Assembly (NCBI GenBank): GCA_017503005.1
Contig: JAFVTW010000003.1
Coordinates: 73,807-137,806, forward strand
Source: Clostridia bacterium
GTDB taxonomy: Bacteria; Bacillota; Clostridia; Christensenellales; UBA1242
Direction: 5' to 3'
Length of the DNA: 64,000 bases
In this document: one piece after another, positions 1-64,000 of the stretch
Layout of the letters: each line of letters starts with the position of its first letter
How positions within the stretch are numbered: the first letter of the stretch is position 1
Program-made: the position numbers and the translations under genes
Notes under the pieces: model-generated
Seen by the model: the letters and a program-made list of their open reading frames with translations, nothing else
What the model was told of the DNA's origin: nothing
Databases searched by the model: none

Positions 1-1
1 G

Positions 2-790
2 CAATATTTAGACTCTCCGCCTCAACCTGTTATTACAAAAGACAATGTTACAATGCAAATTGATACTGTAGTGTTCTTTAAAGTGTTTGATGCAAATCTA
101 TTTACTTATGGTGCAGTTAGTCCTATAAGTGCTCTAGAGAATTTGACAGCTACTACACTAAGAAACATTGTAGGAGAATTAGAACTAGATGACACTCTTA
201 CTTCTAGAGATACCATCAATGGTAAGATGACAGAGATTTTAGACTCTGCTACCGATCAATGGGGTATCAAGGTAAATCGTGTAGAACTTAAAAATATTAT
301 GCCACCAGCAGAAATTCAAAATGCAATGGAAAAACAAATGAAAGCTGAGAGAGACAGAAGAGAAACATTGCTAGAAGCAGAAGGTCACAAAGCTGCAGTT
401 ATTACCCGTGCAGAAGGTGACAAACAAGCCTTAGTTCTACAAGCAGAAGGTGAAAGAGATGCTAGAATAGCTAGAGCAGAGGGTGAAGCTAAAGCAATTT
501 ACTTAGCTAAAAAAGCAGAAGCTGATGGTCTAAAAGCTTTGAAAGAAGCAAATGCAGATGGTTCTGTACTAGAGCTTAAGAAATTTGAAGCACTTATTGC
601 AATGTCTAATGGTGTTGCTTCAAAAATTATTGTGCCTACCGATGCAGTAAATATGACAAAGTCAAATGTGTTGTTTTCTGAAACCACCGGTTTAGGCGAT
701 GTGACAGAGCCTGCTGATAGACCAGTAGAGCCTGACAAAAACGATCCTTGCTGTGATGATTCACCAAATACAACTAAATCAAAAGAATAA
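2..790 (+). CDS. SPFH/band-7 (stomatin/QmcA-like) protein, 5' end cut by window edge
   Basis: Frame is open from nt 2 (QYLDSPPQPVITKDNVTMQID). SPFH core (KVNRVELKNI) is followed by an Ala/Glu-rich coiled coil (AEGERDARIARAEGEAKA). TAA stop, then a terminator. Confidence 0.85.
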   Translation, partial: QYLDSPPQPVITKDNVTMQIDTVVFFKVFDANLFTYGAVSPISALENLTATTLRNIVGELELDDTLTSRDTINGKMTEILDSATDQWGIKVNRVELKNIMPPAEIQNAMEKQMKAERDRRETLLEAEGHKAAVITRAEGDKQALVLQAEGERDARIARAEGEAKAIYLAKKAEADGLKALKEANADGSVLELKKFEALIAMSNGVASKIIVPTDAVNMTKSNVLFSETTGLGDVTEPADRPVEPDKNDPCCDDSPNTTKSKE

Positions 791-802
791 TTAATACAAA
801 AA

Positions 803-830
803 AGACATCGATATTTTGATGTCTTTTTTT
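803..830 (+). terminator. Rho-independent terminator
   Basis: Hairpin agacatc/gatgtct followed by a T7 run. Confidence 0.75.
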
Positions 831-901
831 GTTGTGTATATACAAAGTGTTTTTCATTAAAATTGTAGTTGTGCTATACTTTAGAGGTAAACGAGGTTGA
901 A

Positions 902-2398
902 ATGATTATAAACAAATCAAAGTACTGTGGGTTTTGTCAGTGCCCAAAGAGTGTATGGCTAAAAAAGAATAAAAGTGAAGAGTTTGTTGCAGACCAGTCA
1001 GCTATGGAGAGAATGTCTGGTAGTAACGAAATATGTGCACTTGAATGTAAAGTATTCGGCGATTATGTAGATGTGCCTGCTAGTATGACGGGCAAAGCAG
1101 ATTTAGCCAAATTAGTGGCTAAAACTGCAGAACTTATAGCCGATAATGTGTCGATACTTACTAAGGCATCTTTTATGTATGACGAAGCATATTGTATGGT
1201 GGATATTCTTAAAAAAGAAGCCGAAGGGTATAGTATATATGCGACCAAAAGTTCTACTAGTCCAAACCATCATAATTATATAGTAGATATAGCTTATCAA
1301 AAATACATACTTGAGCATTGTGGTGTAAATGTAGTGTCTACAAATGTGATAAATGTAAATACTAGCTACAAATTTGATGGTAAGTTAGATATACACAAAC
1401 TATTTAAAATCTCAAATGTGGACGAACTGGTAGATGTTGAATTGCCTAATGTTGAAGGAAATATTGCTCAACTAAAAGAAATATTGAATATGGAAGAAGA
1501 GCCTAGTACTGGACTAAATGTGTCATGTCACAATCCATATCCTTGTGGATTTTGGAAATACTGCTCTAAACATTTGCCGAAGAACTCTGTTTTTGATTTG
1601 TATGCTACCAGTATTCAAAAGAAATTAGAGTATTACAACAAAGGTATAGTCACTTTTGAGGATTTGAAAAATAGTGATATAAGTATAGGAAAAATTCAAA
1701 ATATGCAAATTAATCACAACCTAAAAAGTAGACCTACTTATGTAAACAAAAAAGCAGTTAAAGAGTTTCTTTCTACTATATCGTACCCATTGTATTTTTT
1801 AGATTTTGAAACAGTGCAATTAGGTATACCTAAGTACAAAAACAGTAGACCATACCAGCCTATGCCATTTCAGTATTCGCTACATTACATAGAGAAAGAA
1901 GGTGGTGAAGTAAAACACAAAGAGTTTATATCTAGCCCAACCAAAGATCCTAGAAAACAAATTGCTAAAAGACTGTACAAAGATATTCCACAAAATGCAT
2001 GTATACTAGCATACAACAAATTTTTTGAGAGAGAAAGGCTCAAAGATTTGGCGAAGTTATTTCCTAGAATGGGCAAAAAGCTAAATGTTTTAGCCCAAAA
2101 TGTAATAGATTTGGCAGTGCCATTTGTAGAAGGTGCTGTGTACAACAAAAGAATGTCAAACTCTATATCTATAAAAAGCGTGCTTCCTGCATTGTATCCT
2201 AAAGACTCTAGTCTAAACTATGAAAGTTTAGATGGGGTAAACAATGGTAACGATGCGATGGTTGTATTTACCAAAATGAAAAATATGACAAGGAAGGAAC
2301 AAAAACAAATCAAACAAGAGTTGCTTGATTACTGCAAACTAGACACTTATGCTATGGTAAAGATATATGAGTATTTAGTAAAAGCAGTAAGTGAATAA
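902..2398 (+). CDS. DUF2779-like protein (Cys-rich N-terminus, RecB-like nuclease family guess)
   Basis: ATG 902 is preceded by GAGGT (the track start at 869 is GTG without an RBS). N-terminal KSKYCGFCQCPKSVWLKK resembles DUF2779 proteins. Confidence 0.6.
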   Translation: MIINKSKYCGFCQCPKSVWLKKNKSEEFVADQSAMERMSGSNEICALECKVFGDYVDVPASMTGKADLAKLVAKTAELIADNVSILTKASFMYDEAYCMVDILKKEAEGYSIYATKSSTSPNHHNYIVDIAYQKYILEHCGVNVVSTNVINVNTSYKFDGKLDIHKLFKISNVDELVDVELPNVEGNIAQLKEILNMEEEPSTGLNVSCHNPYPCGFWKYCSKHLPKNSVFDLYATSIQKKLEYYNKGIVTFEDLKNSDISIGKIQNMQINHNLKSRPTYVNKKAVKEFLSTISYPLYFLDFETVQLGIPKYKNSRPYQPMPFQYSLHYIEKEGGEVKHKEFISSPTKDPRKQIAKRLYKDIPQNACILAYNKFFERERLKDLAKLFPRMGKKLNVLAQNVIDLAVPFVEGAVYNKRMSNSISIKSVLPALYPKDSSLNYESLDGVNNGNDAMVVFTKMKNMTRKEQKQIKQELLDYCKLDTYAMVKIYEYLVKAVSE

Positions 2399-2491
2399 AA
2401 ATTGCTAAAATATGTTTTGTGAAAAATATTGATATAAGATAACCATTGTTTTATGATTAAGTATATTAAAGTATAATCATGTATTAAAAAA

Positions 2492-2519
2492 GAATCGCAT
2501 ATCTGCGACTCTTTTTTTG
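2492..2519. terminator. Bidirectional terminator between convergent genes
   Basis: Hairpin gaatcgca/tgcgactc flanked by an A-run and a T-run. Confidence 0.7.
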
Positions 2520-4763
2520 TTACAATTTTATTCTATATGTGCCACCGCCAAAAGCAGTTACATACATAATTTTTTCGTCTAGTGAGAAGCTAATATTTTT
2601 TAGCATAGTAAACAATCCTTCGTGTAACACTCTGCCACCATTTTCGTCTATTACAAATATTTTACCATAGGTGTCGGTAGCATACATTTTGCCATTGCTT
2701 GTAAATGCACTATGGAATATTCCATCAGTGTTTTCAAAAATCTTTACCAACTTGCCACCAGTGTAGTGGTATATGCCACCGTTTTCATTCACCCAAGAAC
2801 CATCATTGTATTCTTCAAACCACTTATAAGAGTAGGTTGGGATTACATTGATGTACAGTCCTTTTTCTTTGTGATATGTTAGGCTCCTAGCAATTACTAT
2901 GTCTCCTAAGTCTATGCTTTTAGAAGATGCACTAGATATATTGTACTCATACATTTTTGATGGTTTCCAGTATCCATTTTCTAGATACGGTGCAGTTAGA
3001 CAATATATGCTAGTATCAGTTAGAACAATGTCTTCACCATATATTAAGTCTTCGACTTTCTCCATACCATAGTTTATAGATACAAAGTTTTTTCCACCAT
3101 CACGGCTTAGGTAAAATCCTCTGTTGAATGTAGCTACTGCTACTAAAAAATTGTCTTCTGTTTGTGATACTGACATCTTTACAGGGATAGCATCTTTTGG
3201 TATCCCGTTGCTATATTCAAAGTCCCATGTCTTGCCTCCGTCGGTAGATACGGCAAAGGCTCCTTTGGTATACTCTTTGTCATATATAGTAGGATTGTAT
3301 GGGGCATCGTGACGAGAACTCCATAGTCCGTACAATTTGTTTTTTGTGTATTTGTCGAAGTGTAAATCGTAGCAAGTGTTGTATATGTCGTAGTCGGTTT
3401 GTGTAATTTCCATTCGTTGCCAAGTCTTGCCATTGTCGTAGCTATTTTGCAAACCCATATCTGTAGTGCAAATAACTATGTGGTTTTTGTCAAAAAGGTC
3501 TTCTTTTACAAAATATGTTGTTTGTACTTCTAGACCATTTGTTGAGTACTTACCATCGCCATGGTCATTACAATGAAGTGTTTTTATCTTTTTGGTTTCT
3601 TCTTTTTCGTATTCCATTAAGTATATGGTTTCCACATTTGAAACCAGACAAATATTGTTGTTGTGTGGACTAGCATATATTCCATAGAATGGACCATGCG
3701 AACCATATGACCAACCATTTAGATCTGTCACATGTCTAGTTTTGTACATAGAATCAAACACCCATTCGAAATTATTTCCATTAAATTTCATAATGCCATC
3801 TACTGTATCGTCGTATTTGCTTACAGGGTTTACTACTGGAGAACTAAAAGATAAGAAGATGTTGTTGAAGTTGTTTCCATCTATTTCTTTAAAGTGCCAG
3901 TTGAATGTACCAGCTTCGCCGTATTTAGTAAATTCAGTAGGTAGTGTGTTGTAGTCCATTAAGTCGTTGAAAGTTGCAAAGTTTGTCGTGTATAGTATTT
4001 TGCTTTGGTCTTCTAAGTCGTCTATAAAAAATATTTTTTCATCTATCACACAAAGGTCTTTTATGTATCCAGTTGTTGTATATACAGTAGCTATAGTGTT
4101 TATATTTGTATTGTAGAAAATTATTTTTGTTCCTAGTGAAATATATACACCCTTGTCTGTGATAGCCATTCGTACATCTATATCACTTGCAGGGTCTACT
4201 ATACCGGTTTCTTCTGTATATAGAATAGACAAGTTGTCGCCATTGTAATCAGTTTTGATTAGTCGCATACTGCCTTCCCAAGCTATGGTTACAAAAAATA
4301 TATTTTGTTCGTTTGAGATTATTCCTTTTATGTATCCGTTGTCAAAGTTGTCAGCTAACATTAGATTTTCGTTCCAGCCGCAACGACTGACAGAATGCTT
4401 TACATTTTTTGGATATATCATTTGTATGGTTTTACCTTTGTCGGTAGATGTATACAATCCGTATCCACCTGCAAATACCACACCGCTATCTGTGATGTGT
4501 GTGGTTGTAAACACTCCTCTAGCTACACTTCTGTCCCATGTCTTGCCTTTGTTGTGTGAGTAGTATAGTCCACCCATATCGCTAGTCACATAATATACAT
4601 TTTCGTCAGTAGGGTCTATCATTGGATTTAAAAAAGCTCCACCACCACCTATGCCTATTCGAGTGATTGTGTCATCGGGTCGGGTATTTAACCACAAAAA
4701 AACTCCTAGTCCACCCAGACCTAAAAATATTAAAATCAAAACAATTATTATAATCTTTTTCAT
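2520..4763 (-). CDS. Membrane-anchored BNR/Asp-box repeat beta-propeller protein (sialidase/GH74-like fold)
   Basis: N-terminal TM segment (IIIIVLILIFLGLGGLGVFLWL). Repeated SxDxGxTW-type boxes: SHNKGKTW, STDKGKTI, SYDNGKTW, STDGGKTW, SRDGGKNF. Confidence 0.7.
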   Translation of the reverse strand: MKKIIIIVLILIFLGLGGLGVFLWLNTRPDDTITRIGIGGGGAFLNPMIDPTDENVYYVTSDMGGLYYSHNKGKTWDRSVARGVFTTTHITDSGVVFAGGYGLYTSTDKGKTIQMIYPKNVKHSVSRCGWNENLMLADNFDNGYIKGIISNEQNIFFVTIAWEGSMRLIKTDYNGDNLSILYTEETGIVDPASDIDVRMAITDKGVYISLGTKIIFYNTNINTIATVYTTTGYIKDLCVIDEKIFFIDDLEDQSKILYTTNFATFNDLMDYNTLPTEFTKYGEAGTFNWHFKEIDGNNFNNIFLSFSSPVVNPVSKYDDTVDGIMKFNGNNFEWVFDSMYKTRHVTDLNGWSYGSHGPFYGIYASPHNNNICLVSNVETIYLMEYEKEETKKIKTLHCNDHGDGKYSTNGLEVQTTYFVKEDLFDKNHIVICTTDMGLQNSYDNGKTWQRMEITQTDYDIYNTCYDLHFDKYTKNKLYGLWSSRHDAPYNPTIYDKEYTKGAFAVSTDGGKTWDFEYSNGIPKDAIPVKMSVSQTEDNFLVAVATFNRGFYLSRDGGKNFVSINYGMEKVEDLIYGEDIVLTDTSIYCLTAPYLENGYWKPSKMYEYNISSASSKSIDLGDIVIARSLTYHKEKGLYINVIPTYSYKWFEEYNDGSWVNENGGIYHYTGGKLVKIFENTDGIFHSAFTSNGKMYATDTYGKIFVIDENGGRVLHEGLFTMLKNISFSLDEKIMYVTAFGGGTYRIKL

Positions 4764-4857
4764 AAAACTTCTCGCTTAAATATTAATATTAAAATAACAC
4801 AAATTTGAGTTTATTCAAAAGGATTGATAAATTTGTTCGCCATATTGTAGTTATTTA

Positions 4858-4895
4858 ACAAAAAGCTGAAGTCTAAAAACTTCAGCTTTTGTTTT
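4858..4895. terminator. Bidirectional terminator
   Basis: Hairpin agctgaag/cttcagct flanked by A- and T-runs. Confidence 0.7.
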
Positions 4896-5027
4896 ATTGT
4901 TCTATTGTTTGATTAACTTTTTTTGGCTTGCAAATTTTTTTTTCGTATATTAGTAGACTAATGTGCACTATAGAGCTTAGAGCGATAATTACTACTATGT
5001 AGATTTTGAATAAATCAAACTTTGTAG

Positions 5028-5621
5028 TTATTTTAATTTTGATATTTCTTCTACAAAATCTTCAATTTCAAAATTTTTCAAGTCATTATACCAGTTGTCG
5101 AATAGAATATAGTAGTTTACACCTTCATTTTTGGCATAAGATTTGTTATTTGTGTGATATGTTTCTTTTGAACAGTTGTTAGATGAGAATGAAATTAAAA
5201 AAAGTTTTACATCATTAGTATAGGTGACGGGCATAATTTCGTTGTTTGAAAATTTGCAGTTTAAAGTTTTTTCCTTTTTAAAAATTTCATTTACAGCTTT
5301 TATCTTGTCAATCACTCCTGTGGCATCTCGACAATATCCCATTTGTGTTTTAATTTCTAACATAGCCACAACTTCTTTTTCGCTATTTACAATCAAGATG
5401 TCCGGTCTATGTGTTTGTTTATTTACAGTCACAGATGGGTCTATATAAATTTTGTGACTTGTAAATATTTTTGATAGAAACAATGCAATTCCATCTTCAA
5501 TGTCAGTACTCAAACTTCTCAAATGTCCACGATATATTTCGGGTGCTATTTGTTTTTTTGTTTCATTGTAATGGTCTAAAATATATTCTTTAAGTTCGTT
5601 AATATGATTTTTGAATGGCAT
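5028..5621 (-). CDS. Hypothetical protein with PD-(D/E)xK nuclease-like motif
   Basis: HRPDILIV followed by AMLEIKTQ fits a PD...ExK spacing. RBS AAAGGA. No adjacent methyltransferase. Confidence 0.4.
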   Translation of the reverse strand: MPFKNHINELKEYILDHYNETKKQIAPEIYRGHLRSLSTDIEDGIALFLSKIFTSHKIYIDPSVTVNKQTHRPDILIVNSEKEVVAMLEIKTQMGYCRDATGVIDKIKAVNEIFKKEKTLNCKFSNNEIMPVTYTNDVKLFLISFSSNNCSKETYHTNNKSYAKNEGVNYYILFDNWYNDLKNFEIEDFVEEISKLK

Positions 5622-5641
5622 AGTTTTTCCTTTGTATGTTT

Positions 5642-6667
5642 TTATCTTTGAATTGCGGCATTGCCGTTTGTGGATATAAACTCTTCTACCTCTTTTTCTG
5701 ACAAGGTAGATACATCACCATAAAGTGTATGCTCTAGTACAGATGTTGCTAGTCCAAACTTTAGAGCATATTGTGGGTCGTCAAAATTTTTGATAAGTCC
5801 ATGTATTACACCAGAAGCAAATGCATCGCCACCACCTATTCTGTCGTATATAGAAAATCTAATAGGACCTTCATTTTTGAAAGTGCCATCTTTGCATACA
5901 CAATAAGATGATAGTGAATTGTCTGTAGCTGTGTGTACTATTCTTTCAGTACCAAATACATATTCTACATTGCTTTGTTCTATTAGTTTTCTAGATAGGG
6001 CAATTTTTCTTTCGGTTACATCTTCTATTTCTTTGTCTAGTTTAACTTCTAATATTTCGCCTATGTCAAAGTGATTTGCAAAAAGTATTTTTGCATAAGG
6101 TACTACTTTTTTAAAGTGTGGTCTAGCTTCTTCTATACTGTCCCATAGTTTAGAACGGAAGTTGAAATCGAATGATACAGTTACATTGTTTTTCTTGCAA
6201 TATTCTAGGCACTCAAATGCAACCTTTCTTACATTGTCGCCTAGAGCTAAAGTAATGCCAGATAAGTGGAACCAAGTAACACCTTTAAATAGTTCTTCAA
6301 AGTCAATTTCTTCAATATCTATTCTTGTTACTGATGAGTGTTTTCTGTTGTAGATAACTTTAGATGGACGACCCCCAAAGCCTGTTTCTACAAAATACAT
6401 ACCTATATTCGATGCACCTCTTACTATATTGTCTGTATTTACACCATGGCTTTTTAGGTGTTTTATGGCAGAATCTCCTAGTTGATTGTCGGGCAATTTA
6501 GTCAAAAACTCAGTTTTGTGTCCTAAGTGGGATAGGGAAACTAGTACATTGGCTTCTCCACCACCATAGTTTGCTATAAAGTTTCTTGCTTGAGAAATTG
6601 TGGTGTAGTCGGGTGGTGTAAGCCTAAGCATAATTTCGCCAAATGCAAGTATCTTATTCTTTGCCAT
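5642..6667 (-). CDS. kdgK: PfkB-family sugar kinase, 2-dehydro-3-deoxygluconokinase-like
   Basis: Start MAKNKILAFGEIMLRL with RBS GGAGA (the track start at 6712 lacks an RBS). PfkB signature GGGDAFASG. Confidence 0.75.
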   Translation of the reverse strand: MAKNKILAFGEIMLRLTPPDYTTISQARNFIANYGGGEANVLVSLSHLGHKTEFLTKLPDNQLGDSAIKHLKSHGVNTDNIVRGASNIGMYFVETGFGGRPSKVIYNRKHSSVTRIDIEEIDFEELFKGVTWFHLSGITLALGDNVRKVAFECLEYCKKNNVTVSFDFNFRSKLWDSIEEARPHFKKVVPYAKILFANHFDIGEILEVKLDKEIEDVTERKIALSRKLIEQSNVEYVFGTERIVHTATDNSLSSYCVCKDGTFKNEGPIRFSIYDRIGGGDAFASGVIHGLIKNFDDPQYALKFGLATSVLEHTLYGDVSTLSEKEVEEFISTNGNAAIQR

Positions 6668-6879
6668 ATCTGTCTCCATATATAAAAACTTAATATCGCC
6701 CTTAGTATACAACCAAATATTTTTAATAGCAATTTTAAACGGGTATGTTTCATGTAAAAGTTTTAATTTTTCTATATTAATACATTATAAAAAATTACTT
6801 CTTTAATTTGTGTTTTTGACTTAATAAAACCCCCAACTTAAATAGCTGAGGGTCTTATATTAAGTTTTTATTGTTTTTT

Positions 6880-7749
6880 CTACACAAAAACTAATATTAT
6901 TCCTAGCAAAAATCCAACTAAAATGGTTAAGGCTGGAAGTTTGCTTTTGTAGATTAAGATTGCTTCTGGCAATAGTTCACCAAATACAGCATATAGCATG
7001 GCCCCAGATGCAAAGGTTAGTGATAAGGCTAGCCACAATGGGCTAAGTAGTCCCAAAGAATATCCTAGAATTGCACCTAGTACTGTAGGCACACCTGCTA
7101 GTACCGATAGTAGTATAGACTTTAATTTTGAGGTGCCACTTGCAACCAAAGGGACAGATATTGCCATTCCTTCAGGTATATTGTGTAATCCCAAAACTAT
7201 AGCTATCAAAAATCCACCGCCTACAAATAAATTTCCAGTGTGTCCTGCATAAGATGCACCTATAACCATTCCTTCTGGTATGTTGTGTAAGGCTAGGGCA
7301 CAAGACATTATGATGCCTGCCAAAAATAATTCATATTTTCTAGCGACACCTGCTTGATGTCTTTTTAGGTGTACATTGTAGTGGTCAGAATGAATTAATT
7401 CATCTAGACTATCTGCTGTTTGTGGGTGGGTTTCATCTATATGTTGCACTTCTTTATTTGCATGTTTATCTATAATAAAGTTTAATAGATATACAGACAC
7501 AAAGCCCGCCACAATTCCCAGTATGATTATGTATAACGGAGTGTTAGATGTTGCACCGTCAGGGGTTATAGCTTCGGGAATTAATTCAAAGCAAACTATA
7601 GCAAGCATTACACCACTGGCAAAGCTTAGTAGCAAGCTTACAATTTTACTATTATCTTTTTTGAATATTGTCCCTAAAAATCCACCAACACCAGTGCCGA
7701 TTACGCCAGATATGGTACTTATAACTACCACAAACCAAAAATTGCTCAT
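6880..7749 (-). CDS. ZIP-family divalent metal (zinc) transporter
   Basis: Two HNIPEG motifs, a His-rich loop and multiple TM segments. Start MSNFW with RBS AGGAGA. Confidence 0.8.
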   Translation of the reverse strand: MSNFWFVVVISTISGVIGTGVGGFLGTIFKKDNSKIVSLLLSFASGVMLAIVCFELIPEAITPDGATSNTPLYIIILGIVAGFVSVYLLNFIIDKHANKEVQHIDETHPQTADSLDELIHSDHYNVHLKRHQAGVARKYELFLAGIIMSCALALHNIPEGMVIGASYAGHTGNLFVGGGFLIAIVLGLHNIPEGMAISVPLVASGTSKLKSILLSVLAGVPTVLGAILGYSLGLLSPLWLALSLTFASGAMLYAVFGELLPEAILIYKSKLPALTILVGFLLGIILVFV

Positions 7750-8088
7750 TTTCTTCTCCTGTGATATTATCATTTGTAAAAAATTACACTTTCTATGTCT
7801 ATTATAATTTACCCCACCAAATTTTACAAATAAATAATATTGGTTAAAGGAGATTTGTTTTTATCATATTTAAAGTATTGTGACACTATTGTTTTTTCAA
7901 TATACTAAAAAATGGCTCAAATAAGTCATTTTTTTGTTGTCTTTATGTAACTAAAAGTTCATATAGCCACCACCTAAATTAAATAAAGTCGATTTTTTTA
8001 AAATATTTAACTTTTTATTAGCACCTTTTAAAACAATTTGTGATATACTTAAAATATCAAATACAATAAATATGTATTAGGGGGTTTT

Positions 8089-11000
8089 ATGAAAAAGAAA
8101 TTTCTAACATTTTTATTTGCAATATGCTTTATGTTGCCTTGTGCAATCATACTGACTGCATGTGGTGGCAAAGACCCAGAAAAAACATTGTCAAGCATAA
8201 GTGTAGAGGCTGTTGACTCAGATGCAATATTGTCTATTGTTTATGAACCTAATGTGAGTGAACGATTTGATTTGAATGATTTTACGGTAACAGCAAATTA
8301 TTCTGATGGTAGCACAGAAGAAGTGACTGAAGGTGTTACAATGACAACATCTGGAACTTTTGATTGTTTGACTAATGATGGTAAATACATATTTACATAT
8401 CAAGAGAAAACAGCAGAAGTTCAAGTATATATTCATCAAAGAAATATTGAAACTAATGAATTTTTTGTTTGGGATTTAGAAGAAAGCTACAGATTAGAAA
8501 ATCCTGACCAACAAATTACACCAGAAATAAGATTTGAATGGTCAGAAAAAGATATAACATTAGTTAAAGATGTTGATTATACTGTTTCTTATGGTGAAAA
8601 TAATGGTAATACTATTGGTGAAACCGGTGGTAGTGTTACAATTACAGGTCAAGGCAACTATGATGGAACAATAACACGTAATTTTGCTATTTGGGGTGTA
8701 TCATCAACTGCAGAAGTTGAATTTCCTAATAGTGAAATAACCTACGACGGTAATAATCATATTCACAATGAACTAATGAGTTATGATTATATTCAAGAAC
8801 TAGAAGGTGTTGATTATGTTACATACTCATATTCAACAGATAATGGTTTTACTTGGCATGACGAAGAGTTCTATGGTTATGATTTTCAAATGGTAAATGC
8901 TGGAACTTATAAAATAAGAGCACACTTTGTAATGGATACTGGATATGAAGGTTTACCATCTGCGACAAAGACAGTAACAATTAATCCTATGAATTTGAAT
9001 GATGCTTATTTTTATGGTCCTTATGCACAAGCAACTTTTGCTAATAAAGAAATTACCTTTGGTGATTTAGAAGGTTTGTATTTTCAAATTAAACAAAATG
9101 GTGATGACCTAGTATTTGGAACCGACTTTGTTGTTGATACAGATTATAATGAAGATGGTTTTATAAATGGATATAAAGATAATATTTATGTTACTACAAA
9201 TGCAGGTGTTGTAATTAAAGGACAAGGCAACTTTACAGGTAGCAAAACTATTACATTTGCAATCAATCCATTAGAATTATGGTCAGGTCAAACTGAATTT
9301 TCAAATCTTCAGGAACAATGGACTTTTAATGGTTGTGAAATAGAACCAACATTTGACTTGTCTTATGAAGGAGTTGCTCTTGTTGAAGATTCTGATTATA
9401 CAGTATATTACGATTATAATGTATTTGCAGGAACCGGACGTATTAATATAATATATCAAGGTAATTATACAGGTCGTGAAGTAAAAACATTTGTTATTAA
9501 GCCTTATGTATTAGATATTAGTTGTTTATCATTTGAAGATGAGCCACTTACATATAATACCAAAGCTCAAGGAATAGAGATTTCACAGGAAAGTCTAGGA
9601 ACTCTTATTGGTGGAATGAATAGTAATATTATTAAATTATTCCATAATCCTGCTGATGAAACTACAATTAGATATGCAATTACTTATCGTTATACTGATG
9701 GAGATGAACTTGCAGAAATACCAATTGATGCAGGTGATTATAAGGCTTATGCTAGTTTTGGTGTTGTGAATGACACTGCTAATGAGTATTGGTATTTCAA
9801 TTCTATACAATTAATGAACGGGTCAATACCTGTAGAAACACCTTATGATGTAATTAGCAAATCATTTACTATTGCACCTTTTGAAATTAATTCTACAAAC
9901 ACAATTCATCAGTTTGAGAATGTTGATTATAGAACAAATAGTTCTGTAACTTATAAGGGTGATTATTTTGATGATATATCTACTCAATTAGTTATTGATT
10001 TTGGTAGTGGTACTACTGCGACATTTGAAGTGAACCAATGGGGAGTATGTAATGTTGGTGAATATATATTAGAACCGGATTTTGATAGTGAAGATACTAA
10101 CTATACTTTCTCAAAAGATACTTGTGGATTAGAAAATTTAACATTTACAATCAACAAACTTGAACTTACAGCTGGTAATTTTGAAACATATGCTGAGATT
10201 CCAACAATTACTTGTATTGAGGGCGATGGTGCTAATAAATATAAGATTTCTGCATTTACATCAAAACTTGAAGGCACTTATGCTTCTGAAAATGCTGAAT
10301 TGTTTATTGTAGATTATAATGCAAAAGAAAACAAATTTGCGGTAAAACTTATTGCTGAAAACTACAATATGACAGAAACTCTTTGGATTACACCAGTGGT
10401 AGCTAATGTTATTGATTTGGGCATATTTAGTTCAATAAAAATGGGGACAACAGGTTCTAGCGACACAACTGATGTAACTGATACATTTTTTACAGAAAAT
10501 CTTCTAGCGGCTGGAAAGTATTTTGAATTCTACTTTACTGAAGAAGTTTTAAATGATGAATCTATTTATGGTTGTTATCGTAAGGATAAAAATACAACAA
10601 ATGAAGCAATTAAAGAAGGTAATACTGTTATAGGTCATAGAGTTCATCTTAATGGTGCTGATTCAGCAATTGGATTTGAAATCTATGAGAATGGATATTA
10701 TAATACTATAATTATATTAACAAAAACCTACTATGTTACACCACCAGCAAAATTAATTAGCGATGATAATTATTTAAAGAATATATATGTTTTAGCATAT
10801 AACAAATCAACACAAGCAACATATGATAATAGACATTTTGATTACTATTCTTTATATGAAGTTGTTTCAGGTGAGAAATATGATGTAGATTATGTGATAG
10901 ATGATTTTGAATATGGAATAACTAATGTAATTAATATTATAGTAGATGCGACTGAGAATACAGTTTCATATCTATGCTCAAAGAGTTTAGAAGAAATGGG

Positions 11001-11934
11001 AATAGCATTAGGGTCTTTGGATACTAATGACAAAAATACTTTAAAGAATAATACTATTGATATTGCTAATTTTAAACAAGATGTAGTATATTTAATTTAT
11101 TATAGTCAAACAACGGACCTTGGCAGTCAAAAATCTATGTTATTTGATTTTACTACAGATGATGGTATCGAGACAATTTATGATAATGACCAAATAAAAA
11201 ATTATAAAGATAATATCAATGGTGTATTTATTTATGTGGATAAAGATTATGAAGGAATACACTGTATACCAACAGAATCAAATATGCAAGTTTGGGATAA
11301 AACAAATGAACAATATGTTGATGGAGATATTTATATTTCACCAAAAGGAAAACTAGTTATTTCAGCAACTGAATTAACCGAAATTGATACAGCAACTGAT
11401 GTTGAAAGTGGAATTAATGTATTTGTTCTTCCGGTAAGATATGTTTATACTTTTGCAGGTCACACATACTATGTTGAAAGCAAATTAACAATTTATAGAG
11501 AATCGTTTATATATAAATATTATGGGGAAGATAATTACAATAATGGATTTAAACATAACAATACATTGTATGATTTAACTTACCAATATTATGGATTTGC
11601 ATTAACTATTAATTCATATACAAACGATGGATCTGATTTAGCAGAAAATGATTATGGCATTTTAAGTCTAACCGTTATGAAAAATGAAACTGAACTTGCA
11701 ACACTAGCAGAAATTCAAGCATTAGATTTAACAGAAGCATTCTCACTTGATTACACAGAGGATGGTATTACTTATAATAGTGCAAGTCTTGAAACTTATG
11801 AAATCGATGGCGAGACAAGGCTATATTTGGTAATTAATTATGATTTAATTGTTACTGATGGTGCTGAAACTCCACAAACAATTCTTGAAAGAACTGGTTG
11901 TGAAAGATTAATTCAACTTAATTATGCTGCATAA
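8089..11934 (+). CDS. Large surface lipoprotein with repeated MBG-like beta-sandwich modules
   Basis: Signal peptide with lipobox LTAC. Recurring module ends: ITGQGNYDGTITRNFAI, IKGQGNFTGSKTITFAINP, IIYQGNYTGREVKTFVIKP. RBS AGGGGG. Confidence 0.7.
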   Translation: MKKKFLTFLFAICFMLPCAIILTACGGKDPEKTLSSISVEAVDSDAILSIVYEPNVSERFDLNDFTVTANYSDGSTEEVTEGVTMTTSGTFDCLTNDGKYIFTYQEKTAEVQVYIHQRNIETNEFFVWDLEESYRLENPDQQITPEIRFEWSEKDITLVKDVDYTVSYGENNGNTIGETGGSVTITGQGNYDGTITRNFAIWGVSSTAEVEFPNSEITYDGNNHIHNELMSYDYIQELEGVDYVTYSYSTDNGFTWHDEEFYGYDFQMVNAGTYKIRAHFVMDTGYEGLPSATKTVTINPMNLNDAYFYGPYAQATFANKEITFGDLEGLYFQIKQNGDDLVFGTDFVVDTDYNEDGFINGYKDNIYVTTNAGVVIKGQGNFTGSKTITFAINPLELWSGQTEFSNLQEQWTFNGCEIEPTFDLSYEGVALVEDSDYTVYYDYNVFAGTGRINIIYQGNYTGREVKTFVIKPYVLDISCLSFEDEPLTYNTKAQGIEISQESLGTLIGGMNSNIIKLFHNPADETTIRYAITYRYTDGDELAEIPIDAGDYKAYASFGVVNDTANEYWYFNSIQLMNGSIPVETPYDVISKSFTIAPFEINSTNTIHQFENVDYRTNSSVTYKGDYFDDISTQLVIDFGSGTTATFEVNQWGVCNVGEYILEPDFDSEDTNYTFSKDTCGLENLTFTINKLELTAGNFETYAEIPTITCIEGDGANKYKISAFTSKLEGTYASENAELFIVDYNAKENKFAVKLIAENYNMTETLWITPVVANVIDLGIFSSIKMGTTGSSDTTDVTDTFFTENLLAAGKYFEFYFTEEVLNDESIYGCYRKDKNTTNEAIKEGNTVIGHRVHLNGADSAIGFEIYENGYYNTIIILTKTYYVTPPAKLISDDNYLKNIYVLAYNKSTQATYDNRHFDYYSLYEVVSGEKYDVDYVIDDFEYGITNVINIIVDATENTVSYLCSKSLEEMGIALGSLDTNDKNTLKNNTIDIANFKQDVVYLIYYSQTTDLGSQKSMLFDFTTDDGIETIYDNDQIKNYKDNINGVFIYVDKDYEGIHCIPTESNMQVWDKTNEQYVDGDIYISPKGKLVISATELTEIDTATDVESGINVFVLPVRYVYTFAGHTYYVESKLTIYRESFIYKYYGEDNYNNGFKHNNTLYDLTYQYYGFALTINSYTNDGSDLAENDYGILSLTVMKNETELATLAEIQALDLTEAFSLDYTEDGITYNSASLETYEIDGETRLYLVINYDLIVTDGAETPQTILERTGCERLIQLNYAA

Positions 11935-11947
11935 ATAAAGCAATAAA

Positions 11948-11977
11948 ACCTATTAGAGAAATCTAGTAGGTTTTTTT
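11948..11977 (+). terminator. Rho-independent terminator
   Basis: Hairpin cctattag/ctagtagg followed by a T7 run. Confidence 0.7.
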
Positions 11978-12199
11978 GCTTTATAGTTCAAATCTCTCCT
12001 AGATGTTTTTGCAACAAAGTGGTGGCAAGAGTATGTGTCTTATAATGTTAATTTAGTGTAGAGACATTTATTTTTATAGTTTTATGTAAAATAAAAAAAT
12101 CCCCAAACCCTTGAATATGCCTATATTACGGGGATTTAGAGAATAAAAAAAGTGTTCAAATCACTTCTCTATAAAAGAGACATTTTTGAACACTTTGCT

Positions 12200-12290
12200 T
12201 GGCGGAGAGAGAGGGATTTGAACCCTCGCTCCAGTTGCCCGGACTAAGGCCTTAGCAGGGCCTCCTCTTCGACCTCTTGAGTATCTCTCC
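12200..12290 (-). tRNA. tRNA-Ser (anticodon GCU), CCA encoded
   Basis: Reverse complement is GGAGAGA...TCTCTCC-G-CCA. Anticodon stem AGGCC/GGCCT with loop CTGCTAA, a long variable arm and T-loop GGTTCAAATCC. A hairpin terminator lies downstream (about 12139-12195). Confidence 0.9.
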
Positions 12291-12507
12291 ACAAAATATT
12301 AAGTTTGCTTAAAATTTAAGCATAGTTATTTTAACAAATGATGGTGCTGTTGTCAATGACTTTAATGAATAAAAAAATTAAAATTTTTACAATTTTTTGT
12401 AGATGATAATTGTTGTAAATATAGTAGTGTGATTTATTTTGTGTATCTTCAAACTTATTAATTTTGAAAATATGAAAAATAGTGTTATTATTATTGTGGA
12501 GAAAACG

Positions 12508-13458
12508 ATGCAAAACTATTTTAGTGATGAGAACAAATTAATAGAGATGCTAGACAAGTACGATAAAATCAGTGAATTAATGAATTATCAAGAAGTCTTG
12601 TTGGACAAAAAATTGTTTTTGAATTTGCAAAAACAAAAGCTTGCGATGGACAATATTGTGTGTAAATACAAAGATTTTTTAAAAATGAAACTGACACTTA
12701 GTGAAATGAAAGATTTGATGAGTACTCTAAGTAAAGATGATTTGATTTTGTTTGAAGTAGAACAGATTAAGCTGAACGAACAAATGACCATGTTGGCTAG
12801 AGAAATTAATAAGTTGTTGGTTATGTACAATGCTAGTATGGAAAGCTTGATGGTAGAGATTGTACTACTAAAAGGGCAACAATCTGCTAGAGTATATAGT
12901 GATTTAGAAGCTAGGATAAAAACTTTATGTAAACTAAACGATTTTGAATGTGTTTTGGCAGAAGACAAACTAAAAATTAGTGGTCTTAATGCTAAAGCTG
13001 TTTTGTCAAAAGTGATGGGTGTATATACAGTATATGACGGCAAAAATGCAGGTGGTTGTCAGGTGTTTGTATATGATAATCAGTTTAGTGACACATCGTT
13101 TAGAGAAGAAGATGTAGAGATAGTGGCTAGTAGGTCTAGTGGGGCTGGTGGACAGCACATAAATACCACCGATAGTTCTATTAAGGCTACACATATTCCT
13201 ACGGGAATAGTTGCTGTGTCCCAAGATGAGAGAAGTCAAATTCAAAATAGAGGCAAGGCTTTGGATAGGTTAAAGTTGAAGGTAGAAGACTTCTATATTC
13301 AACAAGCCAAGAAAGAAATTGACAAACAAAGAAAAGAACAGTTAAACACACTAAAAAGTGGAAAGAATATTTATGTTTTTGATTATACAAAGGGTGTAGT
13401 GTCATTGGGAGATAAATCCCTAGAAATATCTAAATTTGTTGATGGCGAAAATATATAG
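12508..13458 (+). CDS. Class-I peptide chain release factor paralogue (RF1-like, GGQ present, PxT/SPF loop absent)
   Basis: [44 protein letters not shown] matches the RF GGQ domain. N-terminal coiled coil resembles RF domain 1. Start ATG 12508 with RBS GGAGA. Confidence 0.8.
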
Positions 13459-13467
13459 AGGAGAAGT

Positions 13468-15876
13468 ATGGTAGATAGCTTTGTAAATGTAAAAGTAGAT
13501 ACAAAAAATGTAGTGCTAACTAGTAAAAGTCTTTTTTACAAAACAGAAAATTTCATAAAGCAAACTAGATATGTTTCAAACATAGATTTTTTGTTGTCTA
13601 AACTTTGCGAAGCTATTGTGTTAAACCTAAAACAAATTAGTCATACTTCATTAAAAACAAATGCTTTTATTGTAGAAACCAAAGATAAAATGTTTTCTTT
13701 TGTGTTTAGATTGGGTTATCAAATAGATGAAAGTTTGAATAACCATGATATTGTTTTTTGTGACTACATTAGTGCAAACAAACAATTAAGCACAAAGGTT
13801 GACGAGTATATTCTACTTCAAACGGAACTGGAACTAACCATACAAAATGTATCAAAAAACTTTTCAAATGTGGATTACAACAGATTGTATATGATATCTA
13901 CTGTATCTGGTGTAAACTTGCCTAGACTAAATAGTGAACAAAAAGAAATTGTGGAAACTATAGACAAAAATGTTTTGGTGCAAGGTGTGGCTGGCAGTGG
14001 TAAAACAAATATATGTATAGACAAGATTATTTTTACTGCTTGTAAAAATTATACAGGAAAAACTTTGTATACTACATTTAGTAGAGGATTATTAAATGAT
14101 ACAAAATTAAAAGTAGAAAATTACAAAAATGATTTAAAACAAATTTTGAAAGCATACAAAGAAAAGAAGATTGTATTTTTGGATAATAATCACAAACAGG
14201 CTTTGCAAAATAGATTGGGAATATATTTCTTTGAAGATGATGACAACCATATTTTTGACAAAATTCAAAGGGTTGTAGATTATCTAGAGCACAAGATAGA
14301 TTATGTGCTTATTGAAGATATGTACAAGTCTAAGCTGGATAAAAATGCTAAATTTGTAAATCAACAGTATTTTATCAATACTTATAGTAGAAACTTGGCA
14401 AATCACCATGTAGAGAAGAGTTTTGTTAAGCTGTCCAAATACTCTAAAGAGGTTATATTTAAAGAAATATATGGTATGATTTTTGGCTCTTACAATCCAA
14501 AATCTACTGCTGACATGATGGGAATAGAAGAATATGTGACTACTAGACAAAATAGCTTTTCTAGATCGGATTGTGAGAGTATTTACCAAATAGCTGTGGA
14601 TTATCAAAAACACTTGAAATTGAATGGGTTGGTGGATAACAATCTAGCTAGTAGAGCAATTATTGAAAAAGAAAAAGATATACAATATTCACTAGCTATA
14701 CTTGACGAGGTTCAAGACTATACCCAAGTGAATTTGTATATGTACAAAGAGCTTAGCTTGAAATTATTCTGTGTGGGCGATGCATTGCAGATGATAAACC
14801 CAACCTATTTTAGTTTTGGATATCTAAAAAATCTTTTGTACGATAAAGATGTGACAGATGTAAAAGAGCTAAAGAGTAATTATCGTAATACAGCAGAGAT
14901 TGTGAAAGTAATTGATGCTATGAATGAGATAAATAGGGCAGAATTTGGCACACACAGCTTTGTGTTGAGAGGCAAAAGTGTAGATAGTGGTCTAAAGACA
15001 ACGATGGTATATTTGGCTGAAAATGACTTTGTGGATAGGATAAGTAAAATTAGATACGAAAACTTTACAATAGTGGTGTCTAATGAAAAACAAAAGAGAG
15101 AATTAAAAAAGATTATTACAGACCAGGAAGTGTTGACTGTAAGTGAGATAAAGGGACTAGAGAGAAGTACTATCATTACTTACAATATACTTAGTGACAA
15201 TGTAGACAAGTGGAGATTGTTAGAAGCTAACAAGGTTAATCATAAGTTGGCTGATGAAAACTCTGTATTTAGATATTATTACAACTTGTTTTATGTAGCA
15301 TTGTCTAGAGCTAAACAAAATATTTTTGTTGTAGAAGACGAGAAGGTTTCGCAGTTTGAGAAGTTTTTTAGTGCACATTTTGATTGTCTGGCCGTAAACG
15401 AAGCTATTAGCGAACTAAACAAAGTAGTAGCCAAGGCTGAGTTTACTCAAAGGGAAGTTGTAGATAGAGCAATAGAGTTTATTAAACTAGAGCAATACGA
15501 AAATGCTAGATTTATGGCAGGCAAGATTAAAGATGATACTGCAAGAATTGACATGCTTAGAAATATTGATATTAACGAAAAGTATATTAGTGTGGGTAAT
15601 TACAGAGATGCTGGAATCAAGTTTTGGGAATATGGTATGCTTGCTGAGGCTAAAAAGCAGTTTGTATTGTCTAATGATGTTATGCTAATAGAGTTGATAG
15701 ATAAATGTGGTGCTGGTGGCGGAAAAGACCTAGATATAGGTATTGTGCAATATTATTGTGATGTGGAAGGAAACGACATAGCACAATCGTTTATACTAGA
15801 CACCATGAAAAAAGATGTAAAAGGGCTAAAGAGTAGCTTTAAAAATATTAAAGACAGGTTTAAACAAGGAAGGTAA
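13468..15876 (+). CDS. UvrD/Rep-like SF1 helicase-family ATPase with unknown N-terminal domain and helical C-terminus
   Basis: Motifs GVAGSGKT, ILDEVQDY, VGDALQMI, NYRNT, IKGLERSTII and LFYVALSRAKQNIFVV. RBS AGGAGA. Starts 9 nt after the upstream stop. Confidence 0.75.
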   Translation: MVDSFVNVKVDTKNVVLTSKSLFYKTENFIKQTRYVSNIDFLLSKLCEAIVLNLKQISHTSLKTNAFIVETKDKMFSFVFRLGYQIDESLNNHDIVFCDYISANKQLSTKVDEYILLQTELELTIQNVSKNFSNVDYNRLYMISTVSGVNLPRLNSEQKEIVETIDKNVLVQGVAGSGKTNICIDKIIFTACKNYTGKTLYTTFSRGLLNDTKLKVENYKNDLKQILKAYKEKKIVFLDNNHKQALQNRLGIYFFEDDDNHIFDKIQRVVDYLEHKIDYVLIEDMYKSKLDKNAKFVNQQYFINTYSRNLANHHVEKSFVKLSKYSKEVIFKEIYGMIFGSYNPKSTADMMGIEEYVTTRQNSFSRSDCESIYQIAVDYQKHLKLNGLVDNNLASRAIIEKEKDIQYSLAILDEVQDYTQVNLYMYKELSLKLFCVGDALQMINPTYFSFGYLKNLLYDKDVTDVKELKSNYRNTAEIVKVIDAMNEINRAEFGTHSFVLRGKSVDSGLKTTMVYLAENDFVDRISKIRYENFTIVVSNEKQKRELKKIITDQEVLTVSEIKGLERSTIITYNILSDNVDKWRLLEANKVNHKLADENSVFRYYYNLFYVALSRAKQNIFVVEDEKVSQFEKFFSAHFDCLAVNEAISELNKVVAKAEFTQREVVDRAIEFIKLEQYENARFMAGKIKDDTARIDMLRNIDINEKYISVGNYRDAGIKFWEYGMLAEAKKQFVLSNDVMLIELIDKCGAGGGKDLDIGIVQYYCDVEGNDIAQSFILDTMKKDVKGLKSSFKNIKDRFKQGR

Positions 15877-15879
15877 ACT

Positions 15880-16596
15880 ATGGCTGATACTAACGAAATT
15901 AAAAATCTAATAGAAACATTTAAAGAGTATAGAGATTTGATAGGACCTATAGAAGATAGTCTAAAGGCTTTTTCAACCTCTTTTGATAGTATTAGTGAAG
16001 ATATCAAGAACTTAAATACTGGTTTTGATGGCAATATTCAAGCTAAACTAGACAAGATTTACAAAGAATTATCTGGTCAGGCAGAAAAATCTAAAATATT
16101 GGCTGTTGAAGTTGATAGATTTTTAAGTTCTACAAATAAATATGTGAGTGGCATAGATAATTTGATAAAGATTTGTGAAAAAGTAGAAGAGAGATTGATT
16201 GTGGTAAACAACATTCAAAACAAGGCTGAAACTCAAATCCAAAAATTAGATGCTATTATCGAAGAAAAGAAAAAGAGTTATGATATCAAACAACTAGAGA
16301 AAAAACTAGAACAATACGATATGGGTGTCCAAAAAGTAAGTGAATATATAAATAAAGATGTAGTTGAAAGTTTGCAGAACAATACTAATACTATAGAACA
16401 AATCAAAGACAAAAATACTAGCATATACAATGCTATCCAAGAAGAAAAACTTAGTATAGATAAACTGGTGGAAAGTTACAATACATCTAGCCAGTTACTA
16501 AAGAAAGTAGTAGAAGCTAACGATGTAAATGAAGAGTATATTTTTGAGATTTTAGACAAATGGGCATTGTCTAGAAAAGTAAAAACAAAGAAATAG
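15880..16596 (+). CDS. Coiled-coil protein, unknown function
   Basis: Heptad-rich, Lys/Glu-rich sequence. 3-nt gap to the upstream gene. Confidence 0.6.
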   Translation: MADTNEIKNLIETFKEYRDLIGPIEDSLKAFSTSFDSISEDIKNLNTGFDGNIQAKLDKIYKELSGQAEKSKILAVEVDRFLSSTNKYVSGIDNLIKICEKVEERLIVVNNIQNKAETQIQKLDAIIEEKKKSYDIKQLEKKLEQYDMGVQKVSEYINKDVVESLQNNTNTIEQIKDKNTSIYNAIQEEKLSIDKLVESYNTSSQLLKKVVEANDVNEEYIFEILDKWALSRKVKTKK

Positions 16597-16607
16597 AAGG
16601 AAATTGA

Positions 16608-18494
16608 ATGGAGAAGGTTGCTATATACAATTTAATAGAAACAATACAAACAGACAACCTGTCTCTTTTTTCTGCATATGTAAAAGGTAATGAAAATATA
16701 TGTATGGGCAGGTTCCCACTATTAACCCTGTGCTATATGTATAATGCGAAAAGTATACTATCTAGATACAGAAAAGATTTGGCTAAAATATCTAGCTATA
16801 AGTTTGTAGAAGAGCCAACTATTCTGTACAAACAATTCAAAAGTATTGTAGGCAAGGCTATTAGATTTTTTAAAGTAGACAATTCTATAGTTAGTCCGTT
16901 AGAGTTTTTGGCCGCTAGCAAACAAGATAGCGAAGTAAAAAAATGGTACAAATGTTTTGTAGTTAGCGACGAGCTAAAAGCAAGTTTAAAAAAAATATAT
17001 GCCGTAGATGGAATCGGTGTAGACTTTGCTGTGGGAAAAATAAAAATACAACATAGAGTGCTTGATGTGAAAGAGAAAAAGCAGCATAAACTATATGCTA
17101 TATTTGCGGCTGCTGCAGTTGTGGTTGTGTGTAGTGTGTATGTTATATTTGGTTTAAATTTGGGATTAGGTGTTGTAGGTGTTCCATTCAAAATTAGTTC
17201 GGCTTATCAGTTGTCACAAGCTCTAAATACTAGTGGTAGTTATGTATTGAATAAAGACATTGTTATAGACGATGCAAAAGGTATAGATAGGTTTGATGGT
17301 GAAATAGATGGCAATGGTCATACCATAAAAATCAACAATTTACAAAACGGATACCTACTAAAGATAAACAATGGTGATATCAAAAATATAAACATCGAAT
17401 ATGGTGACATTTCAAAAACAATTAGCAAAAGTCAAAGTATGTTTGTTGCGACTAATAATGGTAGTATCGAAAATGTAAATATTGTATGTGGTAGATTAGG
17501 TTTTACTTGCAACAAATCTGATGATACTGATATTGTCGTGAGTGGAGTTGCAAAAGAAAACTATGGCAACATAAAAGACACTAGTGTGTTATGGAATATT
17601 AAAGCTGTAGGTGTGGGTGATGGTGAGTGTTTTGTATCTGGTATAGCAGGTAATAATTATGGTGAAATTGACAGTTGTAGCACAGCAGAAAATTCAAGTA
17701 TAGAACTAATTGAAGCTGATGGCTGTGGTATAGCGGCATATAATAATTCGGGAGCAATTATTAAAAATTGCAAAAACAATTCTACAATTTCTCAGGTTAG
17801 TGATGTGGGTGGATGGTCACCAAGTGTAGGTGGAATATCTGTAACAAATTCTGGTCAAATACAAAATAGTTACAACTATTCTAATCTTGCTATTGATTCA
17901 AACTTTGACCAAGTAGTTATAGAGGGATATATCTTTATAGGTGGGGTTTCTGCCAATAACTATGGAGATATTGCTAGATGTGTCAATTATGGTGATATAA
18001 AGGTGACAAGTGAAGTTGTTGCAGTGTATGCCGGTGGAATTAGTGGATATGCTAGTTGGACTACTATAAATGATCAAAGAGTGTATCCTACTATAGTAAA
18101 TTGTGGGGTAGATTGTACACTAGATGTGTCTACCTCAAAAGATACTGGTCTAACCTTTGTGGGTGGTATATCTGGATTTTTGTATGGTGATGTAAAACAA
18201 TGTTATTCGTTGGCTACATTTACTCAAGGGTTTGACCAAAAGAAATATTATGTAGGCACACTTCTAGGTGCATCATATATAGAATTTGGATTTTTTAATG
18301 ATGATACTTTATGCTTCTATGCAGACAAGAATATTGTCTTGTATAACGAAAATGTTTCTTGTCAAATAGGTGCCCTTATAAATTCGGGTTCTATATATGC
18401 AGTTGACTATGTTGCCGATACTAATGAGGTGCAGATAGTAGAAGATGATGCTTTGATTCTTCAATCGGAGGTGTACTGGAATGAAAAACAATAG
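16608..18494 (+). CDS. Single-pass membrane protein with extracytoplasmic GLUG-type repeats
   Basis: About 160 aa of cytoplasmic N-terminus, then TM segment AIFAAAAVVVVCSVYVIFGL. Repeats: VSGIAGNNYG, VGGISVTNSG, IGGVSANNYG, AGGISGYAS, VGGISGFLYG. Confidence 0.65.
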   Translation: MEKVAIYNLIETIQTDNLSLFSAYVKGNENICMGRFPLLTLCYMYNAKSILSRYRKDLAKISSYKFVEEPTILYKQFKSIVGKAIRFFKVDNSIVSPLEFLAASKQDSEVKKWYKCFVVSDELKASLKKIYAVDGIGVDFAVGKIKIQHRVLDVKEKKQHKLYAIFAAAAVVVVCSVYVIFGLNLGLGVVGVPFKISSAYQLSQALNTSGSYVLNKDIVIDDAKGIDRFDGEIDGNGHTIKINNLQNGYLLKINNGDIKNINIEYGDISKTISKSQSMFVATNNGSIENVNIVCGRLGFTCNKSDDTDIVVSGVAKENYGNIKDTSVLWNIKAVGVGDGECFVSGIAGNNYGEIDSCSTAENSSIELIEADGCGIAAYNNSGAIIKNCKNNSTISQVSDVGGWSPSVGGISVTNSGQIQNSYNYSNLAIDSNFDQVVIEGYIFIGGVSANNYGDIARCVNYGDIKVTSEVVAVYAGGISGYASWTTINDQRVYPTIVNCGVDCTLDVSTSKDTGLTFVGGISGFLYGDVKQCYSLATFTQGFDQKKYYVGTLLGASYIEFGFFNDDTLCFYADKNIVLYNENVSCQIGALINSGSIYAVDYVADTNEVQIVEDDALILQSEVYWNEKQ

Positions 18495-18717
18495 TATATT
18501 TAGAGTGATTAGTTTGGTTCTTTTGATAGTTGATTTGGTATTGTTATTAACTATACTAGGGTGCACAATGCTTGCAATATTTGATATGATTGTATTTAAT
18601 ATATTTCATTTAATACTAGTATGTGTATTTGTAGGTATCAATGTGTTGTATATGATATATGTGATTGTAGATTTAATCCTAAACAAAAAAAGAGAAAACA
18701 ACCTTTTAGAAAAATAA
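18481..18717 (+). CDS. Small two-TM membrane protein
   Basis: RBS GGAGGTG. 14-nt overlap with the upstream gene. Hydrophobic sequence. Confidence 0.6.
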   Translation: MKNNSIFRVISLVLLIVDLVLLLTILGCTMLAIFDMIVFNIFHLILVCVFVGINVLYMIYVIVDLILNKKRENNLLEK

Positions 18718-18725
18718 TTGAATAG

Positions 18726-18751
18726 ATAGTGAGGCAACTCACTATTTTTTT
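18726..18751 (+). terminator. Rho-independent terminator ending the 12508-18717 operon
   Basis: Hairpin atagtgag/ctcactat followed by a T7 run. Confidence 0.8.
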
Positions 18752-18828
18752 CTATCTAATATCCCTATTGAAAAAAGATAGAGTTTGTAGTAAAATACTA
18801 TTGTAAAAAATATAAAGGGGGGCTAGAG

Positions 18829-19578
18829 ATGTTTAAGATTTTAAAAACTAAGAAGTATTATAAGTCAGCTAAAGACAACGGCATCTTTGGCTCACAAGCA
18901 TTGTTTGATATTGTAAACTCTTCAGAGTTTGAAAAATTATTTGATCAAACAAGAAGAACTGCAGAAACTTTTGGAACCATCGACCCTATACTTACCAAAT
19001 TGATAAACGAAAAAGGTTTCGATGCATTGCCTATACTTGTAGATAGAAATCATTATGATTTGCTTATTAGAAGCAATCTAAGAGAAATATATCGTGGTGT
19101 GAGAATGGAAGGAGCTGTTAATGACTTTGCATTCAACCCAAATATGTTTGTGGGTAAAGGCATATATTGTAATGGTGTATACTTTACATATGGAGGACCA
19201 GGGGCTAAGGCTGAGGCAGACTTGTACTTGTATCCACAAACAGGACCACATCTAGAGAAATATCATGGATATATCAAAAATTATCCTGTGGGAGATGTGA
19301 TATGTGCACTTATGTCCAAAAACACCAAAGTTGCTTCTCAAGATGATTTGTGTAAACTAAAAAGAAAGATGGAAAAGCAAATCAATAAAACTGATTTTAG
19401 TGACAAAGTAAAAGGTAGGGTGATTGACCTAATATCTAGAGATCTATCGGTTGTGGCAGTACTTAATGGTTACGATGCTGTAGATATCAAAAGTTCGAAG
19501 TATATGGTGGTATACAATAGGGGCAAACTTATACTAAAAAATCCTAATGAAAATGAAATAGATAGCAAACAAAAATAA
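18829..19578 (+). CDS. Hypothetical protein
   Basis: Long ORF with RBS AGGGGGG and its own terminator. Confidence 0.6.
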   Translation: MFKILKTKKYYKSAKDNGIFGSQALFDIVNSSEFEKLFDQTRRTAETFGTIDPILTKLINEKGFDALPILVDRNHYDLLIRSNLREIYRGVRMEGAVNDFAFNPNMFVGKGIYCNGVYFTYGGPGAKAEADLYLYPQTGPHLEKYHGYIKNYPVGDVICALMSKNTKVASQDDLCKLKRKMEKQINKTDFSDKVKGRVIDLISRDLSVVAVLNGYDAVDIKSSKYMVVYNRGKLILKNPNENEIDSKQK

Positions 19579-19582
19579 AAAA

Positions 19583-19609
19583 AGATAGAACCTGTATTCT
19601 ATCTTTTTT
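19583..19609 (+). terminator. Rho-independent terminator
   Basis: Hairpin agatagaa/ttctatct followed by a T-run. Confidence 0.75.
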
Positions 19610-19670
19610 GTTAAATTTAATGCGGAAAATATGAAAAAATGTTAAACTAAAGTTGTAAGGAGAATTTGAA

Positions 19671-20570
19671 ATGCAAAATGAAGTTATAGCAAAAATTTTA
19701 GAAAAAGAGCAAATTCAATATGAAACTATTACAAAATCCACATCTGGGTTTACTAATGATGTGTATTTTGTCGATGAAAAATTTGTAATCAAAGTGGTTG
19801 CTGCTAGAACCAAAAATGAAAAATTAGAAAAGGAAATTCAATTCTATTTAAATACTGATTTTGATTTTGTACCTAAATATGTTGCTAGTGGGGTATGTGA
19901 TGGGATTACATATTTGATTATCTCTAAATTGCCTGGTGATAGCCTATACTCTATTTGGCACACATTAGATGTAGAGAAAAGAAAACATATTGTATTGCAA
20001 ATTTGTAAAATACTAAACAAATTTCATATTGATATGTATAAATTTTTGCCTACTAAGTATGTGTATAGCGATTGGGCGAAAAAATGGAATGATAGTTTTA
20101 TAAAAAACATATCTATTATGAAAGAAAAAGGCTTTGATGTTGATTTTCTAGAAGAATTTAGACAAACAAGATTGCCAAAAATTATGGAGTCTCAAGATCC
20201 GTGTTTGGTCTATAATGATGCCCATTTTGACAATTTTTTGCTAGATGGCGATAAGGTGTATTTGATTGATTTTGACAGGGTATTATATGGCTCTGTAGAT
20301 TATGAATTGTTGATAATCAAAAGCATGCTAGATGCACCACACAAATTTGCTAGCGAGGTTGATGAGCCAAATGTAGTACCAGAGCACTATGTGGGAATAT
20401 GGGAAATACTAATGGACAACTGTCCACAAATGTTTAAGTTTGAGTACATAAAAGAAAGAGTGTTTATATACCAATTTGTATACAATCTAGGCAATGCTTA
20501 TGAGTGGAATCACGATGATTGGGTGGCAAATGAATTAGATAAGTTTAAAAATTTTTTTGATATAAAATAA
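19671..20570 (+). CDS. APH/choline-kinase-family phosphotransferase
   Basis: Catalytic-loop-like NDAHFDNFLL and Mg-binding LIDFDR. RBS AAGGAGA. Confidence 0.65.
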   Translation: MQNEVIAKILEKEQIQYETITKSTSGFTNDVYFVDEKFVIKVVAARTKNEKLEKEIQFYLNTDFDFVPKYVASGVCDGITYLIISKLPGDSLYSIWHTLDVEKRKHIVLQICKILNKFHIDMYKFLPTKYVYSDWAKKWNDSFIKNISIMKEKGFDVDFLEEFRQTRLPKIMESQDPCLVYNDAHFDNFLLDGDKVYLIDFDRVLYGSVDYELLIIKSMLDAPHKFASEVDEPNVVPEHYVGIWEILMDNCPQMFKFEYIKERVFIYQFVYNLGNAYEWNHDDWVANELDKFKNFFDIK

Positions 20571-20575
20571 TAGGT

Positions 20576-21424
20576 ATGGAATTAAAAGATAAAAATAATG
20601 TAATTTTGAGAAATTTAATATTGTGTATGTTGATAATACTGTCTATGGTTGTTTGTGTCGGGTGCACTAAACCAAAGGATAATTTATATACGGCTGTCTG
20701 GTGGTGGGATAGTGAACTATGTGATGAATACTTTGATTTTGCAGTGCAAAACAAAGTTACACATATATACTATTGTGATAGTGACTTTGGAGAAGATACA
20801 ACAAAGTTTATCAAAAAATGTAGGGAGAATGATATAGATGTGTATTATTTGGACGGTAGATATCAGTGGTTGACTGATGTGCCAAAAAGAGCACAACTAT
20901 ATGCTAGACTAGATTCTTTGCTTTCTTTTAATGCCGGTGAATATAAATTTGCCGGAGTTCATTTGGATATTGAGCCCCATCAAGCACCTAATTTTGATGA
21001 AGATAGGGAAGATTTGATTGTAGAGTTGATATCTTTGGCAAATGAATTAAGAAGTCTATATCCTACTATCGATTTTGAGTATGATATACCTTTTTGGTTT
21101 GATGATGAAGTAGTGTATAATGGTGTGTCAAAACCAGCTTATGCTCATATGATAGATGTTGCAGATAGAGTCACTGTAATGAGTTACAGAGATACCGCCA
21201 CAGAGATATATAAAGTGGCAGAAGATGAAATAAAGTATGCACAAAGTACTAACAAACCACTAAACCTAAGTGTTGAAACTGGTGAAGAAGATATAGACAA
21301 GGTTACTTTTTATGAAGAAGGTAATGATTATATGATAAACGAATTAAACATCTTGAGGGAAATGATTCCTGAAAACTTTGGTATAGTGGTGCATCATATT
21401 AAAACTTGGAAAGAATTAATCTAA
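20576..21424 (+). CDS. Putative lipoprotein (function unknown, weak glycoside-hydrolase-like impression)
   Basis: Signal peptide with lipobox VGC. Confidence 0.5.
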   Translation: MELKDKNNVILRNLILCMLIILSMVVCVGCTKPKDNLYTAVWWWDSELCDEYFDFAVQNKVTHIYYCDSDFGEDTTKFIKKCRENDIDVYYLDGRYQWLTDVPKRAQLYARLDSLLSFNAGEYKFAGVHLDIEPHQAPNFDEDREDLIVELISLANELRSLYPTIDFEYDIPFWFDDEVVYNGVSKPAYAHMIDVADRVTVMSYRDTATEIYKVAEDEIKYAQSTNKPLNLSVETGEEDIDKVTFYEEGNDYMINELNILREMIPENFGIVVHHIKTWKELI

Positions 21425-21427
21425 AAA

Positions 21428-21455
21428 ACTGCTAGATGATACTAGCAGTTTTTTG
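21428..21455 (+). terminator. Rho-independent terminator
   Basis: Hairpin actgctag/ctagcagt followed by a T-run. Confidence 0.8.
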
Positions 21456-21576
21456 TTTGTAATAGTGTATAAATTATTGGTAGTTTTCAAATATTATTCT
21501 TGACAAAGTGTGTTATTTTACTTATACTTAATTTGCAGTTTAAAAATATCTGCATCGTACAAATGTAGAGGTAAAT

Positions 21577-21855
21577 ATGAATCCAATAGTTGTAGAAATA
21601 ATAGGTATTACTTCAACAGTTTTAATTTTACTTTCAATGTTATTTAAGACAACAACAATAATTGGCGATATTAGAATGAGAATTTTAAATTTAATTGGTT
21701 CAGCTGTGTTTGTTGTATATGGTTGTTTGCTACCAGCAATTAGCACAATTGTTTTAAATATCGCATTAGTTATAGTAAATTCCTATCATTTAGTAACATT
21801 AATTAAAGAATACAAAAAATCTAATATTCAAGAAAATGAAAATGCACAAGAATAA
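21577..21855 (+). CDS. Small three-TM membrane protein
   Basis: RBS AGAGGT. Hydrophobic 92-aa ORF. Confidence 0.55.
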   Translation: MNPIVVEIIGITSTVLILLSMLFKTTTIIGDIRMRILNLIGSAVFVVYGCLLPAISTIVLNIALVIVNSYHLVTLIKEYKKSNIQENENAQE

Positions 21856-21885
21856 ATATTTTTTGAAAGTTTTCATTTTAAATGT

Positions 21886-21961
21886 GCTGATGTAGCTCAG
21901 TCGGTAGAGCACTGCCTTGGTAAGGCAGAGGTCACGGGTTCAAGTCCCGTCATCAGCTCCA
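21886..21961 (+). tRNA. tRNA-Thr (anticodon GGU), CCA encoded
   Basis: Acceptor GCTGATG/CATCAGC, anticodon stem CTGCC/GGCAG with loop TTGGTAA, T-arm ACGGG-TTCAAGT-CCCGT. Confidence 0.92.
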
Positions 21962-22063
21962 ATCACAAACCTTTGAAAAACCCTTATAAATAGGTGCTTT
22001 CAAAGGTTTTTTATTTTCTAAAATTTTTGATAAATTTTAACTCAAAAAAACATTAGGTGTCAA
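21916..22063 (+). repeat. Left direct repeat (3' 46 nt of tRNA-Thr plus downstream terminator region), attL-like
   Basis: Matches 36000-36147. The tRNA part is identical; a few substitutions and two 1-nt indels occur downstream. Confidence 0.85.
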
Positions 22064-22083
22064 AATTAAGTAGTTTAGGTGTC

Positions 22084-22120
22084 AAAAAAAGACAGATAGT
22101 TAATCACTCAACTATCTGCC
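22084..22120 (-). terminator. Rho-independent terminator for the SEC-C gene
   Basis: On the minus strand: hairpin ggcagatagtt/aactatctgtc followed by a T7 run. Confidence 0.7.
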
Positions 22121-22177
22121 ATGTTCGTTATAAAACTATCAAAAACTGCTCTCATAGGTGTCAAATGGGGACAAACT

Positions 22178-23479
22178 TTATTGTAATATATCCAAATTCA
22201 TTTTATCAAAGAATGATTGAAGTTCTCTTAATGTGGCAGCATTTAAATTTAACTTATGTTGCTCATTAGATATTTTCTTAAAAGCTTCATAAGTTCGAAA
22301 ACTTGCTAAATACGACAGGTATGAATATAAATATATAAATCCATCTCCAAAAAACATGATGTAAGAAGCAAAATTATTCGAAGAGAATAATCTAAATAAC
22401 TTTAATGCAAATGCAAATTGTTTCTCATTTACATCAAACCAACTTTCTGATAAATAACGATTCTCATCAAAATTTTTATCTTCAATTTCTTCTTTCTTGC
22501 CTGTATTAACTTCTTTGATTGTTTCTTCGATAGATTTTATAAATCTAGCAATCATTCCAACGAAGAAATCAGCAAATCTTATCAAAGAACTTTTTTTCGA
22601 ATCTAAACATTTTACTTCAGCATAATTAAAATTGTTTGCTACATTTAAAGTATTGTCTTCATTATCTATAAAGATTTTAGTTTGTGTTTTATCAATACTC
22701 CATTTTAATAAATTCTCATTCAATGATTGAAATGCTATACTATAATCCCAATCTGTTTCTATTTTATCTTCAGCAGAACTAGAATTCTCTAGAATATTTA
22801 CTAAGGAATAAAAACAACGATTTTCACTCCATTTACGTGGAAGCCCATTGTTTTTCTTCAAAATATAATTTAGCTTATTAAGTATCTCTATTCTTGAGTC
22901 TTCAACTGATTTATTTATCAAATCATCAAATATTTCAGTAAATTTGTAAGTATATAAGAACTTGGATAGCGTATATCCAATCACCTGAAAATATGGATGA
23001 ATTTCAATTGGAATCATCAATGCCGACAGAAATCTATAAGTTAATAAACTTGTTTTGCTTAATGCACCAAATAAAAGTTTTGGAGAAACACACAGACATA
23101 AATTGACTATCTCTTCATAAAAACTTAAACAATCTTTATTAAATGAATGCAATCCATCTTTATAATATTTTATTCCAAATGTTGTTGATTTAAATTCTTT
23201 ATCGTTTGGAATACTTAGTTTGCTTTTATATTTTAGCTCTATATTTTCAAATAAATTTGCCAACTTATGATTGTTTATAATGTTGTCTCCAATAAACATA
23301 AAGCAAAAATAATCAGAACTTTGTTCTAAAAAGAAGTTTGTCAGTTCTTTATTTGTTAATTTTCTATCATGGTATATTTCATCATAATAAAATTCGTAAC
23401 AATTGCTTTTTGACAAACAACAATATTTATATTTTTTACCACTTCCACATGAGCATTTATCATTTCTGCCTATATTCAT
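22178..23479 (-). CDS. SEC-C metal-binding motif protein with a large uncharacterised (possibly DUF3800-like) body
   Basis: N-terminal RNDKCSCGSGKKYKYCC. LIRFADFFVGMIARF resembles the DUF3800 C-terminal motif. RBS AAGGAGA. Confidence 0.5.
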   Translation of the reverse strand: MNIGRNDKCSCGSGKKYKYCCLSKSNCYEFYYDEIYHDRKLTNKELTNFFLEQSSDYFCFMFIGDNIINNHKLANLFENIELKYKSKLSIPNDKEFKSTTFGIKYYKDGLHSFNKDCLSFYEEIVNLCLCVSPKLLFGALSKTSLLTYRFLSALMIPIEIHPYFQVIGYTLSKFLYTYKFTEIFDDLINKSVEDSRIEILNKLNYILKKNNGLPRKWSENRCFYSLVNILENSSSAEDKIETDWDYSIAFQSLNENLLKWSIDKTQTKIFIDNEDNTLNVANNFNYAEVKCLDSKKSSLIRFADFFVGMIARFIKSIEETIKEVNTGKKEEIEDKNFDENRYLSESWFDVNEKQFAFALKLFRLFSSNNFASYIMFFGDGFIYLYSYLSYLASFRTYEAFKKISNEQHKLNLNAATLRELQSFFDKMNLDILQ

Positions 23480-23874
23480 AAGTTCTCCTTGAGCCTAGTT
23501 TAACATAAAATAATGAAATTTGGAATATAAAACAGGAATTACATCTCAAAATCTTTTTCTCTTTTGCGTTTTCATGCCTTTCGTTCTTCCATAAGTTTTT
23601 GTAGCATATCATCAAATTCATCATCTGACATGTCTTGGTGTTGAATCTCTTGAAATGCTGGTTTTTCAAGGGATTTAGAGAGTAAAATTGCATTTTGAGT
23701 CTATTCCTTATCCTGCTCGTTAAAATTTCACATAATTTTAACTAATTTTTGTCTGTTTAACCTCCTTTTCACAAAAACTCGAGAGATGAAACCCCTCTAT
23801 AATGTTAACCAATCCAAATTGCAAAGTGTTGCCCAGTTTTGGCAAAATTTCTTAAAAAATTTTTTAATTTTAAT

Positions 23875-23903
23875 GAAAAACACCCAATCATTAAGATTGA
23901 GTG
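23875..23903 (-). terminator. Rho-independent terminator ending island operon B
   Basis: On the minus strand: hairpin cactcaatc/gattgggtg followed by a T5 run. Confidence 0.65.
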
Positions 23904-23909
23904 TAATCC

Positions 23910-24113
23910 TTAAAGTATATTATATTTTTTTATTGCTTTTAGAAATAATATAGTTGCTGGCATTCTCAGATCATGTGAAAGCTTACTCATTTTTTCTGCC
24001 ATCTCATCAAAAAGAACTCCCAAATCTTTTAATTCATTTAATTCAGGTGTGGGTAATTTTGTTAATTCAATTGCTTTTCTTTGTATTTCATTTATTAATT
24101 CTTGATCAGTCAT
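23910..24113 (-). CDS. Small helical protein (67 aa), unknown function
   Basis: Start MTDQELINE is preceded by GGAGA with a 4-nt spacer (the track start at 24137 lacks an RBS). Last gene of operon B. Confidence 0.5.
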   Translation of the reverse strand: MTDQELINEIQRKAIELTKLPTPELNELKDLGVLFDEMAEKMSKLSHDLRMPATILFLKAIKKYNIL

Positions 24114-24123
24114 TTTTTCTCCA

Positions 24124-24489
24124 TTAATATTCATCATACTTTTTATTACACCCCTTAACCTTATCAGCCGGGTATTTTTTATCGTTTTTTTCTATTTTGT
24201 TAGAAACTGCCGAACTTAAATCTATGTTGTTCATTTGAGCAAAACGAAGAACAAAATACAAAACATCAGCTAGTTCTTCTTCAACCTCAATTCTCTTATC
24301 TGAACTCATAACTTTTTTCATATCTTCTTCTGATTTAAATCTAAAGATTTGTAAAAGTTCATTTGCTTCAGTTGAAATTCCAATTGCAAGTTCTTTTGGA
24401 TTATGGAATTGATCCCAATCTCTCTTCTCGCAAAATTCTTTAACTTTATTCTTTAATTCTTCTAATGTTACTACTTTATCGTTTATCAT
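24124..24489 (-). CDS. MazG-like (all-alpha NTP pyrophosphohydrolase, dCTPase-type) protein
   Basis: RDWDQFHNPKELAIGISTEANELLQIF and EELADVLYFVLRFA match the MazG/DCTPP1 helix pair. ATGA overlap with the upstream gene. Confidence 0.75.
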   Translation of the reverse strand: MINDKVVTLEELKNKVKEFCEKRDWDQFHNPKELAIGISTEANELLQIFRFKSEEDMKKVMSSDKRIEVEEELADVLYFVLRFAQMNNIDLSSAVSNKIEKNDKKYPADKVKGCNKKYDEY

Positions 24490-25784
24490 AATTTTTCTCC
24501 TAATAACTTAAAAGCTTTACCATTTAATATACCATCTAACATTCCACCAACAGATAAGTCTCCAACAACTATTTCATCAGATGTGTCAAGCACAAACTGA
24601 TTCCTTATTTTTGCATTATCTCTATTTGTTACTTTAAGCATATTATCGAAAGGTGATATAATTAACATTTGTCCACTATTAACAGCTTTTTCAAACTTTG
24701 TCGGGCACTTGTCGTAAATTTCTCTAGACAATACCATAATAATCTTTTTGTTATTCTTTAACGATAAATCTAATAGTTTACTTTCATTTTTACTTTGAAA
24801 ACCAGAAACAATGCAAATATCTTCATCAACAGTTTCTAACCACTCAGTAATTTTACTTATTGTATTGGGATGACTCTTCTGCGAACTCAAAAATCCCATC
24901 TTGTGATTATTTAAAAGTTTTAAATTTCCTATATAATTTTCTTTTTCACTATTAAATGAAAGGTTACAACAGTCACTTGGATTATAGTTAACATGAGTTT
25001 TCCAATAGTTATATGCTTCGGTACAGTCTTCACAAACACTAATTTGTTCAAACCCTTTAATCTTACTAATAAGTTTTTTCTTTGTTTCTAATGGAAGATG
25101 ATAATATCCACCTTCTTTATGAGTATATTGAGAGTAATCTAAATCAAAAGTTCGCTTAATAAAGCCATTTACTCTAAGGAATTCCACAATTACTTTCTTA
25201 CACTTAACCTTATTTAAAATATCAAAATCAATATATTCAGGAATAAACGGACTTACTCTGATTGCAACATCAAAGCCATTGGCTGAAAGTTTTTCAATTG
25301 CTTTAATCCTTTCTGAAGAAATAGTTGCCTGTTCGTAGGTTAAAGCAGTTTTATCATCTGTACTAGTAACGGTTATTTGAATGTGTGCTAAATTTTTATC
25401 TAGAATTTTCATATATTCATCACTAGCAATCAAATTAGATTTAGTAACGATTAAATAATGAATTCCATATTTATTTAAAAATTGAATAGTTTTATATGTA
25501 ACTTTATGTTTTACTTCACAAGGTTGAAAGCAATCTGTCATGCCTCCAAGTCTTAAAACCGTTCCTTTTTCAAGAGTTTTAATCTTTTTTTCAATCTTAC
25601 TAATATCTGCCACACTAGGGTCATCAGGATGCCACAAGTCTCTAAACCCTAAAAGAGACTTTGCATAACAATACTTGCAGTCGTGAAAACAGCCACAACC
25701 ATAAGTGTCTAGTCTTGTGGAATAATGACATTTTTGTCCTTCATTACCTTCAACAGTTTTATAAAAACTTTTAAACTCTTTCAT
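24486..25784 (-). CDS. Radical SAM enzyme (SplB/COG1533-like) fused to C-terminal DprA/Smf-like (SLOG) Rossmann domain
   Basis: CGCFHDCKYCYA (CxxxCxxC), RLGGMTDCFQP and LIVTKS. C-terminal 130 aa (ICIVSGFQSKNESKLLDLSLKNNKKIIMVLSREIYDKCP...GQMLIISPF...KIRNQFVLDTSDEIVVGDLSVGG) follows the DprA pattern. Confidence 0.65.
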   Translation of the reverse strand: MKEFKSFYKTVEGNEGQKCHYSTRLDTYGCGCFHDCKYCYAKSLLGFRDLWHPDDPSVADISKIEKKIKTLEKGTVLRLGGMTDCFQPCEVKHKVTYKTIQFLNKYGIHYLIVTKSNLIASDEYMKILDKNLAHIQITVTSTDDKTALTYEQATISSERIKAIEKLSANGFDVAIRVSPFIPEYIDFDILNKVKCKKVIVEFLRVNGFIKRTFDLDYSQYTHKEGGYYHLPLETKKKLISKIKGFEQISVCEDCTEAYNYWKTHVNYNPSDCCNLSFNSEKENYIGNLKLLNNHKMGFLSSQKSHPNTISKITEWLETVDEDICIVSGFQSKNESKLLDLSLKNNKKIIMVLSREIYDKCPTKFEKAVNSGQMLIISPFDNMLKVTNRDNAKIRNQFVLDTSDEIVVGDLSVGGMLDGILNGKAFKLLGEKL

Positions 25785-25799
25785 CCTTTGTCCTCATAT

Positions 25800-27530
25800 T
25801 TAATTAAAATATTTCTTTAAATACTCATTCATGTTTTGATTACAAGCATAAATGTAGCAGCCTTTTATACCTCTTTCCATCATTACTTTGTAAGAATTAA
25901 TAATATATCTCTTTAGTTCTTCTGGAGAACTTCCTTTTTTAACATTTGTATCGTAAAAGTTATCAGGATATATTAATGTTTGATTGTTTATAGGATCATA
26001 GTCTATTTCTTTTCCTAAAATAACACCAACATAATTCAAATCATAACCTTGAGTGGTGTGAATACAACCAATCTCATTAATAGATTCTTTTCTTAAAATC
26101 CATTCTTTGTTTGTCATATTCCAAGGATAAGTTTTGTTTTCAAATTTAATATCATATAGTCCTTGATTTTTTATTTCTTCTAAAGATTTTCCTTTAGTTT
26201 TCCATTCCCATGCATATCCAGCAACATTCCTACATAACCCATATTTGTCATTAAGTTCTTTTATGCTGTCAATCATTTCATTAGGATCATCAAAAACTTT
26301 AATATCATAATTTTGTATTTGTTCTTTGCTGTCAACAGTACATTTTAGAATTTTATCTAAATAATCAATATAAAGTTTTCCACCTTCACATCTCATTTGA
26401 GAAGTTAAAGTGTACTCTTTAATTTTTGTTCTACTTAATGAATTTTTAAATTCTTCAGGTGAAATATCTGAAGCTTTTATCGATTGTTCTTTATCATAAA
26501 AAAGAATTCTATGTTTACTACTTTTCACAATCCAATCTAATGTATTAGTTGTTTCAGGTTTCATATTAAGCTTTCTACAGCACTTATCAAATTCTCCCAT
26601 CCAACTAATGTTTTTTCTTTTTGGAAGTCTATGGGTTTCATCAACTAATAATATATCAAATTGTTCACCAACAACATCTGTTGGACCAATAACCATTTTG
26701 CTTTTTAAACCGTTGTGACTCTTATTAAAAACAGCTTTAAGCGTTGCTCTTATCGATGTCATTGGCAAAACATAACCAATTTTTAGTTCTCCGTTGTCTT
26801 CAATATACTTTTTAAGTCTATGTAAAATCTTGTTTTTAAAAGTTGCATATTCAAAAGATTCTTCATCTTTAAAGGAATCTATTGTTTGAGAGTTAGCATT
26901 GGTTAACAAACTCATAATATAGATAGCTAAAATAGTTTTACCTGTACCTGCAGATCCATTGATAATACAAGTCGTACCATTCTTAGAATCTTTTTTAAGT
27001 CCATCTAGGATATCCTTAATAACATTATAGCAAACTTCTTCTTGTTCCACAGTTAAAGAAGTATATGGGGAATAGGTAAACAGATCACTATTAACAATTG
27101 ATTCATAAGTAGATTTAGCAAGATTTAAATCTCTTAAATAATCCCATATTCCTTTATTTTCTTCAGATCCTTCAATTTTGTTTAAATATTTTTCCCTTTG
27201 ATAATAGTTGTGTTTTGAAGATTGTCCTGCATTCCCATTTAACAAAGTGAACTTTTGGTCTGCATTACACATTCTAATCAAAGATTGCTCAATATCTAAT
27301 ACTGCAGATTTATTAAATTCATCATCAAAAATAACATGAATATCTTTTAATCCACGCTTTTGCTTATTATCTAAGTGTTGTCCAAATCTATTAAAGAAAT
27401 TACTTGTTTCTCCAATGTACAAATAACTTTTATTGTTAATTAAATAAACAACAGGCCAATCTCTACCTTTTGCTTCATTTAGAACTAAATTTCGTCCTTC
27501 TTGAGAGAAACTAAAACTTTTAATTTGCAT
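25800..27530 (-). CDS. GIY-YIG nuclease domain fused to DUF2075 (Schlafen-type SF1) ATPase
   Basis: GIY-YIG: VVYLINNKSYLYIGETSNFFNRFGQH. ATPase: GSAGTGKT, LLVDETHRL, GYAWEW, IHTTQGYDLNYVGVILG. RBS GGAGA. Confidence 0.7.
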   Translation of the reverse strand: MQIKSFSFSQEGRNLVLNEAKGRDWPVVYLINNKSYLYIGETSNFFNRFGQHLDNKQKRGLKDIHVIFDDEFNKSAVLDIEQSLIRMCNADQKFTLLNGNAGQSSKHNYYQREKYLNKIEGSEENKGIWDYLRDLNLAKSTYESIVNSDLFTYSPYTSLTVEQEEVCYNVIKDILDGLKKDSKNGTTCIINGSAGTGKTILAIYIMSLLTNANSQTIDSFKDEESFEYATFKNKILHRLKKYIEDNGELKIGYVLPMTSIRATLKAVFNKSHNGLKSKMVIGPTDVVGEQFDILLVDETHRLPKRKNISWMGEFDKCCRKLNMKPETTNTLDWIVKSSKHRILFYDKEQSIKASDISPEEFKNSLSRTKIKEYTLTSQMRCEGGKLYIDYLDKILKCTVDSKEQIQNYDIKVFDDPNEMIDSIKELNDKYGLCRNVAGYAWEWKTKGKSLEEIKNQGLYDIKFENKTYPWNMTNKEWILRKESINEIGCIHTTQGYDLNYVGVILGKEIDYDPINNQTLIYPDNFYDTNVKKGSSPEELKRYIINSYKVMMERGIKGCYIYACNQNMNEYLKKYFN

Positions 27531-27559
27531 ATTTTATCTCCAAAATAACTTTTCACCAT

Positions 27560-27600
27560 TCATTATAGCATACTTTTTCTGATTTTGTATGAAAATGCAA
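27560..27600 (-). promoter_or_regulatory. Putative promoter of island operon B (extended -10)
   Basis: Minus strand reads TGCTATAAT (27562-27570), about 30 nt upstream of the ATG and immediately after the kinase terminator. Confidence 0.5.
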
Positions 27601-27631
27601 GAAAAAACTAGCAAATTTAATTTTTGCTAGC
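27601..27631 (-). terminator. Rho-independent terminator ending island operon A
   Basis: On the minus strand: hairpin ctagcaaa/tttgctag followed by a T6 run. Confidence 0.7.
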
Positions 27632-28624
27632 TTATATTAATGTATTAATATCGTCTATAAGTTGATTTATGTGTTGATATCTCTTTTCTAAATCTTCTAT
27701 CGTGCATTTTCTGCATATGGCAGATAATTCATGATTGTAACAATTGGGATTAGCAGTCTTTACATAGTTAATTATTTTACCCATCGAATATATATCGGTT
27801 TGCATATTTGCATTATTTAAATTTCTATAAGCTTTTGGATCTGTATATTCTTCTACACCAACGTGTGGCTCAATAGATATGCAAGAGTGGCTAGTATCAA
27901 TAGATGAAACTCCGAAATCAATAACAAACCAACAACCAGATTTATACATAAAATTCCCAGGATGCAAATCTCGATGAATAATATTAGCATCGTGTAAAAA
28001 TTTTACCTTGTTCAACATGTCTAGTATTTGTAAATTTGTTATTGTAAATTTAAGGTCTTTTGCTTGGTATAGAGAATAATCTGCCTTTTCCATTTTTATC
28101 TCAAAACCATTCGCATTCTCAATATCCTTATTTAATAACATTTTTTGTTTTACGGAATTCTCTAATCTTTTTAATTTTGATATTACACGTTTTTCCCTTT
28201 CAAACGTTTCTAATGCAAATGGTGTTTTATTGTCTAATAACTTAATAACAATAGTTTCATTTTCTTCATTAACAATAAAGACCTCACAAAAACTACCAGA
28301 TTTGGACACCTTCTTTTTCATGTTATAAAAAATTCTATACTTACATCCGCTATAAGACAAAATATTGTTAATCTTTTCATATGCTACATCTCTTTCGTAA
28401 TTATATAAACTTTGTACTAGAGATTCAAAAAAATCATCATATTCCCATTCTTGTAGTTCATTATCAAAGAATCCATCCCAATCTAATTTTTGTTCTAAAC
28501 TCTTTTGTGATAAAAGCTTATTATTTTCATATTTTTGATATAAATTTCTTTGCTCATCTGTTTTCAGTTCTTCTCTTATAAGACCTATTAGAAGGTTTTT
28601 TGTTTCTTTTGTTAAATTAAACAT
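27632..28624 (-). CDS. Ser/Thr protein kinase-like protein
   Basis: IVIKLL (VAIK-like), IIHRDLHPGNFMY (HRD loop), VIDFGVS (DFG). Starts 2 nt after the upstream stop. Confidence 0.75.
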   Translation of the reverse strand: MFNLTKETKNLLIGLIREELKTDEQRNLYQKYENNKLLSQKSLEQKLDWDGFFDNELQEWEYDDFFESLVQSLYNYERDVAYEKINNILSYSGCKYRIFYNMKKKVSKSGSFCEVFIVNEENETIVIKLLDNKTPFALETFEREKRVISKLKRLENSVKQKMLLNKDIENANGFEIKMEKADYSLYQAKDLKFTITNLQILDMLNKVKFLHDANIIHRDLHPGNFMYKSGCWFVIDFGVSSIDTSHSCISIEPHVGVEEYTDPKAYRNLNNANMQTDIYSMGKIINYVKTANPNCYNHELSAICRKCTIEDLEKRYQHINQLIDDINTLI

Positions 28625-28626
28625 AA

Positions 28627-31600
28627 CTATAAATAACCTTCATTATATTCTTCAATTTGCGTTCTTGTTAATTCTTTTCTGTTCCATTGAATATATTGAT
28701 TTATAATAGGCTCATATTCTAACAACTTATTTTCTTTTAGTTTGTTTTTTACATCCAGTAACATGTCATAATTCTTTTCTATGTAATGAACTCTGCTTCC
28801 AGACCAAGAATGAGGACCTCCTGCAATAGGAATTTTAAGTAAAAGTTCTTTTTTACATTTATTGGTCATTAATAAAATAATAAACTTTTTTTGTATATCA
28901 TGCGAGTATTCTTCTACAATTGACATTAATTCAAATAATTTCTCTCTATCATCAATATTACACAATATCAATTCTTCCAATATTTCTATTCGTTGATTTG
29001 TATCTCCGCAAGCCAAAACATGTTCCAAATCAAACCTTGAAAGGATTTTATTATTGAGTAAATATTTACATAGAAATATAATTAAATCCTTCCAATCTTG
29101 TCTTTTCCACAAAAAACGAACATCTATTTGATCCACATTCTTTATATATTCTTTCAAATATTCTTTATCTAAATCAATAATGTAATTTATGAAATTCCTT
29201 TCGTAGTCAACATGATGTTTTTTAGATAACAACCTAAAATATAATTGAATTAAAACATAAATAGATTCTTTATAATAAACTATAGATTTTTGAACTATTT
29301 CTTTATGAAATAGTGTGGAAAACACAAGGCAAATCATATAATTATCTTCATTTAATGCTAGGTTAGTTGATTCAATATAAAAATCATAATTAAAGTCATA
29401 ATATTTGTTTAATCTTAATATTTGATCACATCCTCTAATCACCTTAAGATTTGATGTATTCGAAAATAAATTTAAACATTCATTATAAATAGTTTCATCT
29501 ATTTTATCGGCATAACAAAATACAGAAAATAAATAATTCCATTTATATTCAAAACAGCTTTTTTCAAATAACAACTTAATTTTATTAAATCCATTTTCTT
29601 GTATTAATAGTTCAATAAATTTATCAGAATAAATATAGCAAGAAGAAAATTCGGAATTTAAGAATTTTATTATATCCAATCTTGCACAATCTTTATAGGT
29701 TTTCTGTTCTAATAAAAGATTTATTATTGTTTCAGTCGGTGTTTTATACGATTCAATAACATCACTTGATTGTTTTAATTGTCTTATGATCTTAAAAATT
29801 TTTCTTTTGGTAAGATTCTTTAATTCTTTAGTGATATTGTCATATTTTTCTGGCCATCTATAAGAACTTCGTTCTTGCATATCTAACAATTTTAACGCTA
29901 ATGCTTTTTCTTTGATATGTTTAGTTGAAAACATTTTTTTATTTATTCTTTCAAAATATCTTAGTAAGCTATACTTAAACACTAAACTACTAAATTCTTT
30001 TTCGTTTATTGTATTTAAAAAATTTTGTATTAAAGAAAATTCTAAACTTTCTGTTTTCTTTGCTGTTTTTAAAATAGAATAATGTGTAATGGCTTTGCTT
30101 AATTGTCCCAATTCATTACATGAGCATTGCTTATAAACATCATTAACAATATCCCAAAGCAATTTTCTATAGACTTCAACACCCAAATTCCATCCAAGTG
30201 GAACATTATAAAATGTCAAATTACGGCCATAAGATTCTGTGCTTTCAAAGCAAAACTTACAATGTTTTTCAATAACTTTTATTTTAAAGCACACTTGTCC
30301 ATCTAAAGATTTTAATAGTTTAAGCATTTGATTTTGTGTATCATAATTATTATCAAAAGATTTTTGTGTAACTATATAATTTTCGATTATTAATTTTTCA
30401 ATAGTTTCTTTATATTCTCCAGTAGAATTTTTTAATTCTCTGAATATTAAGTTTGTTGCTTGTTCAGAATAGTCAGTTTCTAAAAAATTTATTAATAGTT
30501 CAACATATTCCTTCTTATTAGATTCTAACTTTTTATCAATAATTTCTAAAGATTCGCTCGGATTAGCCAATTCTAAAGCAGATAAATAAGTAAATAGTAA
30601 TGGGTTATCTTCTTCGTAAAGAATATCTTGAACTCTTTTGATTTCTGATACTAAATACAAATTATTGTTGTAAACATAATTTAAAGAGTTTATGGAATCA
30701 ACTATATTTCCTCTATGCGTTTTTAAAAATTTAACTAGTAAATCTTCTAGTTTTAATATTTTCTTATGAATAAAGACATAATTAAATAAATATGTTCGTA
30801 AAATTTGATCTTCCATTACCGCAATATTATCATCATAGATCAATTTGATAATTTCTTTATTATCCCAATATTGAATGGAATATAAAAAATCTTCCTTTGC
30901 TAATTTGAATGTGTCTAGAATATTATTCAATAATGACTCGTTTTTATCTTTTAAATAAATTTTTTGAAAGAAAGCAAAAATTCCTAGTGTTTTTAATAAT
31001 TTTTCATCTCTTATTAAACTTTCTTCATTTATGTCTTTAAAAATTTTTATAAAATGATTTTCAAGAATATCTTTAATTTCAGGATATGAGTTGTCGGTCT
31101 TTAAAATTGTTCTAGATGCTAATATTGCAAATCTCAAATTCCCTTTAGATACTTTTATAATATAATCAAGATATTTGTCGTTCTGAATATTATATTCTTG
31201 CTTAATGATATTTTTGATTTCATCATTAGTTAAAGACTTTAATTCATAAGTATCAAAATCCATTCTATAAACCGACATGATTGATTTTAATGCATAATCT
31301 CTTACAGTTGCCACAATTTTTATATTATTTTTTTCATGTACAAATTTATTTATTCTATCAAAAATTGACACTCTATTAATATCATCGATTATTAGTAAAT
31401 ATTCAACATCTGTATTAACTAAAAATCTATTAAAATCTTTGCTAATATCAAATGAACTATTATTTAAAACATAAACCTCTCGCTTTGCTCCTTGATTTTG
31501 CCATTCTTCAGCAACTTCTAAAACAAATCTTGTTTTACCATCTCCAGCTTTGCCATATACAATCACTGAACCATTCGAAATAAAATCCAATAGTTTATTT

Positions 31601-32169
31601 TTATCTTCTTCTCTATAATGAAACTTGCAATTATGTTCTTCAGTGAATTGTTTTGACGCTTTATATGACAACAAAGAATTTAAACTTCCATCAGATAAGT
31701 TAATGTTCAACCAATCATTTGCAATAATAGGACACTGCAAATATATTAATTGAGTTAAATCATCTAAGCCAACAAAAATAAAATTAAATCCCTTACCTGT
31801 AACATATTCTAGGATTTCATTTAGTGTTTTAATTTTTATATTTTGGTTACAGCAGAATATGATTTCATGCAAAGCAATTTGCTGTTTCTCAAATTCTTCA
31901 ATACATCTATCTATATCATGTTTAATTTTAGTTTCAATTTTTGAATCTACAGAACATTGTACAGCTATATTTTTTGCATCTGAAACAATAAATATATCGG
32001 GAGTTCCTTTTGTTGTTCTTAATTTTCCATGCTGTACACCAATCTTTTCAATGTGGGTATTACTATTTGTCTTTAATTTACATATATATGGAACCATATC
32101 TCCAATCATTCTTTCAAATCTGACGGGATCTATATTTATTAATGCATTTTCAATTTCAACAGACTTCAC
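28627..32169 (-). CDS. STAND/Avs-like P-loop NTPase, 1180 aa, with restriction-endonuclease-like N-terminus and long helical C-terminal region
   Basis: GTG start with RBS AAGGAGG. N-terminal GTPDIFIV...IAVQCS, Walker A GKAGDGKT, Walker B LLIIDDINR, then about 800 aa of helix-rich sequence. Confidence 0.55.
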   Translation of the reverse strand: MKSVEIENALINIDPVRFERMIGDMVPYICKLKTNSNTHIEKIGVQHGKLRTTKGTPDIFIVSDAKNIAVQCSVDSKIETKIKHDIDRCIEEFEKQQIALHEIIFCCNQNIKIKTLNEILEYVTGKGFNFIFVGLDDLTQLIYLQCPIIANDWLNINLSDGSLNSLLSYKASKQFTEEHNCKFHYREEDKNKLLDFISNGSVIVYGKAGDGKTRFVLEVAEEWQNQGAKREVYVLNNSSFDISKDFNRFLVNTDVEYLLIIDDINRVSIFDRINKFVHEKNNIKIVATVRDYALKSIMSVYRMDFDTYELKSLTNDEIKNIIKQEYNIQNDKYLDYIIKVSKGNLRFAILASRTILKTDNSYPEIKDILENHFIKIFKDINEESLIRDEKLLKTLGIFAFFQKIYLKDKNESLLNNILDTFKLAKEDFLYSIQYWDNKEIIKLIYDDNIAVMEDQILRTYLFNYVFIHKKILKLEDLLVKFLKTHRGNIVDSINSLNYVYNNNLYLVSEIKRVQDILYEEDNPLLFTYLSALELANPSESLEIIDKKLESNKKEYVELLINFLETDYSEQATNLIFRELKNSTGEYKETIEKLIIENYIVTQKSFDNNYDTQNQMLKLLKSLDGQVCFKIKVIEKHCKFCFESTESYGRNLTFYNVPLGWNLGVEVYRKLLWDIVNDVYKQCSCNELGQLSKAITHYSILKTAKKTESLEFSLIQNFLNTINEKEFSSLVFKYSLLRYFERINKKMFSTKHIKEKALALKLLDMQERSSYRWPEKYDNITKELKNLTKRKIFKIIRQLKQSSDVIESYKTPTETIINLLLEQKTYKDCARLDIIKFLNSEFSSCYIYSDKFIELLIQENGFNKIKLLFEKSCFEYKWNYLFSVFCYADKIDETIYNECLNLFSNTSNLKVIRGCDQILRLNKYYDFNYDFYIESTNLALNEDNYMICLVFSTLFHKEIVQKSIVYYKESIYVLIQLYFRLLSKKHHVDYERNFINYIIDLDKEYLKEYIKNVDQIDVRFLWKRQDWKDLIIFLCKYLLNNKILSRFDLEHVLACGDTNQRIEILEELILCNIDDREKLFELMSIVEEYSHDIQKKFIILLMTNKCKKELLLKIPIAGGPHSWSGSRVHYIEKNYDMLLDVKNKLKENKLLEYEPIINQYIQWNRKELTRTQIEEYNEGYL

Positions 32170-32223
32170 TAAGTTCCTCCTTTTAGATTATTTTTTTAGA
32201 TTTCTAATAGATTTTTATTAACA

Positions 32224-35200
32224 TTAATCTATTAACCCATGCTTTTTTAATCGAGACCTAATACCGCCAATTTTTCTTTGATGAATATCTGCTATTTCTT
32301 TGATAGATAATCCTTGTTTAAATTCTTTTATTAGTTGTAAATCTTCCTGTTCTGTCCATCTTTCCCATGCGGAAGGGAAATTTTCATCATGTTGTAACTT
32401 TTCTTTAATTTTAACTTTCTTTTCTAGCTCTAATTCCATAATTTCTTTTATTACATCAATGTCAATATTTAAACTATTTACATTATCGTTAACTCTAACA
32501 GTTGGGTATAACCCACCAGTTTTATAAAGAATATTTTCGCCAACAAGATATTCAATTAAATTAAAGATTGATTTTGTTTTAATTTTGTTTAAACAAGCAT
32601 ACAATTTTTCATTATGTAAACCCGCATCCAACAATTGTTGTGGTTTGTTTCCCTTTAAGAAGTTCGCCAACATTGTTGCACCGTAATATGTTGATCGATT
32701 CATATCTTTACATGCTTGAATTATAATTTTGCAGATATCTAGTTCTGTAATTGAATCATTATTTGAATCACAATTATTTTTTGGAGCGGATTGACCATCC
32801 AGTTCATTGTCTTTATCTTCAGCAATCTTAGTAATGTCCATTGTTTCTTCTTTAGTTGTTTGCTTGTTGGACTGAACATCTGGTTCTAATTCGGTTTCTT
32901 TTTGATTAAAATCTTCAAATTCAATTATTTCATCTTTATCTAAGTTATCGTCATAATCTTTTTGTGATAATGTATTGCTACATCCTGATCCGTCAACTTT
33001 ATAATTTGTACAACCCAAGAAAGGATACTCATTTTTTGTTTTTACAATTAAATAACCGTCTAAACACTCTGTACATTTTTGAATAGACATTTTTCCACCA
33101 ACAAGATTGTTAGATAAAAATCCACATACTTCAGGTTCGTTTGTACATATCCAAAGTGTCATTCCACAACCTTTCTTATGTCTTCTTTGTAAAGGATATC
33201 CACATAATGGGCAAACTTTATTTGTAATAAGACCATGAGCTTCAGGATTTAAATTTCCTTTCAAAACTATGTTTTTATACTCATTCTTAATTTCTAATAC
33301 AAACTGAGAAGGATGTTTTTCTGGTGCAATTAAATATACTCTATTTTTAGTTCTAGTTAAGGCAACATAAAATAATCTTCTTTCTTCAGCATATTCTATC
33401 TCATTGTGTTGTTTAATAACTAATTTCATTACAGGATCATCTTCAATTTTAGAAGGAAATCCATATACAGCATCTTTTGCATTGATAATAATGACATTAT
33501 CATAACCTAAACCTTTAGAACTATGTGCAGTTAAAAATTCAATGTTTACACTTGGATGTTTTATTGATTTAACTTTGCTTCCTCTTGAAAAATACTCAAA
33601 TTTACCTGTTCTAACTAAATTTTCACCATCATAATTATATCTTCCAATTAAAAGTATTTTACTATCTTTTCCATTAGTTTTAATAATTTCCGATATTGCA
33701 TATTCTAAGGCTTCAGCCATTCTATTCAATGGGCCTGATTCCTTTGCCGTTTCATTATATCTCTTCGGAGAATCGTCATAACTTACAACAATAACAGGAT
33801 CATCTATATGCTTTGGTGAAACTAATGTTTTTTTAATCTGAGCATCATTTTTTTGAATAAATCCCCCTGCAATATCAATAACCTCTTGTGCATTTCGATA
33901 GGTGCGAGTAATTTTAAGTTCCTCACCGTAACCCATCTTTTCACAAAATTGTGTAAACAAAGTAACATCTGAACCACTAAACGCAAAAATAGACTGCCAA
34001 TCATCACCAACCGCAATTATTTTAGCATTTGTAACTTTTGACAATTCTTTTGCCATATCAAAGCGCTGTCTTGAAATGTCTTGATACTCATCAATGATGA
34101 TATATTTAAAATCAAGTTTTTGTTTTAAAGAAGCAACTTCTCTTAATGCTCGTGCCGCATCATTTATCATATCTTGAAAATCTACCGCATTATTTCTAAC
34201 TAAGGCCTTTTGGTACTCAAGATAACATTCTCTACAGATTTCTAAAAACAATTTTGTTCTTTCGCTCTTTGTAGTTCTTATAAAGTCATAAAATTGTTCT
34301 TCAGTATATCCATTAACTTTAAAGTTATTTATAAAGTCACAAATTAAATATACCATCTTAGAAACATATTTATTTTCTTGAATTGATGTTAATTTCTCTA
34401 ACACTTCTTGTGATGGTTTAGGATTTAGTTCTATATTATTTTCATTCAGCAATTGTTGTAAATGATCTAAAAGACTTCTTCCATCATTATATTGTGAAAA
34501 GGTATATATAAGTTTTGTATTATGTTTTTTATGTATTAGAATCTTATCGTTTATTGATTTTTTATATTTTTCAAGCTCTTCTTTAGTATATTTATTATTT
34601 TCACCATTTTCAGAAATACCGAAATGCTCTAAATAATATTGTTTTCCGTTTTGTTTAATCAGAAAATCTGGAGTATATCTTTTTTTAGACATAAAGATAT
34701 AATATGGATAATTAGGTTCATATTCGTAATCTATGCCATTTAAATATAGGAAGTTTGCGATTTGTACTTCTTGAGCTGAATTTACTATTTCATTATTTAA
34801 AGTTACTTTTTTATTTGAGTTTTTCTCTACAAAACTATATTGATATTCATTTAAGTTGCTTTTCAATGTAGAAAAGTCTGATTTTACTATATGATTTAAA
34901 AATTCCTGCTTATTGTCACCTTCATATTGACTATCAAAATAACTTCCAAAAAACAAAACTATATTGTCAGCCGATCTTTTGTCTTTCATTTTGTTTAAGA
35001 AATAATCTTTGACAGTATTATATAAAAATCCACCTTCAACAATATTTAATTTTTCATCCGTTTTCTTTCTTAAAATTGCATTTCCCGCAGAGTGAAAAGT
35101 TGTAATTGGACACTCTATTTTCAAGTCTTTGTTTATTTTATCTTTTAACTCACCAACAGCTTTATTAGTAAAAGATATAATCAATATTTGCTTTGGATCT

Positions 35201-35694
35201 ACATTTTTCTTTTCTACTAAATATTTTACTTTAGCTGCAACGGTAGTAGTTTTCCCGGCACCAGCACCTGCAATCACTAAACAATAATCTTCATCAGTAA
35301 GAATAACTTTCCTTTGATCATCATCTAACATTATTTTAGGATCAACATCTTTTAATATTTCATCTAAATATTTCTTTTCTTTATTCATTTTTGCTTGGAC
35401 AAAAGATTTATTTCTATTAGAGACCACATCCTTCAAACTGCTATAATTTGAAATAAACTCAATTACCATATTTTCAGAAATTTTATTTTTCTTACAGTAT
35501 GATTTTAATAGTCCAGCATTTTTAATCGCACAAAAAGAATTATATGCTTTTTCATAATCTTTAAAAAGAAACATATAATCTTTTCTTGAAATATAATTAT
35601 CTGAATCCATCAATTCTTTTAGTTTGGAATTAAAAGCTTCTACATCTTTAATTTCTTCAGGTAATTCTGTCTTTTTAAAATTAAACCAAAACAT
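32224..35694 (-). CDS. Helicase IV/UvrD-like SF1 helicase with Vsr-like nuclease insert, two topoisomerase-type zinc ribbons and C-terminal HTH modules
   Basis: AGAGAGKTTT, IIIDEYQD, VGDDWQSIFAFSG, LTAHSSKGLGYDNVII, LFYVALTRTKNRVYL. Insert NGIDYEYEPNY...RYTPDFLI...YLEHFG. CPLCGY...CTNEPEVCGF and CTEC...GCTNYKVDGSGC. RBS AAGGAGA. Confidence 0.75.
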   Translation of the reverse strand: MFWFNFKKTELPEEIKDVEAFNSKLKELMDSDNYISRKDYMFLFKDYEKAYNSFCAIKNAGLLKSYCKKNKISENMVIEFISNYSSLKDVVSNRNKSFVQAKMNKEKKYLDEILKDVDPKIMLDDDQRKVILTDEDYCLVIAGAGAGKTTTVAAKVKYLVEKKNVDPKQILIISFTNKAVGELKDKINKDLKIECPITTFHSAGNAILRKKTDEKLNIVEGGFLYNTVKDYFLNKMKDKRSADNIVLFFGSYFDSQYEGDNKQEFLNHIVKSDFSTLKSNLNEYQYSFVEKNSNKKVTLNNEIVNSAQEVQIANFLYLNGIDYEYEPNYPYYIFMSKKRYTPDFLIKQNGKQYYLEHFGISENGENNKYTKEELEKYKKSINDKILIHKKHNTKLIYTFSQYNDGRSLLDHLQQLLNENNIELNPKPSQEVLEKLTSIQENKYVSKMVYLICDFINNFKVNGYTEEQFYDFIRTTKSERTKLFLEICRECYLEYQKALVRNNAVDFQDMINDAARALREVASLKQKLDFKYIIIDEYQDISRQRFDMAKELSKVTNAKIIAVGDDWQSIFAFSGSDVTLFTQFCEKMGYGEELKITRTYRNAQEVIDIAGGFIQKNDAQIKKTLVSPKHIDDPVIVVSYDDSPKRYNETAKESGPLNRMAEALEYAISEIIKTNGKDSKILLIGRYNYDGENLVRTGKFEYFSRGSKVKSIKHPSVNIEFLTAHSSKGLGYDNVIIINAKDAVYGFPSKIEDDPVMKLVIKQHNEIEYAEERRLFYVALTRTKNRVYLIAPEKHPSQFVLEIKNEYKNIVLKGNLNPEAHGLITNKVCPLCGYPLQRRHKKGCGMTLWICTNEPEVCGFLSNNLVGGKMSIQKCTECLDGYLIVKTKNEYPFLGCTNYKVDGSGCSNTLSQKDYDDNLDKDEIIEFEDFNQKETELEPDVQSNKQTTKEETMDITKIAEDKDNELDGQSAPKNNCDSNNDSITELDICKIIIQACKDMNRSTYYGATMLANFLKGNKPQQLLDAGLHNEKLYACLNKIKTKSIFNLIEYLVGENILYKTGGLYPTVRVNDNVNSLNIDIDVIKEIMELELEKKVKIKEKLQHDENFPSAWERWTEQEDLQLIKEFKQGLSIKEIADIHQRKIGGIRSRLKKHGLID

Positions 35695-35715
35695 ACAATT
35701 CTCCTTATAAGTTTT

Positions 35716-35724
35716 ATTATATCA
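35716..35724 (-). promoter_or_regulatory. Extended -10 element upstream of island operon A
   Basis: Minus strand reads TGATATAAT, about 20 nt upstream of the RBS. Confidence 0.4.
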
Positions 35725-35999
35725 TATATTTGAAATTTTTGTATTATTTTTAGAATATTACTTGTTAAAATTATTATTTTCTCCTGACAACACTTATTGT
35801 TCGGTTTTAGGCGAGTTTAGATGGTTTTAGGTGGAAAAATTAGGTGTTTCGGCGGGTTAAAATGGGGCTTTTGTTGTCAACTGTTGTCAGATTTTTGAAA
35901 ATTGACAACAATTGGAAGATTTTGGAGTAACAAAAAACACAGGAAATATAAGGGTTTCCTGTGCATTGAGTTCGAGTCTCGTTTGGGTAAAATTCAATA

Positions 36000-36147
36000 C
36001 TTGGTAAGGCAGAGGTCACGGGTTCAAGTCCCGTCATCAGCTCCAATCATAAACCTTTGAAAAACCCTGTAAAATCGGGCACTTTCAAAGGTTTTTTATT
36101 TTCTAAAATTTTTGATAATTTTTAACTCAAAAAACATTAGGTGTCAA
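36000..36147 (+). repeat. Right direct repeat: displaced 3' fragment of tRNA-Thr (36000-36045) plus terminator region, attR-like
   Basis: Matches 21916-22063. Upstream flank is unrelated to the tRNA 5' half. Confidence 0.85.
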
Positions 36148-36178
36148 TTTTTGGAGCAATTGCTGTCAAAAAAGAGAC

Positions 36179-36219
36179 AAAAAAATAGACCGATAGTCAA
36201 ATCTTGAACTGTCGGTCTA
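36179..36219 (-). terminator. Rho-independent terminator (minus strand)
   Basis: Hairpin tagaccgacagt/actatcggtcta followed by a T-run. Homologous in position to 22084-22120. Confidence 0.6.
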
Positions 36220-36272
36220 AATTGTTCTAAAACTATATGAAACGGGTATATTTGCTGTCAATTGCTGTCAAA

Positions 36273-36416
36273 TTATTTTTGAGGATATCTATCTTTTGGC
36301 ACACTATCATGAACTTTCAAATCTTCTTCATCAACCATGATATCTGCAATGTCTTTTCCTGTATAAAACTCAGCAAATACAACTTGCCACCTTCCATTGA
36401 TTGTTTTTTCACTCAT
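36273..36416 (-). CDS. Unlisted 47-aa ORF (MSEKTINGRWQVVFAEFYTGKDIADIMVDEEDLKVHDSVPKDRYPQK)
   Basis: Below the track size cut-off. GGAG lies upstream, TTGCAA-N17-TAATAT promoter-like element at about 36440-36480, terminator at 36179-36219. Confidence 0.35.
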   Translation of the reverse strand: MSEKTINGRWQVVFAEFYTGKDIADIMVDEEDLKVHDSVPKDRYPQK

Positions 36417-36523
36417 TATGGCACCAAAATCTCCAACCTTATTGGTACCCTTTAGTCGATATTGTTAATTATATTAATCATATATTTGTGATTTTGCAAG
36501 ATACATTATTTTTGAATTTTTCA

Positions 36524-36553
36524 ACAAAAAATCGGCAGTATATCACTGTCGAT
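36524..36553 (-). terminator. Rho-independent terminator after the ARH cassette
   Basis: On the minus strand: hairpin atcgacagtg/(t)actgccgat followed by a T6 run. Confidence 0.65.
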
Positions 36554-36563
36554 TTTGTAAAGA

Positions 36564-37466
36564 TTAACTATGAAGAGATGGGATTTCGATGCCATTTTCT
36601 GCAAAGACTTTTGTGAAAAATTTCGCACTATCGTATGCTTCAGGGGTCTTTTTGAAGATGGATTTTTTGTACCATTTAGATATAGGAAGCACTCCAGTAT
36701 GCAAACCTTTTTTTGTTTTTTCTTGTGGGTTTGCTAATTTGATGAAGTTTTGGAAATCTTTATAGATTTTTTTCATTTTTGCTGCATCGTCTATGATAAA
36801 TAAATCTTTGTTTGCTTCGGTTAGACAAGCTACATAATTTTTCGTGATTTTAAATCTATCTAGAAGTCTTCCTATGTTTTTACAGCACATATATTCGTAT
36901 TCTAAATTTTCAAATTTAGCAAAATTGTCTTTTTCTTGTTTTAAAACTAATTCATCGTTTAATAAATGTAGGGTTTCTTCTCCAAATGGTGTAAGGCTAT
37001 TGGTAGAAATTTTAAAGTCTACAAAGTTGTTTTTTTCTAGCCAATAGCATAGTTGGTAGCAAGCTTCTCTTTGTTTTCTATCATCAAATTTTGCTATTTC
37101 TGCTAGTAAGTTAGATATAGTGAATTTTTGACTCGTAGGCATTTGCATGATTTTATCTTTTAAAATGTTAAGTAGTTTTGAAGGGGTGTATTTGATTTGA
37201 TTTACATCTGTTCTTTTGCCGAACATAAATTCTTGTAGCAGTTCCTTTTCGGTCATACCAGATGATCCCAGCATTGTTTCGCCATTTTCATTTGCCAAAA
37301 TTATAATGCCACCTTTATATCTAGGTGGTATTACTTCTAGGCTGGGTGTAAGCGAAACCATAAGTATATTTGAGTTTGAAATCAAATGGCTAGACGATTT
37401 GATTGTTTGAAAGTCAACATCTAATGTTTGTGCTACTAATTCTTGGATTTTCTTTAGATTACTCAT
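36564..37466 (-). CDS. Hypothetical protein (300 aa)
   Basis: Long ORF, 1-nt gap to the upstream ARH gene. Confidence 0.6.
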   Translation of the reverse strand: MSNLKKIQELVAQTLDVDFQTIKSSSHLISNSNILMVSLTPSLEVIPPRYKGGIIILANENGETMLGSSGMTEKELLQEFMFGKRTDVNQIKYTPSKLLNILKDKIMQMPTSQKFTISNLLAEIAKFDDRKQREACYQLCYWLEKNNFVDFKISTNSLTPFGEETLHLLNDELVLKQEKDNFAKFENLEYEYMCCKNIGRLLDRFKITKNYVACLTEANKDLFIIDDAAKMKKIYKDFQNFIKLANPQEKTKKGLHTGVLPISKWYKKSIFKKTPEAYDSAKFFTKVFAENGIEIPSLHS

Positions 37467-37467
37467 A

Positions 37468-38259
37468 TTATTTCTCCTTAAATTTATTAAATGATAATAA
37501 GTCGTCTTTTAGTTGTTGGTCTAGATAAGATATTGCCATTGTCTTGATATCTTCGGGTATGCCATAGTATGCTTCAGCTATTGCACATGATATTGCACAT
37601 AGAGTGTCGCTGTCGCCACCTATAGAAATACTGGTTCTTAGGCAATCTTCGAAACTATCGCTTATCAAGAAACAGTATATCGCTTGAGGTACAGTGTCTT
37701 GACAATGTTCGTTAAATTTGTAGTTTTGCACCAAGTTGTTGTAATCAAAATCTAAATTGTAGTAGTTTTCTTCAATATGTTTTTTGATTTCTTCTTTGGT
37801 TTGTTTTTGTAGAGCTAGCCAAATTGCTATAGCTGTAGCTTCTGCACCTTTTATTCCTTCAGGGTGGTTGTGTGTTACAGCAGTAACCTTGTAAGATAAC
37901 TTTTTGACTTCTTCAATATTCTTAGCGAAATATGCAACAGGACTTACTCTCATTGCTGAGCCATTCCCAAAAGAATTGTATGGTTTTGGATTTTTGTTTT
38001 TTAGCCAAACGGCGAAGTTTCCACCATAACCTCTGCCAGGGTACAGGTCACCATATTTTTGCATTTGTTTTACTGTATTGTTTGATAGATTTAGATATCT
38101 AAATTTTTTTGATTGCTCTAATGCTTTGAAAACAGCAATTGTCATTACTGTGTCGTCAGTAAAGAAACAATTATTCGAGAACAGCGGGAAGTCTTTTGTT
38201 CTAATATTGTTGAATTCGTATATGGAGCCTACTATATCTCCTATGATTGCACCTAACAT
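37468..38259 (-). CDS. ADP-ribosylglycohydrolase (ARH/DraG family)
   Basis: MLGAIIGDIVGS, FTDDTVMT, GNGSAMRVSP, THNHPEG and GGDSDTLCAI match ARH metal and ligand motifs. Confidence 0.8.
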   Translation of the reverse strand: MLGAIIGDIVGSIYEFNNIRTKDFPLFSNNCFFTDDTVMTIAVFKALEQSKKFRYLNLSNNTVKQMQKYGDLYPGRGYGGNFAVWLKNKNPKPYNSFGNGSAMRVSPVAYFAKNIEEVKKLSYKVTAVTHNHPEGIKGAEATAIAIWLALQKQTKEEIKKHIEENYYNLDFDYNNLVQNYKFNEHCQDTVPQAIYCFLISDSFEDCLRTSISIGGDSDTLCAISCAIAEAYYGIPEDIKTMAISYLDQQLKDDLLSFNKFKEK

Positions 38260-38262
38260 AAT

Positions 38263-38631
38263 CTAATCTTCCTTTAGAATTATTTTGTTGATTTGTTTAA
38301 GAATTTGGTTTCCTAATTCTTTAGTTTTAGTATCGTTTACTGCAAAGTTTACATAAATATTTGTATCATCAAATAATATTGTTATATTGTTTACATACCC
38401 ATCCAAAGCATAGATGTCTAAATAGTCAACTGTCTGTTCTTTGGAAATTTGTACAAGTGAGTCAAAATTATTTTTTATTACTTGTTGAATACTATTGTAT
38501 TGATTTTGGTCAATATCATATGAGTTTTTGTCAATTTCTACCACATTTGATATGTTCGTGGCTGAGTTTGATATATTGATATATGTATGTGAAGTTCTAA
38601 GTATCAAACTAAATTTGTTGTTGTTATTCAC
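38263..38631 (-). CDS. Hypothetical Asn-rich protein (122 aa)
   Basis: ORF 3 nt upstream of the ARH gene. Confidence 0.5.
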   Translation of the reverse strand: MNNNNKFSLILRTSHTYINISNSATNISNVVEIDKNSYDIDQNQYNSIQQVIKNNFDSLVQISKEQTVDYLDIYALDGYVNNITILFDDTNIYVNFAVNDTKTKELGNQILKQINKIILKED

Positions 38632-38700
38632 TCTTGTTTGCTCCTTTTACTTGATGAACATTTTTATATTTAGATCGTTGGTAAGTTTTGTTTGTGGTTT

Positions 38701-38952
38701 TTATTTGTACAATTCTAAATGTCTTTTTAGTAGGGCAACCAGGTTCCCGTTAGCGATGTGCTGTTGAATATTGCCTTCGCATATTTTTTCTGATTGATAC
38801 ATAAGTGTAAGATATTCGATAGTTTTATCGATATTTAATTCTTCTACATTTATGCTTTGAAGGCTTCTAAAATTTTCTTTAAATTTCTTATTGTGGTAAG
38901 GCATATATTCAAATAAGTTTCTTACTTTTTCATTGTAAGATACTCCACCCAA
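38701..38952 (-). pseudogene. Probable 3' fragment of a disrupted gene
   Basis: The only start is TTG without an RBS. Upstream 38953-39140 holds further short coding-looking frames broken by frame changes or stops (EKIDIEIVEKF..., KGKTKFRFTEIFDKHEIA). Confidence 0.35.
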
Positions 38953-39149
38953 TATTATGCGATTTCATGTTTATCAAAAATTTCTGTGAAACGAAATTTT
39001 GTTTTACCTTTCAAAGATAGAATTTCATTAGAAATTTTTCAACAATTTCAATATCAATTTTTTCTTTTTTCCGTGTTTTACAATTTCTTTGTTTTATTTT
39101 ACACTTGCATTATATCACAAACTTGTTTGTTTATATATTGAATTTTTGT

Positions 39150-39182
39150 ATAAAAAATAAAAGCTGCAAAATTACAGCTTTT
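39150..39182 (-). terminator. Rho-independent terminator
   Basis: Hairpin aagctg/cagctt flanked by A/T runs, directly after the stop of 39188-39682. Confidence 0.6.
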
Positions 39183-39187
39183 ATTTT

Positions 39188-39682
39188 TTAATAGTTACTA
39201 TAAGGATTGTCTGCCACTACACGAATAATGTCTTCTATGTTTTCGGTTTCTATATCGTAGTAGGTAGTAAACCCATTATATATTACACCTAAGGTATTTG
39301 ATAGTGGTGTATTAGGAATTAATGATACTGCAAAAATGATAGCATCTGCTATTAATTGTGTAGCTTTTACAGTGATTTGTAGTTTTGCTTGAGGGTAATT
39401 GTCTAAGTCCTCATAATTATCGTAGTCACAATCTGCTGATACGGATTTGTTGCTACTGTAATAATTTAACATTGAAATAATTCGTAGGCAGGTGTGGAAG
39501 TCGATATCACCATTACTCATATTGATACTATCTAGATTGTTTAATTGTTGAAAATATAGGCAAGTGTCTTTTATTAGTTTTTTAAATTTACTTAGGTCGT
39601 AATCGTACAAAAACAAAGTTCCTTTGTTTCTACTAAATTCTAGCCAGTCTGCTATTAAATCTTTTCCATTTATATCGTACAT
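39188..39682 (-). CDS. Hypothetical protein (164 aa)
   Basis: ORF with RBS AGGAGA. Confidence 0.55.
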   Translation of the reverse strand: MYDINGKDLIADWLEFSRNKGTLFLYDYDLSKFKKLIKDTCLYFQQLNNLDSINMSNGDIDFHTCLRIISMLNYYSSNKSVSADCDYDNYEDLDNYPQAKLQITVKATQLIADAIIFAVSLIPNTPLSNTLGVIYNGFTTYYDIETENIEDIIRVVADNPYSNY

Positions 39683-39773
39683 AATATTCTCCTATTTTGT
39701 TGTACTATGATTATAGCATTGTATAGCCTAGATGCCTAACAAATGAAATGTGCTATTTTTTAAAAAAGGAAGA

Positions 39774-40682
39774 CTAATCTTCCTTTTGGTTTATTCCTTG
39801 ATATATATTTCGCTCTTCTAATGCTCTGTTTATAGAATTTATCACTATCTTCTTGTGAGAATTCCATTCGGGAGCTACTAGTATATTTTTGGGAGCATCG
39901 CCAGTAATTCTACATATAACTATATCTTTTCTTAAATGAGATATAATATTACATACATTATCTACATAAGAGGTTAACTCTAGTGGAATATATTCTCTTT
40001 GGGTGTATAGTTTTTCTAATTTTGTACCTTGAATTATATATGTAGAGTGTATCTTTACACCCATTATATCTAGAGAATTGATTAATTTTACTGTGTCTAA
40101 TATGTCATTTTCTTCTTCGTATGGCAGTCCTACCATAATATGTGTGACAACATCAATTTTGGCTTTATTTAGTAGTTTTACAGCATTTACAAAGTCTTGA
40201 TTAGTGTAACCTCTATTGAATTTTTGAGCTACGGTTTCATTTGCGGTCTGTAGTCCTAATTCAACATAAACATAGTATTTGTCGGTATATTCTTTTAGTA
40301 AATTTACTATCTCTTCGGTTACACAATCTGGTCTGGTTGCTATAGCGAGAGCTACAATCCTATCGTCTATCAGTGCAGAATTGTATTTTGCCCTTAGAGT
40401 AGCAACATCGGCATATGTGTTTGAAAAGTTTTGAAAATATGCAATAAATTTGTTTGCTCTACCACCACGATAACTAGATAGATGTGTGGTTACTTGCTCT
40501 GCTATTGCTATATTTTTGGTATTTTCGCCAGCACCTCTTTCTCCGCAAAATGTGCAACCACCGTGTCCACACTTGCCATCTCTGTTTGGACAGCTAAATC
40601 CACCATCTATACAAATCTTTAGTGTTCGTTCTCCAAATTTTTCTTTTAGATAATCATTGAAATAATTGTATCTTTTAGTCAT
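39774..40682 (-). CDS. TIGR01212-family radical SAM protein
   Basis: CPNRDGKCGHGGCTFCG motif. Length and sequence are typical of the YtqA/TIGR01212 family. Confidence 0.8.
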   Translation of the reverse strand: MTKRYNYFNDYLKEKFGERTLKICIDGGFSCPNRDGKCGHGGCTFCGERGAGENTKNIAIAEQVTTHLSSYRGGRANKFIAYFQNFSNTYADVATLRAKYNSALIDDRIVALAIATRPDCVTEEIVNLLKEYTDKYYVYVELGLQTANETVAQKFNRGYTNQDFVNAVKLLNKAKIDVVTHIMVGLPYEEENDILDTVKLINSLDIMGVKIHSTYIIQGTKLEKLYTQREYIPLELTSYVDNVCNIISHLRKDIVICRITGDAPKNILVAPEWNSHKKIVINSINRALEERNIYQGINQKED

Positions 40683-41514
40683 GAGAAATTCTTTCTTTTT
40701 GTTTTTTGATTAGTTTGTGTACAAGCATTACTACAAGCAAAATTATATATGCTGCTAGTGTAAATCCAACAATGTATATCAATAAGAATATAAAGTTCCC
40801 TATATGAATAGTTTGTCTAGCAAGATCTAGTGCTTGACCTATATTGTTTAGTACTGGTAAATCGCATTTGCTATATGGTCCTATATAGAACATATTGAAG
40901 CTATCTGTGCCACCACTGATATGGAATATTATATTCATTACAAATGCTGTAATTACAAGTACAGCAAATACAGCCATACCTTTTAAGATGGTTTTGTGCT
41001 CAACCTTAGCCTTTTTAGTAGTCCATATTAGAGCACCCATTATCACCATTGTGCAGTGGTGTAATAATGATTGAGTAGATCTAAATATGACATCAGAAAG
41101 CACAGTAGTAGGGTATACCATTACTATTAGTCCTGCAAACAATCCAAAAGTTCCCAAAAAACTACATAGAGAATCTCTAATTTTGCCATCTTTTATTAGA
41201 GCAATTATTAGACCTATATACATAGGGGTAGAGCAGAATTGAAATGGGAATTGTTTCCATGCATAATCCCATGTGCCACTTTCTATATCGAATGAGTGTA
41301 CAAGTTGTTTTAGTATCTCTAGTAGTATTAGTACAGAGCAGGAAATTAGTAAAAACAATCTAAACTGCTTGTCACTAAAATTTTTGCACTTTAGACATAC
41401 AAAAACTGTACCAAGTATCATAATTGCTAGCCACATTATATGAAACCAGCCAAAAAGAGTAGGTTCAGGCATTTTGGTGTCCAAAACCACCATAAATTTT
41501 TCTAAAATATTCAT
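40675..41514 (-). CDS. YwaF/TIGR02206-like integral membrane protein
   Basis: FGWFHIMWL near the N-terminus, about 7 TM segments, overlaps the downstream radical SAM gene. Confidence 0.6.
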   Translation of the reverse strand: MNILEKFMVVLDTKMPEPTLFGWFHIMWLAIMILGTVFVCLKCKNFSDKQFRLFLLISCSVLILLEILKQLVHSFDIESGTWDYAWKQFPFQFCSTPMYIGLIIALIKDGKIRDSLCSFLGTFGLFAGLIVMVYPTTVLSDVIFRSTQSLLHHCTMVIMGALIWTTKKAKVEHKTILKGMAVFAVLVITAFVMNIIFHISGGTDSFNMFYIGPYSKCDLPVLNNIGQALDLARQTIHIGNFIFLLIYIVGFTLAAYIILLVVMLVHKLIKKQKERISHD

Positions 41515-41682
41515 AAATTATATCCCTTTTATTTAGCTTTTGTAATTATATCACGATGAAGTGTTTGTTGCATCTGTTTTGATGTATTTGATATAAATTA
41601 CCATATTTATATGGTATTTGTTAAAAGTTTTTGTAAAATTTGCCGATATGTTTTATAATGAAAGGACAAGGGAGATATGATT

Positions 41683-43785
41683 ATGAAAAAGAAAGTTGTA
41701 GGATTGTTTGCTGCTGCTTTGTTGTTTGTACCATGCTTGCTGGCTTGTGCTGGTTGTTCATGGCTTAAAGGTGGCAAAGATAAAGTACTTATTGATTCGG
41801 CAAAAGAATTTGTAAACAAAGTAATTGATTCAAATAAGCTTACCGAAGAAATAGGTGCAAATGGTAGAAGAAAAACCCAATACACATATTTGTTGACTAA
41901 AGATTTGGATTTTTCAGGAATTGATTATGTGCCAATTGATACTTTTTATGATATTTTAGATGGAGATGGTCATACTATCAAAAATCTTACTATTCAAGCT
42001 GGATATGACAAGGCTGGATTGTTCCAAACTTTAGAAGTTCGTAGATTTGCTGACTATACAGTTCTAAGTGGTACTGTAAAAAATTTGAAGTTTGAAAATG
42101 TAACCATTAAAGGCAACGACTATGTAGGTGCAGTTGCTGGATATATAGGTAGACACATATCGGAATATTCATTTCCTGTGCTAGAGAATATAGAAGTGGT
42201 TAGTGGCTCTATCGAAGGTAAGGATTATGTAGGTGGACTAGTAGGTGCTGCAGGGGATAACTATATATTATTAAACGACTGCAAAAATCTTGTAAATTGT
42301 GCTAATGTTACTGGCGATCAACATGTAGGTGGTGTGTTTGGTATGATTAGCCAAGGCGAAGATGCAATGAGTTTAAGTGGAGCTACTAATTATGGTAATG
42401 TAGTTTCTACTGCTAGTTATTATCCTTTATCAGGAGAAAACAAGTATGCAAATGTAGGTGGCATTATAGGTTCTGTAACTACAGATAAGAGAGTTTTGAA
42501 GTTGTCAAATTTGTACAATTATGGTGATGTCACTTGTGATGATGGATATTATGTTGGCGGAATAGTGGGGAATGTGTTCTACAAACATATTGCTTCTTAC
42601 CATCCATCTGGAGACAATGGAATTCAGTTTGAAGACTGTTGCAATATAGGTAATGTATACGGCAGAAGTGCAGTAGGTGGTATCGTTGGTCAAATAGGAG
42701 AAAACCATACAGGGGATACTTCTTTAATAAATAGAAGTAAATTTACTGCTACAAAATTTACAAATTGTAGAAATCACGGTAGAGTAGAAAGTAATGACGA
42801 AAGGAATTTTGCTATAAATGGTGGTGCAGACTACAAAAATGATGGTTTCTATGTAGGTGGTATTTTGGGTAGAGATTATTCTACAGAGGCTGAGTTTTTT
42901 AATTGTAGAAATGTAGTTTTAAAAGAAGCAGATTTAGCTGGTGCAGATTTTGAATATGATCCATCAAAAGTTTGCATTATAGGTTGTGGATATGTCGGTG
43001 GAATTAGTGGTGCTTATGGTAAAACATTTTCTAATTGCACAAACGATATGGATATAAAACTAGGTAGTACGGCTAGCACCGAAAGTTCATTTAGTTTTGC
43101 AGGTGGTATTTGTGGATCCACATACAATACCATGCTAGATGTTCCATACAATCCAGCTACTACTAGAACATTCGACAACTGTATAAATAAAGGCGATGTT
43201 ATTGGATTTACAAATGAGCTAGCATCTACAACTCCTGTTTACAAAACTATGGGTGGTATTGTAGGATATGCAGGCAAAGTAGATATGGAAGAAACCGAAA
43301 ATACAGGCAATGTATATGGTACACAATTTGTTGGTGGTATATTTGGTGAATTAAATTTGGGCATAGATGCAAGTTTAGAAGAAGTTAAAAATACCGGCAC
43401 TATTTATGTAAATGCTGGTGCTATAGGTGTAGGTTCTATAGCGGGTGCTGCTAGTGGTAATTTTGGCAAAGCAGATATCGATACAATAACAATAGGTGGC
43501 AGTGTACAAACCAAAGGTGGTGCTAGAGCTGTAGCAGGCTTGTTTGGTTTCTGGGGTGATCTAAATTATATTATTTATTTATTGAATATCTACGAAACAA
43601 CACAAGCATTTGCTCCTCATTTAGAACTTACAAATGTAACATTTGATTTTAGTGTGGGAATTCACAATGAATTTACATACTACAATGTAAAAACTATTTG
43701 TGGTGGAAGCTCTACTCCAGATGATGATTTGAGTATAAATGATAGCTACGAACTAGATCTTGTAGATTCTACATATACAGATTAA
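41683..43785 (+). CDS. Surface lipoprotein with about 10 or more GLUG-type repeats
   Basis: Lipobox LLAC. Repeats: YVGGLVG, HVGGVFG, NVGGIIG, YVGGIVG, AVGGIVG, YVGGILG, YVGGISG, FVGGIFG. The second ATG has better spacing to GGAGA than the track start at 41677. Confidence 0.7.
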   Translation: MKKKVVGLFAAALLFVPCLLACAGCSWLKGGKDKVLIDSAKEFVNKVIDSNKLTEEIGANGRRKTQYTYLLTKDLDFSGIDYVPIDTFYDILDGDGHTIKNLTIQAGYDKAGLFQTLEVRRFADYTVLSGTVKNLKFENVTIKGNDYVGAVAGYIGRHISEYSFPVLENIEVVSGSIEGKDYVGGLVGAAGDNYILLNDCKNLVNCANVTGDQHVGGVFGMISQGEDAMSLSGATNYGNVVSTASYYPLSGENKYANVGGIIGSVTTDKRVLKLSNLYNYGDVTCDDGYYVGGIVGNVFYKHIASYHPSGDNGIQFEDCCNIGNVYGRSAVGGIVGQIGENHTGDTSLINRSKFTATKFTNCRNHGRVESNDERNFAINGGADYKNDGFYVGGILGRDYSTEAEFFNCRNVVLKEADLAGADFEYDPSKVCIIGCGYVGGISGAYGKTFSNCTNDMDIKLGSTASTESSFSFAGGICGSTYNTMLDVPYNPATTRTFDNCINKGDVIGFTNELASTTPVYKTMGGIVGYAGKVDMEETENTGNVYGTQFVGGIFGELNLGIDASLEEVKNTGTIYVNAGAIGVGSIAGAASGNFGKADIDTITIGGSVQTKGGARAVAGLFGFWGDLNYIIYLLNIYETTQAFAPHLELTNVTFDFSVGIHNEFTYYNVKTICGGSSTPDDDLSINDSYELDLVDSTYTD

Positions 43786-43795
43786 AAATACAAAA

Positions 43796-43825
43796 ACAAG
43801 TGCAAAATATGCACTTGTTTTTTTG
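43796..43825 (+). terminator. Rho-independent terminator
   Basis: Hairpin caagtgc/gcacttg followed by a T7 run. Confidence 0.75.
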
Positions 43826-43921
43826 TTGTGCCCAAAGTTACAAAATAAAATATTTGTTTAATGTTTTTGTATTTGATATACTTAATTTGAAATTTAGTTA
43901 AAACTAATAAGTGGAGACAAA

Positions 43922-46558
43922 ATGATTCAAATAAAAAATTTAACAAAAATATATTCTGCCCAAAGTAAAAATAAAGTTGTGGCACTAAATGATATAAATC
44001 TTACTTTGCCAGACAAAGGACTAGTGTTTGTGGTAGGTAAAAGTGGTAGTGGCAAAAGTACACTACTAAATATGTTTAGTGGATTAGACAAGCCTACGAG
44101 TGGCGAGATATTGATAGGTAATAAGGATATATCAAAGTTTACTAGTGAGGAAATGGATAATTACAGGTCCTCTGTACTGGGTTTTGTTTTTCAAGACTTT
44201 CATTTGGTAGAAAACTTGACTGTATATGAAAATATTAGATTGTCGTTGTCTCTAAATAATATCGAAAATGATTCTGCTATCAAGGACACCCTAAAACAAG
44301 TGGGTTTGGCAGGTTATGAGAATAGAAGAATACAAGAACTGAGTGGTGGTGAATGTCAAAGGGTAGCGATGGCTAGAAGCCTAGTAAAAAATCCTAGTAT
44401 TATTTTAGCAGACGAACCTACAGGGAACTTGGACAGTAAAACTGCCATACAGATTCTAAAAATCTTAAAGAAGATATCTAAGAAAAATTTAGTGGTTATC
44501 GTTTCGCACAATTTAGACGATGCTTATACATATGGTGATAGGATTGTTGAACTAAAAGATGGTAAAATAGTGTGTGATAAAGCCAAAAAGAAAGGGTATT
44601 CAAATAATTTCAAGATAAAAGAAGGTGTGCTTACACTTCCTTACAAGAAACCTATTACATCAAAGCAATTAGACCAAATGAAGTCGGCTATTGATGATAA
44701 ACAAATATCCCTTATTGTGCAATTAGACGACGGATTTAAAGAGGTAGACAAAAACGAACAGATTGAATCCAAACCTATAGAGTACAAGGAGTCAAATCTA
44801 CTTAAGAAAGAAGTTGTTTCGTTGGCAAAAAATTTCTTTAAGGGACAAAAATTTATATGTGTAGTCACTGTGGTATTGGTTACATTGCTTATTACACTAT
44901 TTGGACTAGTTCAATCTTTTGTAATGTTTGATGCAAAGAATGTATTTGGTTCGGTTTTTGAAGAATATCCCGAATCTGCTGTTGCTATGTACAAGGGTGT
45001 GTATAATGAATATGATGAAGAATTAGAAACCCAGTATATGGTGCCGGTAACAGATGTAGACAAACAAGCTGTTCTAGATGCGGGGTATACAGGCAAAATA
45101 TATTCATTATACAACTACAATTTCCAACCAGCATACGATACTTGGGAGAGGTCTTTTTATAAAAAATTTAGTGATAGAACCAACTTGATTACTTTCTATA
45201 TGAGAGAATCTTATGGTGTGTTGGTATGTGACAAAGAATATTTAATCAAAACTTTCGGGGTAGATGGAAAGTTAGAGGTACTAGCAGGAGATGTTGATGC
45301 CAAAGATGGAGTTATAATTACCGACTATATGGCAGACAGCTTTTTGTATCATAAAAAATCAAAAGCTACTACTTATGATGGGTTGATAGGTGTCTATTAT
45401 TCACAATTTAGTCCTTTGGTTAGGGGAAGAATAAAAGCTATAATAAAGACTGATTATACCGAAAAATATGGTGCCTTTAGAGATGAATATTTTGGTTCTT
45501 TTGCTATAGGTGCAAAGAAAGACTTTAGAGAACTGATGAAAACAGATATTTGCAAAGAGTTTTTTAAAGATGTTGTTCAAAATTTGGGAATAGCATATAG
45601 TTTTGATACTGGTTTCTTAAACTCTGTAAATACTGGTGATAGACAACTAGCAAGGCTGGGTAATACTGAGTTTGTATATGGTGGCGAAAGTATGAGTACT
45701 GGCAATTCTGTTTCTTTTGTATTAGATGAGACATATGGTATAAACTTGGCTGACAATGAGATAATGATGAGCTGGAGTGAGTACAATAATTACTTTGGTA
45801 CAATGTACGATATTTCTAATTATCAAACAGATTTTGAGCCACACAATATTACCATAATTTGCAACAAACGATATTCTGAATTCGACAAAGCAAATAAAGA
45901 AATATTTATAAAAGAAGTAAAAATTGTAGGATTAATTGATGGTCACAATACTTGTAACAAAGAAATGTTGAATTATTTTGCTCAGTTTGAGTTTAGACCT
46001 TATGCTTATTATTTAGACAATCCAGAAAGTTTGGGTGGGGTATATACTATTATAGAAGACCAAAACTATTACTTAAATATGGAAGAGTATGGCATTGTGC
46101 TAAAGATTAGAGATATAGTAGAGACATTTAAAGAGTTTTTCTTCCTTATTGTGTTGTCTGTACTAGTGGTATCTGCACTTGCTATATCATTCTTTGCAAA
46201 CTTTATAATTAGCAAAAATCGTAAGAATATAGGTATAATGAGAGCACTTGGTGTAAGTGTAAAAGATGTTCTTAAGGTGTTTGCTTTGCAGATATTGTTT
46301 GTATCGATGATAGTTGTGGTATTTGCTGTAGTTGGCTATTTTGGATTTATAGCACTAGGCAATATGTTGCTACAAAACACATTCCTTAGCCTATTTAAGA
46401 GTGAAGTGATATCGTCACTTACATTACTAGTACCAAATATTCTGGTGTTGTTTATTAATTTGATGGTAATGGTAATAGTGTCACTAATTACAATATTGTT
46501 GCAAATGGCAGTGCTAAAGAGAATAAATGTAATCAAAATTATCAAAATGCAAGATTAA
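43922..46558 (+). CDS. Fused ABC transporter: N-terminal ATPase plus C-terminal FtsX/MacB-type permease
   Basis: GKSGSGKST, LSGGECQR and IILADEPT, then a large extracytoplasmic region and C-terminal TM bundle. RBS GGAGA. Confidence 0.8.
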   Translation: MIQIKNLTKIYSAQSKNKVVALNDINLTLPDKGLVFVVGKSGSGKSTLLNMFSGLDKPTSGEILIGNKDISKFTSEEMDNYRSSVLGFVFQDFHLVENLTVYENIRLSLSLNNIENDSAIKDTLKQVGLAGYENRRIQELSGGECQRVAMARSLVKNPSIILADEPTGNLDSKTAIQILKILKKISKKNLVVIVSHNLDDAYTYGDRIVELKDGKIVCDKAKKKGYSNNFKIKEGVLTLPYKKPITSKQLDQMKSAIDDKQISLIVQLDDGFKEVDKNEQIESKPIEYKESNLLKKEVVSLAKNFFKGQKFICVVTVVLVTLLITLFGLVQSFVMFDAKNVFGSVFEEYPESAVAMYKGVYNEYDEELETQYMVPVTDVDKQAVLDAGYTGKIYSLYNYNFQPAYDTWERSFYKKFSDRTNLITFYMRESYGVLVCDKEYLIKTFGVDGKLEVLAGDVDAKDGVIITDYMADSFLYHKKSKATTYDGLIGVYYSQFSPLVRGRIKAIIKTDYTEKYGAFRDEYFGSFAIGAKKDFRELMKTDICKEFFKDVVQNLGIAYSFDTGFLNSVNTGDRQLARLGNTEFVYGGESMSTGNSVSFVLDETYGINLADNEIMMSWSEYNNYFGTMYDISNYQTDFEPHNITIICNKRYSEFDKANKEIFIKEVKIVGLIDGHNTCNKEMLNYFAQFEFRPYAYYLDNPESLGGVYTIIEDQNYYLNMEEYGIVLKIRDIVETFKEFFFLIVLSVLVVSALAISFFANFIISKNRKNIGIMRALGVSVKDVLKVFALQILFVSMIVVVFAVVGYFGFIALGNMLLQNTFLSLFKSEVISSLTLLVPNILVLFINLMVMVIVSLITILLQMAVLKRINVIKIIKMQD

Positions 46559-46563
46559 TAAAA

Positions 46564-46592
46564 ATAGCGAAGAAACACTTCGCTATTTTTTT
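46564..46592 (+). terminator. Rho-independent terminator
   Basis: Hairpin atagcgaag/cttcgctat followed by a T7 run. Confidence 0.8.
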
Positions 46593-46770
46593 GTTTTAAT
46601 ATTTAAATTTAAATATTATTTGCTATTTAAGTTTGCGATAAAATAAAATAATTGATACAATTAAGTTGTTTGAAAAATAAACCATTTGCAAATGTGATAG
46701 GTGGACAATTTTTGTTTGCCAAAAAAACTATTTTTATCATATATCTGTAATGGTGAAAAGGAGTAAATAA

Positions 46771-49461
46771 ATGAGTAATAAACCAGAAGAAAACAAACCA
46801 GAAAAAATCAAATGGTATGCTAAAAGTAGTGATTATGCTCTAAAAACATTAGACTCCAAAACAACAGGGTTGACCACAGCTCAAGCACAAGAAAGGTTGG
46901 AAAAATATGGCGAAAATGTTTTGCCACAGAAAAAACCAAAATCTATCTTTATGATGTTTTTTGAGGAAATCATAAATCCTATCGTGTTGATTTTGCTTGT
47001 AGCTATGGCATTTTCGCTAGTAGTAGGCGAAGTGTTAGATGCTTTTGTTATTTTGGCGATAGTCATGATAGATGCTATCATTGGTACCATTCAATCAAAG
47101 AGAGCAGAGCGAATAGCCAGCTCCTTAAGTGGTATGATAAAAGTAAAAACCAAAGTATTTAGAGACGAAGAGAAAATAGAAGTAGACTCTAGTCAACTAG
47201 TACCTGGTGATATCGTATTTTTGGAAAGTGGTGACAAGATTAGTGCAGATATGAGAATTATCACTTGTTCTAACTTTACCGTAGACGAAGCATTGCTTAC
47301 AGGTGAAAGTATAAATGCTACAAAAGATGAGACTGCAGTAAAAGAAGGTGCATCTTTAGGTGATAGAACTAGTATGGTATTCTCAGGTAGTTCTGTAATT
47401 ACAGGTAGAGCTACATGTGTGGTGGTTGGTACAGGTGTAGACACTGAGATTGGTAGTATTGCTACAAACCTTAATGAAGTAAAAGATGAAAAATCTCCAT
47501 TAAGTATAAGAATTAGCAAATTCTCTAAGCAAATTAGTGTACTTATTGTATTAGTTGCTGTAATCATATTTGTGATTATGTTACTTCAACAAAATCCACT
47601 AAAAGATATTTTCCTATGTGTAATAGCATTAGCAGTTTCAGCTATGCCAGAAGGTTTGCCACTAGCTGTAACAATGGCTCTTACAATTGCTTCTAACCGT
47701 ATGGGCAAAAACAATGTAGTAGTAAAACATCTAAATGCAGTAGAAAGTTTGGGTAGTTGTACTGTAATTGCTACCGATAAAACTGGCACACTTACACTAA
47801 ACGAACAAACAGCTAAACTTGTAGTATTGCCTTCAGGAAAAGAATATACAGTAGAAGGTAGTGGCTACAATGACAAAGGCAAAGTAAAATGTAGCGACAA
47901 AAATGATATTCAGTATTTAACAGAAATAGCTACTATGGGTACTATCAATAACGAAGCTACATTTGAGAAACATGACAACAAATACAATTGTTTCGGTGAC
48001 TCTATCGATATCGCATTCAAAGTATTGGGTGCAAAAATGAAAGTAAAAACCAAAGACTATCAAGTGGTACATCAAGTACCATATGAATCAGAAAACAAAT
48101 ACTCTGCAGTGTTCTTTGAGAATGAAGGAAAGAGATATGTTACTGTAAAGGGTAGTCTAGAAAAATTGTTAGAATTCTCTAACAAAATGAAAGAAAACGG
48201 AAAGAATGTAGATTTAGACACTCAAAAGATTTTAGCTCAAAACGAAGATTTGGCTAAGAGAGGTTACAGAGTAATCGCTTTAGGTTTAGGTAAAGCAAAC
48301 AAAAAGTCTACATACAGCGAAGAAGATATTAAGGATTTGAGTTTGATAGGTTTGGTTGCATTTATCGACCCTGTTAGACCAGAATCAAAAACAGCTATTG
48401 AAGAATGTAAAAATGCTGGTATCAAAGTAATAATGATTACAGGTGACCACCCACTTACAGCTTATTCTATAGCTAAAGATATCAAGATTGCAGAAAGTTA
48501 TGATGCAGTTGCTACTGGCAAACAAGTAGAAAATGCTTTTGAGAAAGGTGAACAATTCTTCGATGAATTTGTAAAAGGAAAAACAGTATTCTCTAGAGTT
48601 ACACCTACAGACAAATTAAATATTGTAAACTCTCTAAAGAGACAAGGCGAATTTGTAGCAGTTACTGGTGATGGTGTAAATGATAGTCCTGCTATCAAGA
48701 CAGCTCATATTGGTATAGCTATGGGTTCTGGTACAGATGTATCAAAAGAAACAGCAGACATGATTATTATGGACGACAACTTCAATTCTATTGTAAGTGG
48801 TGTCAAAGAAGGTAGATGTGCTTATGCAAATATTCGTAAGATTACATACTTCTTACTATCATGCTCAGTTGCAGAAGTGTTGTTCTTTATACTAGCACTT
48901 ATTTGTGGTGCTGGTACTCCACTACTTGCTATTCAATTGTTGTGGCTAAATGTTATCACTGATGGATTGCAAGATTTGTCATTATCATTAGAAAAACCAG
49001 AAAAAGATATAATGAACGAGAAGCCTCGTCCAACCAACGAATCGTTGTTTAGTAAATCAATGGTTGCTCAATGTTTGACTGCAGGTTTGACAATTGGTCT
49101 TACAGTATTTGGTGCTTGGATGATATTTACTCAAGCTTTACATTATGATTTGGTTGTGGCTAGAAGTTTGGTAATGGCACTTATGGTGTTCTTACAAAAC
49201 TTACATGCATTTAACTGTCGTAGTGAAAAACAATCTGTATTTAAAGTTTCAATTAAAACAAACTGGTTCTTTGCAGTATCTGTATTAGGTTCTATAGGAT
49301 TACAAATATTATTTATGGAAATTCCATTCCTAAGTCAATTCTTAGAATTAACTACAGTTCCATATATCGATGTAGTTATATTGTTAGTAATTGCATTTGT
49401 AATAGTTCTAGTTAGTGAATTGTATAAATTAAGACTTCGTCACAAAAGTTTAATAGCATAA
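46771..49461 (+). CDS. P-type cation-transporting ATPase (type IIA/Ca2+-like)
   Basis: DKTGTLT, TGDHPLTA, TGDGVNDSPA, PEGLP. 896 aa. Confidence 0.88.
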   Translation: MSNKPEENKPEKIKWYAKSSDYALKTLDSKTTGLTTAQAQERLEKYGENVLPQKKPKSIFMMFFEEIINPIVLILLVAMAFSLVVGEVLDAFVILAIVMIDAIIGTIQSKRAERIASSLSGMIKVKTKVFRDEEKIEVDSSQLVPGDIVFLESGDKISADMRIITCSNFTVDEALLTGESINATKDETAVKEGASLGDRTSMVFSGSSVITGRATCVVVGTGVDTEIGSIATNLNEVKDEKSPLSIRISKFSKQISVLIVLVAVIIFVIMLLQQNPLKDIFLCVIALAVSAMPEGLPLAVTMALTIASNRMGKNNVVVKHLNAVESLGSCTVIATDKTGTLTLNEQTAKLVVLPSGKEYTVEGSGYNDKGKVKCSDKNDIQYLTEIATMGTINNEATFEKHDNKYNCFGDSIDIAFKVLGAKMKVKTKDYQVVHQVPYESENKYSAVFFENEGKRYVTVKGSLEKLLEFSNKMKENGKNVDLDTQKILAQNEDLAKRGYRVIALGLGKANKKSTYSEEDIKDLSLIGLVAFIDPVRPESKTAIEECKNAGIKVIMITGDHPLTAYSIAKDIKIAESYDAVATGKQVENAFEKGEQFFDEFVKGKTVFSRVTPTDKLNIVNSLKRQGEFVAVTGDGVNDSPAIKTAHIGIAMGSGTDVSKETADMIIMDDNFNSIVSGVKEGRCAYANIRKITYFLLSCSVAEVLFFILALICGAGTPLLAIQLLWLNVITDGLQDLSLSLEKPEKDIMNEKPRPTNESLFSKSMVAQCLTAGLTIGLTVFGAWMIFTQALHYDLVVARSLVMALMVFLQNLHAFNCRSEKQSVFKVSIKTNWFFAVSVLGSIGLQILFMEIPFLSQFLELTTVPYIDVVILLVIAFVIVLVSELYKLRLRHKSLIA

Positions 49462-49472
49462 AAAACAAAAAA

Positions 49473-49503
49473 AGACACTTGAATTTATTTGAGTGTCTTT
49501 TTG
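49473..49503 (+). terminator. Rho-independent terminator
   Basis: Hairpin agacact/agtgtct followed by a T-run. Confidence 0.7.
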
Positions 49504-49659
49504 TGTATGAGAACAAATGAAATAAGTTTGTATAAATTAAAGCTGTATGATATACTTATTTGTGATATAAGTTTTTGTGTTGTATTACACTAAATATATT
49601 GTTTGTGACATAAACATATATTTGAACTACACAAAACCAGTTTTATGGAGGTTTTTATT

Positions 49660-50274
49660 GTGATAGAATTTAGACAACTTACAGTAGATGATGTAGAAGA
49701 ATTTAGTGCTTTAATCAAAAATATGTATGAGCACTTAGAAAATTTAGAGTGGTTTTCGCCTATGCCTTTCGACCATGATAATGTAAAGGGTATGATAGAA
49801 CATCCTAGATTTTATATAGTAGGTGCATTTGAAGATGGTGTGCTATGTGGTGTAACTTCACTAGATTACAAATGTGGTAAGCTTATAGGTAAGGTTGATT
49901 TCCCAGATTATTGCAATACCGATAGTTTGGTAGAGATAGGTTTCAATATGGTGCATAGCGACTATCGTGGTAGAGGTATAATGAAACAAATGGTATCTCA
50001 CATTTTGGAGAAAGTAAAATTAGACGGATTTGGTTGGGCTTTTGCTAAAGTGCATAAAGACAATTTTGCAAGTTCAAAATCTTTAATCAAAAACGGATTT
50101 GAAATTTTTGCTGATTACCACAAGCCTGTTAAGGTTAGTGAATTCGTAGACTTGTCTAGTCAACCATTCTTTAGTCCTGTGGGTAAAGAGAATGCTAAAC
50201 AATCTTTGGCTAGAGTAAAAGATGGTGATGAAAACCTGATAGTAGAATACGACTTGTTGATAAAGACAATGTAA
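49660..50274 (+). CDS. GNAT-family N-acetyltransferase
   Basis: HSDYRGRGIMKQMV matches the acetyl-CoA motif. GTG 49660 is 8 nt after GGAGG; the alternative ATG 49645 has no RBS. Confidence 0.7.
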   Translation: MIEFRQLTVDDVEEFSALIKNMYEHLENLEWFSPMPFDHDNVKGMIEHPRFYIVGAFEDGVLCGVTSLDYKCGKLIGKVDFPDYCNTDSLVEIGFNMVHSDYRGRGIMKQMVSHILEKVKLDGFGWAFAKVHKDNFASSKSLIKNGFEIFADYHKPVKVSEFVDLSSQPFFSPVGKENAKQSLARVKDGDENLIVEYDLLIKTM

Positions 50275-50280
50275 TACTCA

Positions 50281-50307
50281 AACTCTCTATTTATTAGAGA
50301 GTTTTTT
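50281..50307 (+). terminator. Rho-independent terminator
   Basis: Hairpin aactctct/agagagtt followed by a T-run. Confidence 0.75.
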
Positions 50308-50359
50308 GTTTTTGTATCAATAATGATTTAATAAAGTTTTTTGTTTGTGGTATTATCAA

Positions 50360-51550
50360 ATGGATAAAGGCGGAATAATTGTGAACAAAACAAATTTAAT
50401 CTTTTTACATAAATTTTTTAAAGCTATAGCAAATAGTATTATACAGGTATTTATACCATTGTATATATTGAAGGTTACAGGCAGTTTGATGTTGGCTATG
50501 GTATATTTGACCATATACACATGTTTTGTAATGTTCTTTATTTTTGTTTTGAGAAAGTTTATACAGAAGTTTGGTGTACTGGCTATAATGTTGCACTTTA
50601 TTCCTATTATTGTGACAGAAGCTCTTATATCATTTTGTACGATTGACTTTGGTATAGTGTTTTTGTGTGCATTCTTTATGGGTATTAGTCAGGGGCTGTA
50701 TTCAGTTCCTATCAATTTGATATTTGCTTTTAGCGACAAGCATACAAATGTGGCAAAATTTCAAATACCATCAAATATAGGTAAGTTGAGTTTTGTGCTT
50801 ATAAGTGGTTTTGTGTTGTCTAGTACAATCGAAAACAACTTTTTGATAATGAGTGTGCTTTCTATAGTATTTTATGTATTGTCAGTTATACCTATTATGT
50901 ATGCTTATAAGATGTTAAAAGAGCATTATCAAGAGAAGGTGCAATTAGTCCATCAACCTACCAAGACACCTTTGTATAAAAATTTTAAATGGTTTCATGT
51001 AGGTTTTGGTTGTTTTCAGGCATGTATGGATAACTGTATTCCACTATATTTGTATGTAAACAATTTAAGTTTTCAAGCAGTAACTATAGTGATAGCACTT
51101 ATAGAATTGCTTAAAATATTTGCCAACTACTTTGCCAAGTATTTGGTGGGCAAAGGGAAACAAAAATTGTGTTGTATGGTAGGTTGTGTAGTATACTTTG
51201 TATCGCTACTAGGATTGATGCTATTTAGAATACCAGAACTATTGTATGTATTTAGTTGTTTGTCTGCTGTTTCATTCCCACTTACATTTGTTCCTATGTT
51301 TAAGATGTATTGCAACTATTTGTCTAGCACAAATAATGTATTTGATGGGTTAGTGTATAGGGATTTAGATATATTTTCGGTTAGACCCATAATGTATGCA
51401 CTTGCATTTATGGGTGTCGGGTTGTGGCCATGTTTGGTTGTAGGATTGGTGTCTACGGTGTCAATGTTGGCTAGTGAAATATGTGTAATGAAACAAAAAA
51501 GTGTAGAAGACAATATATTTAATGTTGTTGTAGAAGGGGAAAATAAATGA
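50360..51550 (+). CDS. Polytopic membrane protein (MFS-like transporter)
   Basis: About 10-12 hydrophobic segments. Start is uncertain (TTG 50345, ATG 50360 or GTG 50381). TGA stop overlaps the next ATG. Confidence 0.55.
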   Translation: MDKGGIIVNKTNLIFLHKFFKAIANSIIQVFIPLYILKVTGSLMLAMVYLTIYTCFVMFFIFVLRKFIQKFGVLAIMLHFIPIIVTEALISFCTIDFGIVFLCAFFMGISQGLYSVPINLIFAFSDKHTNVAKFQIPSNIGKLSFVLISGFVLSSTIENNFLIMSVLSIVFYVLSVIPIMYAYKMLKEHYQEKVQLVHQPTKTPLYKNFKWFHVGFGCFQACMDNCIPLYLYVNNLSFQAVTIVIALIELLKIFANYFAKYLVGKGKQKLCCMVGCVVYFVSLLGLMLFRIPELLYVFSCLSAVSFPLTFVPMFKMYCNYLSSTNNVFDGLVYRDLDIFSVRPIMYALAFMGVGLWPCLVVGLVSTVSMLASEICVMKQKSVEDNIFNVVVEGENK

Positions 51551-51918
51551 AAGCAGTAATTAGACAAGAAGACTGGAGCAAGGGTAAAGTTGTAAAAACT
51601 CAAAAGTTTGAGTACGACATAGTACTTAACAAAAGGGTAGAGGTTGCATATAGAGATGCTTATGAAACACAGGTGTTTGATGATGAAACAAGGAATTTTA
51701 CATACAAAGAGCTATTGTTGGCTTTTACTCCTGTAGATTCTTATGATGGTAATGTTGTATTTTTGTTTGAAGGTGAAGCAGTTTGTGATAGTTATGTAGA
51801 CAACGATATTAAATTTGTAGCATCTGCTTTTGCAAGAGTGAGTGTAGGTGGAATGGGTGAAATGAGAACCAATACTCTAGATAGTGGTTCTACATTCTAT
51901 TTTACTTTGGTTGATTAG
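51547..51918 (+). CDS. Hypothetical protein (123 aa)
   Basis: ATGA overlap with the upstream gene. RBS AAGGGGA. Confidence 0.55.
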   Translation: MKAVIRQEDWSKGKVVKTQKFEYDIVLNKRVEVAYRDAYETQVFDDETRNFTYKELLLAFTPVDSYDGNVVFLFEGEAVCDSYVDNDIKFVASAFARVSVGGMGEMRTNTLDSGSTFYFTLVD

Positions 51919-51933
51919 TATTTTGAGGTGCTT

Positions 51934-52947
51934 ATGAAAAAGTATTTGGTTACAGGTGGTGCTGGATTTATCGGGTCTAATTTTATAAGATACATTTTAG
52001 ATAAATATGATGATGTATTTGTTGTAAATTTAGATAAATTAACTTATGCTGGTAATTTAAACAACTTAAAAGAATTTGAAAATAATCCTAATCACAAATT
52101 AGTGGTGGGGGATATTTGTGATAGAGAGATTGTTTCAAAATTGTTTATGGAATACAACTTTGATTTTGTAGTAAATTTCGCTGCAGAAAGTGATGTTGAC
52201 AAAAGCTTTTGTAATGCGGACGATTTTATCAGGACAAATGTATTAGGAACTCAAAATCTGCTTAATTGTGCCAAAGAATGTTGGTTAAATGATGGCAAGT
52301 GGAAGAAAGGTGTTAAATTTTTACAAGTTTCTTCTGATGAAGTGTATGGTATGCTGGATTTGGATGATAGTCAATTTTTTGAGTGTACACCACTAAATCC
52401 CCAAAATCCGTATGCTGTTACCAAGGCTACTGCTGATGTAATGGTAAAAGAATATTTTGTCGATTATGGTATGCCTGTAAATATTACAAGATGTTCAAAT
52501 AATTTTGGACCTAATCAACATACAGAAAAGCTTATTCCGTTGACTATATCTAAATGTTTTGATTTAGCACAAATTCCTATACATGGCACTGGCGAGAATA
52601 TTAGGGACTGGATATATGTGTTAGACCATTGTAGAGCTATCGATTTAGTTTTGACAAAAGGTGTGGCTGGAGAAGTGTACAATGTGGGAGCTCACAATGA
52701 GAAAACCAACATTTTTGTGGTGAATGAAATTATTAAGTATTTACACGACAATTATGATAAGAAAATTAGTAAAAAACTAATTACTTTTGTACAAGATAGA
52801 AAGGTAAATGACTTAAGATATTCTATAAATTTCGATAAAATAAAAAATGATTTGGGTTATACCCCTAGTGTTACATTTGAAGATGGACTAAAAACTACTT
52901 TAGACTGGTATATTTCTAATATTGACTGGCTAAAAACTGTAAAGTAG
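51934..52947 (+). CDS. rfbB: dTDP-glucose 4,6-dehydratase
   Basis: GGAGFIGSNF, SSDEVYG, YAVTKA (YxxxK). ATG 51934 follows GAGGTG. Confidence 0.85.
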   Translation: MKKYLVTGGAGFIGSNFIRYILDKYDDVFVVNLDKLTYAGNLNNLKEFENNPNHKLVVGDICDREIVSKLFMEYNFDFVVNFAAESDVDKSFCNADDFIRTNVLGTQNLLNCAKECWLNDGKWKKGVKFLQVSSDEVYGMLDLDDSQFFECTPLNPQNPYAVTKATADVMVKEYFVDYGMPVNITRCSNNFGPNQHTEKLIPLTISKCFDLAQIPIHGTGENIRDWIYVLDHCRAIDLVLTKGVAGEVYNVGAHNEKTNIFVVNEIIKYLHDNYDKKISKKLITFVQDRKVNDLRYSINFDKIKNDLGYTPSVTFEDGLKTTLDWYISNIDWLKTVK

Positions 52948-53008
52948 ACCACTATTGCAAATGTTAATGTTTCGTGGTATACTAAAATAAGAATTGTGGG
53001 GTGATGAT

Positions 53009-53635
53009 ATGGATATAACTACAAATCTTGTTCCAGTTACTGCGACACAATATGCAAAAAGATATGAGAGCTACTCATATTTTGAGGATAGTAGAAGACA
53101 TGTGTCATTATATATATTGCCTAATGGCGATATTTTGGACTGTAGATTTCCTAAAGATGTAAAGCATATAGGAATTACAGATATGATATATGGTAATTTT
53201 GCAAAGGTTCGCGAACTAGACAAACAAAATGAATTAAGGTTAGATACTTCTGCACTAAACAAATATAATGTAAAAGAAATATCACTAAAGAGTGTACAAG
53301 ATGCACTTATTAGAAATACCGGTGTGTGTGCTCGTAATCCACAACACTCAAAAGAAGTGCTTATGTTACATGAGTTTTTGTCTGATGATGATTTGTTGGT
53401 ACATGATTTGGGCTATGTGAAGTTTTTGATTATGGGCAGAGGAGATTTGCATATTACTTTACCTAATAGAAGCATCAATGGTAAATATGCTAAAGGTATG
53501 CAATTAGATACAATCAAAGATATAGCATCATTATGTGGTGCCCACAATGTAGAAGATATTATTGAAGAACAAAGAAGAGAAAGTGCTAGAGTTTCTAGAA
53601 TATTAGAAAATTTAGCTCCGGAACTAAAAAGATAA
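53009..53635 (+). CDS. Hypothetical protein
   Basis: ORF with RBS GGGGTG; terminator downstream. Confidence 0.55.
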   Translation: MDITTNLVPVTATQYAKRYESYSYFEDSRRHVSLYILPNGDILDCRFPKDVKHIGITDMIYGNFAKVRELDKQNELRLDTSALNKYNVKEISLKSVQDALIRNTGVCARNPQHSKEVLMLHEFLSDDDLLVHDLGYVKFLIMGRGDLHITLPNRSINGKYAKGMQLDTIKDIASLCGAHNVEDIIEEQRRESARVSRILENLAPELKR

Positions 53636-53692
53636 GAAGATAAGGGTAATTTATTTTGCCCTTATTTTTTGTTGTATGATATACTAGGGTAT

Positions 53693-54187
53693 ATGGGAAA
53701 CAATATAGACATTGTAGAATTTAATAAAAATCATACAGAAGCAGTCAAAGATTTGCTAGTGGAACTACAAGAGTACATAGCTAGTATCGATAAGTTTAAG
53801 TTAAACATACTTACAGATGAGTATCGTGACAGATATTTTGAGCTGACTATGGAAGAAGTATATTCTAATCAAGGCAAAATATTTGTGGCAACCAACAACG
53901 ACTGTGTAGTAGGAATGGTTGCAGGGTACAAGGTGAGCTATACTGTAGATGACCAGATAGACTACAAATGCCCACCTAAAGGTATGATAAGTGAACTTAT
54001 AGTTAGCAAAAATCAAAGAGGTGGCGGAGTGGGTAAGCAGCTTATGTCTCAAATGGAAAAATATCTAACAGATATTGGTTGTGAGTACATCAAATTGCAG
54101 GTGTTTGCATATAATCAAATTGCTTATGATTTTTACAAGAACTTGGGTTATGAGCCTGTGCTTATAGATATGTTAAAGAAAGTTTAG
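53693..54187 (+). CDS. GNAT-family N-acetyltransferase
   Basis: QRGGGVGKQLM matches the acetyl-CoA motif. Confidence 0.7.
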   Translation: MGNNIDIVEFNKNHTEAVKDLLVELQEYIASIDKFKLNILTDEYRDRYFELTMEEVYSNQGKIFVATNNDCVVGMVAGYKVSYTVDDQIDYKCPPKGMISELIVSKNQRGGGVGKQLMSQMEKYLTDIGCEYIKLQVFAYNQIAYDFYKNLGYEPVLIDMLKKV

Positions 54188-54196
54188 AGGTGCTAT

Positions 54197-54934
54197 ATGA
54201 AAGCTATATATTTGACTAGTAATGTAGGTAGTTATCAAAAAGTTAATGGTAAGATGATATCTACACCTATGAATAACGAAAATGGATTTGTAGATAATCT
54301 AAAAAAAGATTTGCCAGAAGAAATTAATTTTACATTTGTGGCTAGTTCACCTAGTAAGGTGGAGATTACTGATATGTTTGCTACATTAGTAAAACAAGCA
54401 TTTGAGCTAGATGGTTTTGTGGTTAAAGAATTTAATGTGATACACGATGGGTTTAAGGGCGATATCGCCAAAACTATTTTAAATTCTGATGTGGTTTTTT
54501 TGAGTGGTGGTCATGTAGGTACTCAAAATCAGTTTTTTAAAGATATTAAATTGTCATATATTTTGTTAAAATATAAGGGTGTACTTATAGGACAAAGTGC
54601 TGGTAGTATGAATTCTAGTGTGGAAGTGTATGATCAGCCTGTAACAGAAGAAGAATTCTATGATCCTAATTTCAAAGTGCTAAAGAAAGGTTTGGGTCTT
54701 ACTAATATAAAAGTAATGCCACATATGAATATGGCTAAGGAAGAAGAATTGTGTGGAATGACTACTTACGAACTATGTCTAAAAGATAGTAAAACTATAC
54801 CACATTATGGCATTGTAGATGGCGGATATATAAAAATTGTAGACAACAAAGCATGTGCTTATGGCCTAACTACATACTTCTATGATGGTAAAGAAACCAT
54901 TATTTGTAATCAAAATGACAAGAAAATGCTATAA
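54197..54934 (+). CDS. Peptidase S51 (dipeptidase E)-like protein
   Basis: FLSGGH and GQSAGSM (nucleophile elbow). RBS AGAGGTG. Confidence 0.65.
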   Translation: MKAIYLTSNVGSYQKVNGKMISTPMNNENGFVDNLKKDLPEEINFTFVASSPSKVEITDMFATLVKQAFELDGFVVKEFNVIHDGFKGDIAKTILNSDVVFLSGGHVGTQNQFFKDIKLSYILLKYKGVLIGQSAGSMNSSVEVYDQPVTEEEFYDPNFKVLKKGLGLTNIKVMPHMNMAKEEELCGMTTYELCLKDSKTIPHYGIVDGGYIKIVDNKACAYGLTTYFYDGKETIICNQNDKKML

Positions 54935-54991
54935 TATATGGTTAAAATAACCAAAAATATGTAAATTTTTTAAAAATAATTAAATTTAGTA

Positions 54992-55020
54992 TTGCTTTTT
55001 AGAATTTTATGTGATAGTAT
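54992..55020 (+). promoter_or_regulatory. Putative sigma-A promoter of the tspO leader
   Basis: TTGCTT-N17-TAGTAT, with TGA immediately upstream of the -10 (extended -10). Confidence 0.45.
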
Positions 55021-55388
55021 ACTTGAAATATTTCTCACTTAAATGAGATGTATTTCATCTGACCGAACAACAACATCATATTGTATTATATGTTACCTCT
55101 ACCTTGTTGAAATACTTGGATATGTAAGTTGACCATGGTTATAGATGTCGACGGTAATAGTCACAACCAATCTGACTGGATTTATCCTAAATGAAATATT
55201 GATTACCCAATAAAATTTCATTATCTTTAATAAGTTTAAGTAATTATTAAAGTTAGCTTGTAAGAGCATGTTTGGTTGTCAAGGCAAAATTAAATCGCTT
55301 TTGCTTTATAATATTTTACTTACATAATTTATTATAAGATTTTAGAACAAAGATAAGAAAATTATATGGTATATGCGTTTGTTCATTA

Positions 55389-55420
55389 AGAGAAGTTTCG
55401 GCTTCTCTTTTTTTTGTTTT
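55389..55420 (+). terminator. Intrinsic terminator inside the tspO leader (candidate attenuator)
   Basis: Hairpin agagaag/cttctct followed by T7-G-T4, about 40 nt upstream of the tspO ATG. Confidence 0.7.
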
Positions 55421-55458
55421 TTAGTAATAATTGGTGTTTGTTTTGCATAATATATGGT

Positions 55459-55920
55459 ATGAAAACAAAAACATCAAAGATTATTATTTCAATTATTTCT
55501 GTACTAGTGGTGGCAGGATTAGGTTCACTATTTGTAAATTTGGGCATGGACTGGTTCAACAGTCTAGCAAAGCCTAGCCAGTGGATATACAATTTTATTA
55601 TACCTATAATGTGGACCATTATCTATTTGGCAACCTGTGTGGTGCTGTATTTGTGGATATCAAATGGTGACATTTCTACAAAAGTTGCGGTTCTGTTTGT
55701 TATAAATGGAATTTTGAATGTATTGTGGTGTTTGATATTTTTTACAATGCACCTAACATTCTTGGGTAATGTGGTTATAGTTGCCAATACGATATTTGCT
55801 GTTGTTTTGTTGTATCAAATATTTAAGTATAACGAATTCTACGGATATTTGTTGTCAATCTATCCTATTTGGCTTTGTTTAGCCACTACACTAAATCTAG
55901 CTTGTTGGATTTTGAATTAA
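55459..55920 (+). CDS. tspO: TspO/MBR tryptophan-rich sensory protein
   Basis: MDWFNSLAKPSQW, five TM segments, Trp-rich. The first 15 codons of the track ORF overlap the terminator, so ATG 55459 is preferred. Confidence 0.8.
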   Translation: MKTKTSKIIISIISVLVVAGLGSLFVNLGMDWFNSLAKPSQWIYNFIIPIMWTIIYLATCVVLYLWISNGDISTKVAVLFVINGILNVLWCLIFFTMHLTFLGNVVIVANTIFAVVLLYQIFKYNEFYGYLLSIYPIWLCLATTLNLACWILN

Positions 55921-56004
55921 AGATGGGTCTTGCCATCTTTTTTTGTATATTATTTTCGTTATATCACAAACTAAGGTATATAAATTTATGTTTAGGGGGA
56001 TATA

Positions 56005-56601
56005 ATGAAACTTAAAGACAGCCAAACTTATTTAAATTTAGCTAGAGCTTATGCTGCCGAATGTCAAGCTAGGACCAGGTACGAATTTGTAGAGTATGGT
56101 TTTAGATACAATGGGTATGAGGCTATAGCACAAACAATAGACAAGATTGCTTATCAGGAATTTAATCATGCTAGAATGTTGTATACTTTTATTCAAGATG
56201 CAGAAGTTGATCAGGTAGACAATATTGATATTTGTGCAGGATTTCCATTCAAGCAAAAATGGGAGCTAGCAGACAATCTTAAATTGCTTGCCGAAGACGA
56301 AGAAGACGAGGCTGATGCTTATGCAAAATTTATAGATACAGCTAATGCAGAGGGCTTTGTGGAAATTGCTAAATTGTTTGAAAACATTAGAAATGTAGAG
56401 ATTATGCATGCCAAAGTGTTCAAAGAATTGTACAATCAGTTTAGTAGTGGCGAACTATACAAAAAGGATACAGAAACCATATGGTATTGTCCTGCTTGTG
56501 GATACTTTGAAGTGGGCAAAGAAGCATGGGAGACCTGTCCACTTTGTGAGGCTAAACAGGGTGTATGTAATGTGGTAATGCCAGAAGGGTATATAATCTA
56601 G
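56005..56601 (+). CDS. rbr: Rubrerythrin
   Basis: Ferritin-like ExxH motifs (QEFNHARM, VEIMHAKV) and C-terminal rubredoxin-like CPACGY...CPLCEA. Confidence 0.85.
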   Translation: MKLKDSQTYLNLARAYAAECQARTRYEFVEYGFRYNGYEAIAQTIDKIAYQEFNHARMLYTFIQDAEVDQVDNIDICAGFPFKQKWELADNLKLLAEDEEDEADAYAKFIDTANAEGFVEIAKLFENIRNVEIMHAKVFKELYNQFSSGELYKKDTETIWYCPACGYFEVGKEAWETCPLCEAKQGVCNVVMPEGYII

Positions 56602-56744
56602 TCGAATAAAGAAATCAACCTAAAGAATATGGGTTGATTTTTTTGTTGTATATATATAATTATATAAATAAATTACACTTATGCTTTGTTTTATGTTTTG
56701 TGGTTTTAGTAAATATATGATATAATTTGAATTAGGAAATTATT

Positions 56745-57236
56745 ATGGAAAAAATAAAAATAACAACTAAAAATGTTAATACCCCTGTCTCACATAATAT
56801 AACAAACGATTATGGGTCTATTGAATATGGTGAGCCTATTATTAAAACCGGAAAAATACAAATGTATGGAAATAATATTGCAAAAAATTATAACCCTTTA
56901 ACTTGTTGTTTTAATAGTTTTAATAATAAATGTTTTTTGTGCGGTTCACTATGTTATTGGAAAGGACAAAAAGTTTATAACAATACTTCTTGTAAGTTTT
57001 TTAATGTTAAGCGACATGCAGATATTACTTTTTTGAAACGAAAAATATTTAGAGATGTTTTATTTGATAGATTGTGTAGTGTTGATAAAGAGAATGTAAA
57101 ACAGGAGGTTGCGGCAGATATAAAAAAAATCAATAATGGAACTCCGTTATTTAATTTAAAAAACTATAAATTTATATTAAATAAAATCGTTGGAAATAAA
57201 ATGATATTAAAAAAGAGGAATAGACATAAAAGGTAA
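56745..57236 (+). CDS. Hypothetical Cys-rich basic protein
   Basis: ORF with RBS AGGAAA. CCFNSFNNKCFLCGSLCYW cluster and a Lys/Arg-rich tail. Confidence 0.45.
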   Translation: MEKIKITTKNVNTPVSHNITNDYGSIEYGEPIIKTGKIQMYGNNIAKNYNPLTCCFNSFNNKCFLCGSLCYWKGQKVYNNTSCKFFNVKRHADITFLKRKIFRDVLFDRLCSVDKENVKQEVAADIKKINNGTPLFNLKNYKFILNKIVGNKMILKKRNRHKR

Positions 57237-57247
57237 ATTTTGGTTTT

Positions 57248-57670
57248 ATGGAAAAAATGTTTGCAAATTTAAAAAACTTAACAAAAACAGAGGCTAAATG
57301 CTTAAATCCTCAAGTGCTTGCTTTTGTAGGCGATAGTGTGTATACACTATTTGTTCGTACAATGCTAGCTGAAAAATTTGATGTAAAGAGTGGGAAATTG
57401 CACACTTTGGCTAATGAGTATGTCAAAGCAGGTGGTCAAAGCGATGCTCTAGAGAGAGTGATTAGTGTGCTTACAGATGCGGAAATGGGTATATACAAAA
57501 GAGCAAGAAATTACAAAACTCATTCTGTGGCAAAAAATGCCGATGTGGTTGACTACAAAAGGGCTACGGGTTTTGAGGCTGTAGTAGGATATTTGTATCT
57601 TATAGGAGATTATGCTCGATTAAATGAGCTTTTGAAACTATGTGTAGAAGGAGAAAATAATGAAGGTTGA
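57248..57670 (+). CDS. mrnC: Mini-ribonuclease III
   Basis: LAFVGDSVYTLFVR and EAVVGYLYL. Position upstream of rlmB and sigH, as in Bacillus. Confidence 0.85.
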   Translation: MEKMFANLKNLTKTEAKCLNPQVLAFVGDSVYTLFVRTMLAEKFDVKSGKLHTLANEYVKAGGQSDALERVISVLTDAEMGIYKRARNYKTHSVAKNADVVDYKRATGFEAVVGYLYLIGDYARLNELLKLCVEGENNEG

Positions 57671-58385
57671 AGGTAGAAATGCTGTAAGAGAACTAATTTT
57701 GAATGGTGCAACTATCGACAAAATTTTGATTCAAAACAATCTAAAAGATAGTGTAATTACAGAAATTGTTAATTTAGCCAAAAGTAAAAAAATTCGTTTT
57801 CAATTTGTGCAACAAAATGTACTAAATGCAGAAACAGCAACTAAACATCATCAAGGTGTAATTGCTTATACTAGCGAATTTAAGTATTCTTCTACAGAAG
57901 AGATTTTGGAAATTGCAAAGCAAAAAAATGAAGACCCATTTATTCTTATACTAGATGGTATAGAAGATCCGCACAATTTGGGCAGCATACTAAGGGTGTG
58001 TGAATGTATGGGTGTACATGGTGTGATTATAGAGAGAGTTAGAGCTTGTCAAGTAAACGAAACTGTAATCAAAACCAGTGTAGGTGCTACCAGCTATGTA
58101 AAAGTGGCTAGAGTGGCTAATATAAATAACGAGATTGAGAAGTTAAAAAAGAAAAATATATGGGTTTATGCTTGTGAATTAGGTGGAGATGACCTAACCA
58201 AGACAAACCTTACTGGTGGTGTAGCTATTGTGATAGGTAGCGAAGGTCGTGGTACAGGCAAACTTACACTAAAAAACTGCGACGGCACTGTTACCATACC
58301 ACAATATGGCAAGATTAATTCGCTAAATGCTAGTGTTGCTACAGGTATTATATTGTACGAAGTAGTGAGACAAAGAAAAATTTAA
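57660..58385 (+). CDS. rlmB: 23S rRNA (guanosine-2'-O)-methyltransferase, SpoU/TrmH family
   Basis: LDGIEDPHNLGSILR, VIGSEGRG, SLNASVATGIILYE. Confidence 0.85.
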   Translation: MKVEGRNAVRELILNGATIDKILIQNNLKDSVITEIVNLAKSKKIRFQFVQQNVLNAETATKHHQGVIAYTSEFKYSSTEEILEIAKQKNEDPFILILDGIEDPHNLGSILRVCECMGVHGVIIERVRACQVNETVIKTSVGATSYVKVARVANINNEIEKLKKKNIWVYACELGGDDLTKTNLTGGVAIVIGSEGRGTGKLTLKNCDGTVTIPQYGKINSLNASVATGIILYEVVRQRKI

Positions 58386-58395
58386 AGGAACACAA

Positions 58396-58998
58396 ATGGA
58401 TAAATTGCTTGAAGACAATTTAATAAGGCAAGCCAAGAATGGTGATGAGCAAGCTCAAGAAACTATATTAAATAGTTACAAGCAATTAGTAAACCATGTA
58501 ACTAGACATTATTTTTTGGTGGGTGGCGACCAGGAAGACCTTGTACAAGAAGGTATGATTGCATTATATAAAGCAATAAATTCTTACAATGAGGATATGA
58601 ATGTGACTTTTGGTGCTTATGCCAAAACCTTGATAGAACATCATATAATTAATATTATTAAAAGTGATAATGCACAAAAACACTCTATGCTTAATCAATC
58701 GTTTACTCTAAACAATCAAGGGTTTGTATCTTTTGATGAAGACGATGGGGTGTCTACATTTATGCCGTCAAACAAAGAAACTCCAGAGAAGATGGTTTTG
58801 TCTAGCGAGGGAACTAAAAATATCGCCAAAGAAATCAAAAAAGTTTTGAGTGAGTATGAGCTAAAAGTTTTGAAACTTTATCTAAAGGGTTTAAACTATA
58901 ATGACATCGCAGATGTTATAGATGCTACTCCTAAAAGTGTAGATAATGCACTAAATAGGATAAAAAACAAATTACAATTTTTAAAGGATAGGGACTAA
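58396..58998 (+). CDS. sigH: Sigma-70 family sigma factor, SigH-like
   Basis: Region 2 DLVQEGMIALYKAI; region 4 YNDIADVIDATPKSVDNALNRIKNKL; synteny. Confidence 0.75.
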   Translation: MDKLLEDNLIRQAKNGDEQAQETILNSYKQLVNHVTRHYFLVGGDQEDLVQEGMIALYKAINSYNEDMNVTFGAYAKTLIEHHIINIIKSDNAQKHSMLNQSFTLNNQGFVSFDEDDGVSTFMPSNKETPEKMVLSSEGTKNIAKEIKKVLSEYELKVLKLYLKGLNYNDIADVIDATPKSVDNALNRIKNKLQFLKDRD

Positions 58999-59001
58999 AG
59001 T

Positions 59002-60513
59002 ATGTATTTAGCATTGTATCGTAAATATAGACCTTCAACTTTTCAAGGTGTAATAGGTCAAGAACATATTACTACTAGCTTAAAAAATCAAATAAAAAAT
59101 GATGCTATTTCTCATGCTTATTTGTTTTGTGGTACTAGAGGTACTGGGAAAACTAGTGTGGCTAAGATTTTTGCTAAAAGTATCAACTGTGAAAATCCTG
59201 TAGATGGTAGCCCATGTGGTAAGTGTCCTACCTGCATAGCTCTAAACGATGCTAGCAACCTAGATATTATGGAAATTGATGCTGCTAGTAACAACCGTGT
59301 AGATGAGATTAGAGAACTTAGAGAAAAGGTAAAATATCCACCTGTAAATGGTAAGTATAAGGTGTACATTATAGATGAGGTGCATATGCTGACAGACTCT
59401 GCATTCAATGCACTACTAAAAACTTTGGAAGAACCACCAAAACATGTGGTGTTTGTATTAGCAACTACCGAAGTTCAAAAATTACCAGCTACTATACTTA
59501 GCCGTTGTTTGAGATTTGATTTTAAACTAGTGGGTATAGAAGAACTAGAAAATCATGTAAAAAGTATATTTACTCAAGAGAAGATTGCTTTTGAAGATAG
59601 TGCTGTAAGTTTGATTGCAAGATTAGGCGAAGGCAGTGTAAGAGATACTTTGTCTATAGCAGATATGTGTGTGGCATATACAAATCGTAATGTAACATAC
59701 GATGCTGTACTAAATGCTGTGGGTTCTATAGATAAGACTGTGCTTAACAATCTAGCTAGTCATATTTTGACTGGTGATGTACATAATCTACTTAATGAAT
59801 TAAGTGTGGTTATAGAAAAAGGTAAAAACATAGCTCAAATAGCTAAAGATTTGGCTAATTATTTTAGAGATTTGGCTGTAGTTAAAACTTGCGAAAATTT
59901 CAATGCTATATTAAAGTATCCTGATAGTTTTATAAAAGAGTTAGAAAAAGTAGCTAATTCTACAACTACCGATACAATATTGAAAGCTTTGAAAACATAT
60001 TCTGCACTAGATGACGAATTTAGACTAACTACAAACCCTAGAATTGTTTTGGAAGTTGCTAGTCTAAATCTGTGTGACGAAATCAAAAATTATGTAGGAC
60101 TAGAGAAAAGAGTGGAAGCTCTAGAGAACAAGAAACCACAAGTAATGCAAGTAAGTGCTGCTACTCAGCCAGAAATCGTTTTGGCAAACCCTACCATTCA
60201 AGATGACGAAAAAACACTGTTTGGTAAATTGCTAGTATCGCTAAGAGCTAGAAACGAAGTTATGTTGATTTCTCTGTTGGGTGAAAATACAGATTTTAGA
60301 CTAGATGGCAATACACTTACATTGCTTAGTCATAGCGAACAAGAGTTTGCTGTACTAAATAAAGCTACAAATATATCTGCACTAAACGATGCCGTTAAGG
60401 AAATTAATGCTAATGTCAGTGTCAAAGTAGAATACAAAAAAATTGTTAAAGAATTAACCACCGAAGAGCTTCTAAGACAGAAGTTGGGTGATGATTTAAA
60501 TATAAAAGAATAA
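59002..60513 (+). CDS. dnaX: DNA polymerase III subunit gamma/tau
   Basis: GTRGTGKTS, zinc module CGKCPTC, YIIDEVHML, SRC motif (LSRCLRF). Confidence 0.9.
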   Translation: MYLALYRKYRPSTFQGVIGQEHITTSLKNQIKNDAISHAYLFCGTRGTGKTSVAKIFAKSINCENPVDGSPCGKCPTCIALNDASNLDIMEIDAASNNRVDEIRELREKVKYPPVNGKYKVYIIDEVHMLTDSAFNALLKTLEEPPKHVVFVLATTEVQKLPATILSRCLRFDFKLVGIEELENHVKSIFTQEKIAFEDSAVSLIARLGEGSVRDTLSIADMCVAYTNRNVTYDAVLNAVGSIDKTVLNNLASHILTGDVHNLLNELSVVIEKGKNIAQIAKDLANYFRDLAVVKTCENFNAILKYPDSFIKELEKVANSTTTDTILKALKTYSALDDEFRLTTNPRIVLEVASLNLCDEIKNYVGLEKRVEALENKKPQVMQVSAATQPEIVLANPTIQDDEKTLFGKLLVSLRARNEVMLISLLGENTDFRLDGNTLTLLSHSEQEFAVLNKATNISALNDAVKEINANVSVKVEYKKIVKELTTEELLRQKLGDDLNIKE

Positions 60514-60527
60514 AGGAGAGTATATAT

Positions 60528-60863
60528 ATGTATAAAGGATTTGGTGGAATGGGTGGAGGCAATATGCAAAACCTAATGAGACAAGCTCAAAAAATGCAAG
60601 AGGAAATGCTTAAACAACAACAAGAAGCAGAAGAAAAATTAGCTAACACTGTGCTTACAGCATCTAGTGGCGGTGGTATGGTTACAGTAGAAATTACTGG
60701 TGCAAAAAAGATTACTGCAGTAAAAATTAATCCTGCAGCTGTAGATCCAGACGATGTAGAAATGCTAGAAGATATGGTGCTAGCATGTGTAAACGAAGCT
60801 ATCGCTAAAGCTGATGAATTAGAAAAGGAACTTAAGCCAAACCTACTTGGTGGTATGATGTAG
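60528..60863 (+). CDS. ybaB: YbaB/EbfC nucleoid-associated protein
   Basis: NMQNLMRQAQKMQEEM...GGGMVTVEITG. dnaX-ybaB-recR synteny. Confidence 0.9.
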   Translation: MYKGFGGMGGGNMQNLMRQAQKMQEEMLKQQQEAEEKLANTVLTASSGGGMVTVEITGAKKITAVKINPAAVDPDDVEMLEDMVLACVNEAIAKADELEKELKPNLLGGMM

Positions 60864-60864
60864 T

Positions 60865-61458
60865 ATGAAAGACAATATTGAAAGTATGCAAAAACTTATA
60901 AATGCTTTCACATATTTGCCAGGAGTGGGTAGAAAGACTGCAGAAAGATATGCTTACTCTATCATCAACCTTTCACAAGAAGATGTAGACTTTTTTGCTG
61001 ATAGTCTAAGGGAAGTTAAGCAAAAGATAAAGTTTTGTAGTATATGTGGTAATTTTACAGACGAAGATGTTTGTGAAATCTGCAAGAGTAGAAAAAGCGA
61101 TACTATTTGTGTAGTAAAAGAGCCAAAAGATGTAGTTGCTATAGAGAAAGCAAAACACTATAGTGGACTATATCATGTATTGCATGGTACCATCAATCCG
61201 TTGGAAGGCAAAGGACCAAACGATATCAAAATCAAAGAACTTGTAACTAGAGTTTCTGGTGGAAGTGTGAAAGAAATAATTATAGCTACAAACCCAGATG
61301 TGGAAGGTGAAGTTACTGCTAGCTACATAGCACAACTACTTAAACCACTAGGTGTTAAAGTATCTAGAATAGCTCAAGGTATTAGTATGGGTAGTTCGTT
61401 GCAATATGCAGACGAAGTTACTTTGTCTAAGGCTATTGCTGATAGAAAAGAAATGTAA
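60865..61458 (+). CDS. recR: Recombination protein RecR
   Basis: LPGVGRKTAER helix-hairpin-helix, C4 zinc finger CSICGN...CEIC, Toprim region. Confidence 0.9.
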   Translation: MKDNIESMQKLINAFTYLPGVGRKTAERYAYSIINLSQEDVDFFADSLREVKQKIKFCSICGNFTDEDVCEICKSRKSDTICVVKEPKDVVAIEKAKHYSGLYHVLHGTINPLEGKGPNDIKIKELVTRVSGGSVKEIIIATNPDVEGEVTASYIAQLLKPLGVKVSRIAQGISMGSSLQYADEVTLSKAIADRKEM

Positions 61459-61613
61459 ATATATAAATAGTATTTTGTAAATAATAAAAGGATAGAAGGA
61501 TACGACTTCTGTCTTTTTTATATAATCGGTAAAATTAGAGAGTTTTATTCTTGTTTATTTGTAAACGGGAGATGTATTGTTGTGATATAATACTATAGAC
61601 AAGGAGATATATT

Positions 61614-62234
61614 ATGGATTACAACAAAATAGGTAATTTAATAATGGCCGAGCGAAAAGCTAAGAAACTAACTCAAGCAAAATTAGCTGAGCAGTTGTTT
61701 GTTAGTGAAAAAACTATTTCAAAGTGGGAAAATGGAAATGGATTACCAGACACAAATCTGCTTCCTAAATTGTGTGAAATACTAGATATTAGCTTGAATG
61801 AATTATTGTGTGGCGAGAGAAATACAGGTGAAAGCGATAGTGATAACAAACAACAACTTTTGTTGAATATGGCCAAAGAACTTGAGGACAAGAACAAATT
61901 GATTTGGAAATGTATGTGGATTATTATGGCTGTAAGTGTTATATCGTTGCTTGGTGGGCTTTACTTGATTTCAGTTTTTGTAACAGAAGGGGTATGGCAA
62001 CTGGTGATGATATTAGTATTGGGTGTTGTATTTCTTGTTCCTTGCTTCTTTGCATTAAAACTTGAAGTTAGTGTAGGTGCTTATAGATGTAAGAAGTGTG
62101 GTAGTGAAATTGTGCCAACATATACACAAGCTCTAAATGCAATGCATATGGGAACTACTCGCTATTTAAAATGTCCACATTGTAATAAGCGAACTTGGTG
62201 TAAAAAAGTTTTGTACAAAGATGATGAAAAGTAA
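61614..62234 (+). CDS. XRE-family HTH protein with two TM segments and C-terminal zinc ribbon
   Basis: LTQAKLAEQLFVSEKTISKWENG; hydrophobic core; CKKCGS...CPHCNK. Confidence 0.7.
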   Translation: MDYNKIGNLIMAERKAKKLTQAKLAEQLFVSEKTISKWENGNGLPDTNLLPKLCEILDISLNELLCGERNTGESDSDNKQQLLLNMAKELEDKNKLIWKCMWIIMAVSVISLLGGLYLISVFVTEGVWQLVMILVLGVVFLVPCFFALKLEVSVGAYRCKKCGSEIVPTYTQALNAMHMGTTRYLKCPHCNKRTWCKKVLYKDDEK

Positions 62235-62258
62235 TAGTGTGCATAATTAATCTTATAG

Positions 62259-62300
62259 AAAAAACAATCTAAGATATAAAATTCTTAGATTGTTTTTTTT
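62259..62300. terminator. Bidirectional terminator between convergent genes
   Basis: Hairpin acaatctaag/cttagattgt flanked by A6 and T8 runs. Confidence 0.8.
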
Positions 62301-62354
62301 GTTGCAAATATTGTTTGTTTTTGTGTTTGTTGAACATTATGTGTGTAGTTATTG

Positions 62355-63545
62355 TCAAATAAGCATAAGTAGCAGTCCTATACCTACACCTAAGAATGTT
62401 CCTATAGCATATCCTAGCGATCCACAAATTAGACCTACAGCAGTTAGCTCTTCGCAGTCTAATTGTTTGGTAACTGCTGGTACAAAGGCAGGACCATATA
62501 TTCCTGCAGTCGTTGTAACTATGGCACAGTCTACATCTATTTTAAATATCTTACACAAGATTATGTGTATTAAGAATGTTCCAACTGTGATTACAAAGAA
62601 TAGTAAGAAGATATATAGTGAATTGATTGAGGCATTGTTGAAGTTTATAGACATAGCTAGTGCTACAGAGAATATAAGTATTAGGTAGTGTCCTACTAGA
62701 CTATTTCCTTTGGTTTCTCTTAAGTTTTTTGAACAAGAGCAAACTAGTCCTAGTACTGTAGCTGTAATCATAACTGCAGGTATTAAGTAGCTAGTCATCA
62801 TACCATCTTTGGCACCAGTTAGTACCCAGATTAAAATTCCTATACCTAGACCTAATACTGCTATACCAAATGCAATTAGCACATTTATGCTTAATCTTTT
62901 TTTGTCTATTCCTTCACCGTCTAGCGAATCCATATTTGATACAGTTACTTCTGCAGTGTAGTAGGTTGACTTTGGTGCAGTAAGAAATTTTTTAAGAAGG
63001 GGTTTGCTAGCTAATAGTAGAAACATATAGAATACTCCACCTATTAACATATCTGCTAGATTTGAGTAAGATATGGTTGCTGCATCTACACCTAGTATGC
63101 TACCTATAGCATTTAGGTTAGGTGTGCCACCAGTATATAGTCCAACAGCCATACCTGCTAGTTTACTACTAATGTCTAGTTTGCCACTAAGTACTATGCC
63201 AGTAATTACAGATACTACAATTACTGATGCTGTAAGTAATGCAAATGAGCCTATGGATTTTTTCGATAAAGCTTTTATAGATTTTAGGTTGGTAGAGAAT
63301 AGTAGTAGTGGAATGGCAACGGCTATTGCTATATGGCTACCGTATTCTGATATATCTGCATTGAAGCTTAGGTTGATACCTAGTTTGTTTAACAAAAACA
63401 TAATGAGTGCTAGTAGTATACCTATAAGGTATGCCCAACCTATAGTGCCTAAGAAAGATATTGCTTTTTTGTTTCTAAACTTCATTAGAAGTAAGGGTAT
63501 AAATATTATAAGAAGTACTTGTATTATTGCTATAGCTACACTCAT
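62355..63545 (-). CDS. DUF819-like polytopic membrane protein
   Basis: About 12 TM segments. Start MSVAIAII avoids overlap with the upstream gene (the track start at 63596 would overlap by 47 nt). Confidence 0.6.
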   Translation of the reverse strand: MSVAIAIIQVLLIIFIPLLLMKFRNKKAISFLGTIGWAYLIGILLALIMFLLNKLGINLSFNADISEYGSHIAIAVAIPLLLFSTNLKSIKALSKKSIGSFALLTASVIVVSVITGIVLSGKLDISSKLAGMAVGLYTGGTPNLNAIGSILGVDAATISYSNLADMLIGGVFYMFLLLASKPLLKKFLTAPKSTYYTAEVTVSNMDSLDGEGIDKKRLSINVLIAFGIAVLGLGIGILIWVLTGAKDGMMTSYLIPAVMITATVLGLVCSCSKNLRETKGNSLVGHYLILIFSVALAMSINFNNASINSLYIFLLFFVITVGTFLIHIILCKIFKIDVDCAIVTTTAGIYGPAFVPAVTKQLDCEELTAVGLICGSLGYAIGTFLGVGIGLLLMLI

Positions 63546-63549
63546 ATTG

Positions 63550-64000
63550 TTATATTTCCTTTCCGTATATTCTGTATATTTTGCTAATCTCTCCACCCAT
63601 GTTTACAAGTGGTAACCAGCTAGCTTTGTTTTCTTCTAAAATAGTACCACCTTCAAAGTATGTAATACCTAGTTTCTTTAAACTTTTTTGTCCTTCGTAG
63701 AATAAGTGTGCAAATACACCCTTGGTTTGATATTTAGGTATAACATATTGTAGCATTCCTCTAGCTTGGGTAATTTTCTTTTTTAATTTGAAGAATGTGA
63801 AAATATTTAGTTTGCCTTTTGTTTTTTTGAAAATTTGATTTATATCTAGTAGTGTTAGGCAAAACCCTACAGGTTCGTTTGTTTCTATCTCACGAGCAAT
63901 TTTTATAAGGCTGGGCTCTATAAAAAAGCTAAAACTTTTAAGGAAGCCTTTTATTGTGTCTATACTAGGAGCTTCTTGATAATTTATTTCGGTAGTAGCT
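63550..64000 (-). CDS. GNAT-like acyltransferase, 5' end beyond window
   Basis: Minus-strand frame is open from 64000 to the stop at 63550. YVIPKYQTKGVFAHLF resembles GNAT motif A. Confidence 0.5.
   Translation of the reverse strand, partial: ATTEINYQEAPSIDTIKGFLKSFSFFIEPSLIKIAREIETNEPVGFCLTLLDINQIFKKTKGKLNIFTFFKLKKKITQARGMLQYVIPKYQTKGVFAHLFYEGQKSLKKLGITYFEGGTILEENKASWLPLVNMGGEISKIYRIYGKEI

Follow-up and report, generated by a model that had tools for sequence, protein, structure and literature searches.

The window, that is, the whole stretch of 64,000 nucleotides of the Clostridia bacterium contig that was analysed, carries five plus-strand open reading frames at positions 12508-18717, whose boundaries in the ORF list of the window are exactly those given in the preliminary description of this DNA. 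The genes and the signals around them, with the evidence for each, are:

12350-12378, + strand: tentative sigma-70-like promoter candidate, TTGTCA-17-AAAAAT (consensus scan)
12464-12491, + strand: tentative sigma-70-like promoter candidate, TTGAAA-16-TGnTATTAT (consensus scan)
12508-13458, + strand: putatively RF1-derived release-factor-like (RF-like) protein, 316 aa (Pfam, NCBIfam, alignments, dN/dS)
13468-15876, + strand: SF1A UvrD/PcrA-type ATPase, 802 aa (Pfam, invariant motifs, AF2, Foldseek, profile search of the PDB, dN/dS)
15880-16596, + strand: alpha-helical coiled-coil-type protein, 238 aa (periodicity, conservation, dN/dS)
16608-18494, + strand: predicted type-II membrane protein, 628 aa (AF2, Foldseek, sub-threshold M26_N match, dN/dS)
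18481-18717, + strand: 78-aa protein with two hydrophobic segments (position in the loci, dN/dS)
18724-18757, + strand: intrinsic-terminator-like hairpin (18724-18747; 10-bp stem, 4-nt loop) and T-run

Successive genes are spaced by 9, 3 and 11 nt and, for the last pair, overlap by 14 nt (-14), as expected from the compact set described earlier, and a ribosome-binding site of the GGAG, AGGAG or GGAGG type lies 6-10 nt 5' of each of the five ATG codons, in keeping with the good site claimed for every gene. The single terminator said to close the set, formerly placed at 18726-18751, was recovered with slightly different limits. Stop/start overlaps between the genes suggest translational coupling, and the spacing, the single terminator and the conserved gene order point to one operon-like unit. 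Among the sequencing runs searched for this region, no RNA run contained it, and one run of unknown type contained only short contigs from a related strain. Whereas gene callers elsewhere start the first gene at ATG 12472 (328 aa), its homologues and its ribosome-binding site favour 12508 as the probable start. Promoter-like sites in the intergenic region 5' of the operon (12350-12491) were no more numerous in the consensus scan than in shuffled sequence, and no Rfam element was found in the operon leader, the Rfam scan of the window having matched two tRNAs only. Purifying selection acts on each of the five genes (dN/dS 0.06-0.18), from the coiled-coil protein (0.06) through the ATPase (0.085), the RF-like protein (0.13) and the 78-aa protein (0.16) to the 628-aa membrane protein (0.18).

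The product of the first gene matches Pfam RF-1 (PF00472) at 91.8 bits (cut-off 35), with a sub-threshold Pfam match over its PCRF region. Its scores against more specific models are 119 and 107 bits for prfA (TIGR00019 and NF001859; cut-offs 400 and 423), 86 bits for NCBIfam prfB (cut-off 370), 79 bits for prfH (TIGR03072; cut-off 166.65) and 37.9 bits for ArfB (NF006718; cut-off 100). Alignments indicate that domain 1 and a near-canonical GGQ peptidyl-tRNA-hydrolase domain are kept, while the elements that read stop codons are gone from the 27-locus alignment: the PxT/SPF loop, at whose site there is an 8-residue deletion, the GGxEA tip of helix alpha5 and the domain-4 motif 'GDRSERIRTYNFPQ.R.TDHR'. 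The GGQ and the domain 3 around it are found in 28/28 cassette-linked RF-like proteins and PxT/SPF in 0/28; what remains of the decoding domain evolves fast (32-43% identity across loci). Over its full length the protein appears closer to RF1, suggestive of an RF1 origin, and the conservation of its GGQ domain and domain 1 is what would be expected for ribosome binding; its predicted activity is that of a codon-independent peptidyl-tRNA hydrolase. Being a full-length release-factor homologue with PCRF and RF-1 regions, it might be taken for a housekeeping prfA that is the chance neighbor of unrelated genes. This reading is almost certainly wrong and was rejected on motifs, score and conservation: the best prfA score lies far below its 400-bit cut-off, the PxT, GGxEA-tip and domain-4 motifs are all missing, and the protein belongs to a separate clade with 33-44% identity inside and no more than 30% to canonical RF1. 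Moreover, the gene is missing from some cassette-bearing lineages and its linkage to the cassette is kept in 28 loci, which bears out the earlier suspicion that it is not canonical prfA. As the window makes use of each of the three stop codons, a decoding release factor is needed elsewhere.

The 802-aa protein matches Pfam UvrD-helicase (PF00580) at 32 bits (cut-off 23) and contains SF1 motifs Q, I, II (DExx), III, IV, V and VI, all of them invariant in 28 homologues. Its AF2 model (pLDDT 82) has a two-RecA fold, for which Foldseek returned UvrD/PcrA/Rep (E 1e-13), HelD (5e-12) and, among further fold matches, Upf1; the best match of its profile in the PDB was PcrA (5e-9). These fold matches do not discriminate a DNA from an RNA substrate; UvrD/PcrA-type SF1A enzymes act mainly as motors on DNA. 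The model further displays a private alpha/beta N-domain (residues 1-150), an all-helical insertion of ~195 aa within 1A and a C-domain (640-802) made of a helical repeat with a basic tail at its end. Neither terminal domain matched Pfam when searched in isolation, so that the description of this protein as a complete SF1 core with N- and C-terminal domains of no known family stands. Some 83 aa with few secondary-structure elements separate NYRN (471-474) from KGLER (562-566), and this distance between motifs IV and V leaves no room for a 2B domain of UvrD size. A match to NCBIfam helicase IV (NF008276) covering part of the N-domain reached 22.8 bits against a cut-off of 543.

The 238-aa protein displays a strong hydrophobic periodicity of 3.5 residues that none of 500 shuffles reached, consistent with the coiled coil proposed for it, and, in its C-terminal part, a conserved 'DVNEEYIFEILDKWA..RKVKTKK'. 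No other component is as conserved across loci (61-79% identity), and the protein is rare: only 72 clusters in 1.84 billion representatives contain relatives, and the near-full-length ones all measure 232-247 aa, none being longer, which excludes fusions among them. It has no relative in Pfam and, like the 628-aa protein, yielded only non-significant heptad-repeat or tail-fibre matches when its profile was compared with the PDB.

In the AF2 model of the 628-aa protein (pLDDT 90), a helical N-domain (1-132) with an invariant GRFPxL motif is followed by a transmembrane helix (154-185) and a beta-helix (190-611), suggestive of a type-II topology, with the helical domain in the cytoplasm and the beta-helix, which is right-handed and of the IgA1-protease/GLUG type, outside the cell. 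Foldseek matched the beta-helix of IgA1 protease (E 5e-3, probability 0.99-1.0), and the match to M26_N (PF05342; 21-22 bits) remained below the gathering cut-off of 27.7. The isolated cytoplasmic domain found no match in Pfam, and the protein of the window none to Pfam GLUG (PF07581), a domain carried by its distant homologues. Thus, of the GLUG-repeat membrane protein described earlier, the cytoplasmic domain, single transmembrane segment and ectodomain hold, and the term GLUG-repeat applies at the level of the fold only. The ectodomain evolves fast (36-50% identity across loci). The two-TM character assigned to the 78-aa protein agrees with its two hydrophobic segments, and a small 2-TM ORF occupies this position in nearly all complete loci.

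The cassette was found in ~38 species-level loci, all from uncultured Clostridia/Christensenellales of animal guts, with the same gene order in every locus examined; conservation in so many divergent loci places this order beyond chance. The helicase, the coiled-coil protein, the membrane protein and the small 2-TM protein make up the invariant core. The RF-like gene heads the cassette in 28 loci, so that the pairing with an SF1 ATPase whose recurrence in other genomes had been named as a test does recur, and is missing in 5/33 determinable loci, three of which have a PadR regulator in the head position. The RF-like gene is thus a frequent but dispensable head on a four-gene core whose primary job, given these five loci, need not be translational. 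The flanks, read over ±8-10 kb, consist of housekeeping genes (Rel/SpoT, GpsA, RsmD, Tmk, EF-P, DnaD/DnaI), and a GNAT-like gene and Rel stay in long-range synteny with the cassette across subclades of 0.28-0.60 GC. The GC of the cassette is native, all close strains have it whereas its flanks and the neighboring island vary, and viral contigs neither contained a relative of the coiled-coil protein nor carried the cassette. Housekeeping flanks, synteny, native GC and the lack of viral copies argue against a mobile defence island and favour vertical descent of the cassette within a single lineage of gut Clostridia, the Christensenellales and their relatives.

This helicase/membrane operon headed by an RF-like gene matches no described system that we found, as the preliminary description had anticipated: the combination of a release factor, a helicase and membrane proteins is described in none of the publications, PADLOC models or solved structures searched, and the release-factor literature searched, including the survey of release-factor diversity by Burroughs and Aravind, makes no mention of a helicase-linked release factor. 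Searches of PADLOC and PHROGs with the operon proteins returned generic UvrD and coiled-coil matches only. ArfB, ICT1 and mtRF-R (C12orf65) consist of a GGQ domain of ~140 aa with a basic C-terminal tail and lack domains 1, 2 and 4. They share with the RF-like protein its predicted activity, GGQ-dependent release without stop-codon reading, and differ from it in that the latter has 316 aa with domains 1 and 2/4; this size and a score of 37.9 versus 100 bits place it outside ArfB. PrfH, found with RtcB2 (PMC9304027, PMC12829566), is likewise a release-factor paralogue with a GGQ and a remodelled decoding domain that does not read stop codons, and its conserved operon also encodes a partner that acts enzymatically on nucleic acid. 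However, PrfH is RF2-derived, has ~200 aa and no domain 1, is partnered with an RNA ligase without membrane components and spreads by horizontal transfer, whereas the protein described here keeps domain 1, appears closer to RF1, is accompanied by an SF1 ATPase and membrane proteins and looks vertically inherited; with 79 versus 166.65 bits and no RtcB gene at any locus examined, PrfH was also rejected. The pairing of an NTP-driven motor with an RF-type A-site protein is reminiscent, by analogy, of HrpA (PMC11419001), MutS2 (PMC10897456), Upf1-eRF1/eRF3 and Dom34-ABCE1. None of these is membrane-anchored and none of their motors shares homology with the operon ATPase beyond the SF1 core: HrpA belongs to SF2, and Upf1, also SF1, to SF1B, whereas the operon ATPase is SF1A and UvrD-like. 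UvrD/PcrA/Rep and HelD have the same SF1A core with all motifs and provide the best structural and profile matches; at 10-13% identity, they differ in lacking the private N- and C-domains and in their operon partners, and UvrD/PcrA/Rep also in a 2B domain for which the operon ATPase has no space. HelD/helicase IV was rejected on its score (22.8 versus 543 bits) and on the modelled N-domain, which is alpha/beta and has no coiled-coil arm. Gabija was set aside since the weak similarity of the ATPase to GajB profiles (<=45 bits) concerns the generic UvrD core only and the OLD-type nuclease GajA is missing from the operon and its flanks.

Our best, though tentative, reading of these data is that an ATPase complex anchored at the membrane removes translation complexes that have stalled, and that the RF-like protein serves it as a codon-independent peptidyl-tRNA hydrolase. 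Firmicutes lack ArfB (PMC6514570), which leaves room for another codon-independent releaser, and there is precedent both for a release-factor paralogue working with a partner enzyme, in PrfH-RtcB (PMC9304027, PMC12829566), and for helicase-driven rescue, in HrpA (PMC11419001). The core would form a motor complex, tethered to the membrane, for complexes of translation, or of coupled transcription and translation, that have stalled. Once in the A site of the ribosome, which it would reach with no check of the codon, the RF-like protein would cleave peptidyl-tRNA, an action modelled on ArfB, on PrfH and on RF2 on ArfA/BrfA. The ATPase would spend ATP on stripping or translocating nucleic acid or on taking the complex apart, as in HrpA, MutS2, Upf1 and ABCE1. 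Both enzymes may be tethered or gated by the coiled-coil protein and by the cytoplasmic part of the membrane protein, whose ectodomain may link rescue to envelope state. The data show the gene arrangement, its conservation, the motif states, purifying selection, the folds and the phyletic pattern; that the proteins bind ribosomes and form a physical complex, that release is codon-independent in practice, the substrate of the ATPase and the membrane role are all inferred here. The rescue reading leaves the need for an extracellular beta-helix unexplained; the DNA-motor character of most UvrD/PcrA-type SF1A enzymes and the occurrence of the core without the RF-like gene also speak against it.

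Were the cassette an abortive-infection or stress-triggered shut-off device, the helicase and/or the membrane protein would sense phage nucleic acid or envelope damage, and the unleashed codon-blind RF-like protein would free nascent chains from elongating ribosomes and arrest the cell. A codon-independent GGQ hydrolase would presumably make an effective translation toxin, the helicase has weak GajB-type PADLOC matches (45 bits), and the ectodomain and the decoding remnant diverge faster than the coiled-coil protein (36-50% and 32-43% versus 61-79% identity); in addition, a defence island lies 3.4 kb downstream in the window, and methylase, HTH and Fic genes neighbor the cassette at one locus (L001). 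We nevertheless consider this unlikely. GajA is missing, neither the RF-like protein nor either membrane protein has a PADLOC match, and those of the coiled-coil protein are weak (E 5e-4 to 6e-3) and concern coiled-coil segments of LmuB, DruC, ZorA and LeoC. Conservation of the helicase and the coiled-coil protein is unusually high for defence genes, and the cassette, limited to one lineage, with native GC and absent from viral contigs, is missing from none of the close strains, in contrast to the variable neighboring island. Vertical inheritance and syntenic housekeeping flanks weaken abortive infection relative to cellular quality control.

Similarly improbable is a core that targets DNA or RNA polymerase, in HelD-like recycling of stalled polymerase or UvrD-like backtracking or repair at the membrane, the RF-like add-on removing the coupled ribosome. 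The ranking of fold and profile matches, with UvrD/PcrA/Rep followed by HelD-RNAP complexes, the weak helicase IV match over part of the N-domain and the persistence of the core without the RF-like gene are suggestive of such a role. So is the modelled spacing of motifs IV and V, which, as in the architecture of HelD, could not accommodate a 2B domain of UvrD size. However, the helicase IV score is far below its cut-off, the modelled N-domain is not the coiled-coil secondary-channel arm of HelD, the operon has no nuclease or DNA-binding partner and the membrane proteins would be left unexplained. Less probable still appears a function at the envelope or surface (signalling, cell-wall or adhesin biogenesis), with the RF-like protein cleaving a non-ribosomal ester or acting as a regulator. 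In its favour, the operon encodes two membrane proteins among its five products, one of them having a beta-helix of adhesin type, and very large surface proteins often adjoin the cassette, such as a 1281-aa lipoprotein in the window and a 1418-aa Flg_new/GLUG protein at L001, with an LRR protein at L002 and a 2133-aa protein at L004 as further large neighbors. These neighbors are of differing families, however, the lipoprotein of the window is missing in a close strain, and the conservation of domain 1 and of the GGQ domain is that expected of a ribosome-binding protein.

Returning to the rescue of stalled translation, each of the known bacterial release-factor paralogues, PrfH and ArfB, opened a new ribosome-rescue pathway, and the RF-like protein would, judging from its alignments, represent a third, full-length paralogue type that has shed stop-codon reading, kept the GGQ site and become tied to an SF1 motor and the membrane. 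If its link with the ATPase is functional, the operon would provide a bacterial example of helicase-coupled, codon-independent termination and of translation quality control at the membrane in abundant uncultured gut Clostridia. More doubtful is the wider proposal of a new bacterial translation-surveillance machine, in which a membrane-anchored SF1 helicase complex recruits a codon-blind, RF1-derived hydrolase by which ribosomes or expressomes that have stalled are terminated and taken apart; if true, Firmicutes would possess a new route of rescue, functionally analogous to Upf1-eRF1 or Dom34-ABCE1.

The five plus-strand ORFs of the preliminary description, separated by gaps of 9, 3 and 11 nt and a 14-nt overlap, were recovered at identical coordinates. 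GGAG-type Shine-Dalgarno sequences precede all five starts, in keeping with the good ribosome-binding site ascribed to each gene, and the single terminator thought to close the set corresponds to a hairpin and T-run at 18724-18747, the only such element after it.

Features of the cassette and its upstream border
12200-12290, minus strand: tRNA-Ser(gct), between the cassette and the upstream gene
12508-13458, plus strand: release-factor-like (RF-like) protein, 316 aa
13468-15876, plus strand: UvrD-type helicase, 802 aa
15880-16596, plus strand: coiled-coil protein, 238 aa
16608-18494, plus strand: membrane protein, 628 aa
18481-18717, plus strand: small two-TM protein, 78 aa

Rfam revealed nothing beyond tRNA genes in the window, whose GC content (~0.31) is of the low-GC, Firmicute type and to which the standard code applies since all three stop codons are in use (TAA 33, TAG 12, TGA 3). 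In public assemblies the RF-like gene is called from ATG 12472 (328 aa); its homologues begin ('MQ..') at the position of 12508, the start that a ribosome-binding site precedes.

The head gene encodes a release-factor derivative falling below all equivalog cut-offs of NCBIfam (prfA, 119 against 400 bits; prfB, 86 against 370; prfH, 79 against 167; ArfB, 38 against 100), which vindicates the earlier doubt about a canonical prfA; that it is the housekeeping prfA is effectively excluded. ArfB is absent from Firmicutes (PMC6514570). Pfam detected the RF-1 (GGQ) domain (91.8 bits) and, below threshold, PCRF. Among 5.8 billion proteins searched, the RF-like protein belongs to a separate clade of ~59 clusters (305-330 aa, 33-96% identity to the query), canonical RF1 (~356 aa) showing <=30% identity in the same search; NCBI names the members only 'PCRF domain-containing' or 'peptide chain release factor-like' protein.

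Alignment with canonical RF1 indicates that domain 1 is kept, together with a nearly canonical domain 3 ('[24 protein letters not shown]...Q.ERSQ.QN'). Lost are the PxT loop (an 8-residue deletion opposite RF1 'P.TE..GRIHTS'), the tip of helix alpha5 ('G.GG(D/E)EA'), the domain-4 motif 'GDRSERIRTYNFPQ.R.TDHR' and the final ~20 residues. Structures of RF1/RF2 on the ribosome have established that stop codons are read by these elements. GGQ was found in 28/28 cassette-linked homologues and PxT or SPF in 0/28. The GGQ domain and domain 1 are conserved as in ribosome-binding release factors and the decoding elements are gone, a loss from which the protein is predicted to be codon-independent. The homologue at locus L028 (2500-3549, Clostridiales bacterium DTU072) is intermediate, with a GGEEA tip, a 'YESG.H' motif and a longer C-terminus, and without PxT; the form agrees with an RF1 ancestor whose decoding elements were shed, and may be a snapshot of the transition. 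Canonical prfA and prfB are, we infer, present in the cassette genomes.

The helicase appears, from its sequence, to be a catalytically intact SF1A ATPase with private terminal domains. As the preliminary description held, all SF1 motifs are there, and they are invariant across 28 homologues: the Q motif, GxGSGKT (residues 173-180), DEVQD (413-417), GDxxQ (437-441), NYRN (471-474), KGLER (562-566) and VxxxRA (610-615). The N- and C-terminal domains, which it did not recognise, matched no Pfam family when searched in isolation. In the AF2 model (pLDDT 82), the N-domain (1-150) is alpha/beta, domain 1A holds a ~195-aa helical insertion, the spacing between motifs IV and V (~83 residues) is too short for a UvrD-size 2B domain, and the C-domain (640-802) is a helical repeat ending in a basic tail. 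Foldseek ranked UvrD/PcrA/Rep first (E ~1e-13), then HelD-RNAP complexes (5e-12), with SF1B enzymes (Upf1, Ighmbp2, Sen1) lower; against PDB sequences, the helicase profile matched PcrA (5e-9), the HelD match being confined to the Walker A region.

The coiled-coil protein displays a strong 3.5-residue hydrophobic periodicity (reached by 0/500 shuffles) and has no relative in Pfam or the PDB. Its family is tiny (72 clusters in 1.84 billion representatives) and never fused, since all near-full-length matches are 232-247 aa and none is longer. The membrane protein is modelled (pLDDT 90) with a cytoplasmic helical domain (residues 1-132) bearing an invariant GRFPxL motif, a single TM helix (154-185) and a right-handed beta-helix (190-611) whose nearest solved structures are IgA1-protease N-terminal domains. 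Elsewhere in the window, a GLUG motif just below threshold (20.1 against 20.5 bits) occurs in a 702-aa protein that has no relation to the cassette; its gene (41677-43785) precedes those of an ABC/FtsX fusion and a P-type ATPase. The 78-aa protein has two hydrophobic segments, and a similar small ORF follows the membrane-protein gene in nearly all complete loci.

All six divergent RF-like proteins traced to contigs sit in the same cassette, with differing flanks. Using the coiled-coil protein as query and one genome per GTDB species, we identified 33 loci, all in uncultured Clostridia, Christensenellales or 'Christensenella' MAGs that come from guts (human, ruminant, chicken and others); gut metagenomes also contain the window itself. 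HMM mapping placed the helicase, coiled-coil and membrane proteins together in every locus long enough, and the helicase is coupled obligatorily to the coiled-coil protein and two membrane proteins. The pairing of RF-like gene and SF1 ATPase, which had been put forward for a search of other genomes, is conserved: with five loci whose contigs end left out of the count, the RF-like gene lies directly upstream of the helicase gene in 27 distinct loci including the window, and also in L046, a very distant cassette (membrane protein only 24% identity). It is absent from five loci: unrelated genes lie upstream in L031 and L034, and the head position in L037, L039 and L042 is taken by a PadR-family regulator (in L037, 5037-5633, PadR + Vir_act_alpha_C, ending 3 nt before the helicase gene). 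These RF-less loci form two high-GC clades in the coiled-coil protein tree; the RF-like gene is an add-on that the cassette often carries but can dispense with. Identity to the window is 61-79% for the coiled-coil protein, 53-73% for the helicase, 36-50% for the membrane protein, 32-43% for the RF-like protein and 20-39% for the small protein, and dN/dS values of 0.06-0.18 for the five genes (relative to a strain of 96.5% nucleotide identity) denote purifying selection. Genes split into two overlapping ORFs, of the membrane protein in L008/L012 (14099-15780) and of the helicase in L024 (5540-7971) and L039 (1525-3860), represent frameshift pseudogenes or else errors of MAG assembly.

Homologous loci were read to ±8-10 kb of flank. 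The cassette matches its surroundings in GC, and the flanks are mainly housekeeping (EF-P, GlmS, GpsA, Tmk, RsmD, DnaD/DnaI-like, a long Rel/SpoT protein), flanking-ORF clustering revealing synteny inside subclades and, to some extent, over the deepest split. A GNAT-like gene recurs nearby at locus GC 0.33 and 0.53-0.60. The cassette is kept in all close strains, the upstream lipoprotein gene and downstream island being variable, and the coiled-coil protein is not encoded on any viral contig searched. Such a pattern is the mark of an old, lineage-specific module passed on vertically rather than of a hopping defence island. In five loci with the RF-like gene (L029, L030, L033, L035, L036), a long RSH (Rel/SpoT) gene lies 1-2 kb upstream of the cassette on the same strand; in three high-GC loci (L037-L039) it lies 200-260 nt downstream, again on the same strand. 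Of these three, two are without the RF-like gene and the third is on a contig ending inside the helicase. The proximity to rel, intriguing for a translation-linked system, may be due to synteny alone, or the cassette and a ribosome-associated factor may be functional neighbours.

The variable upstream gene (8089-11934) encodes a 1281-aa lipoprotein (lipobox LTAC) without a Pfam match; it is missing in close strains L043 and L044, where a ZIP transporter gene directly precedes the RF-like gene. The downstream island (22178-35694, minus strand; GC 0.24-0.28) follows tRNA-Thr(ggt) (21886-21961) and carries defence-type genes: DUF3800+SEC-C, MazG-like, radical SAM with a DprA-like C-terminus, Schlafen-group-3 helicase+GIY-YIG, a Ser/Thr kinase, a 1180-aa STAND NTPase and a 1156-aa UvrD+RQC helicase. 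A phage-type integrase at the same position in close strain L045 suggests that the island is an integrative one, located at the tRNA-Thr gene.

Tentatively, we favour a membrane-tethered ATPase complex that would resolve stalled translation or transcription-translation complexes, within which the RF-like protein would serve as a codon-independent peptidyl-tRNA hydrolase, because this reading fits most constraints (GGQ and domain 1 kept, intact ATPase, coupling, dispensable RF-like protein, vertical inheritance). The toxin-like potential of the RF-like protein and a fast-evolving ectodomain would suit a translation shut-off effector of abortive infection, but the phyletic pattern speaks against this role, which we consider unlikely. 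Little probability is likewise given to a core directed at DNA or RNAP, in the manner of HelD or UvrD, with ribosome removal added on, and an envelope function has only a slim chance.

ArfA and BrfA are adaptors that recruit RF2, a precedent for the RF-like half of the cassette, and Upf1-eRF1 and Dom34-ABCE1, which use NTP to split or clear stalled ribosomes, offer one for the ATPase half. PrfH-RtcB, in which an RF paralogue with a remodelled decoding domain is paired with a partner enzyme (PMC9304027, PMC12829566), is a further precedent for the RF-like half; HrpA (PMC11419001) and MutS2 (PMC10897456), which split or clear stalled ribosomes at the expense of NTP, are precedents for the ATPase half. 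Beyond an SF1A core and an RF-1 domain, the cassette could be placed in none of the known families tested, and its combination had no match in the literature searched, a 2019 survey of RF diversity, PADLOC or PHROGs. We regard the cassette as a module of an RF paralogue with partners for which there is no precedent; it might, though this is doubtful, represent a new kind of surveillance machine.

What the first reader, a model, noticed from the sequence alone, without database searches (positions are those of the whole stretch)
23910..27530. Four-gene cassette: GIY-YIG/DUF2075 ATPase + radical-SAM::DprA-like fusion + MazG-like pyrophosphatase + 67-aa protein (candidate undescribed nucleotide-centred defence or DNA-modification system)
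The cassette has its own transcription signals. An extended -10 (TGCTATAAT on the minus strand, 27562-27570) sits right after the kinase terminator (27601-27631), and a hairpin plus T-run terminator sits at 23875-23903. The genes are tightly packed: a 15-nt gap, an ATGA overlap at 24486-24489, and a last gene whose GGAGA RBS lies inside the MazG 3' end. The four genes are: (i) a GIY-YIG nuclease fused to a DUF2075/Schlafen-type SF1 ATPase; (ii) a SplB/COG1533-type radical SAM enzyme fused to a DprA/SLOG Rossmann domain; (iii) an all-alpha MazG/dCTPase-type NTP pyrophosphohydrolase; (iv) a small helical protein. Each theme is known separately in anti-phage biology: viperin-type radical SAM nucleotide chemistry, dNTP-degrading enzymes, and (as I recall) a DprA plus phosphoribosyltransferase system. 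I do not recognise this combination as a named system. It lies in a tRNA-bounded island next to STAND, helicase and kinase genes. My inference is that the radical SAM-SLOG enzyme and MazG make or trim a modified nucleotide, or modify DNA, and that the GIY-YIG helicase acts as effector or discriminator.
Basis: partly seen in the sequence, partly recalled or inferred. Interest (0 to 1): 0.85.

Follow-up and report, generated by a model that had tools for sequence, protein, structure and literature searches.

The report
Nuclease-helicase, MazG, radical-SAM defence cassette
A mobile three-gene cassette in a gut Clostridia genome joins a DNA-cutting helicase of a known anti-phage type to a dCTP-pyrophosphatase-like enzyme and to an unusual DNA-directed radical-SAM enzyme whose close relatives are carried by gut phages and conjugative elements; the partnership appears undescribed and no function has been tested.

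Summary
The genes, domains, spacing, promoter and terminators are as described. The conserved unit has three genes, not four. Homology with a related strain runs only from the promoter to the MazG stop codon (27641-24124, 93.8% nt identity). The 67-aa gene was found in none of the other loci.

The widespread core is the GIY-YIG/DUF2075 nuclease-helicase (A) plus the DCTPP1-like MazG (C). C lies directly next to A in 74 of 96 loci from bacteria and archaea, usually with overlapping or near-touching reading frames. A has the domain plan of Nhi and "Nhi-like", which are validated single-protein anti-phage nuclease-helicases.

The radical-SAM::DprA-like fusion (B) is a rare accessory. It always sits directly after A and occurs in three separate A lineages. 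Its radical-SAM domain folds like spore photoproduct lyase. That domain is 55-70% identical to a stand-alone protein abundant in gut phages and conjugative elements, often beside ParB-like and DNA methyltransferase genes.

The cassette sits in a 14-kb tRNA-Thr island bounded by 69-nt direct repeats.

Verdict: probable defence cassette, a new variant of the Nhi kind. Nothing has been tested experimentally.

The parts
24124..27641 (-). The conserved mobile module: promoter region + A + B + C.
   Evidence: This is the only long stretch shared with the related strain L001 (93.8% nt identity over 3518 nt). Homology ends at the MazG stop codon on one side and just past the kinase stop codon on the other.
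27562..27570 (-). Extended -10 promoter-like element, TGCTATAAT, 31 nt upstream of the A start codon.
   Evidence: Read directly from the sequence. It lies inside the stretch conserved with L001. Function not tested.
25800..27530 (-). [quoted passage not shown] It has the Nhi-like domain plan.
   Evidence: Pfam PF09848 E 3.6e-64; PF01541 24.1 bits. Residues invariant in 41 homologues: Y29, Y38, G40, E41, R48, H52, E81, N98; Walker A G192/G195-K198; Walker B D297/E298. AF2 model pLDDT 84.8. Foldseek matches: Upf1, Dna2, GajB, SLFN11, RecD2.
24486..25784 (-). Gene B, 432 aa: a spore-photoproduct-lyase-like radical SAM domain (aa 1-275; CxxxCxxC = C32/C36/C39) fused to a DprA-like (SLOG) Rossmann domain (aa about 284-432).
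   Evidence: Pfam Radical_SAM E 5.8e-12. Invariant cysteines: C19, C30, C32, C36, C39, C85, C195, C251, C272, C273. AF2 model pLDDT 87.9. Foldseek: SPL 4k9r E 5.4e-9; DprA 3uqz E 9e-7; ShosA 8zva E 1.4e-6. A profile of the family hits DprA 3uqz at E 5.6e-5.
24124..24489 (-). Gene C, 121 aa: MazG-like all-alpha NTP pyrophosphohydrolase of the DCTPP1/RS21-C6 type. Its start overlaps the B stop codon (ATGA).
   Evidence: Pfam PF12643 48.4 bits against a 27-bit cut-off. PDB 4qgp E 3.5e-20; DCTPP1 6sqw E 2.8e-18. Four acidic residues at the expected metal-ligand positions are invariant in 82 of 82 family members.
23910..24113 (-). ORF D, 67 aa. It is probably co-transcribed here, because no terminator lies before it. 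It is a strain-specific passenger, not part of the conserved system.
   Evidence: Absent from all loci fetched with B. Homology with L001 ends before it. Only 13 hits at E<=0.001 in 1.84 billion representative proteins, several of them repeats inside giant proteins. Weak Pfam HNH_repeat hit.
23880..23904 (-). Intrinsic-terminator-like hairpin plus T-run that ends the transcription unit in this strain.
   Evidence: 10-bp stem with 4 GC pairs, followed by TTTTTCATTAA.
21916..21984 (+). attL-like repeat: the 3' part of tRNA-Thr(GGT) plus downstream bases. One boundary of the ~14-kb island that carries the cassette.
   Evidence: tRNA gene at 21886-21961. 69-nt direct repeat with 36000-36068, 98.6% identity.
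36000..36068 (+). attR-like copy of the tRNA-Thr 3' part. The other boundary of the island.
   Evidence: GC is 24-29% inside the island and 31-34% outside.

Best explanation
This is a horizontally mobile three-gene cassette, most likely for defence against phages or other mobile elements. It is built on a widespread two-gene core.

**A, the effector.** A is a GIY-YIG nuclease driven by a DUF2075 SF1B helicase, the same domain plan as the validated Nhi and 'Nhi-like' defence proteins. By analogy with Nhi, it engages ssDNA-rich phage replication or recombination intermediates, then unwinds and cuts them (inferred). About a quarter of its relatives carry a LexA-type S24 self-cleaving domain. This points to RecA-coated ssDNA as a cue for the family (inferred).

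**C, the obligate partner.** C is a catalytically intact DCTPP1-like MazG, tightly coupled to A in most loci. It most likely hydrolyses dCTP or C5-modified dCTP-type nucleotides. That would starve phage replication, or keep phage-type or salvaged non-canonical nucleotides out of DNA (inferred from homology only).

**B, the lineage-specific accessory.** B has a DprA-like Rossmann domain that would place it on ssDNA, and a spore-photoproduct-lyase-like radical SAM domain that would do radical chemistry on a DNA base. Near-identical stand-alone copies sit in phages and conjugative elements, often beside ParB-like and orphan DNA methyltransferase genes. My committed guess is that this chemistry protects DNA: a mark, or the reversal of a lesion. 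In the host, B would then shield self DNA from A. In mobile elements it would act as anti-restriction. This step is the least certain.

**Shown:** gene content, domain identities, intact catalytic motifs, conserved linkage, mobility, island context.

**Inferred:** every biochemical activity and the defence phenotype.
For: Domains:
-.

Linkage:
- A MazG-like gene lies directly adjacent to an A homologue in 74 of 96 loci and within two genes in 5 more. The loci come from gut, rumen, lake, marine, brine and soil metagenomes, from bacteria and archaea.
- 69 of the 74 adjacent pairs are on the same strand, with gaps mostly -4 to +9 nt.
- B lies directly downstream of A in all 10 complete B-bearing loci plus the window. 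These fall in three separate A lineages with two gene orders.
- In L002 the A gene is a 27%-identical paralogue with the same architecture, while B and C stay 72% and 70% identical.

Mobility and context:
- The module has precise boundaries against L001.
- It is inserted in unrelated housekeeping contexts, once next to an integrase.
- It sits in a tRNA-Thr island with 69-nt att-like repeats that also holds a STAND NTPase, an Stk2-like kinase, a UvrD/RQC helicase and a DUF3800 protein.
- SauUSI-type type IV restriction enzymes, NUDIX, Cas1, DNA methyltransferase, Fic/RhuM and GHKL genes are among the neighbours of A+C elsewhere.

Precedent:
- Nhi and Nhi-like are nuclease + DUF2075 anti-phage proteins.
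- DUF2075-GIY-YIG fusions next to modification-dependent restriction enzymes were noted by Lutz et al. 2019, PMC6765204.

B acting on DNA:
- Spore photoproduct lyase is the best structural match, and DprA matches the C-terminal domain.
- An SPL-like radical SAM enzyme already acts on DNA in phage M6 (PMC8989533).

Mobile-element copies of the radical SAM domain:
- 329 stretches in IMG/VR, against 2 for A.
- Immediate neighbours include ParB_N (12), formyltransferase (10), terminases, HNH and DNA methyltransferase genes.
- Copies also lie in the T4SS regions of Firmicutes ICEs.

S24 domain:
- A C-terminal LexA/S24-type motif (G[DE]SM) in 25 of 96 A homologues.
- Pfam confirmed Peptidase_S24 in 3 of 3 extensions tested.
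- N-terminal S24 in P0157, P0170 and P0184.
Against: - No experiment exists for any member, and no defence phenotype is known for this A family.
- A gave no hit to any named Nhi model in PADLOC-DB v2.0.0. I could not check whether that release contains one.
- The neighbour survey is descriptive and has no matched control. Most neighbours are ordinary or unknown genes.
- MazG, NUDIX, the S24 domain and an SPL-like enzyme would fit a DNA-damage or repair module equally well.
- The self-protection role for B is weakened because most A+C pairs have no B. A is therefore not generally dependent on such protection.
- A DprA-like ssDNA binder is an odd vehicle for marking a whole duplex genome.
- DefenseFinder could not be run.
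- The literature search covers open-access papers and bioRxiv only.
Confidence: 0.55

Rival explanations
1. DNA-damage (SOS-type) repair or tolerance module, not immunity. A processes damaged forks or ssDNA gaps. C cleans damaged or non-canonical dNTPs from the pool. B reverses a base lesion or crosslink on ssDNA, as spore photoproduct lyase does, and is delivered by its DprA-like domain. Phages and ICEs carry the lyase to repair their own DNA.
For: - LexA-type S24 domains are fused to about 26% of A homologues.
- C is closest to the house-cleaning enzyme DCTPP1.
- NUDIX (MutT-like) genes recur next to A+C.
- The B radical SAM domain's best structural match is a DNA repair lyase.
- SplB-like radical SAM genes have been linked to SOS operons (PMC3765255).
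Against: - The cassette is patchy and mobile. It has precise module boundaries inside a tRNA island whose cargo differs between two closely related strains.
- Neighbours include a STAND NTPase, type IV restriction enzymes, Cas1 and Fic/RhuM genes.
- The nuclease + DUF2075 plan is that of validated defence proteins.
- A photoproduct-type lesion is not expected in gut anaerobes (inference).
Confidence: 0.2
2. One reading: a nucleotide-centred pathway. B (viperin-like chemistry with a SLOG nucleotide-binding domain) and C (MazG) together make or trim a modified free nucleotide, such as a chain terminator or a signal. A is the effector or discriminator.
For: - Weak PADLOC pVip hit for B (23.6 bits), and a weak hit (E 1.4e-3) to a model labelled SIR2 over B residues 305-386.
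- Viperin structures are among the Foldseek matches (E 6.6e-5).
- SLOG domains elsewhere bind nucleotide ligands (established knowledge).
- In this window the B and C reading frames overlap.
Against: - C partners with A, not with B. Of the 85 loci fetched through A alone, 70 have C directly adjacent to A and none contains B.
- A-B exists without C.
- In the C-A-B gene order, B and C are not adjacent.
- The stand-alone radical SAM in phages and ICEs has no MazG beside it.
- SPL and DprA (DNA enzymes) are much better structural matches than viperin. No ThsA-type SLOG structure appears among the 50 matches listed.
Confidence: 0.08
3. B is offensive rather than protective. Guided to invading or replicating ssDNA by its DprA-like domain, it damages foreign DNA or strips a protective hypermodification from it, so that A can cut. 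C removes the corresponding modified dNTP precursors. The whole cassette would then be aimed at phages with modified bases.
For: - DCTPP1-type enzymes prefer C5-modified dCTP (established knowledge; homology).
- Type IV modification-dependent restriction enzymes of the SauUSI type and NUDIX genes recur next to A+C.
- SPL chemistry cleaves a C5-methylene bridge (established knowledge).
- An SPL-like enzyme rearranges C5 substituents on phage M6 DNA.
Against: The same radical SAM domain, at 55-70% identity, is carried by hundreds of phage and ICE contigs next to DNA-modification genes. That is hard to reconcile with an activity harmful to mobile-element DNA, unless the direction or the target differs.
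Confidence: 0.1
4. There is no functional system beyond A+C. B is a gene of mobile-element origin that happened to land in these operons, and the fusion has an unrelated role.
For: B is absent from most A+C loci. Its radical SAM domain is clearly of the family found in mobile elements.
Against: - B is always immediately downstream of A, in three separate A lineages and two gene orders. It stays with a GIY-YIG/DUF2075 gene even where A has been replaced by a 27%-identical paralogue.
- The DprA-like fusion turned up only in or beside such cassettes or their remnants: and the L212 remnant. The one exception is a 39%-identical stand-alone copy in another defence-like locus, L211.
Confidence: 0.07

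Closest known systems
Nhi (S. epidermidis SERP2475; Bari et al. 2022) and 'Nhi-like' (Millman et al. 2022)
   Same: Both have one polypeptide with an N-terminal nuclease and a DUF2075 SF1B helicase. The nearest structures are also shared: Upf1 and Dna2. By analogy, A would work as an ATP-driven nuclease-helicase on phage replication intermediates.
   Different: - The nuclease here is GIY-YIG, whereas Nhi has PD-(D/E)XK.
- No sequence match to a named Nhi model was seen.
- Nhi works alone. A is almost always coupled to a MazG-like gene, and here also to a radical SAM-DprA fusion.
- No phenotype has been tested.
DCTPP1 / RS21-C6 all-alpha dCTP pyrophosphatase (MazG-like family PF12643)
   Same: C matches at E 2.8e-18 over its full length, and the acidic metal ligands are conserved.
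   Different: C is prokaryotic and operon-coupled to a nuclease-helicase. Its substrate is unknown. No defence system in PADLOC-DB v2.0.0 contains it.
Spore photoproduct lyase (SplB) and the phage M6 gp53 radical SAM isomerase
   Same: SPL is the best structural match of the B radical SAM domain (E 5e-9). These are the known radical SAM enzymes that act on DNA. M6 gp53 is also SPL-like.
   Different: - Only 16-18% identity to SPL.
- No sequence-level hit to SPL.
- Far below the cut-offs of the COG1533-type NCBIfam models.
- Seven extra invariant cysteines.
- No 5-hmdU kinase or aGPT-Pplase genes were seen among the neighbours examined.
- Fused to a DprA-like domain.
DprA/Smf, and the DprA-like proteins of PsyrTA, ShosTA and DprA-PRTase systems
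   Same: The Rossmann (SLOG) domain matches DprA 3uqz and ShosA 8zva by structure, and PsyrA in PADLOC at E 3.9e-8.
   Different: There is no phosphoribosyltransferase partner gene. The SAM-like N-terminal and winged-helix C-terminal domains of DprA are absent. The fusion to a radical SAM enzyme appears in no paper I could search.
Restriction-modification systems with orphan modification genes on phages
   Same: The distribution has the same logic: a nuclease gene sits next to a DNA-directed enzyme, and close homologues of that enzyme ride alone on phages and ICEs beside orphan methyltransferases.
   Different: There is no methyltransferase. The chemistry would be radical SAM. The nuclease family mostly occurs without the putative modifier. 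Nothing has been shown biochemically.

Membership tests
Nhi / Nhi-like nuclease-helicase defence | Single protein with an N-terminal nuclease domain followed by a DUF2075 (PF09848) SF1B helicase | tested here: met
   PF01541 GIY-YIG at aa 27-63 plus PF09848 at aa 187-563. Catalytic residues are invariant. SF1B structural matches. The nuclease class differs from Nhi's PD-(D/E)XK.
Nhi / Nhi-like nuclease-helicase defence | Sequence homology to the validated Nhi or Nhi-like proteins | tested here: inconclusive
   No model named Nhi is among the PADLOC hits at E<=0.01; the best hit is AbiO, over the P-loop only. I could not confirm that PADLOC-DB v2.0.0 holds an Nhi model, and I had no Nhi sequence to align.
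Nhi / Nhi-like nuclease-helicase defence | Acts alone as a single-gene system | tested here: not met
   A MazG-like gene is adjacent in 74 of 96 loci, and B is present as well in this lineage.
Nhi / Nhi-like nuclease-helicase defence | Protects against phage infection | not testable with these tools
   Needs cloning and phage challenge.
Radical SAM superfamily | CxxxCxxC cluster motif and the Radical_SAM core | tested here: met
   C32/C36/C39 are invariant in 45 sequences. PF04055 scores 46.5 bits against a 29.5-bit cut-off.
Spore photoproduct lyase (SplB) and COG1533-type families PA0069 / Rv2578c | Score above the family's curated cut-off, or a sequence-level match to SPL | tested here: not met
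   rSAM_PA0069 scores 74 bits against a 360-bit cut-off; Rv2578c scores 40 against 430. There is no sequence hit to SPL in the PDB. The similarity is structural only: E 5e-9, TM 0.44-0.54.
Prokaryotic viperin (pVip) | Specific match to pVip models, with the viperin fold as the best match | tested here: not met
   pVip scores 23.6 bits over the generic core. Viperin is at Foldseek E 6.6e-5, behind SPL at 5e-9.
DprA/Smf (PF02481) | DNA_processg_A Rossmann domain | tested here: inconclusive
   The window protein scores 21.2 bits, below the 29.6-bit cut-off. Many homologues carry precomputed PF02481 hits. A profile of the family hits DprA 3uqz at E 5.6e-5. The structure hits it at E 9e-7. It is a DprA-like domain, not a full DprA.
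PsyrTA / ShosTA / DprA-PRTase toxin-antitoxin defence | DprA-like protein paired with a phosphoribosyltransferase toxin gene | tested here: not met
   No PRTase domain was found in A, B, C, D or the flanking genes.
MazG-like / DCTPP1 (PF12643) | Score above the family cut-off, with conserved acidic metal ligands | tested here: met
   48.4 bits against a 27-bit cut-off. DCTPP1 at E 2.8e-18. The E/E/E/D positions are invariant in 82 of 82 members.
Classical restriction-modification | DNA methyltransferase paired with a nuclease | tested here: not met
   No methyltransferase domain was found in the cassette or in the island genes scanned.

The most novel reading that the evidence does not exclude
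The SPL-like radical SAM domain installs, or maintains, a previously unknown radical-SAM-dependent mark on DNA. That mark serves as a self label. B would be the 'modification' arm and the GIY-YIG/DUF2075 protein the 'restriction' arm of a restriction-modification-like system that has no methyltransferase. The hundreds of stand-alone copies on gut phages and conjugative elements would be orphan modifiers used as anti-restriction.
Probability: 0.2. Interest if true: 0.9.

Novelty: new variant of a known kind. Interest (0 to 1): 0.62.

Why it matters
- **A new partner for a known defence type.** If the core pair is defensive, a very widespread partnership has gone unnamed. The pair occurs in bacteria and archaea. 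It would tie direct DNA attack by an Nhi-like enzyme to control of the dNTP pool.
- **A link to RecA signalling.** The LexA-type S24 fusions suggest a RecA-ssDNA trigger that can be tested.
- **A possible third DNA-acting radical SAM enzyme.** The radical SAM family is abundant in uncultured gut phages and ICEs and has no characterised member. Spore photoproduct lyase and phage M6 gp53 are the DNA-acting radical SAM enzymes named in the paper I read. This family would be a further case and possibly a new DNA modification in the gut mobilome.
- **A tractable entry point.** The host-encoded fusion to a DprA-like domain, locked next to a nuclease-helicase, gives a genetic handle on that chemistry.

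Tried and rejected
- **Named defence systems.** PADLOC-DB v2.0.0 gave only partial or generic hits for A (AbiO P-loop; PDC-S14 over the N-terminal nuclease region, residues 16-109; PDC-S41 over the C-terminal end). B hit PsyrA, pVip and SIR2 weakly. C and D gave nothing.
- **NCBIfam.** Nothing for A. B is far below all cut-offs.
- **PHROGs.** Only an unknown-function family for B and pyrophosphatase families for C.
- **Literature.** No papers for DUF2075 + radical SAM + defense, DUF2075 + MazG, Schlafen + MazG + anti-phage, or Nhi + MazG. One irrelevant paper for MazG + defense island + helicase. The 'bacterial Schlafen' papers, by their abstracts, concern the Schlafen RNase domain; I did not check them for the DUF2075 helicase.
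- **Sequence search of the PDB with B.** No radical SAM hit.
- **Cultured phages and plasmids.** The radical SAM family is essentially absent: one metagenomic 'Bacteriophage sp.' at 57% identity, and plasmid hits of only about 30% identity to 'radical SAM mobile pair protein B' or PA0069.
- **BFVD fold search.** No informative named viral relative.
- **Word-index search with the SLOG domain alone.** Only 7 hits, mostly fragments.
- **D as a fourth component.** Rejected.
- **Viperin-like assignment of B.** Rejected.
- **PsyrTA/ShosTA membership.** Rejected, because there is no PRTase.

Full report
**1. What is in the sequence**

- A, 27530..25800, 576 aa.
- B, 25784..24486, 432 aa.
- C, 24489..24124, 121 aa.
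- D, 24113..23910, 67 aa.

The spacing and signals also hold:
- The A-B gap is 15 nt, and B and C overlap by ATGA.
- TGCTATAAT lies at 27570-27562, 31 nt before the A start codon.
- Terminator-like hairpins follow the upstream kinase gene (27633-27605) and D (23904-23880). The region has 10 such sites against 1.7 +/- 1.3 in shuffles.
- One detail is off. The GGAGA before D lies just after the MazG stop codon, not inside the gene.

**2. What the proteins are**

*Protein A*
- A carries a DUF2075/Schlafen-group-3 helicase domain (PF09848, E 3.6e-64) after a GIY-YIG domain scoring 24.1 bits.
- In 41 homologues of 49-88% identity, the GIY-YIG catalytic set is invariant (Y29, Y38-G40-E41, R48, H52, E81, N98). 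So are Walker A (G192, G195-K198) and Walker B (D297, E298).
- An AlphaFold model (pLDDT 84.8) matches SF1B helicases: Upf1, Dna2, GajB, SLFN11 and RecD2.

*Protein B*
- B has the radical SAM core (E 5.8e-12), with CxxxCxxC at C32/C36/C39 and seven further invariant cysteines.
- Its model (pLDDT 87.9) matches spore photoproduct lyase best over residues 1-275 or so (4k9r, E 5.4e-9).
- The C-terminal 150 residues match DprA (3uqz, E 9e-7) and ShosA (8zva). Viperin is a much weaker match (E 6.6e-5).
- A profile of the family hits pneumococcal DprA by sequence at E 5.6e-5.

*Protein C*
- C is a MazG-like enzyme (48.4 bits against a 27-bit cut-off) of the DCTPP1/RS21-C6 type (6sqw E 2.8e-18; 4qgp E 3.5e-20).
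- Four acidic residues at the expected metal-ligand positions are invariant in 82 of 82 family members.

*Protein D*
- D has no family. It gave 13 weak-to-strong matches in 1.84 billion representative proteins, several of them repeats inside giant proteins.

**3. The unit has three genes and it moves**

- The window comes from a Christensenellales-type gut bacterium. Locus L001, a MAG of that order, encodes A, B and C at 96-99% protein identity.
- At the nucleotide level the two share only 27641-24124 (93.8%) and a 211-nt stretch at the island end. The long block is the promoter plus A, B and C, and it ends at the MazG stop codon.
- D, the kinase, the STAND NTPase and the DUF3800 gene are not shared.
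- D was detected in none of the loci fetched with B.
- The cassette occurs in unrelated settings elsewhere: between a glycoside hydrolase and ddl, after an integrase between ftsZ and spoIIGA, and in a Bacteroidaceae MAG.

In the window it lies in a 14.1-kb island:
- The 3' part of tRNA-Thr(GGT), 21916-21984, is repeated at 36000-36068 (69 nt, 98.6% identity).
- GC inside the island is 24-29%, against 31-34% outside.
- The island also encodes a UvrD/RQC helicase, a STAND NTPase, an Stk2-like Ser/Thr kinase and a DUF3800/SEC-C protein.
- L001 has a tRNA-like fragment (36 nt, 89% identity) beside the shared island end. Its cargo is different: DUF5677, an SF1 helicase and a GHKL ATPase.

**4. The real core is A plus MazG**

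- Four A homologues of 48-56% identity, from bacteria and a methanogen-related archaeon, all had a MazG-like gene beside them and no radical SAM gene of the B family.
- I then fetched 80 metagenomic loci with an A profile. These were 39-52% identical to A and came from gut, rumen, lakes, sea, brine and soil.

| Position of the MazG-like gene relative to A | Loci (of 96) |
|---|---|
| Directly adjacent | 74 |
| Within two genes | 5 |
| Absent | 11 |
| Absent, with A at a contig edge | 6 |

- Of the 74 adjacent pairs, 69 are on the same strand and 58 have C upstream of A. Gaps are mostly -4 to +9 nt.
- MazG-like genes are few per genome, so this adjacency cannot be chance (inference).
- Other neighbours are very diverse: 503 proteins with few recurring clusters.
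- The recurring neighbours are NUDIX hydrolases and SauUSI-type PLD-helicase-DUF3427 type IV restriction enzymes (PADLOC mREase_IV, E 3e-231).
- Scattered Cas1, C5 methyltransferase, Fic/RhuM, GHKL and integrase genes also appear. This fits defence islands but is not a controlled enrichment test.
- About a quarter of A homologues (25 of 96) carry a C-terminal LexA-type S24 motif. Pfam confirmed Peptidase_S24 in 3 of 3 extensions tested. Others carry the domain at the N-terminus.

**5. B is a rare accessory, but it is tied to A**

- B occurs only in loci close to the window's. None of the 85 loci fetched through A alone has it.
- It lies directly downstream of A in all 10 complete B-bearing loci and in the window. 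L004 and L006 are cut at contig ends.
- In a neighbour-joining tree of A, the B-bearing loci fall in three places:
  - a clade with order A-B-C or A-B;
  - a clade with order C-A-B;
  - L002 on its own.
- In L002 the A gene is only 27% identical but has the same GIY-YIG/DUF2075 plan, while B and C are 72% and 70% identical.
- Repeated association with the same kind of partner argues for a functional link.
- L038 and L039 have A-B without C.

**6. Where B's radical SAM domain comes from**

- Residues 1-275 are 55-70% identical to a stand-alone protein of about 280 aa. The first search returned 4751 proteins at E<=1e-5, including the roughly 60 full-length fusions.
- It is found in Bacteroides, Hungatella, Enterocloster, Ruthenibacterium, and in Victivallales and Alphaproteobacteria MAGs.
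- In isolates it sits in a conserved conjugative-element region between VirB4-like and VirD4-like genes.
- In IMG/VR it gave 329 confirmed stretches, whereas A gave 2.
- Its immediate phage neighbours are ParB_N proteins (12 of 106), formyltransferases (10), terminases, HNH nucleases and DNA methyltransferases, plus single cases of a TET-associated glycosyltransferase and a PAPS reductase.
- In phages that part of the genome usually holds DNA-modification and anti-restriction genes (established knowledge).
- The family is missing from cultured phages and from plasmids, so no member has been characterised.

**7. How it most likely works**

- A has the domain plan of Nhi (PD-(D/E)XK + DUF2075) and of the 'Nhi-like' protein of Millman et al. 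Both are validated single-protein anti-phage defences.
- From my own knowledge of the published version, not re-checked here, Nhi degrades phage replication intermediates.
- Lutz et al. had already noted DUF2075-GIY-YIG fusions and DUF2075 genes next to modification-dependent restriction enzymes.
- I therefore read A as the effector. The S24 fusions in its relatives suggest RecA-coated ssDNA as a cue.
- C is intact in every pair. By homology it is a dCTP or modified-dCTP pyrophosphatase. It would either starve phage replication or keep non-canonical nucleotides out of DNA.
- B should act on DNA. Its best structural relative is a DNA lyase, an SPL-like enzyme already acts on phage M6 DNA, and its second domain is the ssDNA-binding fold of DprA.
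- Near-identical copies ride on phages and ICEs beside orphan methyltransferases. The simplest reading is that the chemistry protects DNA. B would shield host DNA from A, and mobile elements would use the same enzyme as anti-restriction.
- This last step is inference and is weakened by the many A+C pairs that lack B.

**8. Rivals**

- A DNA-damage or repair module fits the S24, MazG, NUDIX and SPL themes. It fits poorly with the mobility and island context.
- An offensive role for B against phages with modified bases fits the type IV restriction, NUDIX and DCTPP1 theme. It does not explain why phages carry the same enzyme.
- A hitch-hiking B is made unlikely by its repeated, position-specific association with A.

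**9. Novelty and limits**

- No PADLOC-DB v2.0.0 model names the combination. Neither does any paper in the searchable library.
- The cassette is best filed as a new variant of the Nhi kind, with two undescribed partners.
- Every activity and the defence phenotype are untested.
- The neighbour survey has no control. DefenseFinder could not be run. Subscription-only literature was not searched.

Noticed in passing
window 21916-21984 and 36000-36068: There is a 69-nt direct repeat (98.6% identity) of the tRNA-Thr(GGT) 3' part. It bounds a ~14.1-kb low-GC island whose cargo is entirely defence-like. No integrase ORF was seen inside. The related strain L001 has a tRNA-like fragment beside the shared island end, with different cargo.
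   Followed up: partly
L146, L149, L151, L153, L154, L160, L162, L163, L172, L176-L183, L185-L188, L194, L200-L202, L208 (A homologues); also P0157, P0170, P0184: About a quarter of GIY-YIG/DUF2075 homologues carry a LexA/UmuD-type S24 peptidase domain. It is C-terminal in 25 of 96 loci and N-terminal in some database proteins. This suggests a RecA-dependent self-cleavage switch.
   Followed up: partly
L043, L046/L047, L132, L141/L145/L150, L143, L157: SauUSI-type type IV restriction enzymes (PLD + helicase + DUF3427), often with a NUDIX gene, recur immediately beside the A+MazG pair. This may be a larger module aimed at modified DNA.
   Followed up: partly
L052-L055, L060-L063, L066-L067 (viral contigs); L007, L009 (Bacteroides): In one group of Bacteroides-type phages, the stand-alone radical SAM gene follows a P-loop ATPase/GNAT fusion (384 aa) and a formyltransferase-like gene (239 aa). 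This could be a small DNA- or nucleotide-modification operon.
   Followed up: no
L016-L027 (Hungatella, Enterocloster, Ruthenibacterium, Bittarella and other isolates): The stand-alone radical SAM gene lies in a highly conserved conjugative-element block. It sits between a VirB4-like ATPase and DUF5697, DUF6100 and a VirD4-like coupling protein.
   Followed up: partly
P0044 (483 aa): This chimeric protein joins the first ~45 residues of the GIY-YIG protein directly to a full B. It looks like a deletion of nearly all of A that kept B intact.
   Followed up: no
L212 654-3678: Variant locus. A 134-aa DprA-like remnant (86% identical to the B C-terminus, with no radical SAM part) is followed by MazG. 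After that comes a different 712-aa DUF2075 protein whose 240-aa N-terminus has no Pfam match.
   Followed up: partly
L211 37-2406; window 22178-23479: A stand-alone DprA-like protein (39% identical to the B C-terminal domain) sits next to DUF3800 and Abi_2 genes. A DUF3800/SEC-C gene also flanks the cassette in the window. This may be coincidence or a further link.
   Followed up: no
window 27632-35694: Upstream in the same island lie an Stk2-like Ser/Thr kinase (PADLOC Stk2, E 1.9e-24), an 1180-aa STAND NTPase and an 1156-aa UvrD-like helicase with an RQC domain. These may form one or more further defence systems.
   Followed up: no
window 37468-38259 and 39774-40682: Just outside the island are an ADP-ribosylglycohydrolase gene and a second, unrelated radical SAM gene (Radical_SAM + Radical_SAM_C). 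They are probably housekeeping.
   Followed up: no
window 23910-24113: The 67-aa ORF D resembles a unit that is repeated up to 18 times inside giant proteins (P0248, 1894 aa). It weakly matches the Pfam 'homing endonuclease associated repeat'.
   Followed up: partly

Follow-up and report, generated by a model that had tools for sequence, protein, structure and literature searches.

Two adjacent minus-strand genes in the window (the whole 64,000-nt stretch of DNA analysed) encode an Avs-like STAND NTPase and a Hanks-type Ser/Thr kinase, and we favour, with a probability of roughly 55%, the reading that they form a two-gene Avs-type, NLR-like antiviral defence module to which the kinase has been added as an effector. 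The STAND-kinase pairing itself is real and old, being deeply conserved but rare, and no description of it was found in the searchable literature.

The pair is located in a low-GC island (21886-36173, unstranded) bordered by tRNA-Thr(GGT) (21886-21961) and imperfect direct repeats. The two copies of the 174-nt repeat (21916-22089 and 36000-36173) are 78% identical and contain the partial tRNA 3' end, and the GC content is 24-29% inside the island versus 31-34% outside. Analysis by blastn and gene tables revealed a mobile block of 11.86 kb on the minus strand (23911-35749), with seven genes encoding a helicase, the STAND protein, the kinase, a GIY-YIG-SLFN helicase, a radical SAM protein, a MazG-like protein and a 67-aa ORF. 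The block was detected by blastn in three other contigs (L097, L093 and L094) with 91-96% nucleotide identity and different flanks.

The helicase ORF (32224-35694, 1156 aa, ATG start), the STAND ORF (28627-32169, 1180 aa, GTG start with an AGGAGG Shine-Dalgarno sequence 5' of the start codon) and the kinase ORF (27632-28624, 330 aa, ATG start) all lie on the minus strand, separated by gaps of 54 nt (32170-32223) and 2 nt (28625-28626), in agreement with the original prediction. A terminator scan of the coding strand from 35694 to 27600 revealed a single terminator-like site, an intrinsic terminator at 27605-27633 (minus strand; 11 pairs followed by a T-run; RNA fold of -11.2 kcal/mol, z = -2.4), consistent with the prediction of one terminator closing the three genes and none between them. 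Since no terminator intervenes, the three genes may be co-transcribed in this genome. Beyond the terminator lies a TATAAT-like box of the following gene. The predicted extended -10 element, TGATATAAT, is present at 35716-35724 (minus strand), 21 nt 5' of the helicase ATG. It is a plausible candidate promoter for the helicase gene and possibly for the STAND and kinase genes, and is graded no higher because the promoter scan as a whole did not exceed shuffled background in this AT-rich DNA (104 sites, compared with 101.7 expected).

Domain architecture of the STAND protein and the kinase

The 1180-aa protein is, by sequence and predicted structure, a tripartite Avs-like STAND NTPase, as had been proposed. 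Pfam searches gave matches to nSTAND_NTPase5 (6.8e-7), NB-ARC and NACHT, and the family member from L103 scores above the nSTAND3 gathering threshold (41.5 vs 27.2). The AF2 model (pLDDT 84.7) has Avs4 as its top PDB fold (1.2e-13), followed by Avs3, Avs5, SAMD9, NLRPs, Dark and ZAR1. The motifs from which the original assignments had been made (GTPDIFIV, AVQCS, GKAGDGKT, LLIIDDINR, HRDLHPGN and DFG) were all found in the translations.

The N-terminal domain (aa 1-160; 31690-32169, minus strand) is predicted to adopt a PD-(D/E)xK (restriction-endonuclease) fold (model pLDDT 85), with fold matches to Nt.BspD6I (2.6e-5), EcoT38I, the Avs4 N-domain (7e-4), Cap4, Can2 and Hjc, and weak Pfam matches in family members to RE_NgoPII, Mrr_cat, AHJR-like and L_protein_N. 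Its motif, G55-x-P57-D58 ... Q71-C-S73 ... K81-x3-D85, includes GTPDIFIV (residues 55-62) and AVQCS (residues 69-73), and G55, P57, D58, K81 and D85 are invariant across the family. As the original prediction had suspected, the canonical Lys is missing, and Q replaces E in the window's clade; the domain is a possible active second effector. The NTPase core (~aa 185-380; 31030-31617, minus strand; Pfam matches at aa 201-350) contains Walker A G206-KAGDG-K212-T (GKAGDGKT, 206-213), Walker B D262-D263 (LLIIDDINR, 258-266) and sensor-1 T288-V-R290-D291, with these residues invariant in 24 STAND family members. The C-terminal alpha-helical repeats (~aa 390-1180; 28630-31002, minus strand), assigned from AF2 secondary structure, are modelled as nearly all helix from ~390 to 1177, with a single beta-hairpin insertion at ~aa 640-657, which matches the ~800 aa of repeats first proposed. 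This region gives a full-length alignment across >750 50%-identity clusters and is presumed to be the ligand sensor.

The kinase ORF begins 2 nt beyond the stop codon of STAND. Its product is of the Hanks type (Pfam Pkinase 9.6e-15), with an N-domain (aa 1 to ~100; nt 28325-28624) preceding the kinase domain (aa ~105-330). The catalytic residues K128, E144, H217-R-D219, N224 and D236 are invariant in five divergent homologues. The N-domain is conserved in eight kinases, gave no match in a Pfam search, and is family-specific. In PADLOC, the top model for the kinase was Stk2 (1.9e-24, kinase-domain part only), followed by PD-T4-6. The STAND protein matched no model, and the proposed defence role rests on fold, architecture and neighbourhood.

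Conservation and proposed mechanism of the pair

Every kinase with this N-domain adjoins a STAND homologue, lying between an 8-nt overlap and a 3-nt gap relative to the stop codon of the latter. About 11 lineages, among which STAND identity ranges from 99% down to 22%, keep this junction, which bears out the proposed hard-wiring of kinase to STAND. The tight junction was found in the window, L093, L094, L097, L096, L098, L099, L095, L001, L002, L003, L004-L006, L100 (where the STAND protein is 23% identical), L103 and L132, while in L114 an N-domain kinase adjoins a STAND C-terminus still encoded at the contig end. When 102 loci with related kinases were scanned, a STAND neighbour was observed only for N-domain kinases, the remaining kinases being Stk2-sized (415-530 aa) with no STAND nearby. 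The kinase was absent from about 84 more distant STAND homologues, including 80 GTDB loci (0/80) and two plasmid copies, and an NJ tree placed kinase-linked and solo STANDs on opposite sides.

STAND and kinase identities drop in parallel (99/95, 64/56, 47/43, 41/33 and 23/25%). The dS values were 0.20 for STAND, 0.25 for the kinase and 0.51-0.61 for flanking genes, with dN/dS of 0.12-0.14 for the pair (0.14 for the kinase); both genes are under purifying selection. Their neighbours across loci include R-M systems, DdmD-like and SLFN-type helicases, integrases and Mob_Pre. The kinase is broken beside an intact STAND gene in three of the ~11 lineages, through a stop at codon 33 in L003 and frameshifts in L004-L006 and L095. 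Loss of the kinase is thus compatible with survival of the sensor gene, and the kinase could be dispensable or have some other function.

In the mechanism that we propose, the STAND protein would act as sensor and switch. Its C-terminal helical repeats would bind a conserved phage component, leading to NTP-dependent oligomerisation via the STAND core, as inferred from Avs3 and Avs4. The oligomer would gather the N-terminal nuclease-fold domains, and would also recruit and activate the co-translated kinase through the private 100-aa N-domain of the latter. Finally, phosphorylation of host and/or phage proteins by the kinase would halt infection in the manner of Stk2.

A possible, though distinctly less probable, arrangement is one in which the kinase precedes the STAND protein in the signalling order or acts on it, as a sensor, a bait or a licensing or restraining phosphorylator, leaving the nuclease-fold N-domain as the sole killing effector. 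Plant precedents for a kinase as NLR sensor or bait are RKS1 for ZAR1 and Pto for Prf. The more distant homologues share the REase-STAND-repeat architecture without a kinase, so the N-domain alone is presumably a sufficient effector, and D58, K81 and D85 are invariant in kinase-linked and kinase-less groups alike. Tolerance of kinase loss in three lineages would fit an accessory specificity or regulatory factor, but speaks against a kinase that is indispensable for inhibiting a toxic STAND protein, as this predicts that no kinase-null lineages with intact STAND exist. Retention of all catalytic residues, together with the dN/dS of 0.14, points to an active enzyme rather than a pseudokinase bait, and the nearest relatives of the catalytic domain are stand-alone Stk2-type effector kinases, which also counts against this arrangement.

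The upstream helicase

The 1156-aa protein is a UvrD/PcrA-type SF1 helicase (Pfam UvrD-helicase 4.9e-47, UvrD_C and RQC; PDB matches to UvrD/PcrA/Rep), with a nuclease-like insertion at ~aa 300-360 (weak Phage_endo_I match, 1.5e-3), Zn ribbons at ~aa 870-910, a winged helix of the RQC type (aa 988-1073) and, at the C-terminus, a sigma70-r4-like HTH. Its earlier description as helicase IV-like holds loosely, with an NCBIfam helicase IV score of 289 bits against a cutoff of 543, whereas the Nhi/Hhe-like label found no support, the top PADLOC matches being generic UvrD-type GajB models. The protein resembles GajB of Gabija and helicase IV/HelD as an SF1A UvrD/PcrA-type helicase, but PADLOC found no GajA partner in the island, the score lies below the helicase IV cutoff, and the nuclease-like insertion, Zn ribbons and RQC and HTH tails are additions relative to UvrD-like defence helicases.

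The original prediction grouped all three genes as one operon, and a three-component system, with the helicase-nuclease as a further effector or DNA sensor, would accord with the 54-nt gap free of terminators and with the travel of the block as one in four contigs. Two other lineages also have a different, DdmD-like large helicase-nuclease (5e-30, 2e-32) directly 5' of STAND; in L095 the two genes overlap by 20 nt at the start of STAND. We consider such a system improbable, as L001, L100, L103 and L132 have no upstream helicase, and the window-type helicase is absent from every other STAND-kinase lineage, being seen only with the near-identical block. In L093 it is frameshifted beside intact STAND and kinase genes, and its homologues at 29-36% identity stand alone on plasmids, accompanied by neither STAND nor a kinase. 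The dS of the helicase is also 0.51, compared with 0.20-0.25 for STAND and kinase. The conserved unit is thus the pair, with the helicase outside it, and the evidence favours the alternative originally offered, an independent single-gene module: most likely, the helicase gene belongs to the defence island in its own right and, in this genome, perhaps shares a transcript with the pair by chance.

Relation to known systems

The closest likeness is to Avs (antiviral STAND, AVAST) proteins and, among these, above all to the nuclease-effector types Avs4 and Avs3. Shared features are a PD-(D/E)xK-fold N-domain (that of Avs4 also being matched by the window N-domain), a STAND NTPase, a large C-terminal helical-repeat sensor and a defence-island context, and the best full-length PDB matches were 8dgf (Avs4) and 8dgc (Avs3). 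The window protein differs in having no sequence-level match to PADLOC Avs/NLR models or PDB Avs sequences, an nSTAND3/nSTAND5-type NTPase, and a nuclease motif without the canonical Lys. Avs1-5 as solved have no Hanks kinase, whereas the window subclade has one obligatorily adjacent. The sequence comparison covers PADLOC models and the PDB, and the STAND protein may yet correspond to one of the roughly 90 structural families or to one of Avs6-24 in PMC13581612. Although the STAND protein matches no PADLOC model and defence and non-defence clades are interspersed in the STAND phylogeny (PMC13581612), a housekeeping or signalling module (e.g. a transcription- or stress-related NTPase with its cognate kinase) found by chance on mobile DNA is the least probable reading, given the nuclease-fold effector domain and tripartite Avs layout, the rare and patchy spread on islands, plasmids and integrase-/Mob-bearing elements beside R-M systems, the frequent pseudogenisation and the lack of a DNA-binding output domain.

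The kinase shares its Hanks-type catalytic domain with Stk2, the abortive-infection Ser/Thr kinase of Staphylococcus epidermidis, and with PD-T4-6; its nearest sequence relatives are Stk2-sized (415-530 aa), and it matches phrog_4972, a 501-position PHROG profile. Unlike Stk2, the 330-aa window kinase covers only positions 134-353 of the 500-position Stk2 model, has its own 100-aa N-terminal domain instead of the Stk2 flanking regions, and belongs to a type never found alone, always directly 3' of a STAND gene.

In eukaryotes, a STAND/NLR receptor is served by its own Hanks-type kinase or pseudokinase in the NOD1/2-RIPK2 pair and in the plant ZAR1-RKS1 and Prf-Pto pairs. The resemblance is one of analogy only: homology stops at the level of the superfamilies, and neither a CARD nor any other known adaptor is present. 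Computational precedent for kinases as effector modules of STAND-centred conflict systems comes from Kaur, Burroughs, Iyer and Aravind (PMC7159879, PMC8195603), who predicted S/T/Y-kinase effectors in iSTAND and ternary conflict systems. Those systems are multi-gene, are coupled by effector-associated domains (EADs) that their members share, include vWA/MoxR-type partners and are found chiefly in multicellular bacteria, whereas the window pair is a simple two-gene operon with no detectable shared adaptor domain. Overall, the pair resembles a familiar type of antiviral sensor to which a kinase of its own has been joined.

Gene arrangement and the predicted proteins

Three consecutive minus-strand ORFs encode a 1156-aa helicase (32224-35694), a 1180-aa STAND-like protein (28627-32169, with a GTG start preceded by AGGAGG) and a 330-aa kinase (27632-28624), with intergenic gaps of 54 nt (helicase-STAND) and 2 nt (STAND-kinase). 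The coordinates match the original prediction exactly, and every peptide motif quoted there was found in the translated ORFs. A terminator scan of the coding strand revealed a sole terminator-like structure between the helicase start and the kinase end, at 27633-27605 (RNA fold z = -2.4), in agreement with the proposed terminator-free gaps and closing terminator. The extended -10 suggested for this operon, TGATATAAT, is present at 35724-35716 (-), 21 nt ahead of the helicase ATG, as read from the sequence. A promoter scan found 104 promoter-like hexamers, compared with 101.7 in shuffled sequence; because such hexamers are no commoner than in shuffled sequence, the helicase promoter is plausible rather than established.

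Pfam analysis of the STAND protein returned nSTAND_NTPase5 (6.8e-7), NB-ARC and NACHT over aa 201-350, all below gathering score, and the family member at locus L103 exceeds the gathering score for nSTAND3. In an alignment of 24 homologues, Walker A residues G206, G209, G211 and K212, Walker B residues D262 and D263, and sensor-1 residues T288, R290 and D291 are invariant; together with helical/winged-helix modules, these are the features of the STAND superfamily. An AF2 model of the full-length protein, built on the family alignment (pLDDT 84.7), gave best PDB fold matches to Avs4 (8dgf, 1.2e-13), Avs3 (8dgc) and EfAvs5, with further matches to SAMD9, NLRP proteins including NLRP3, the Apaf-like Dark, and ZAR1. 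The model places about 790 aa of helical repeats C-terminal to the NTPase, giving the tripartite Avs layout of N-terminal effector, STAND NTPase and repeat sensor of at least ~400 aa, as originally proposed. On the basis of this model, the protein is Avs-like in architecture.

Annotation with PADLOC v2, which had been suggested as a check, gave no match for the window STAND protein to any Avs or bNACHT profile, the models including Avs1-5 and NLR-like HMMs, and no meaningful match for five other family members. The sensor therefore lies outside all PADLOC v2 profile-defined Avs and bNACHT families. A homologue search with the protein gave 25 clusters, and a search of 1.84 billion representatives using the near-clade STAND alignment as a profile gave 1258 clusters with E below 1e-3, 756 of them below 1e-30. 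Almost all have a length of 1190-1265 aa and align from end to end. The family, which is sizeable, fixed in architecture and without annotation, is represented in cyanobacteria, acidobacteria, proteobacteria, firmicutes, Leptospira plasmids and some archaea. Scans of metagenomes and of IMG/VR with the near-clade profile returned no matches, and a BFVD fold search returned generic AAA+ and RFC matches only.

For the N-terminal domain, PDB sequences searched with a profile yielded nothing beyond chance matches and Pfam gave REase matches only below threshold, so structure prediction was required. Modelled on its own, the aa 1-160 segment (pLDDT 85) gave Foldseek matches to Nt.BspD6I (2.6e-5), EcoT38I (7.8e-5) and the Avs4 N-domain (7e-4), and to Cap4, Can2, Hjc and BamHI, and so has a PD-(D/E)xK core fold (alpha-beta-beta-beta-alpha-beta). 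G55, P57, D58, K81 and D85 are invariant in the 24 homologues. The window motif reads D58 ... Q71-C-S73. The Q at position 71 is typical of the window's clade, most other family members having E there, and the canonical Lys position is S or T family-wide; the invariant K81 and D85 sit on the following helix. The predicted REase-like N-terminus without an evident canonical Lys is thus borne out. Active REases with a third residue other than Lys exist, and we regard the domain as a candidate nuclease that may or may not cut DNA. The idea that E-to-Q at position 71 marks a nuclease inactivated in kinase-linked STAND proteins, the kinase having replaced it as effector, was rejected as non-general, since E71 is kept in the kinase-linked members at L100 and L103.

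The kinase matches Pfam Pkinase at 9.6e-15 (55 bits; cutoff 31.7). Its catalytic residues (K128, E144, H217-R-D219, N224 and D236) do not vary among five homologues of 25-56% identity, providing the beta-3 Lys, alpha-C Glu, HRDxxxxN and DFG Asp of a Hanks-type Ser/Thr kinase and confirming the eukaryotic-type kinase assigned from the HRDLHPGN and DFG motifs. The best PADLOC model is Stk2 (1.9e-24), covering only positions 134-353 of 500, and the likeness is confined to the catalytic domain. Unlike Stk2, which is defined by a full-length profile match and single-gene organisation, the window kinase is a 330-aa protein of a type always paired with a STAND gene. Residues 1 to ~100 have no Pfam match and form an N-domain conserved in 8/8 full-length relatives. 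In a collection of 5.8 billion proteins, this 320-330-aa type forms about ten 90%-identity clusters, none named by any source, the next matches (at most 120 bits) being kinases of 415-510 aa. A regulatory kinase of CapK/CapS type was rejected, as fold and layout differ: CapK belongs to the anti-sigma-factor-type (GHKL) kinases, and its gene lies upstream, accompanied by one for a STAS repressor (PMC13373217).

Co-occurrence of the STAND and kinase genes

The original prediction singled out the coupling of the STAND and kinase genes and proposed a survey of its recurrence, which showed that the pair recurs with a tight junction down to 22-23% STAND identity. Paired genes were found in the window and in three contigs carrying the same block (L093, L094, L097), and at loci whose STAND proteins are 64% (L096), 48% (L095), 47% (L098, L099), 41% (L001, L002, L003), 40% (L004-L006), 23% (L100) and 22-23% (L103, L132) identical to that of the window. 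At every paired locus, the kinase start lies between an 8-nt overlap and a 3-nt gap relative to the STAND stop. This spacing holds for L114 too, where the contig ends 88 nt ahead of the kinase and those 88 nt encode a STAND C-terminus. Among 102 loci fetched by the kinase profile, a STAND neighbour occurs only beside kinases with the N-domain, the other kinases being Stk2-sized and stand-alone. Such a kinase was absent by tblastn and HMM search from 80 species genomes with more distant STAND homologues, and likewise from the individually examined contexts of solo STAND genes.

A crude neighbour-joining tree placed kinase-linked sensors on one side and solo sensors on the other, which would fit a single ancient gain of the kinase, and sensor and kinase identities fall in parallel across loci. 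Between the window and L097, dS is 0.20 for the STAND gene and 0.25 for the kinase gene (dN/dS 0.12-0.14), compared with 0.51-0.61 for the helicase, SLFN, radical SAM and MazG-like genes. The STAND-kinase part of the block therefore traces to a more recent shared ancestor than its neighbours do, probably through recombination within the cassette. As a pattern of sequence conservation, the STAND-kinase pairing is real.

In three lineages, the kinase is broken and the sensor is full-length: an in-frame stop lies at codon 33 in L003 (5082-6050), a frameshift near residues 146-175 in L004 (11561-12531), L005 and L006 (4225-5195), which are three independent samples, and a frameshift near residue 225 in L095 (7229-8214). 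These kinase-null lineages argue against the kinase as an essential antitoxin-like brake. They fit an accessory, costly effector. They also fit an accessory sensor or regulator, as expected if the kinase acts upstream of or on the STAND protein and the nuclease-fold domain is the sole killing effector.

As a separate observation, a 13,820-nt metagenome contig carries a STAND gene split into pieces of 842 aa (P0216) and 341 aa (P0220); the sensor too is occasionally pseudogenised.

The upstream helicase and the mobile island

The helicase had been described as helicase IV-like and grouped with the pair in a three-gene unit; the first point holds only loosely and the second was not supported. 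It scores 289 bits against the NCBIfam helicase IV (HelD) equivalog NF008276 (cutoff 543), mainly over aa 436-807, and is a UvrD/PcrA-type SF1 helicase. Additional parts include Zn ribbons, an RQC domain and a sigma70-r4-like tail, and a weak Phage_endo_I match in an insertion (1.5e-3) is the only indication of a nuclease. PADLOC GajB models match it at up to 2.3e-48; Gabija places GajB beside the OLD-family ATPase-nuclease GajA, and PADLOC found no GajA match among the seven island proteins. Nhi and Hhe profiles were not among the best 25 of its 44 PADLOC matches. Only within the near-identical block does the helicase occur beside the STAND-kinase pair, and its L093 copy carries a frameshift next to intact STAND and kinase genes. 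It has homologues (29-36% identity) on plasmids without STAND or kinase, beside DUF262, GIY-YIG and DUF3800 genes. We concluded from these comparisons that it is probably a separate island gene, possibly co-transcribed with the pair in the window genome. A shared adaptor domain of helicase and kinase, suggested by their MFW and MFN starts, was rejected as coincidence: BLASTP gave no alignment between them, and the helicase reached only E = 0.66, with a negative bit score, against a profile built from eight kinase N-domains.

Two other lineages carry a different large gene just upstream of STAND, encoding a DdmD-like SF2 helicase-nuclease of ~1150 aa (L095:233-3706; L004:3677-7117, also in L005; PADLOC DdmD 5e-30 and 2e-32). 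In L095, it extends 20 nt past the STAND start. Neither the L095 nor the L004 locus shows a DdmE-like gene within the sequence in view, and the DdmD-like protein there stands without its usual Argonaute-like partner, beside a different sensor. The pair may be functionally linked to helicase-nucleases in general.

The genes lie in a ~14-kb island adjoining tRNA-Thr(GGT) (21886-21961). Its borders are formed by a 174-nt direct repeat, which takes in part of the tRNA 3' end and whose two copies (21916-22089 and 36000-36173) are imperfect, at 78% identity. The island has a GC content of 24-29%, compared with 31-34% on either side. L097, L093 and L094 each contain a copy, at 91-96% nucleotide identity, of an 11.86-kb block (23911-35749), set between differing flanks. 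No integrase was found in the window's island, and in L097 (NCBI GCA_054293605.1) an integrase lies downstream of the block copy. The tRNA-proximal end of an island is the usual seat of the integrase. At this end, between the conserved block and tRNA-Thr, the window carries a gene with a SEC-C motif and DUF3800 (22178-23479, minus strand); on L206, a plasmid from Acinetobacter, a DUF3800 gene is likewise found near a homologue of the helicase.

The gene after the kinase (25800-27530, minus strand), behind the terminator and a TATAAT box, encodes a GIY-YIG protein with a Schlafen-group-3 (SLFN-g3/DUF2075) helicase. A nuclease-helicase follows the kinase in a second lineage, as a NERD-like protein with an SLFN-g3 helicase (L001:12618-14468, also L002), and a T5orf172 (GIY-YIG-type) protein does so in L098 (3999-4646). 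This recurrent nuclease-type gene may be meaningful, or may be mere defence-island content. Further along, a radical SAM gene (24486-25784) overlaps a MazG-like NTP pyrophosphatase gene (24124-24489) by 4 nt, both on the minus strand (24124-25784 together). The radical SAM protein has PA0069/'mobile pair B'-like family matches, a weak pVip match and a PsyrA/DprA-SLOG-like C-terminal half, and dN/dS of the two genes relative to L097 is 0.05-0.07; they look like a separate candidate defence pair modifying or depleting nucleotides. Just outside the island (36564-38631, minus strand), a DraG/Tri1-like ADP-ribosylglycohydrolase gene (37468-38259, PF03747 1.2e-40) is flanked by two ORFs, 300 aa and 122 aa long, neither with a family match; the three genes may make up an ADP-ribosylation module of the toxin-immunity or regulatory kind.

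Proposed mechanism and relation to known systems

The observed part of the mechanism comprises the architecture, conservation, coupling, context and purifying selection of the pair. By analogy with Avs3, Avs4 and Avs5, the C-terminal repeats of the sensor would bind a phage component, after which the NTPase would drive oligomerisation. The oligomer would activate the N-terminal nuclease-fold domains, the kinase, or both, as Avs3/Avs4/Avs5 and Stk2 suggest. The kinase may dock on the oligomer through its N-domain, and would, like Stk2, phosphorylate host or phage proteins so that infection is aborted. A more far-reaching interpretation, to which we give a probability of about 0.4, is that this is a bacterial NLR-kinase signalling pair in which a phage-triggered oligomer would activate a dedicated Hanks kinase by induced proximity, via a docking domain private to the kinase. 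Phosphorylation would be a new or parallel second effector output, and the pair would be a mechanistic analogue of NOD-RIPK2 or ZAR1-RKS1 with a single origin deep among bacteria. In a bolder version, the pair would cooperate with whichever helicase-nuclease is encoded upstream, UvrD-type here or DdmD-like at L095 and L004, through its phosphorylation.

A recent survey of STAND defence proteins reports some 90 structural families together with Avs7-24, effector domains in all of them lying within the protein, and its text mentions no kinase partner (PMC13581612). Analyses by the Aravind group count S/T/Y kinases among the effectors in iSTAND and ternary systems, which are multi-gene and coupled by adaptor domains (PMC8195603). 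These provide a conceptual precedent for STAND plus kinase, although their architecture differs from that of the two-gene pair. No description of an operon of an Avs-like STAND protein and a Hanks kinase was found in the literature searched. From its sequence features, the pair would be best classed as a variant of Avs-type immunity, a rare, unannotated and deeply conserved two-gene module.

Known bacterial STAND/Avs sensors kill via fused effectors (nucleases, SIR2, TIR and proteases among them), and known defence kinases, Stk2 and PD-T4-6 for example, act alone, with their sensing of infection poorly understood. To our knowledge, NLR-kinase coupling is otherwise known only from animals and plants. 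If the sensor-kinase operon works as read here, it would give bacterial NLR-like immunity a new effector logic and provide a natural case of a defence kinase with a dedicated upstream sensor. The pair would also serve as a simple two-gene model of NLR-kinase coupling, for which the natural lineages with a broken kinase and the kinase-less sister clade, whose sensors share the architecture, offer ready comparisons of what the kinase adds.
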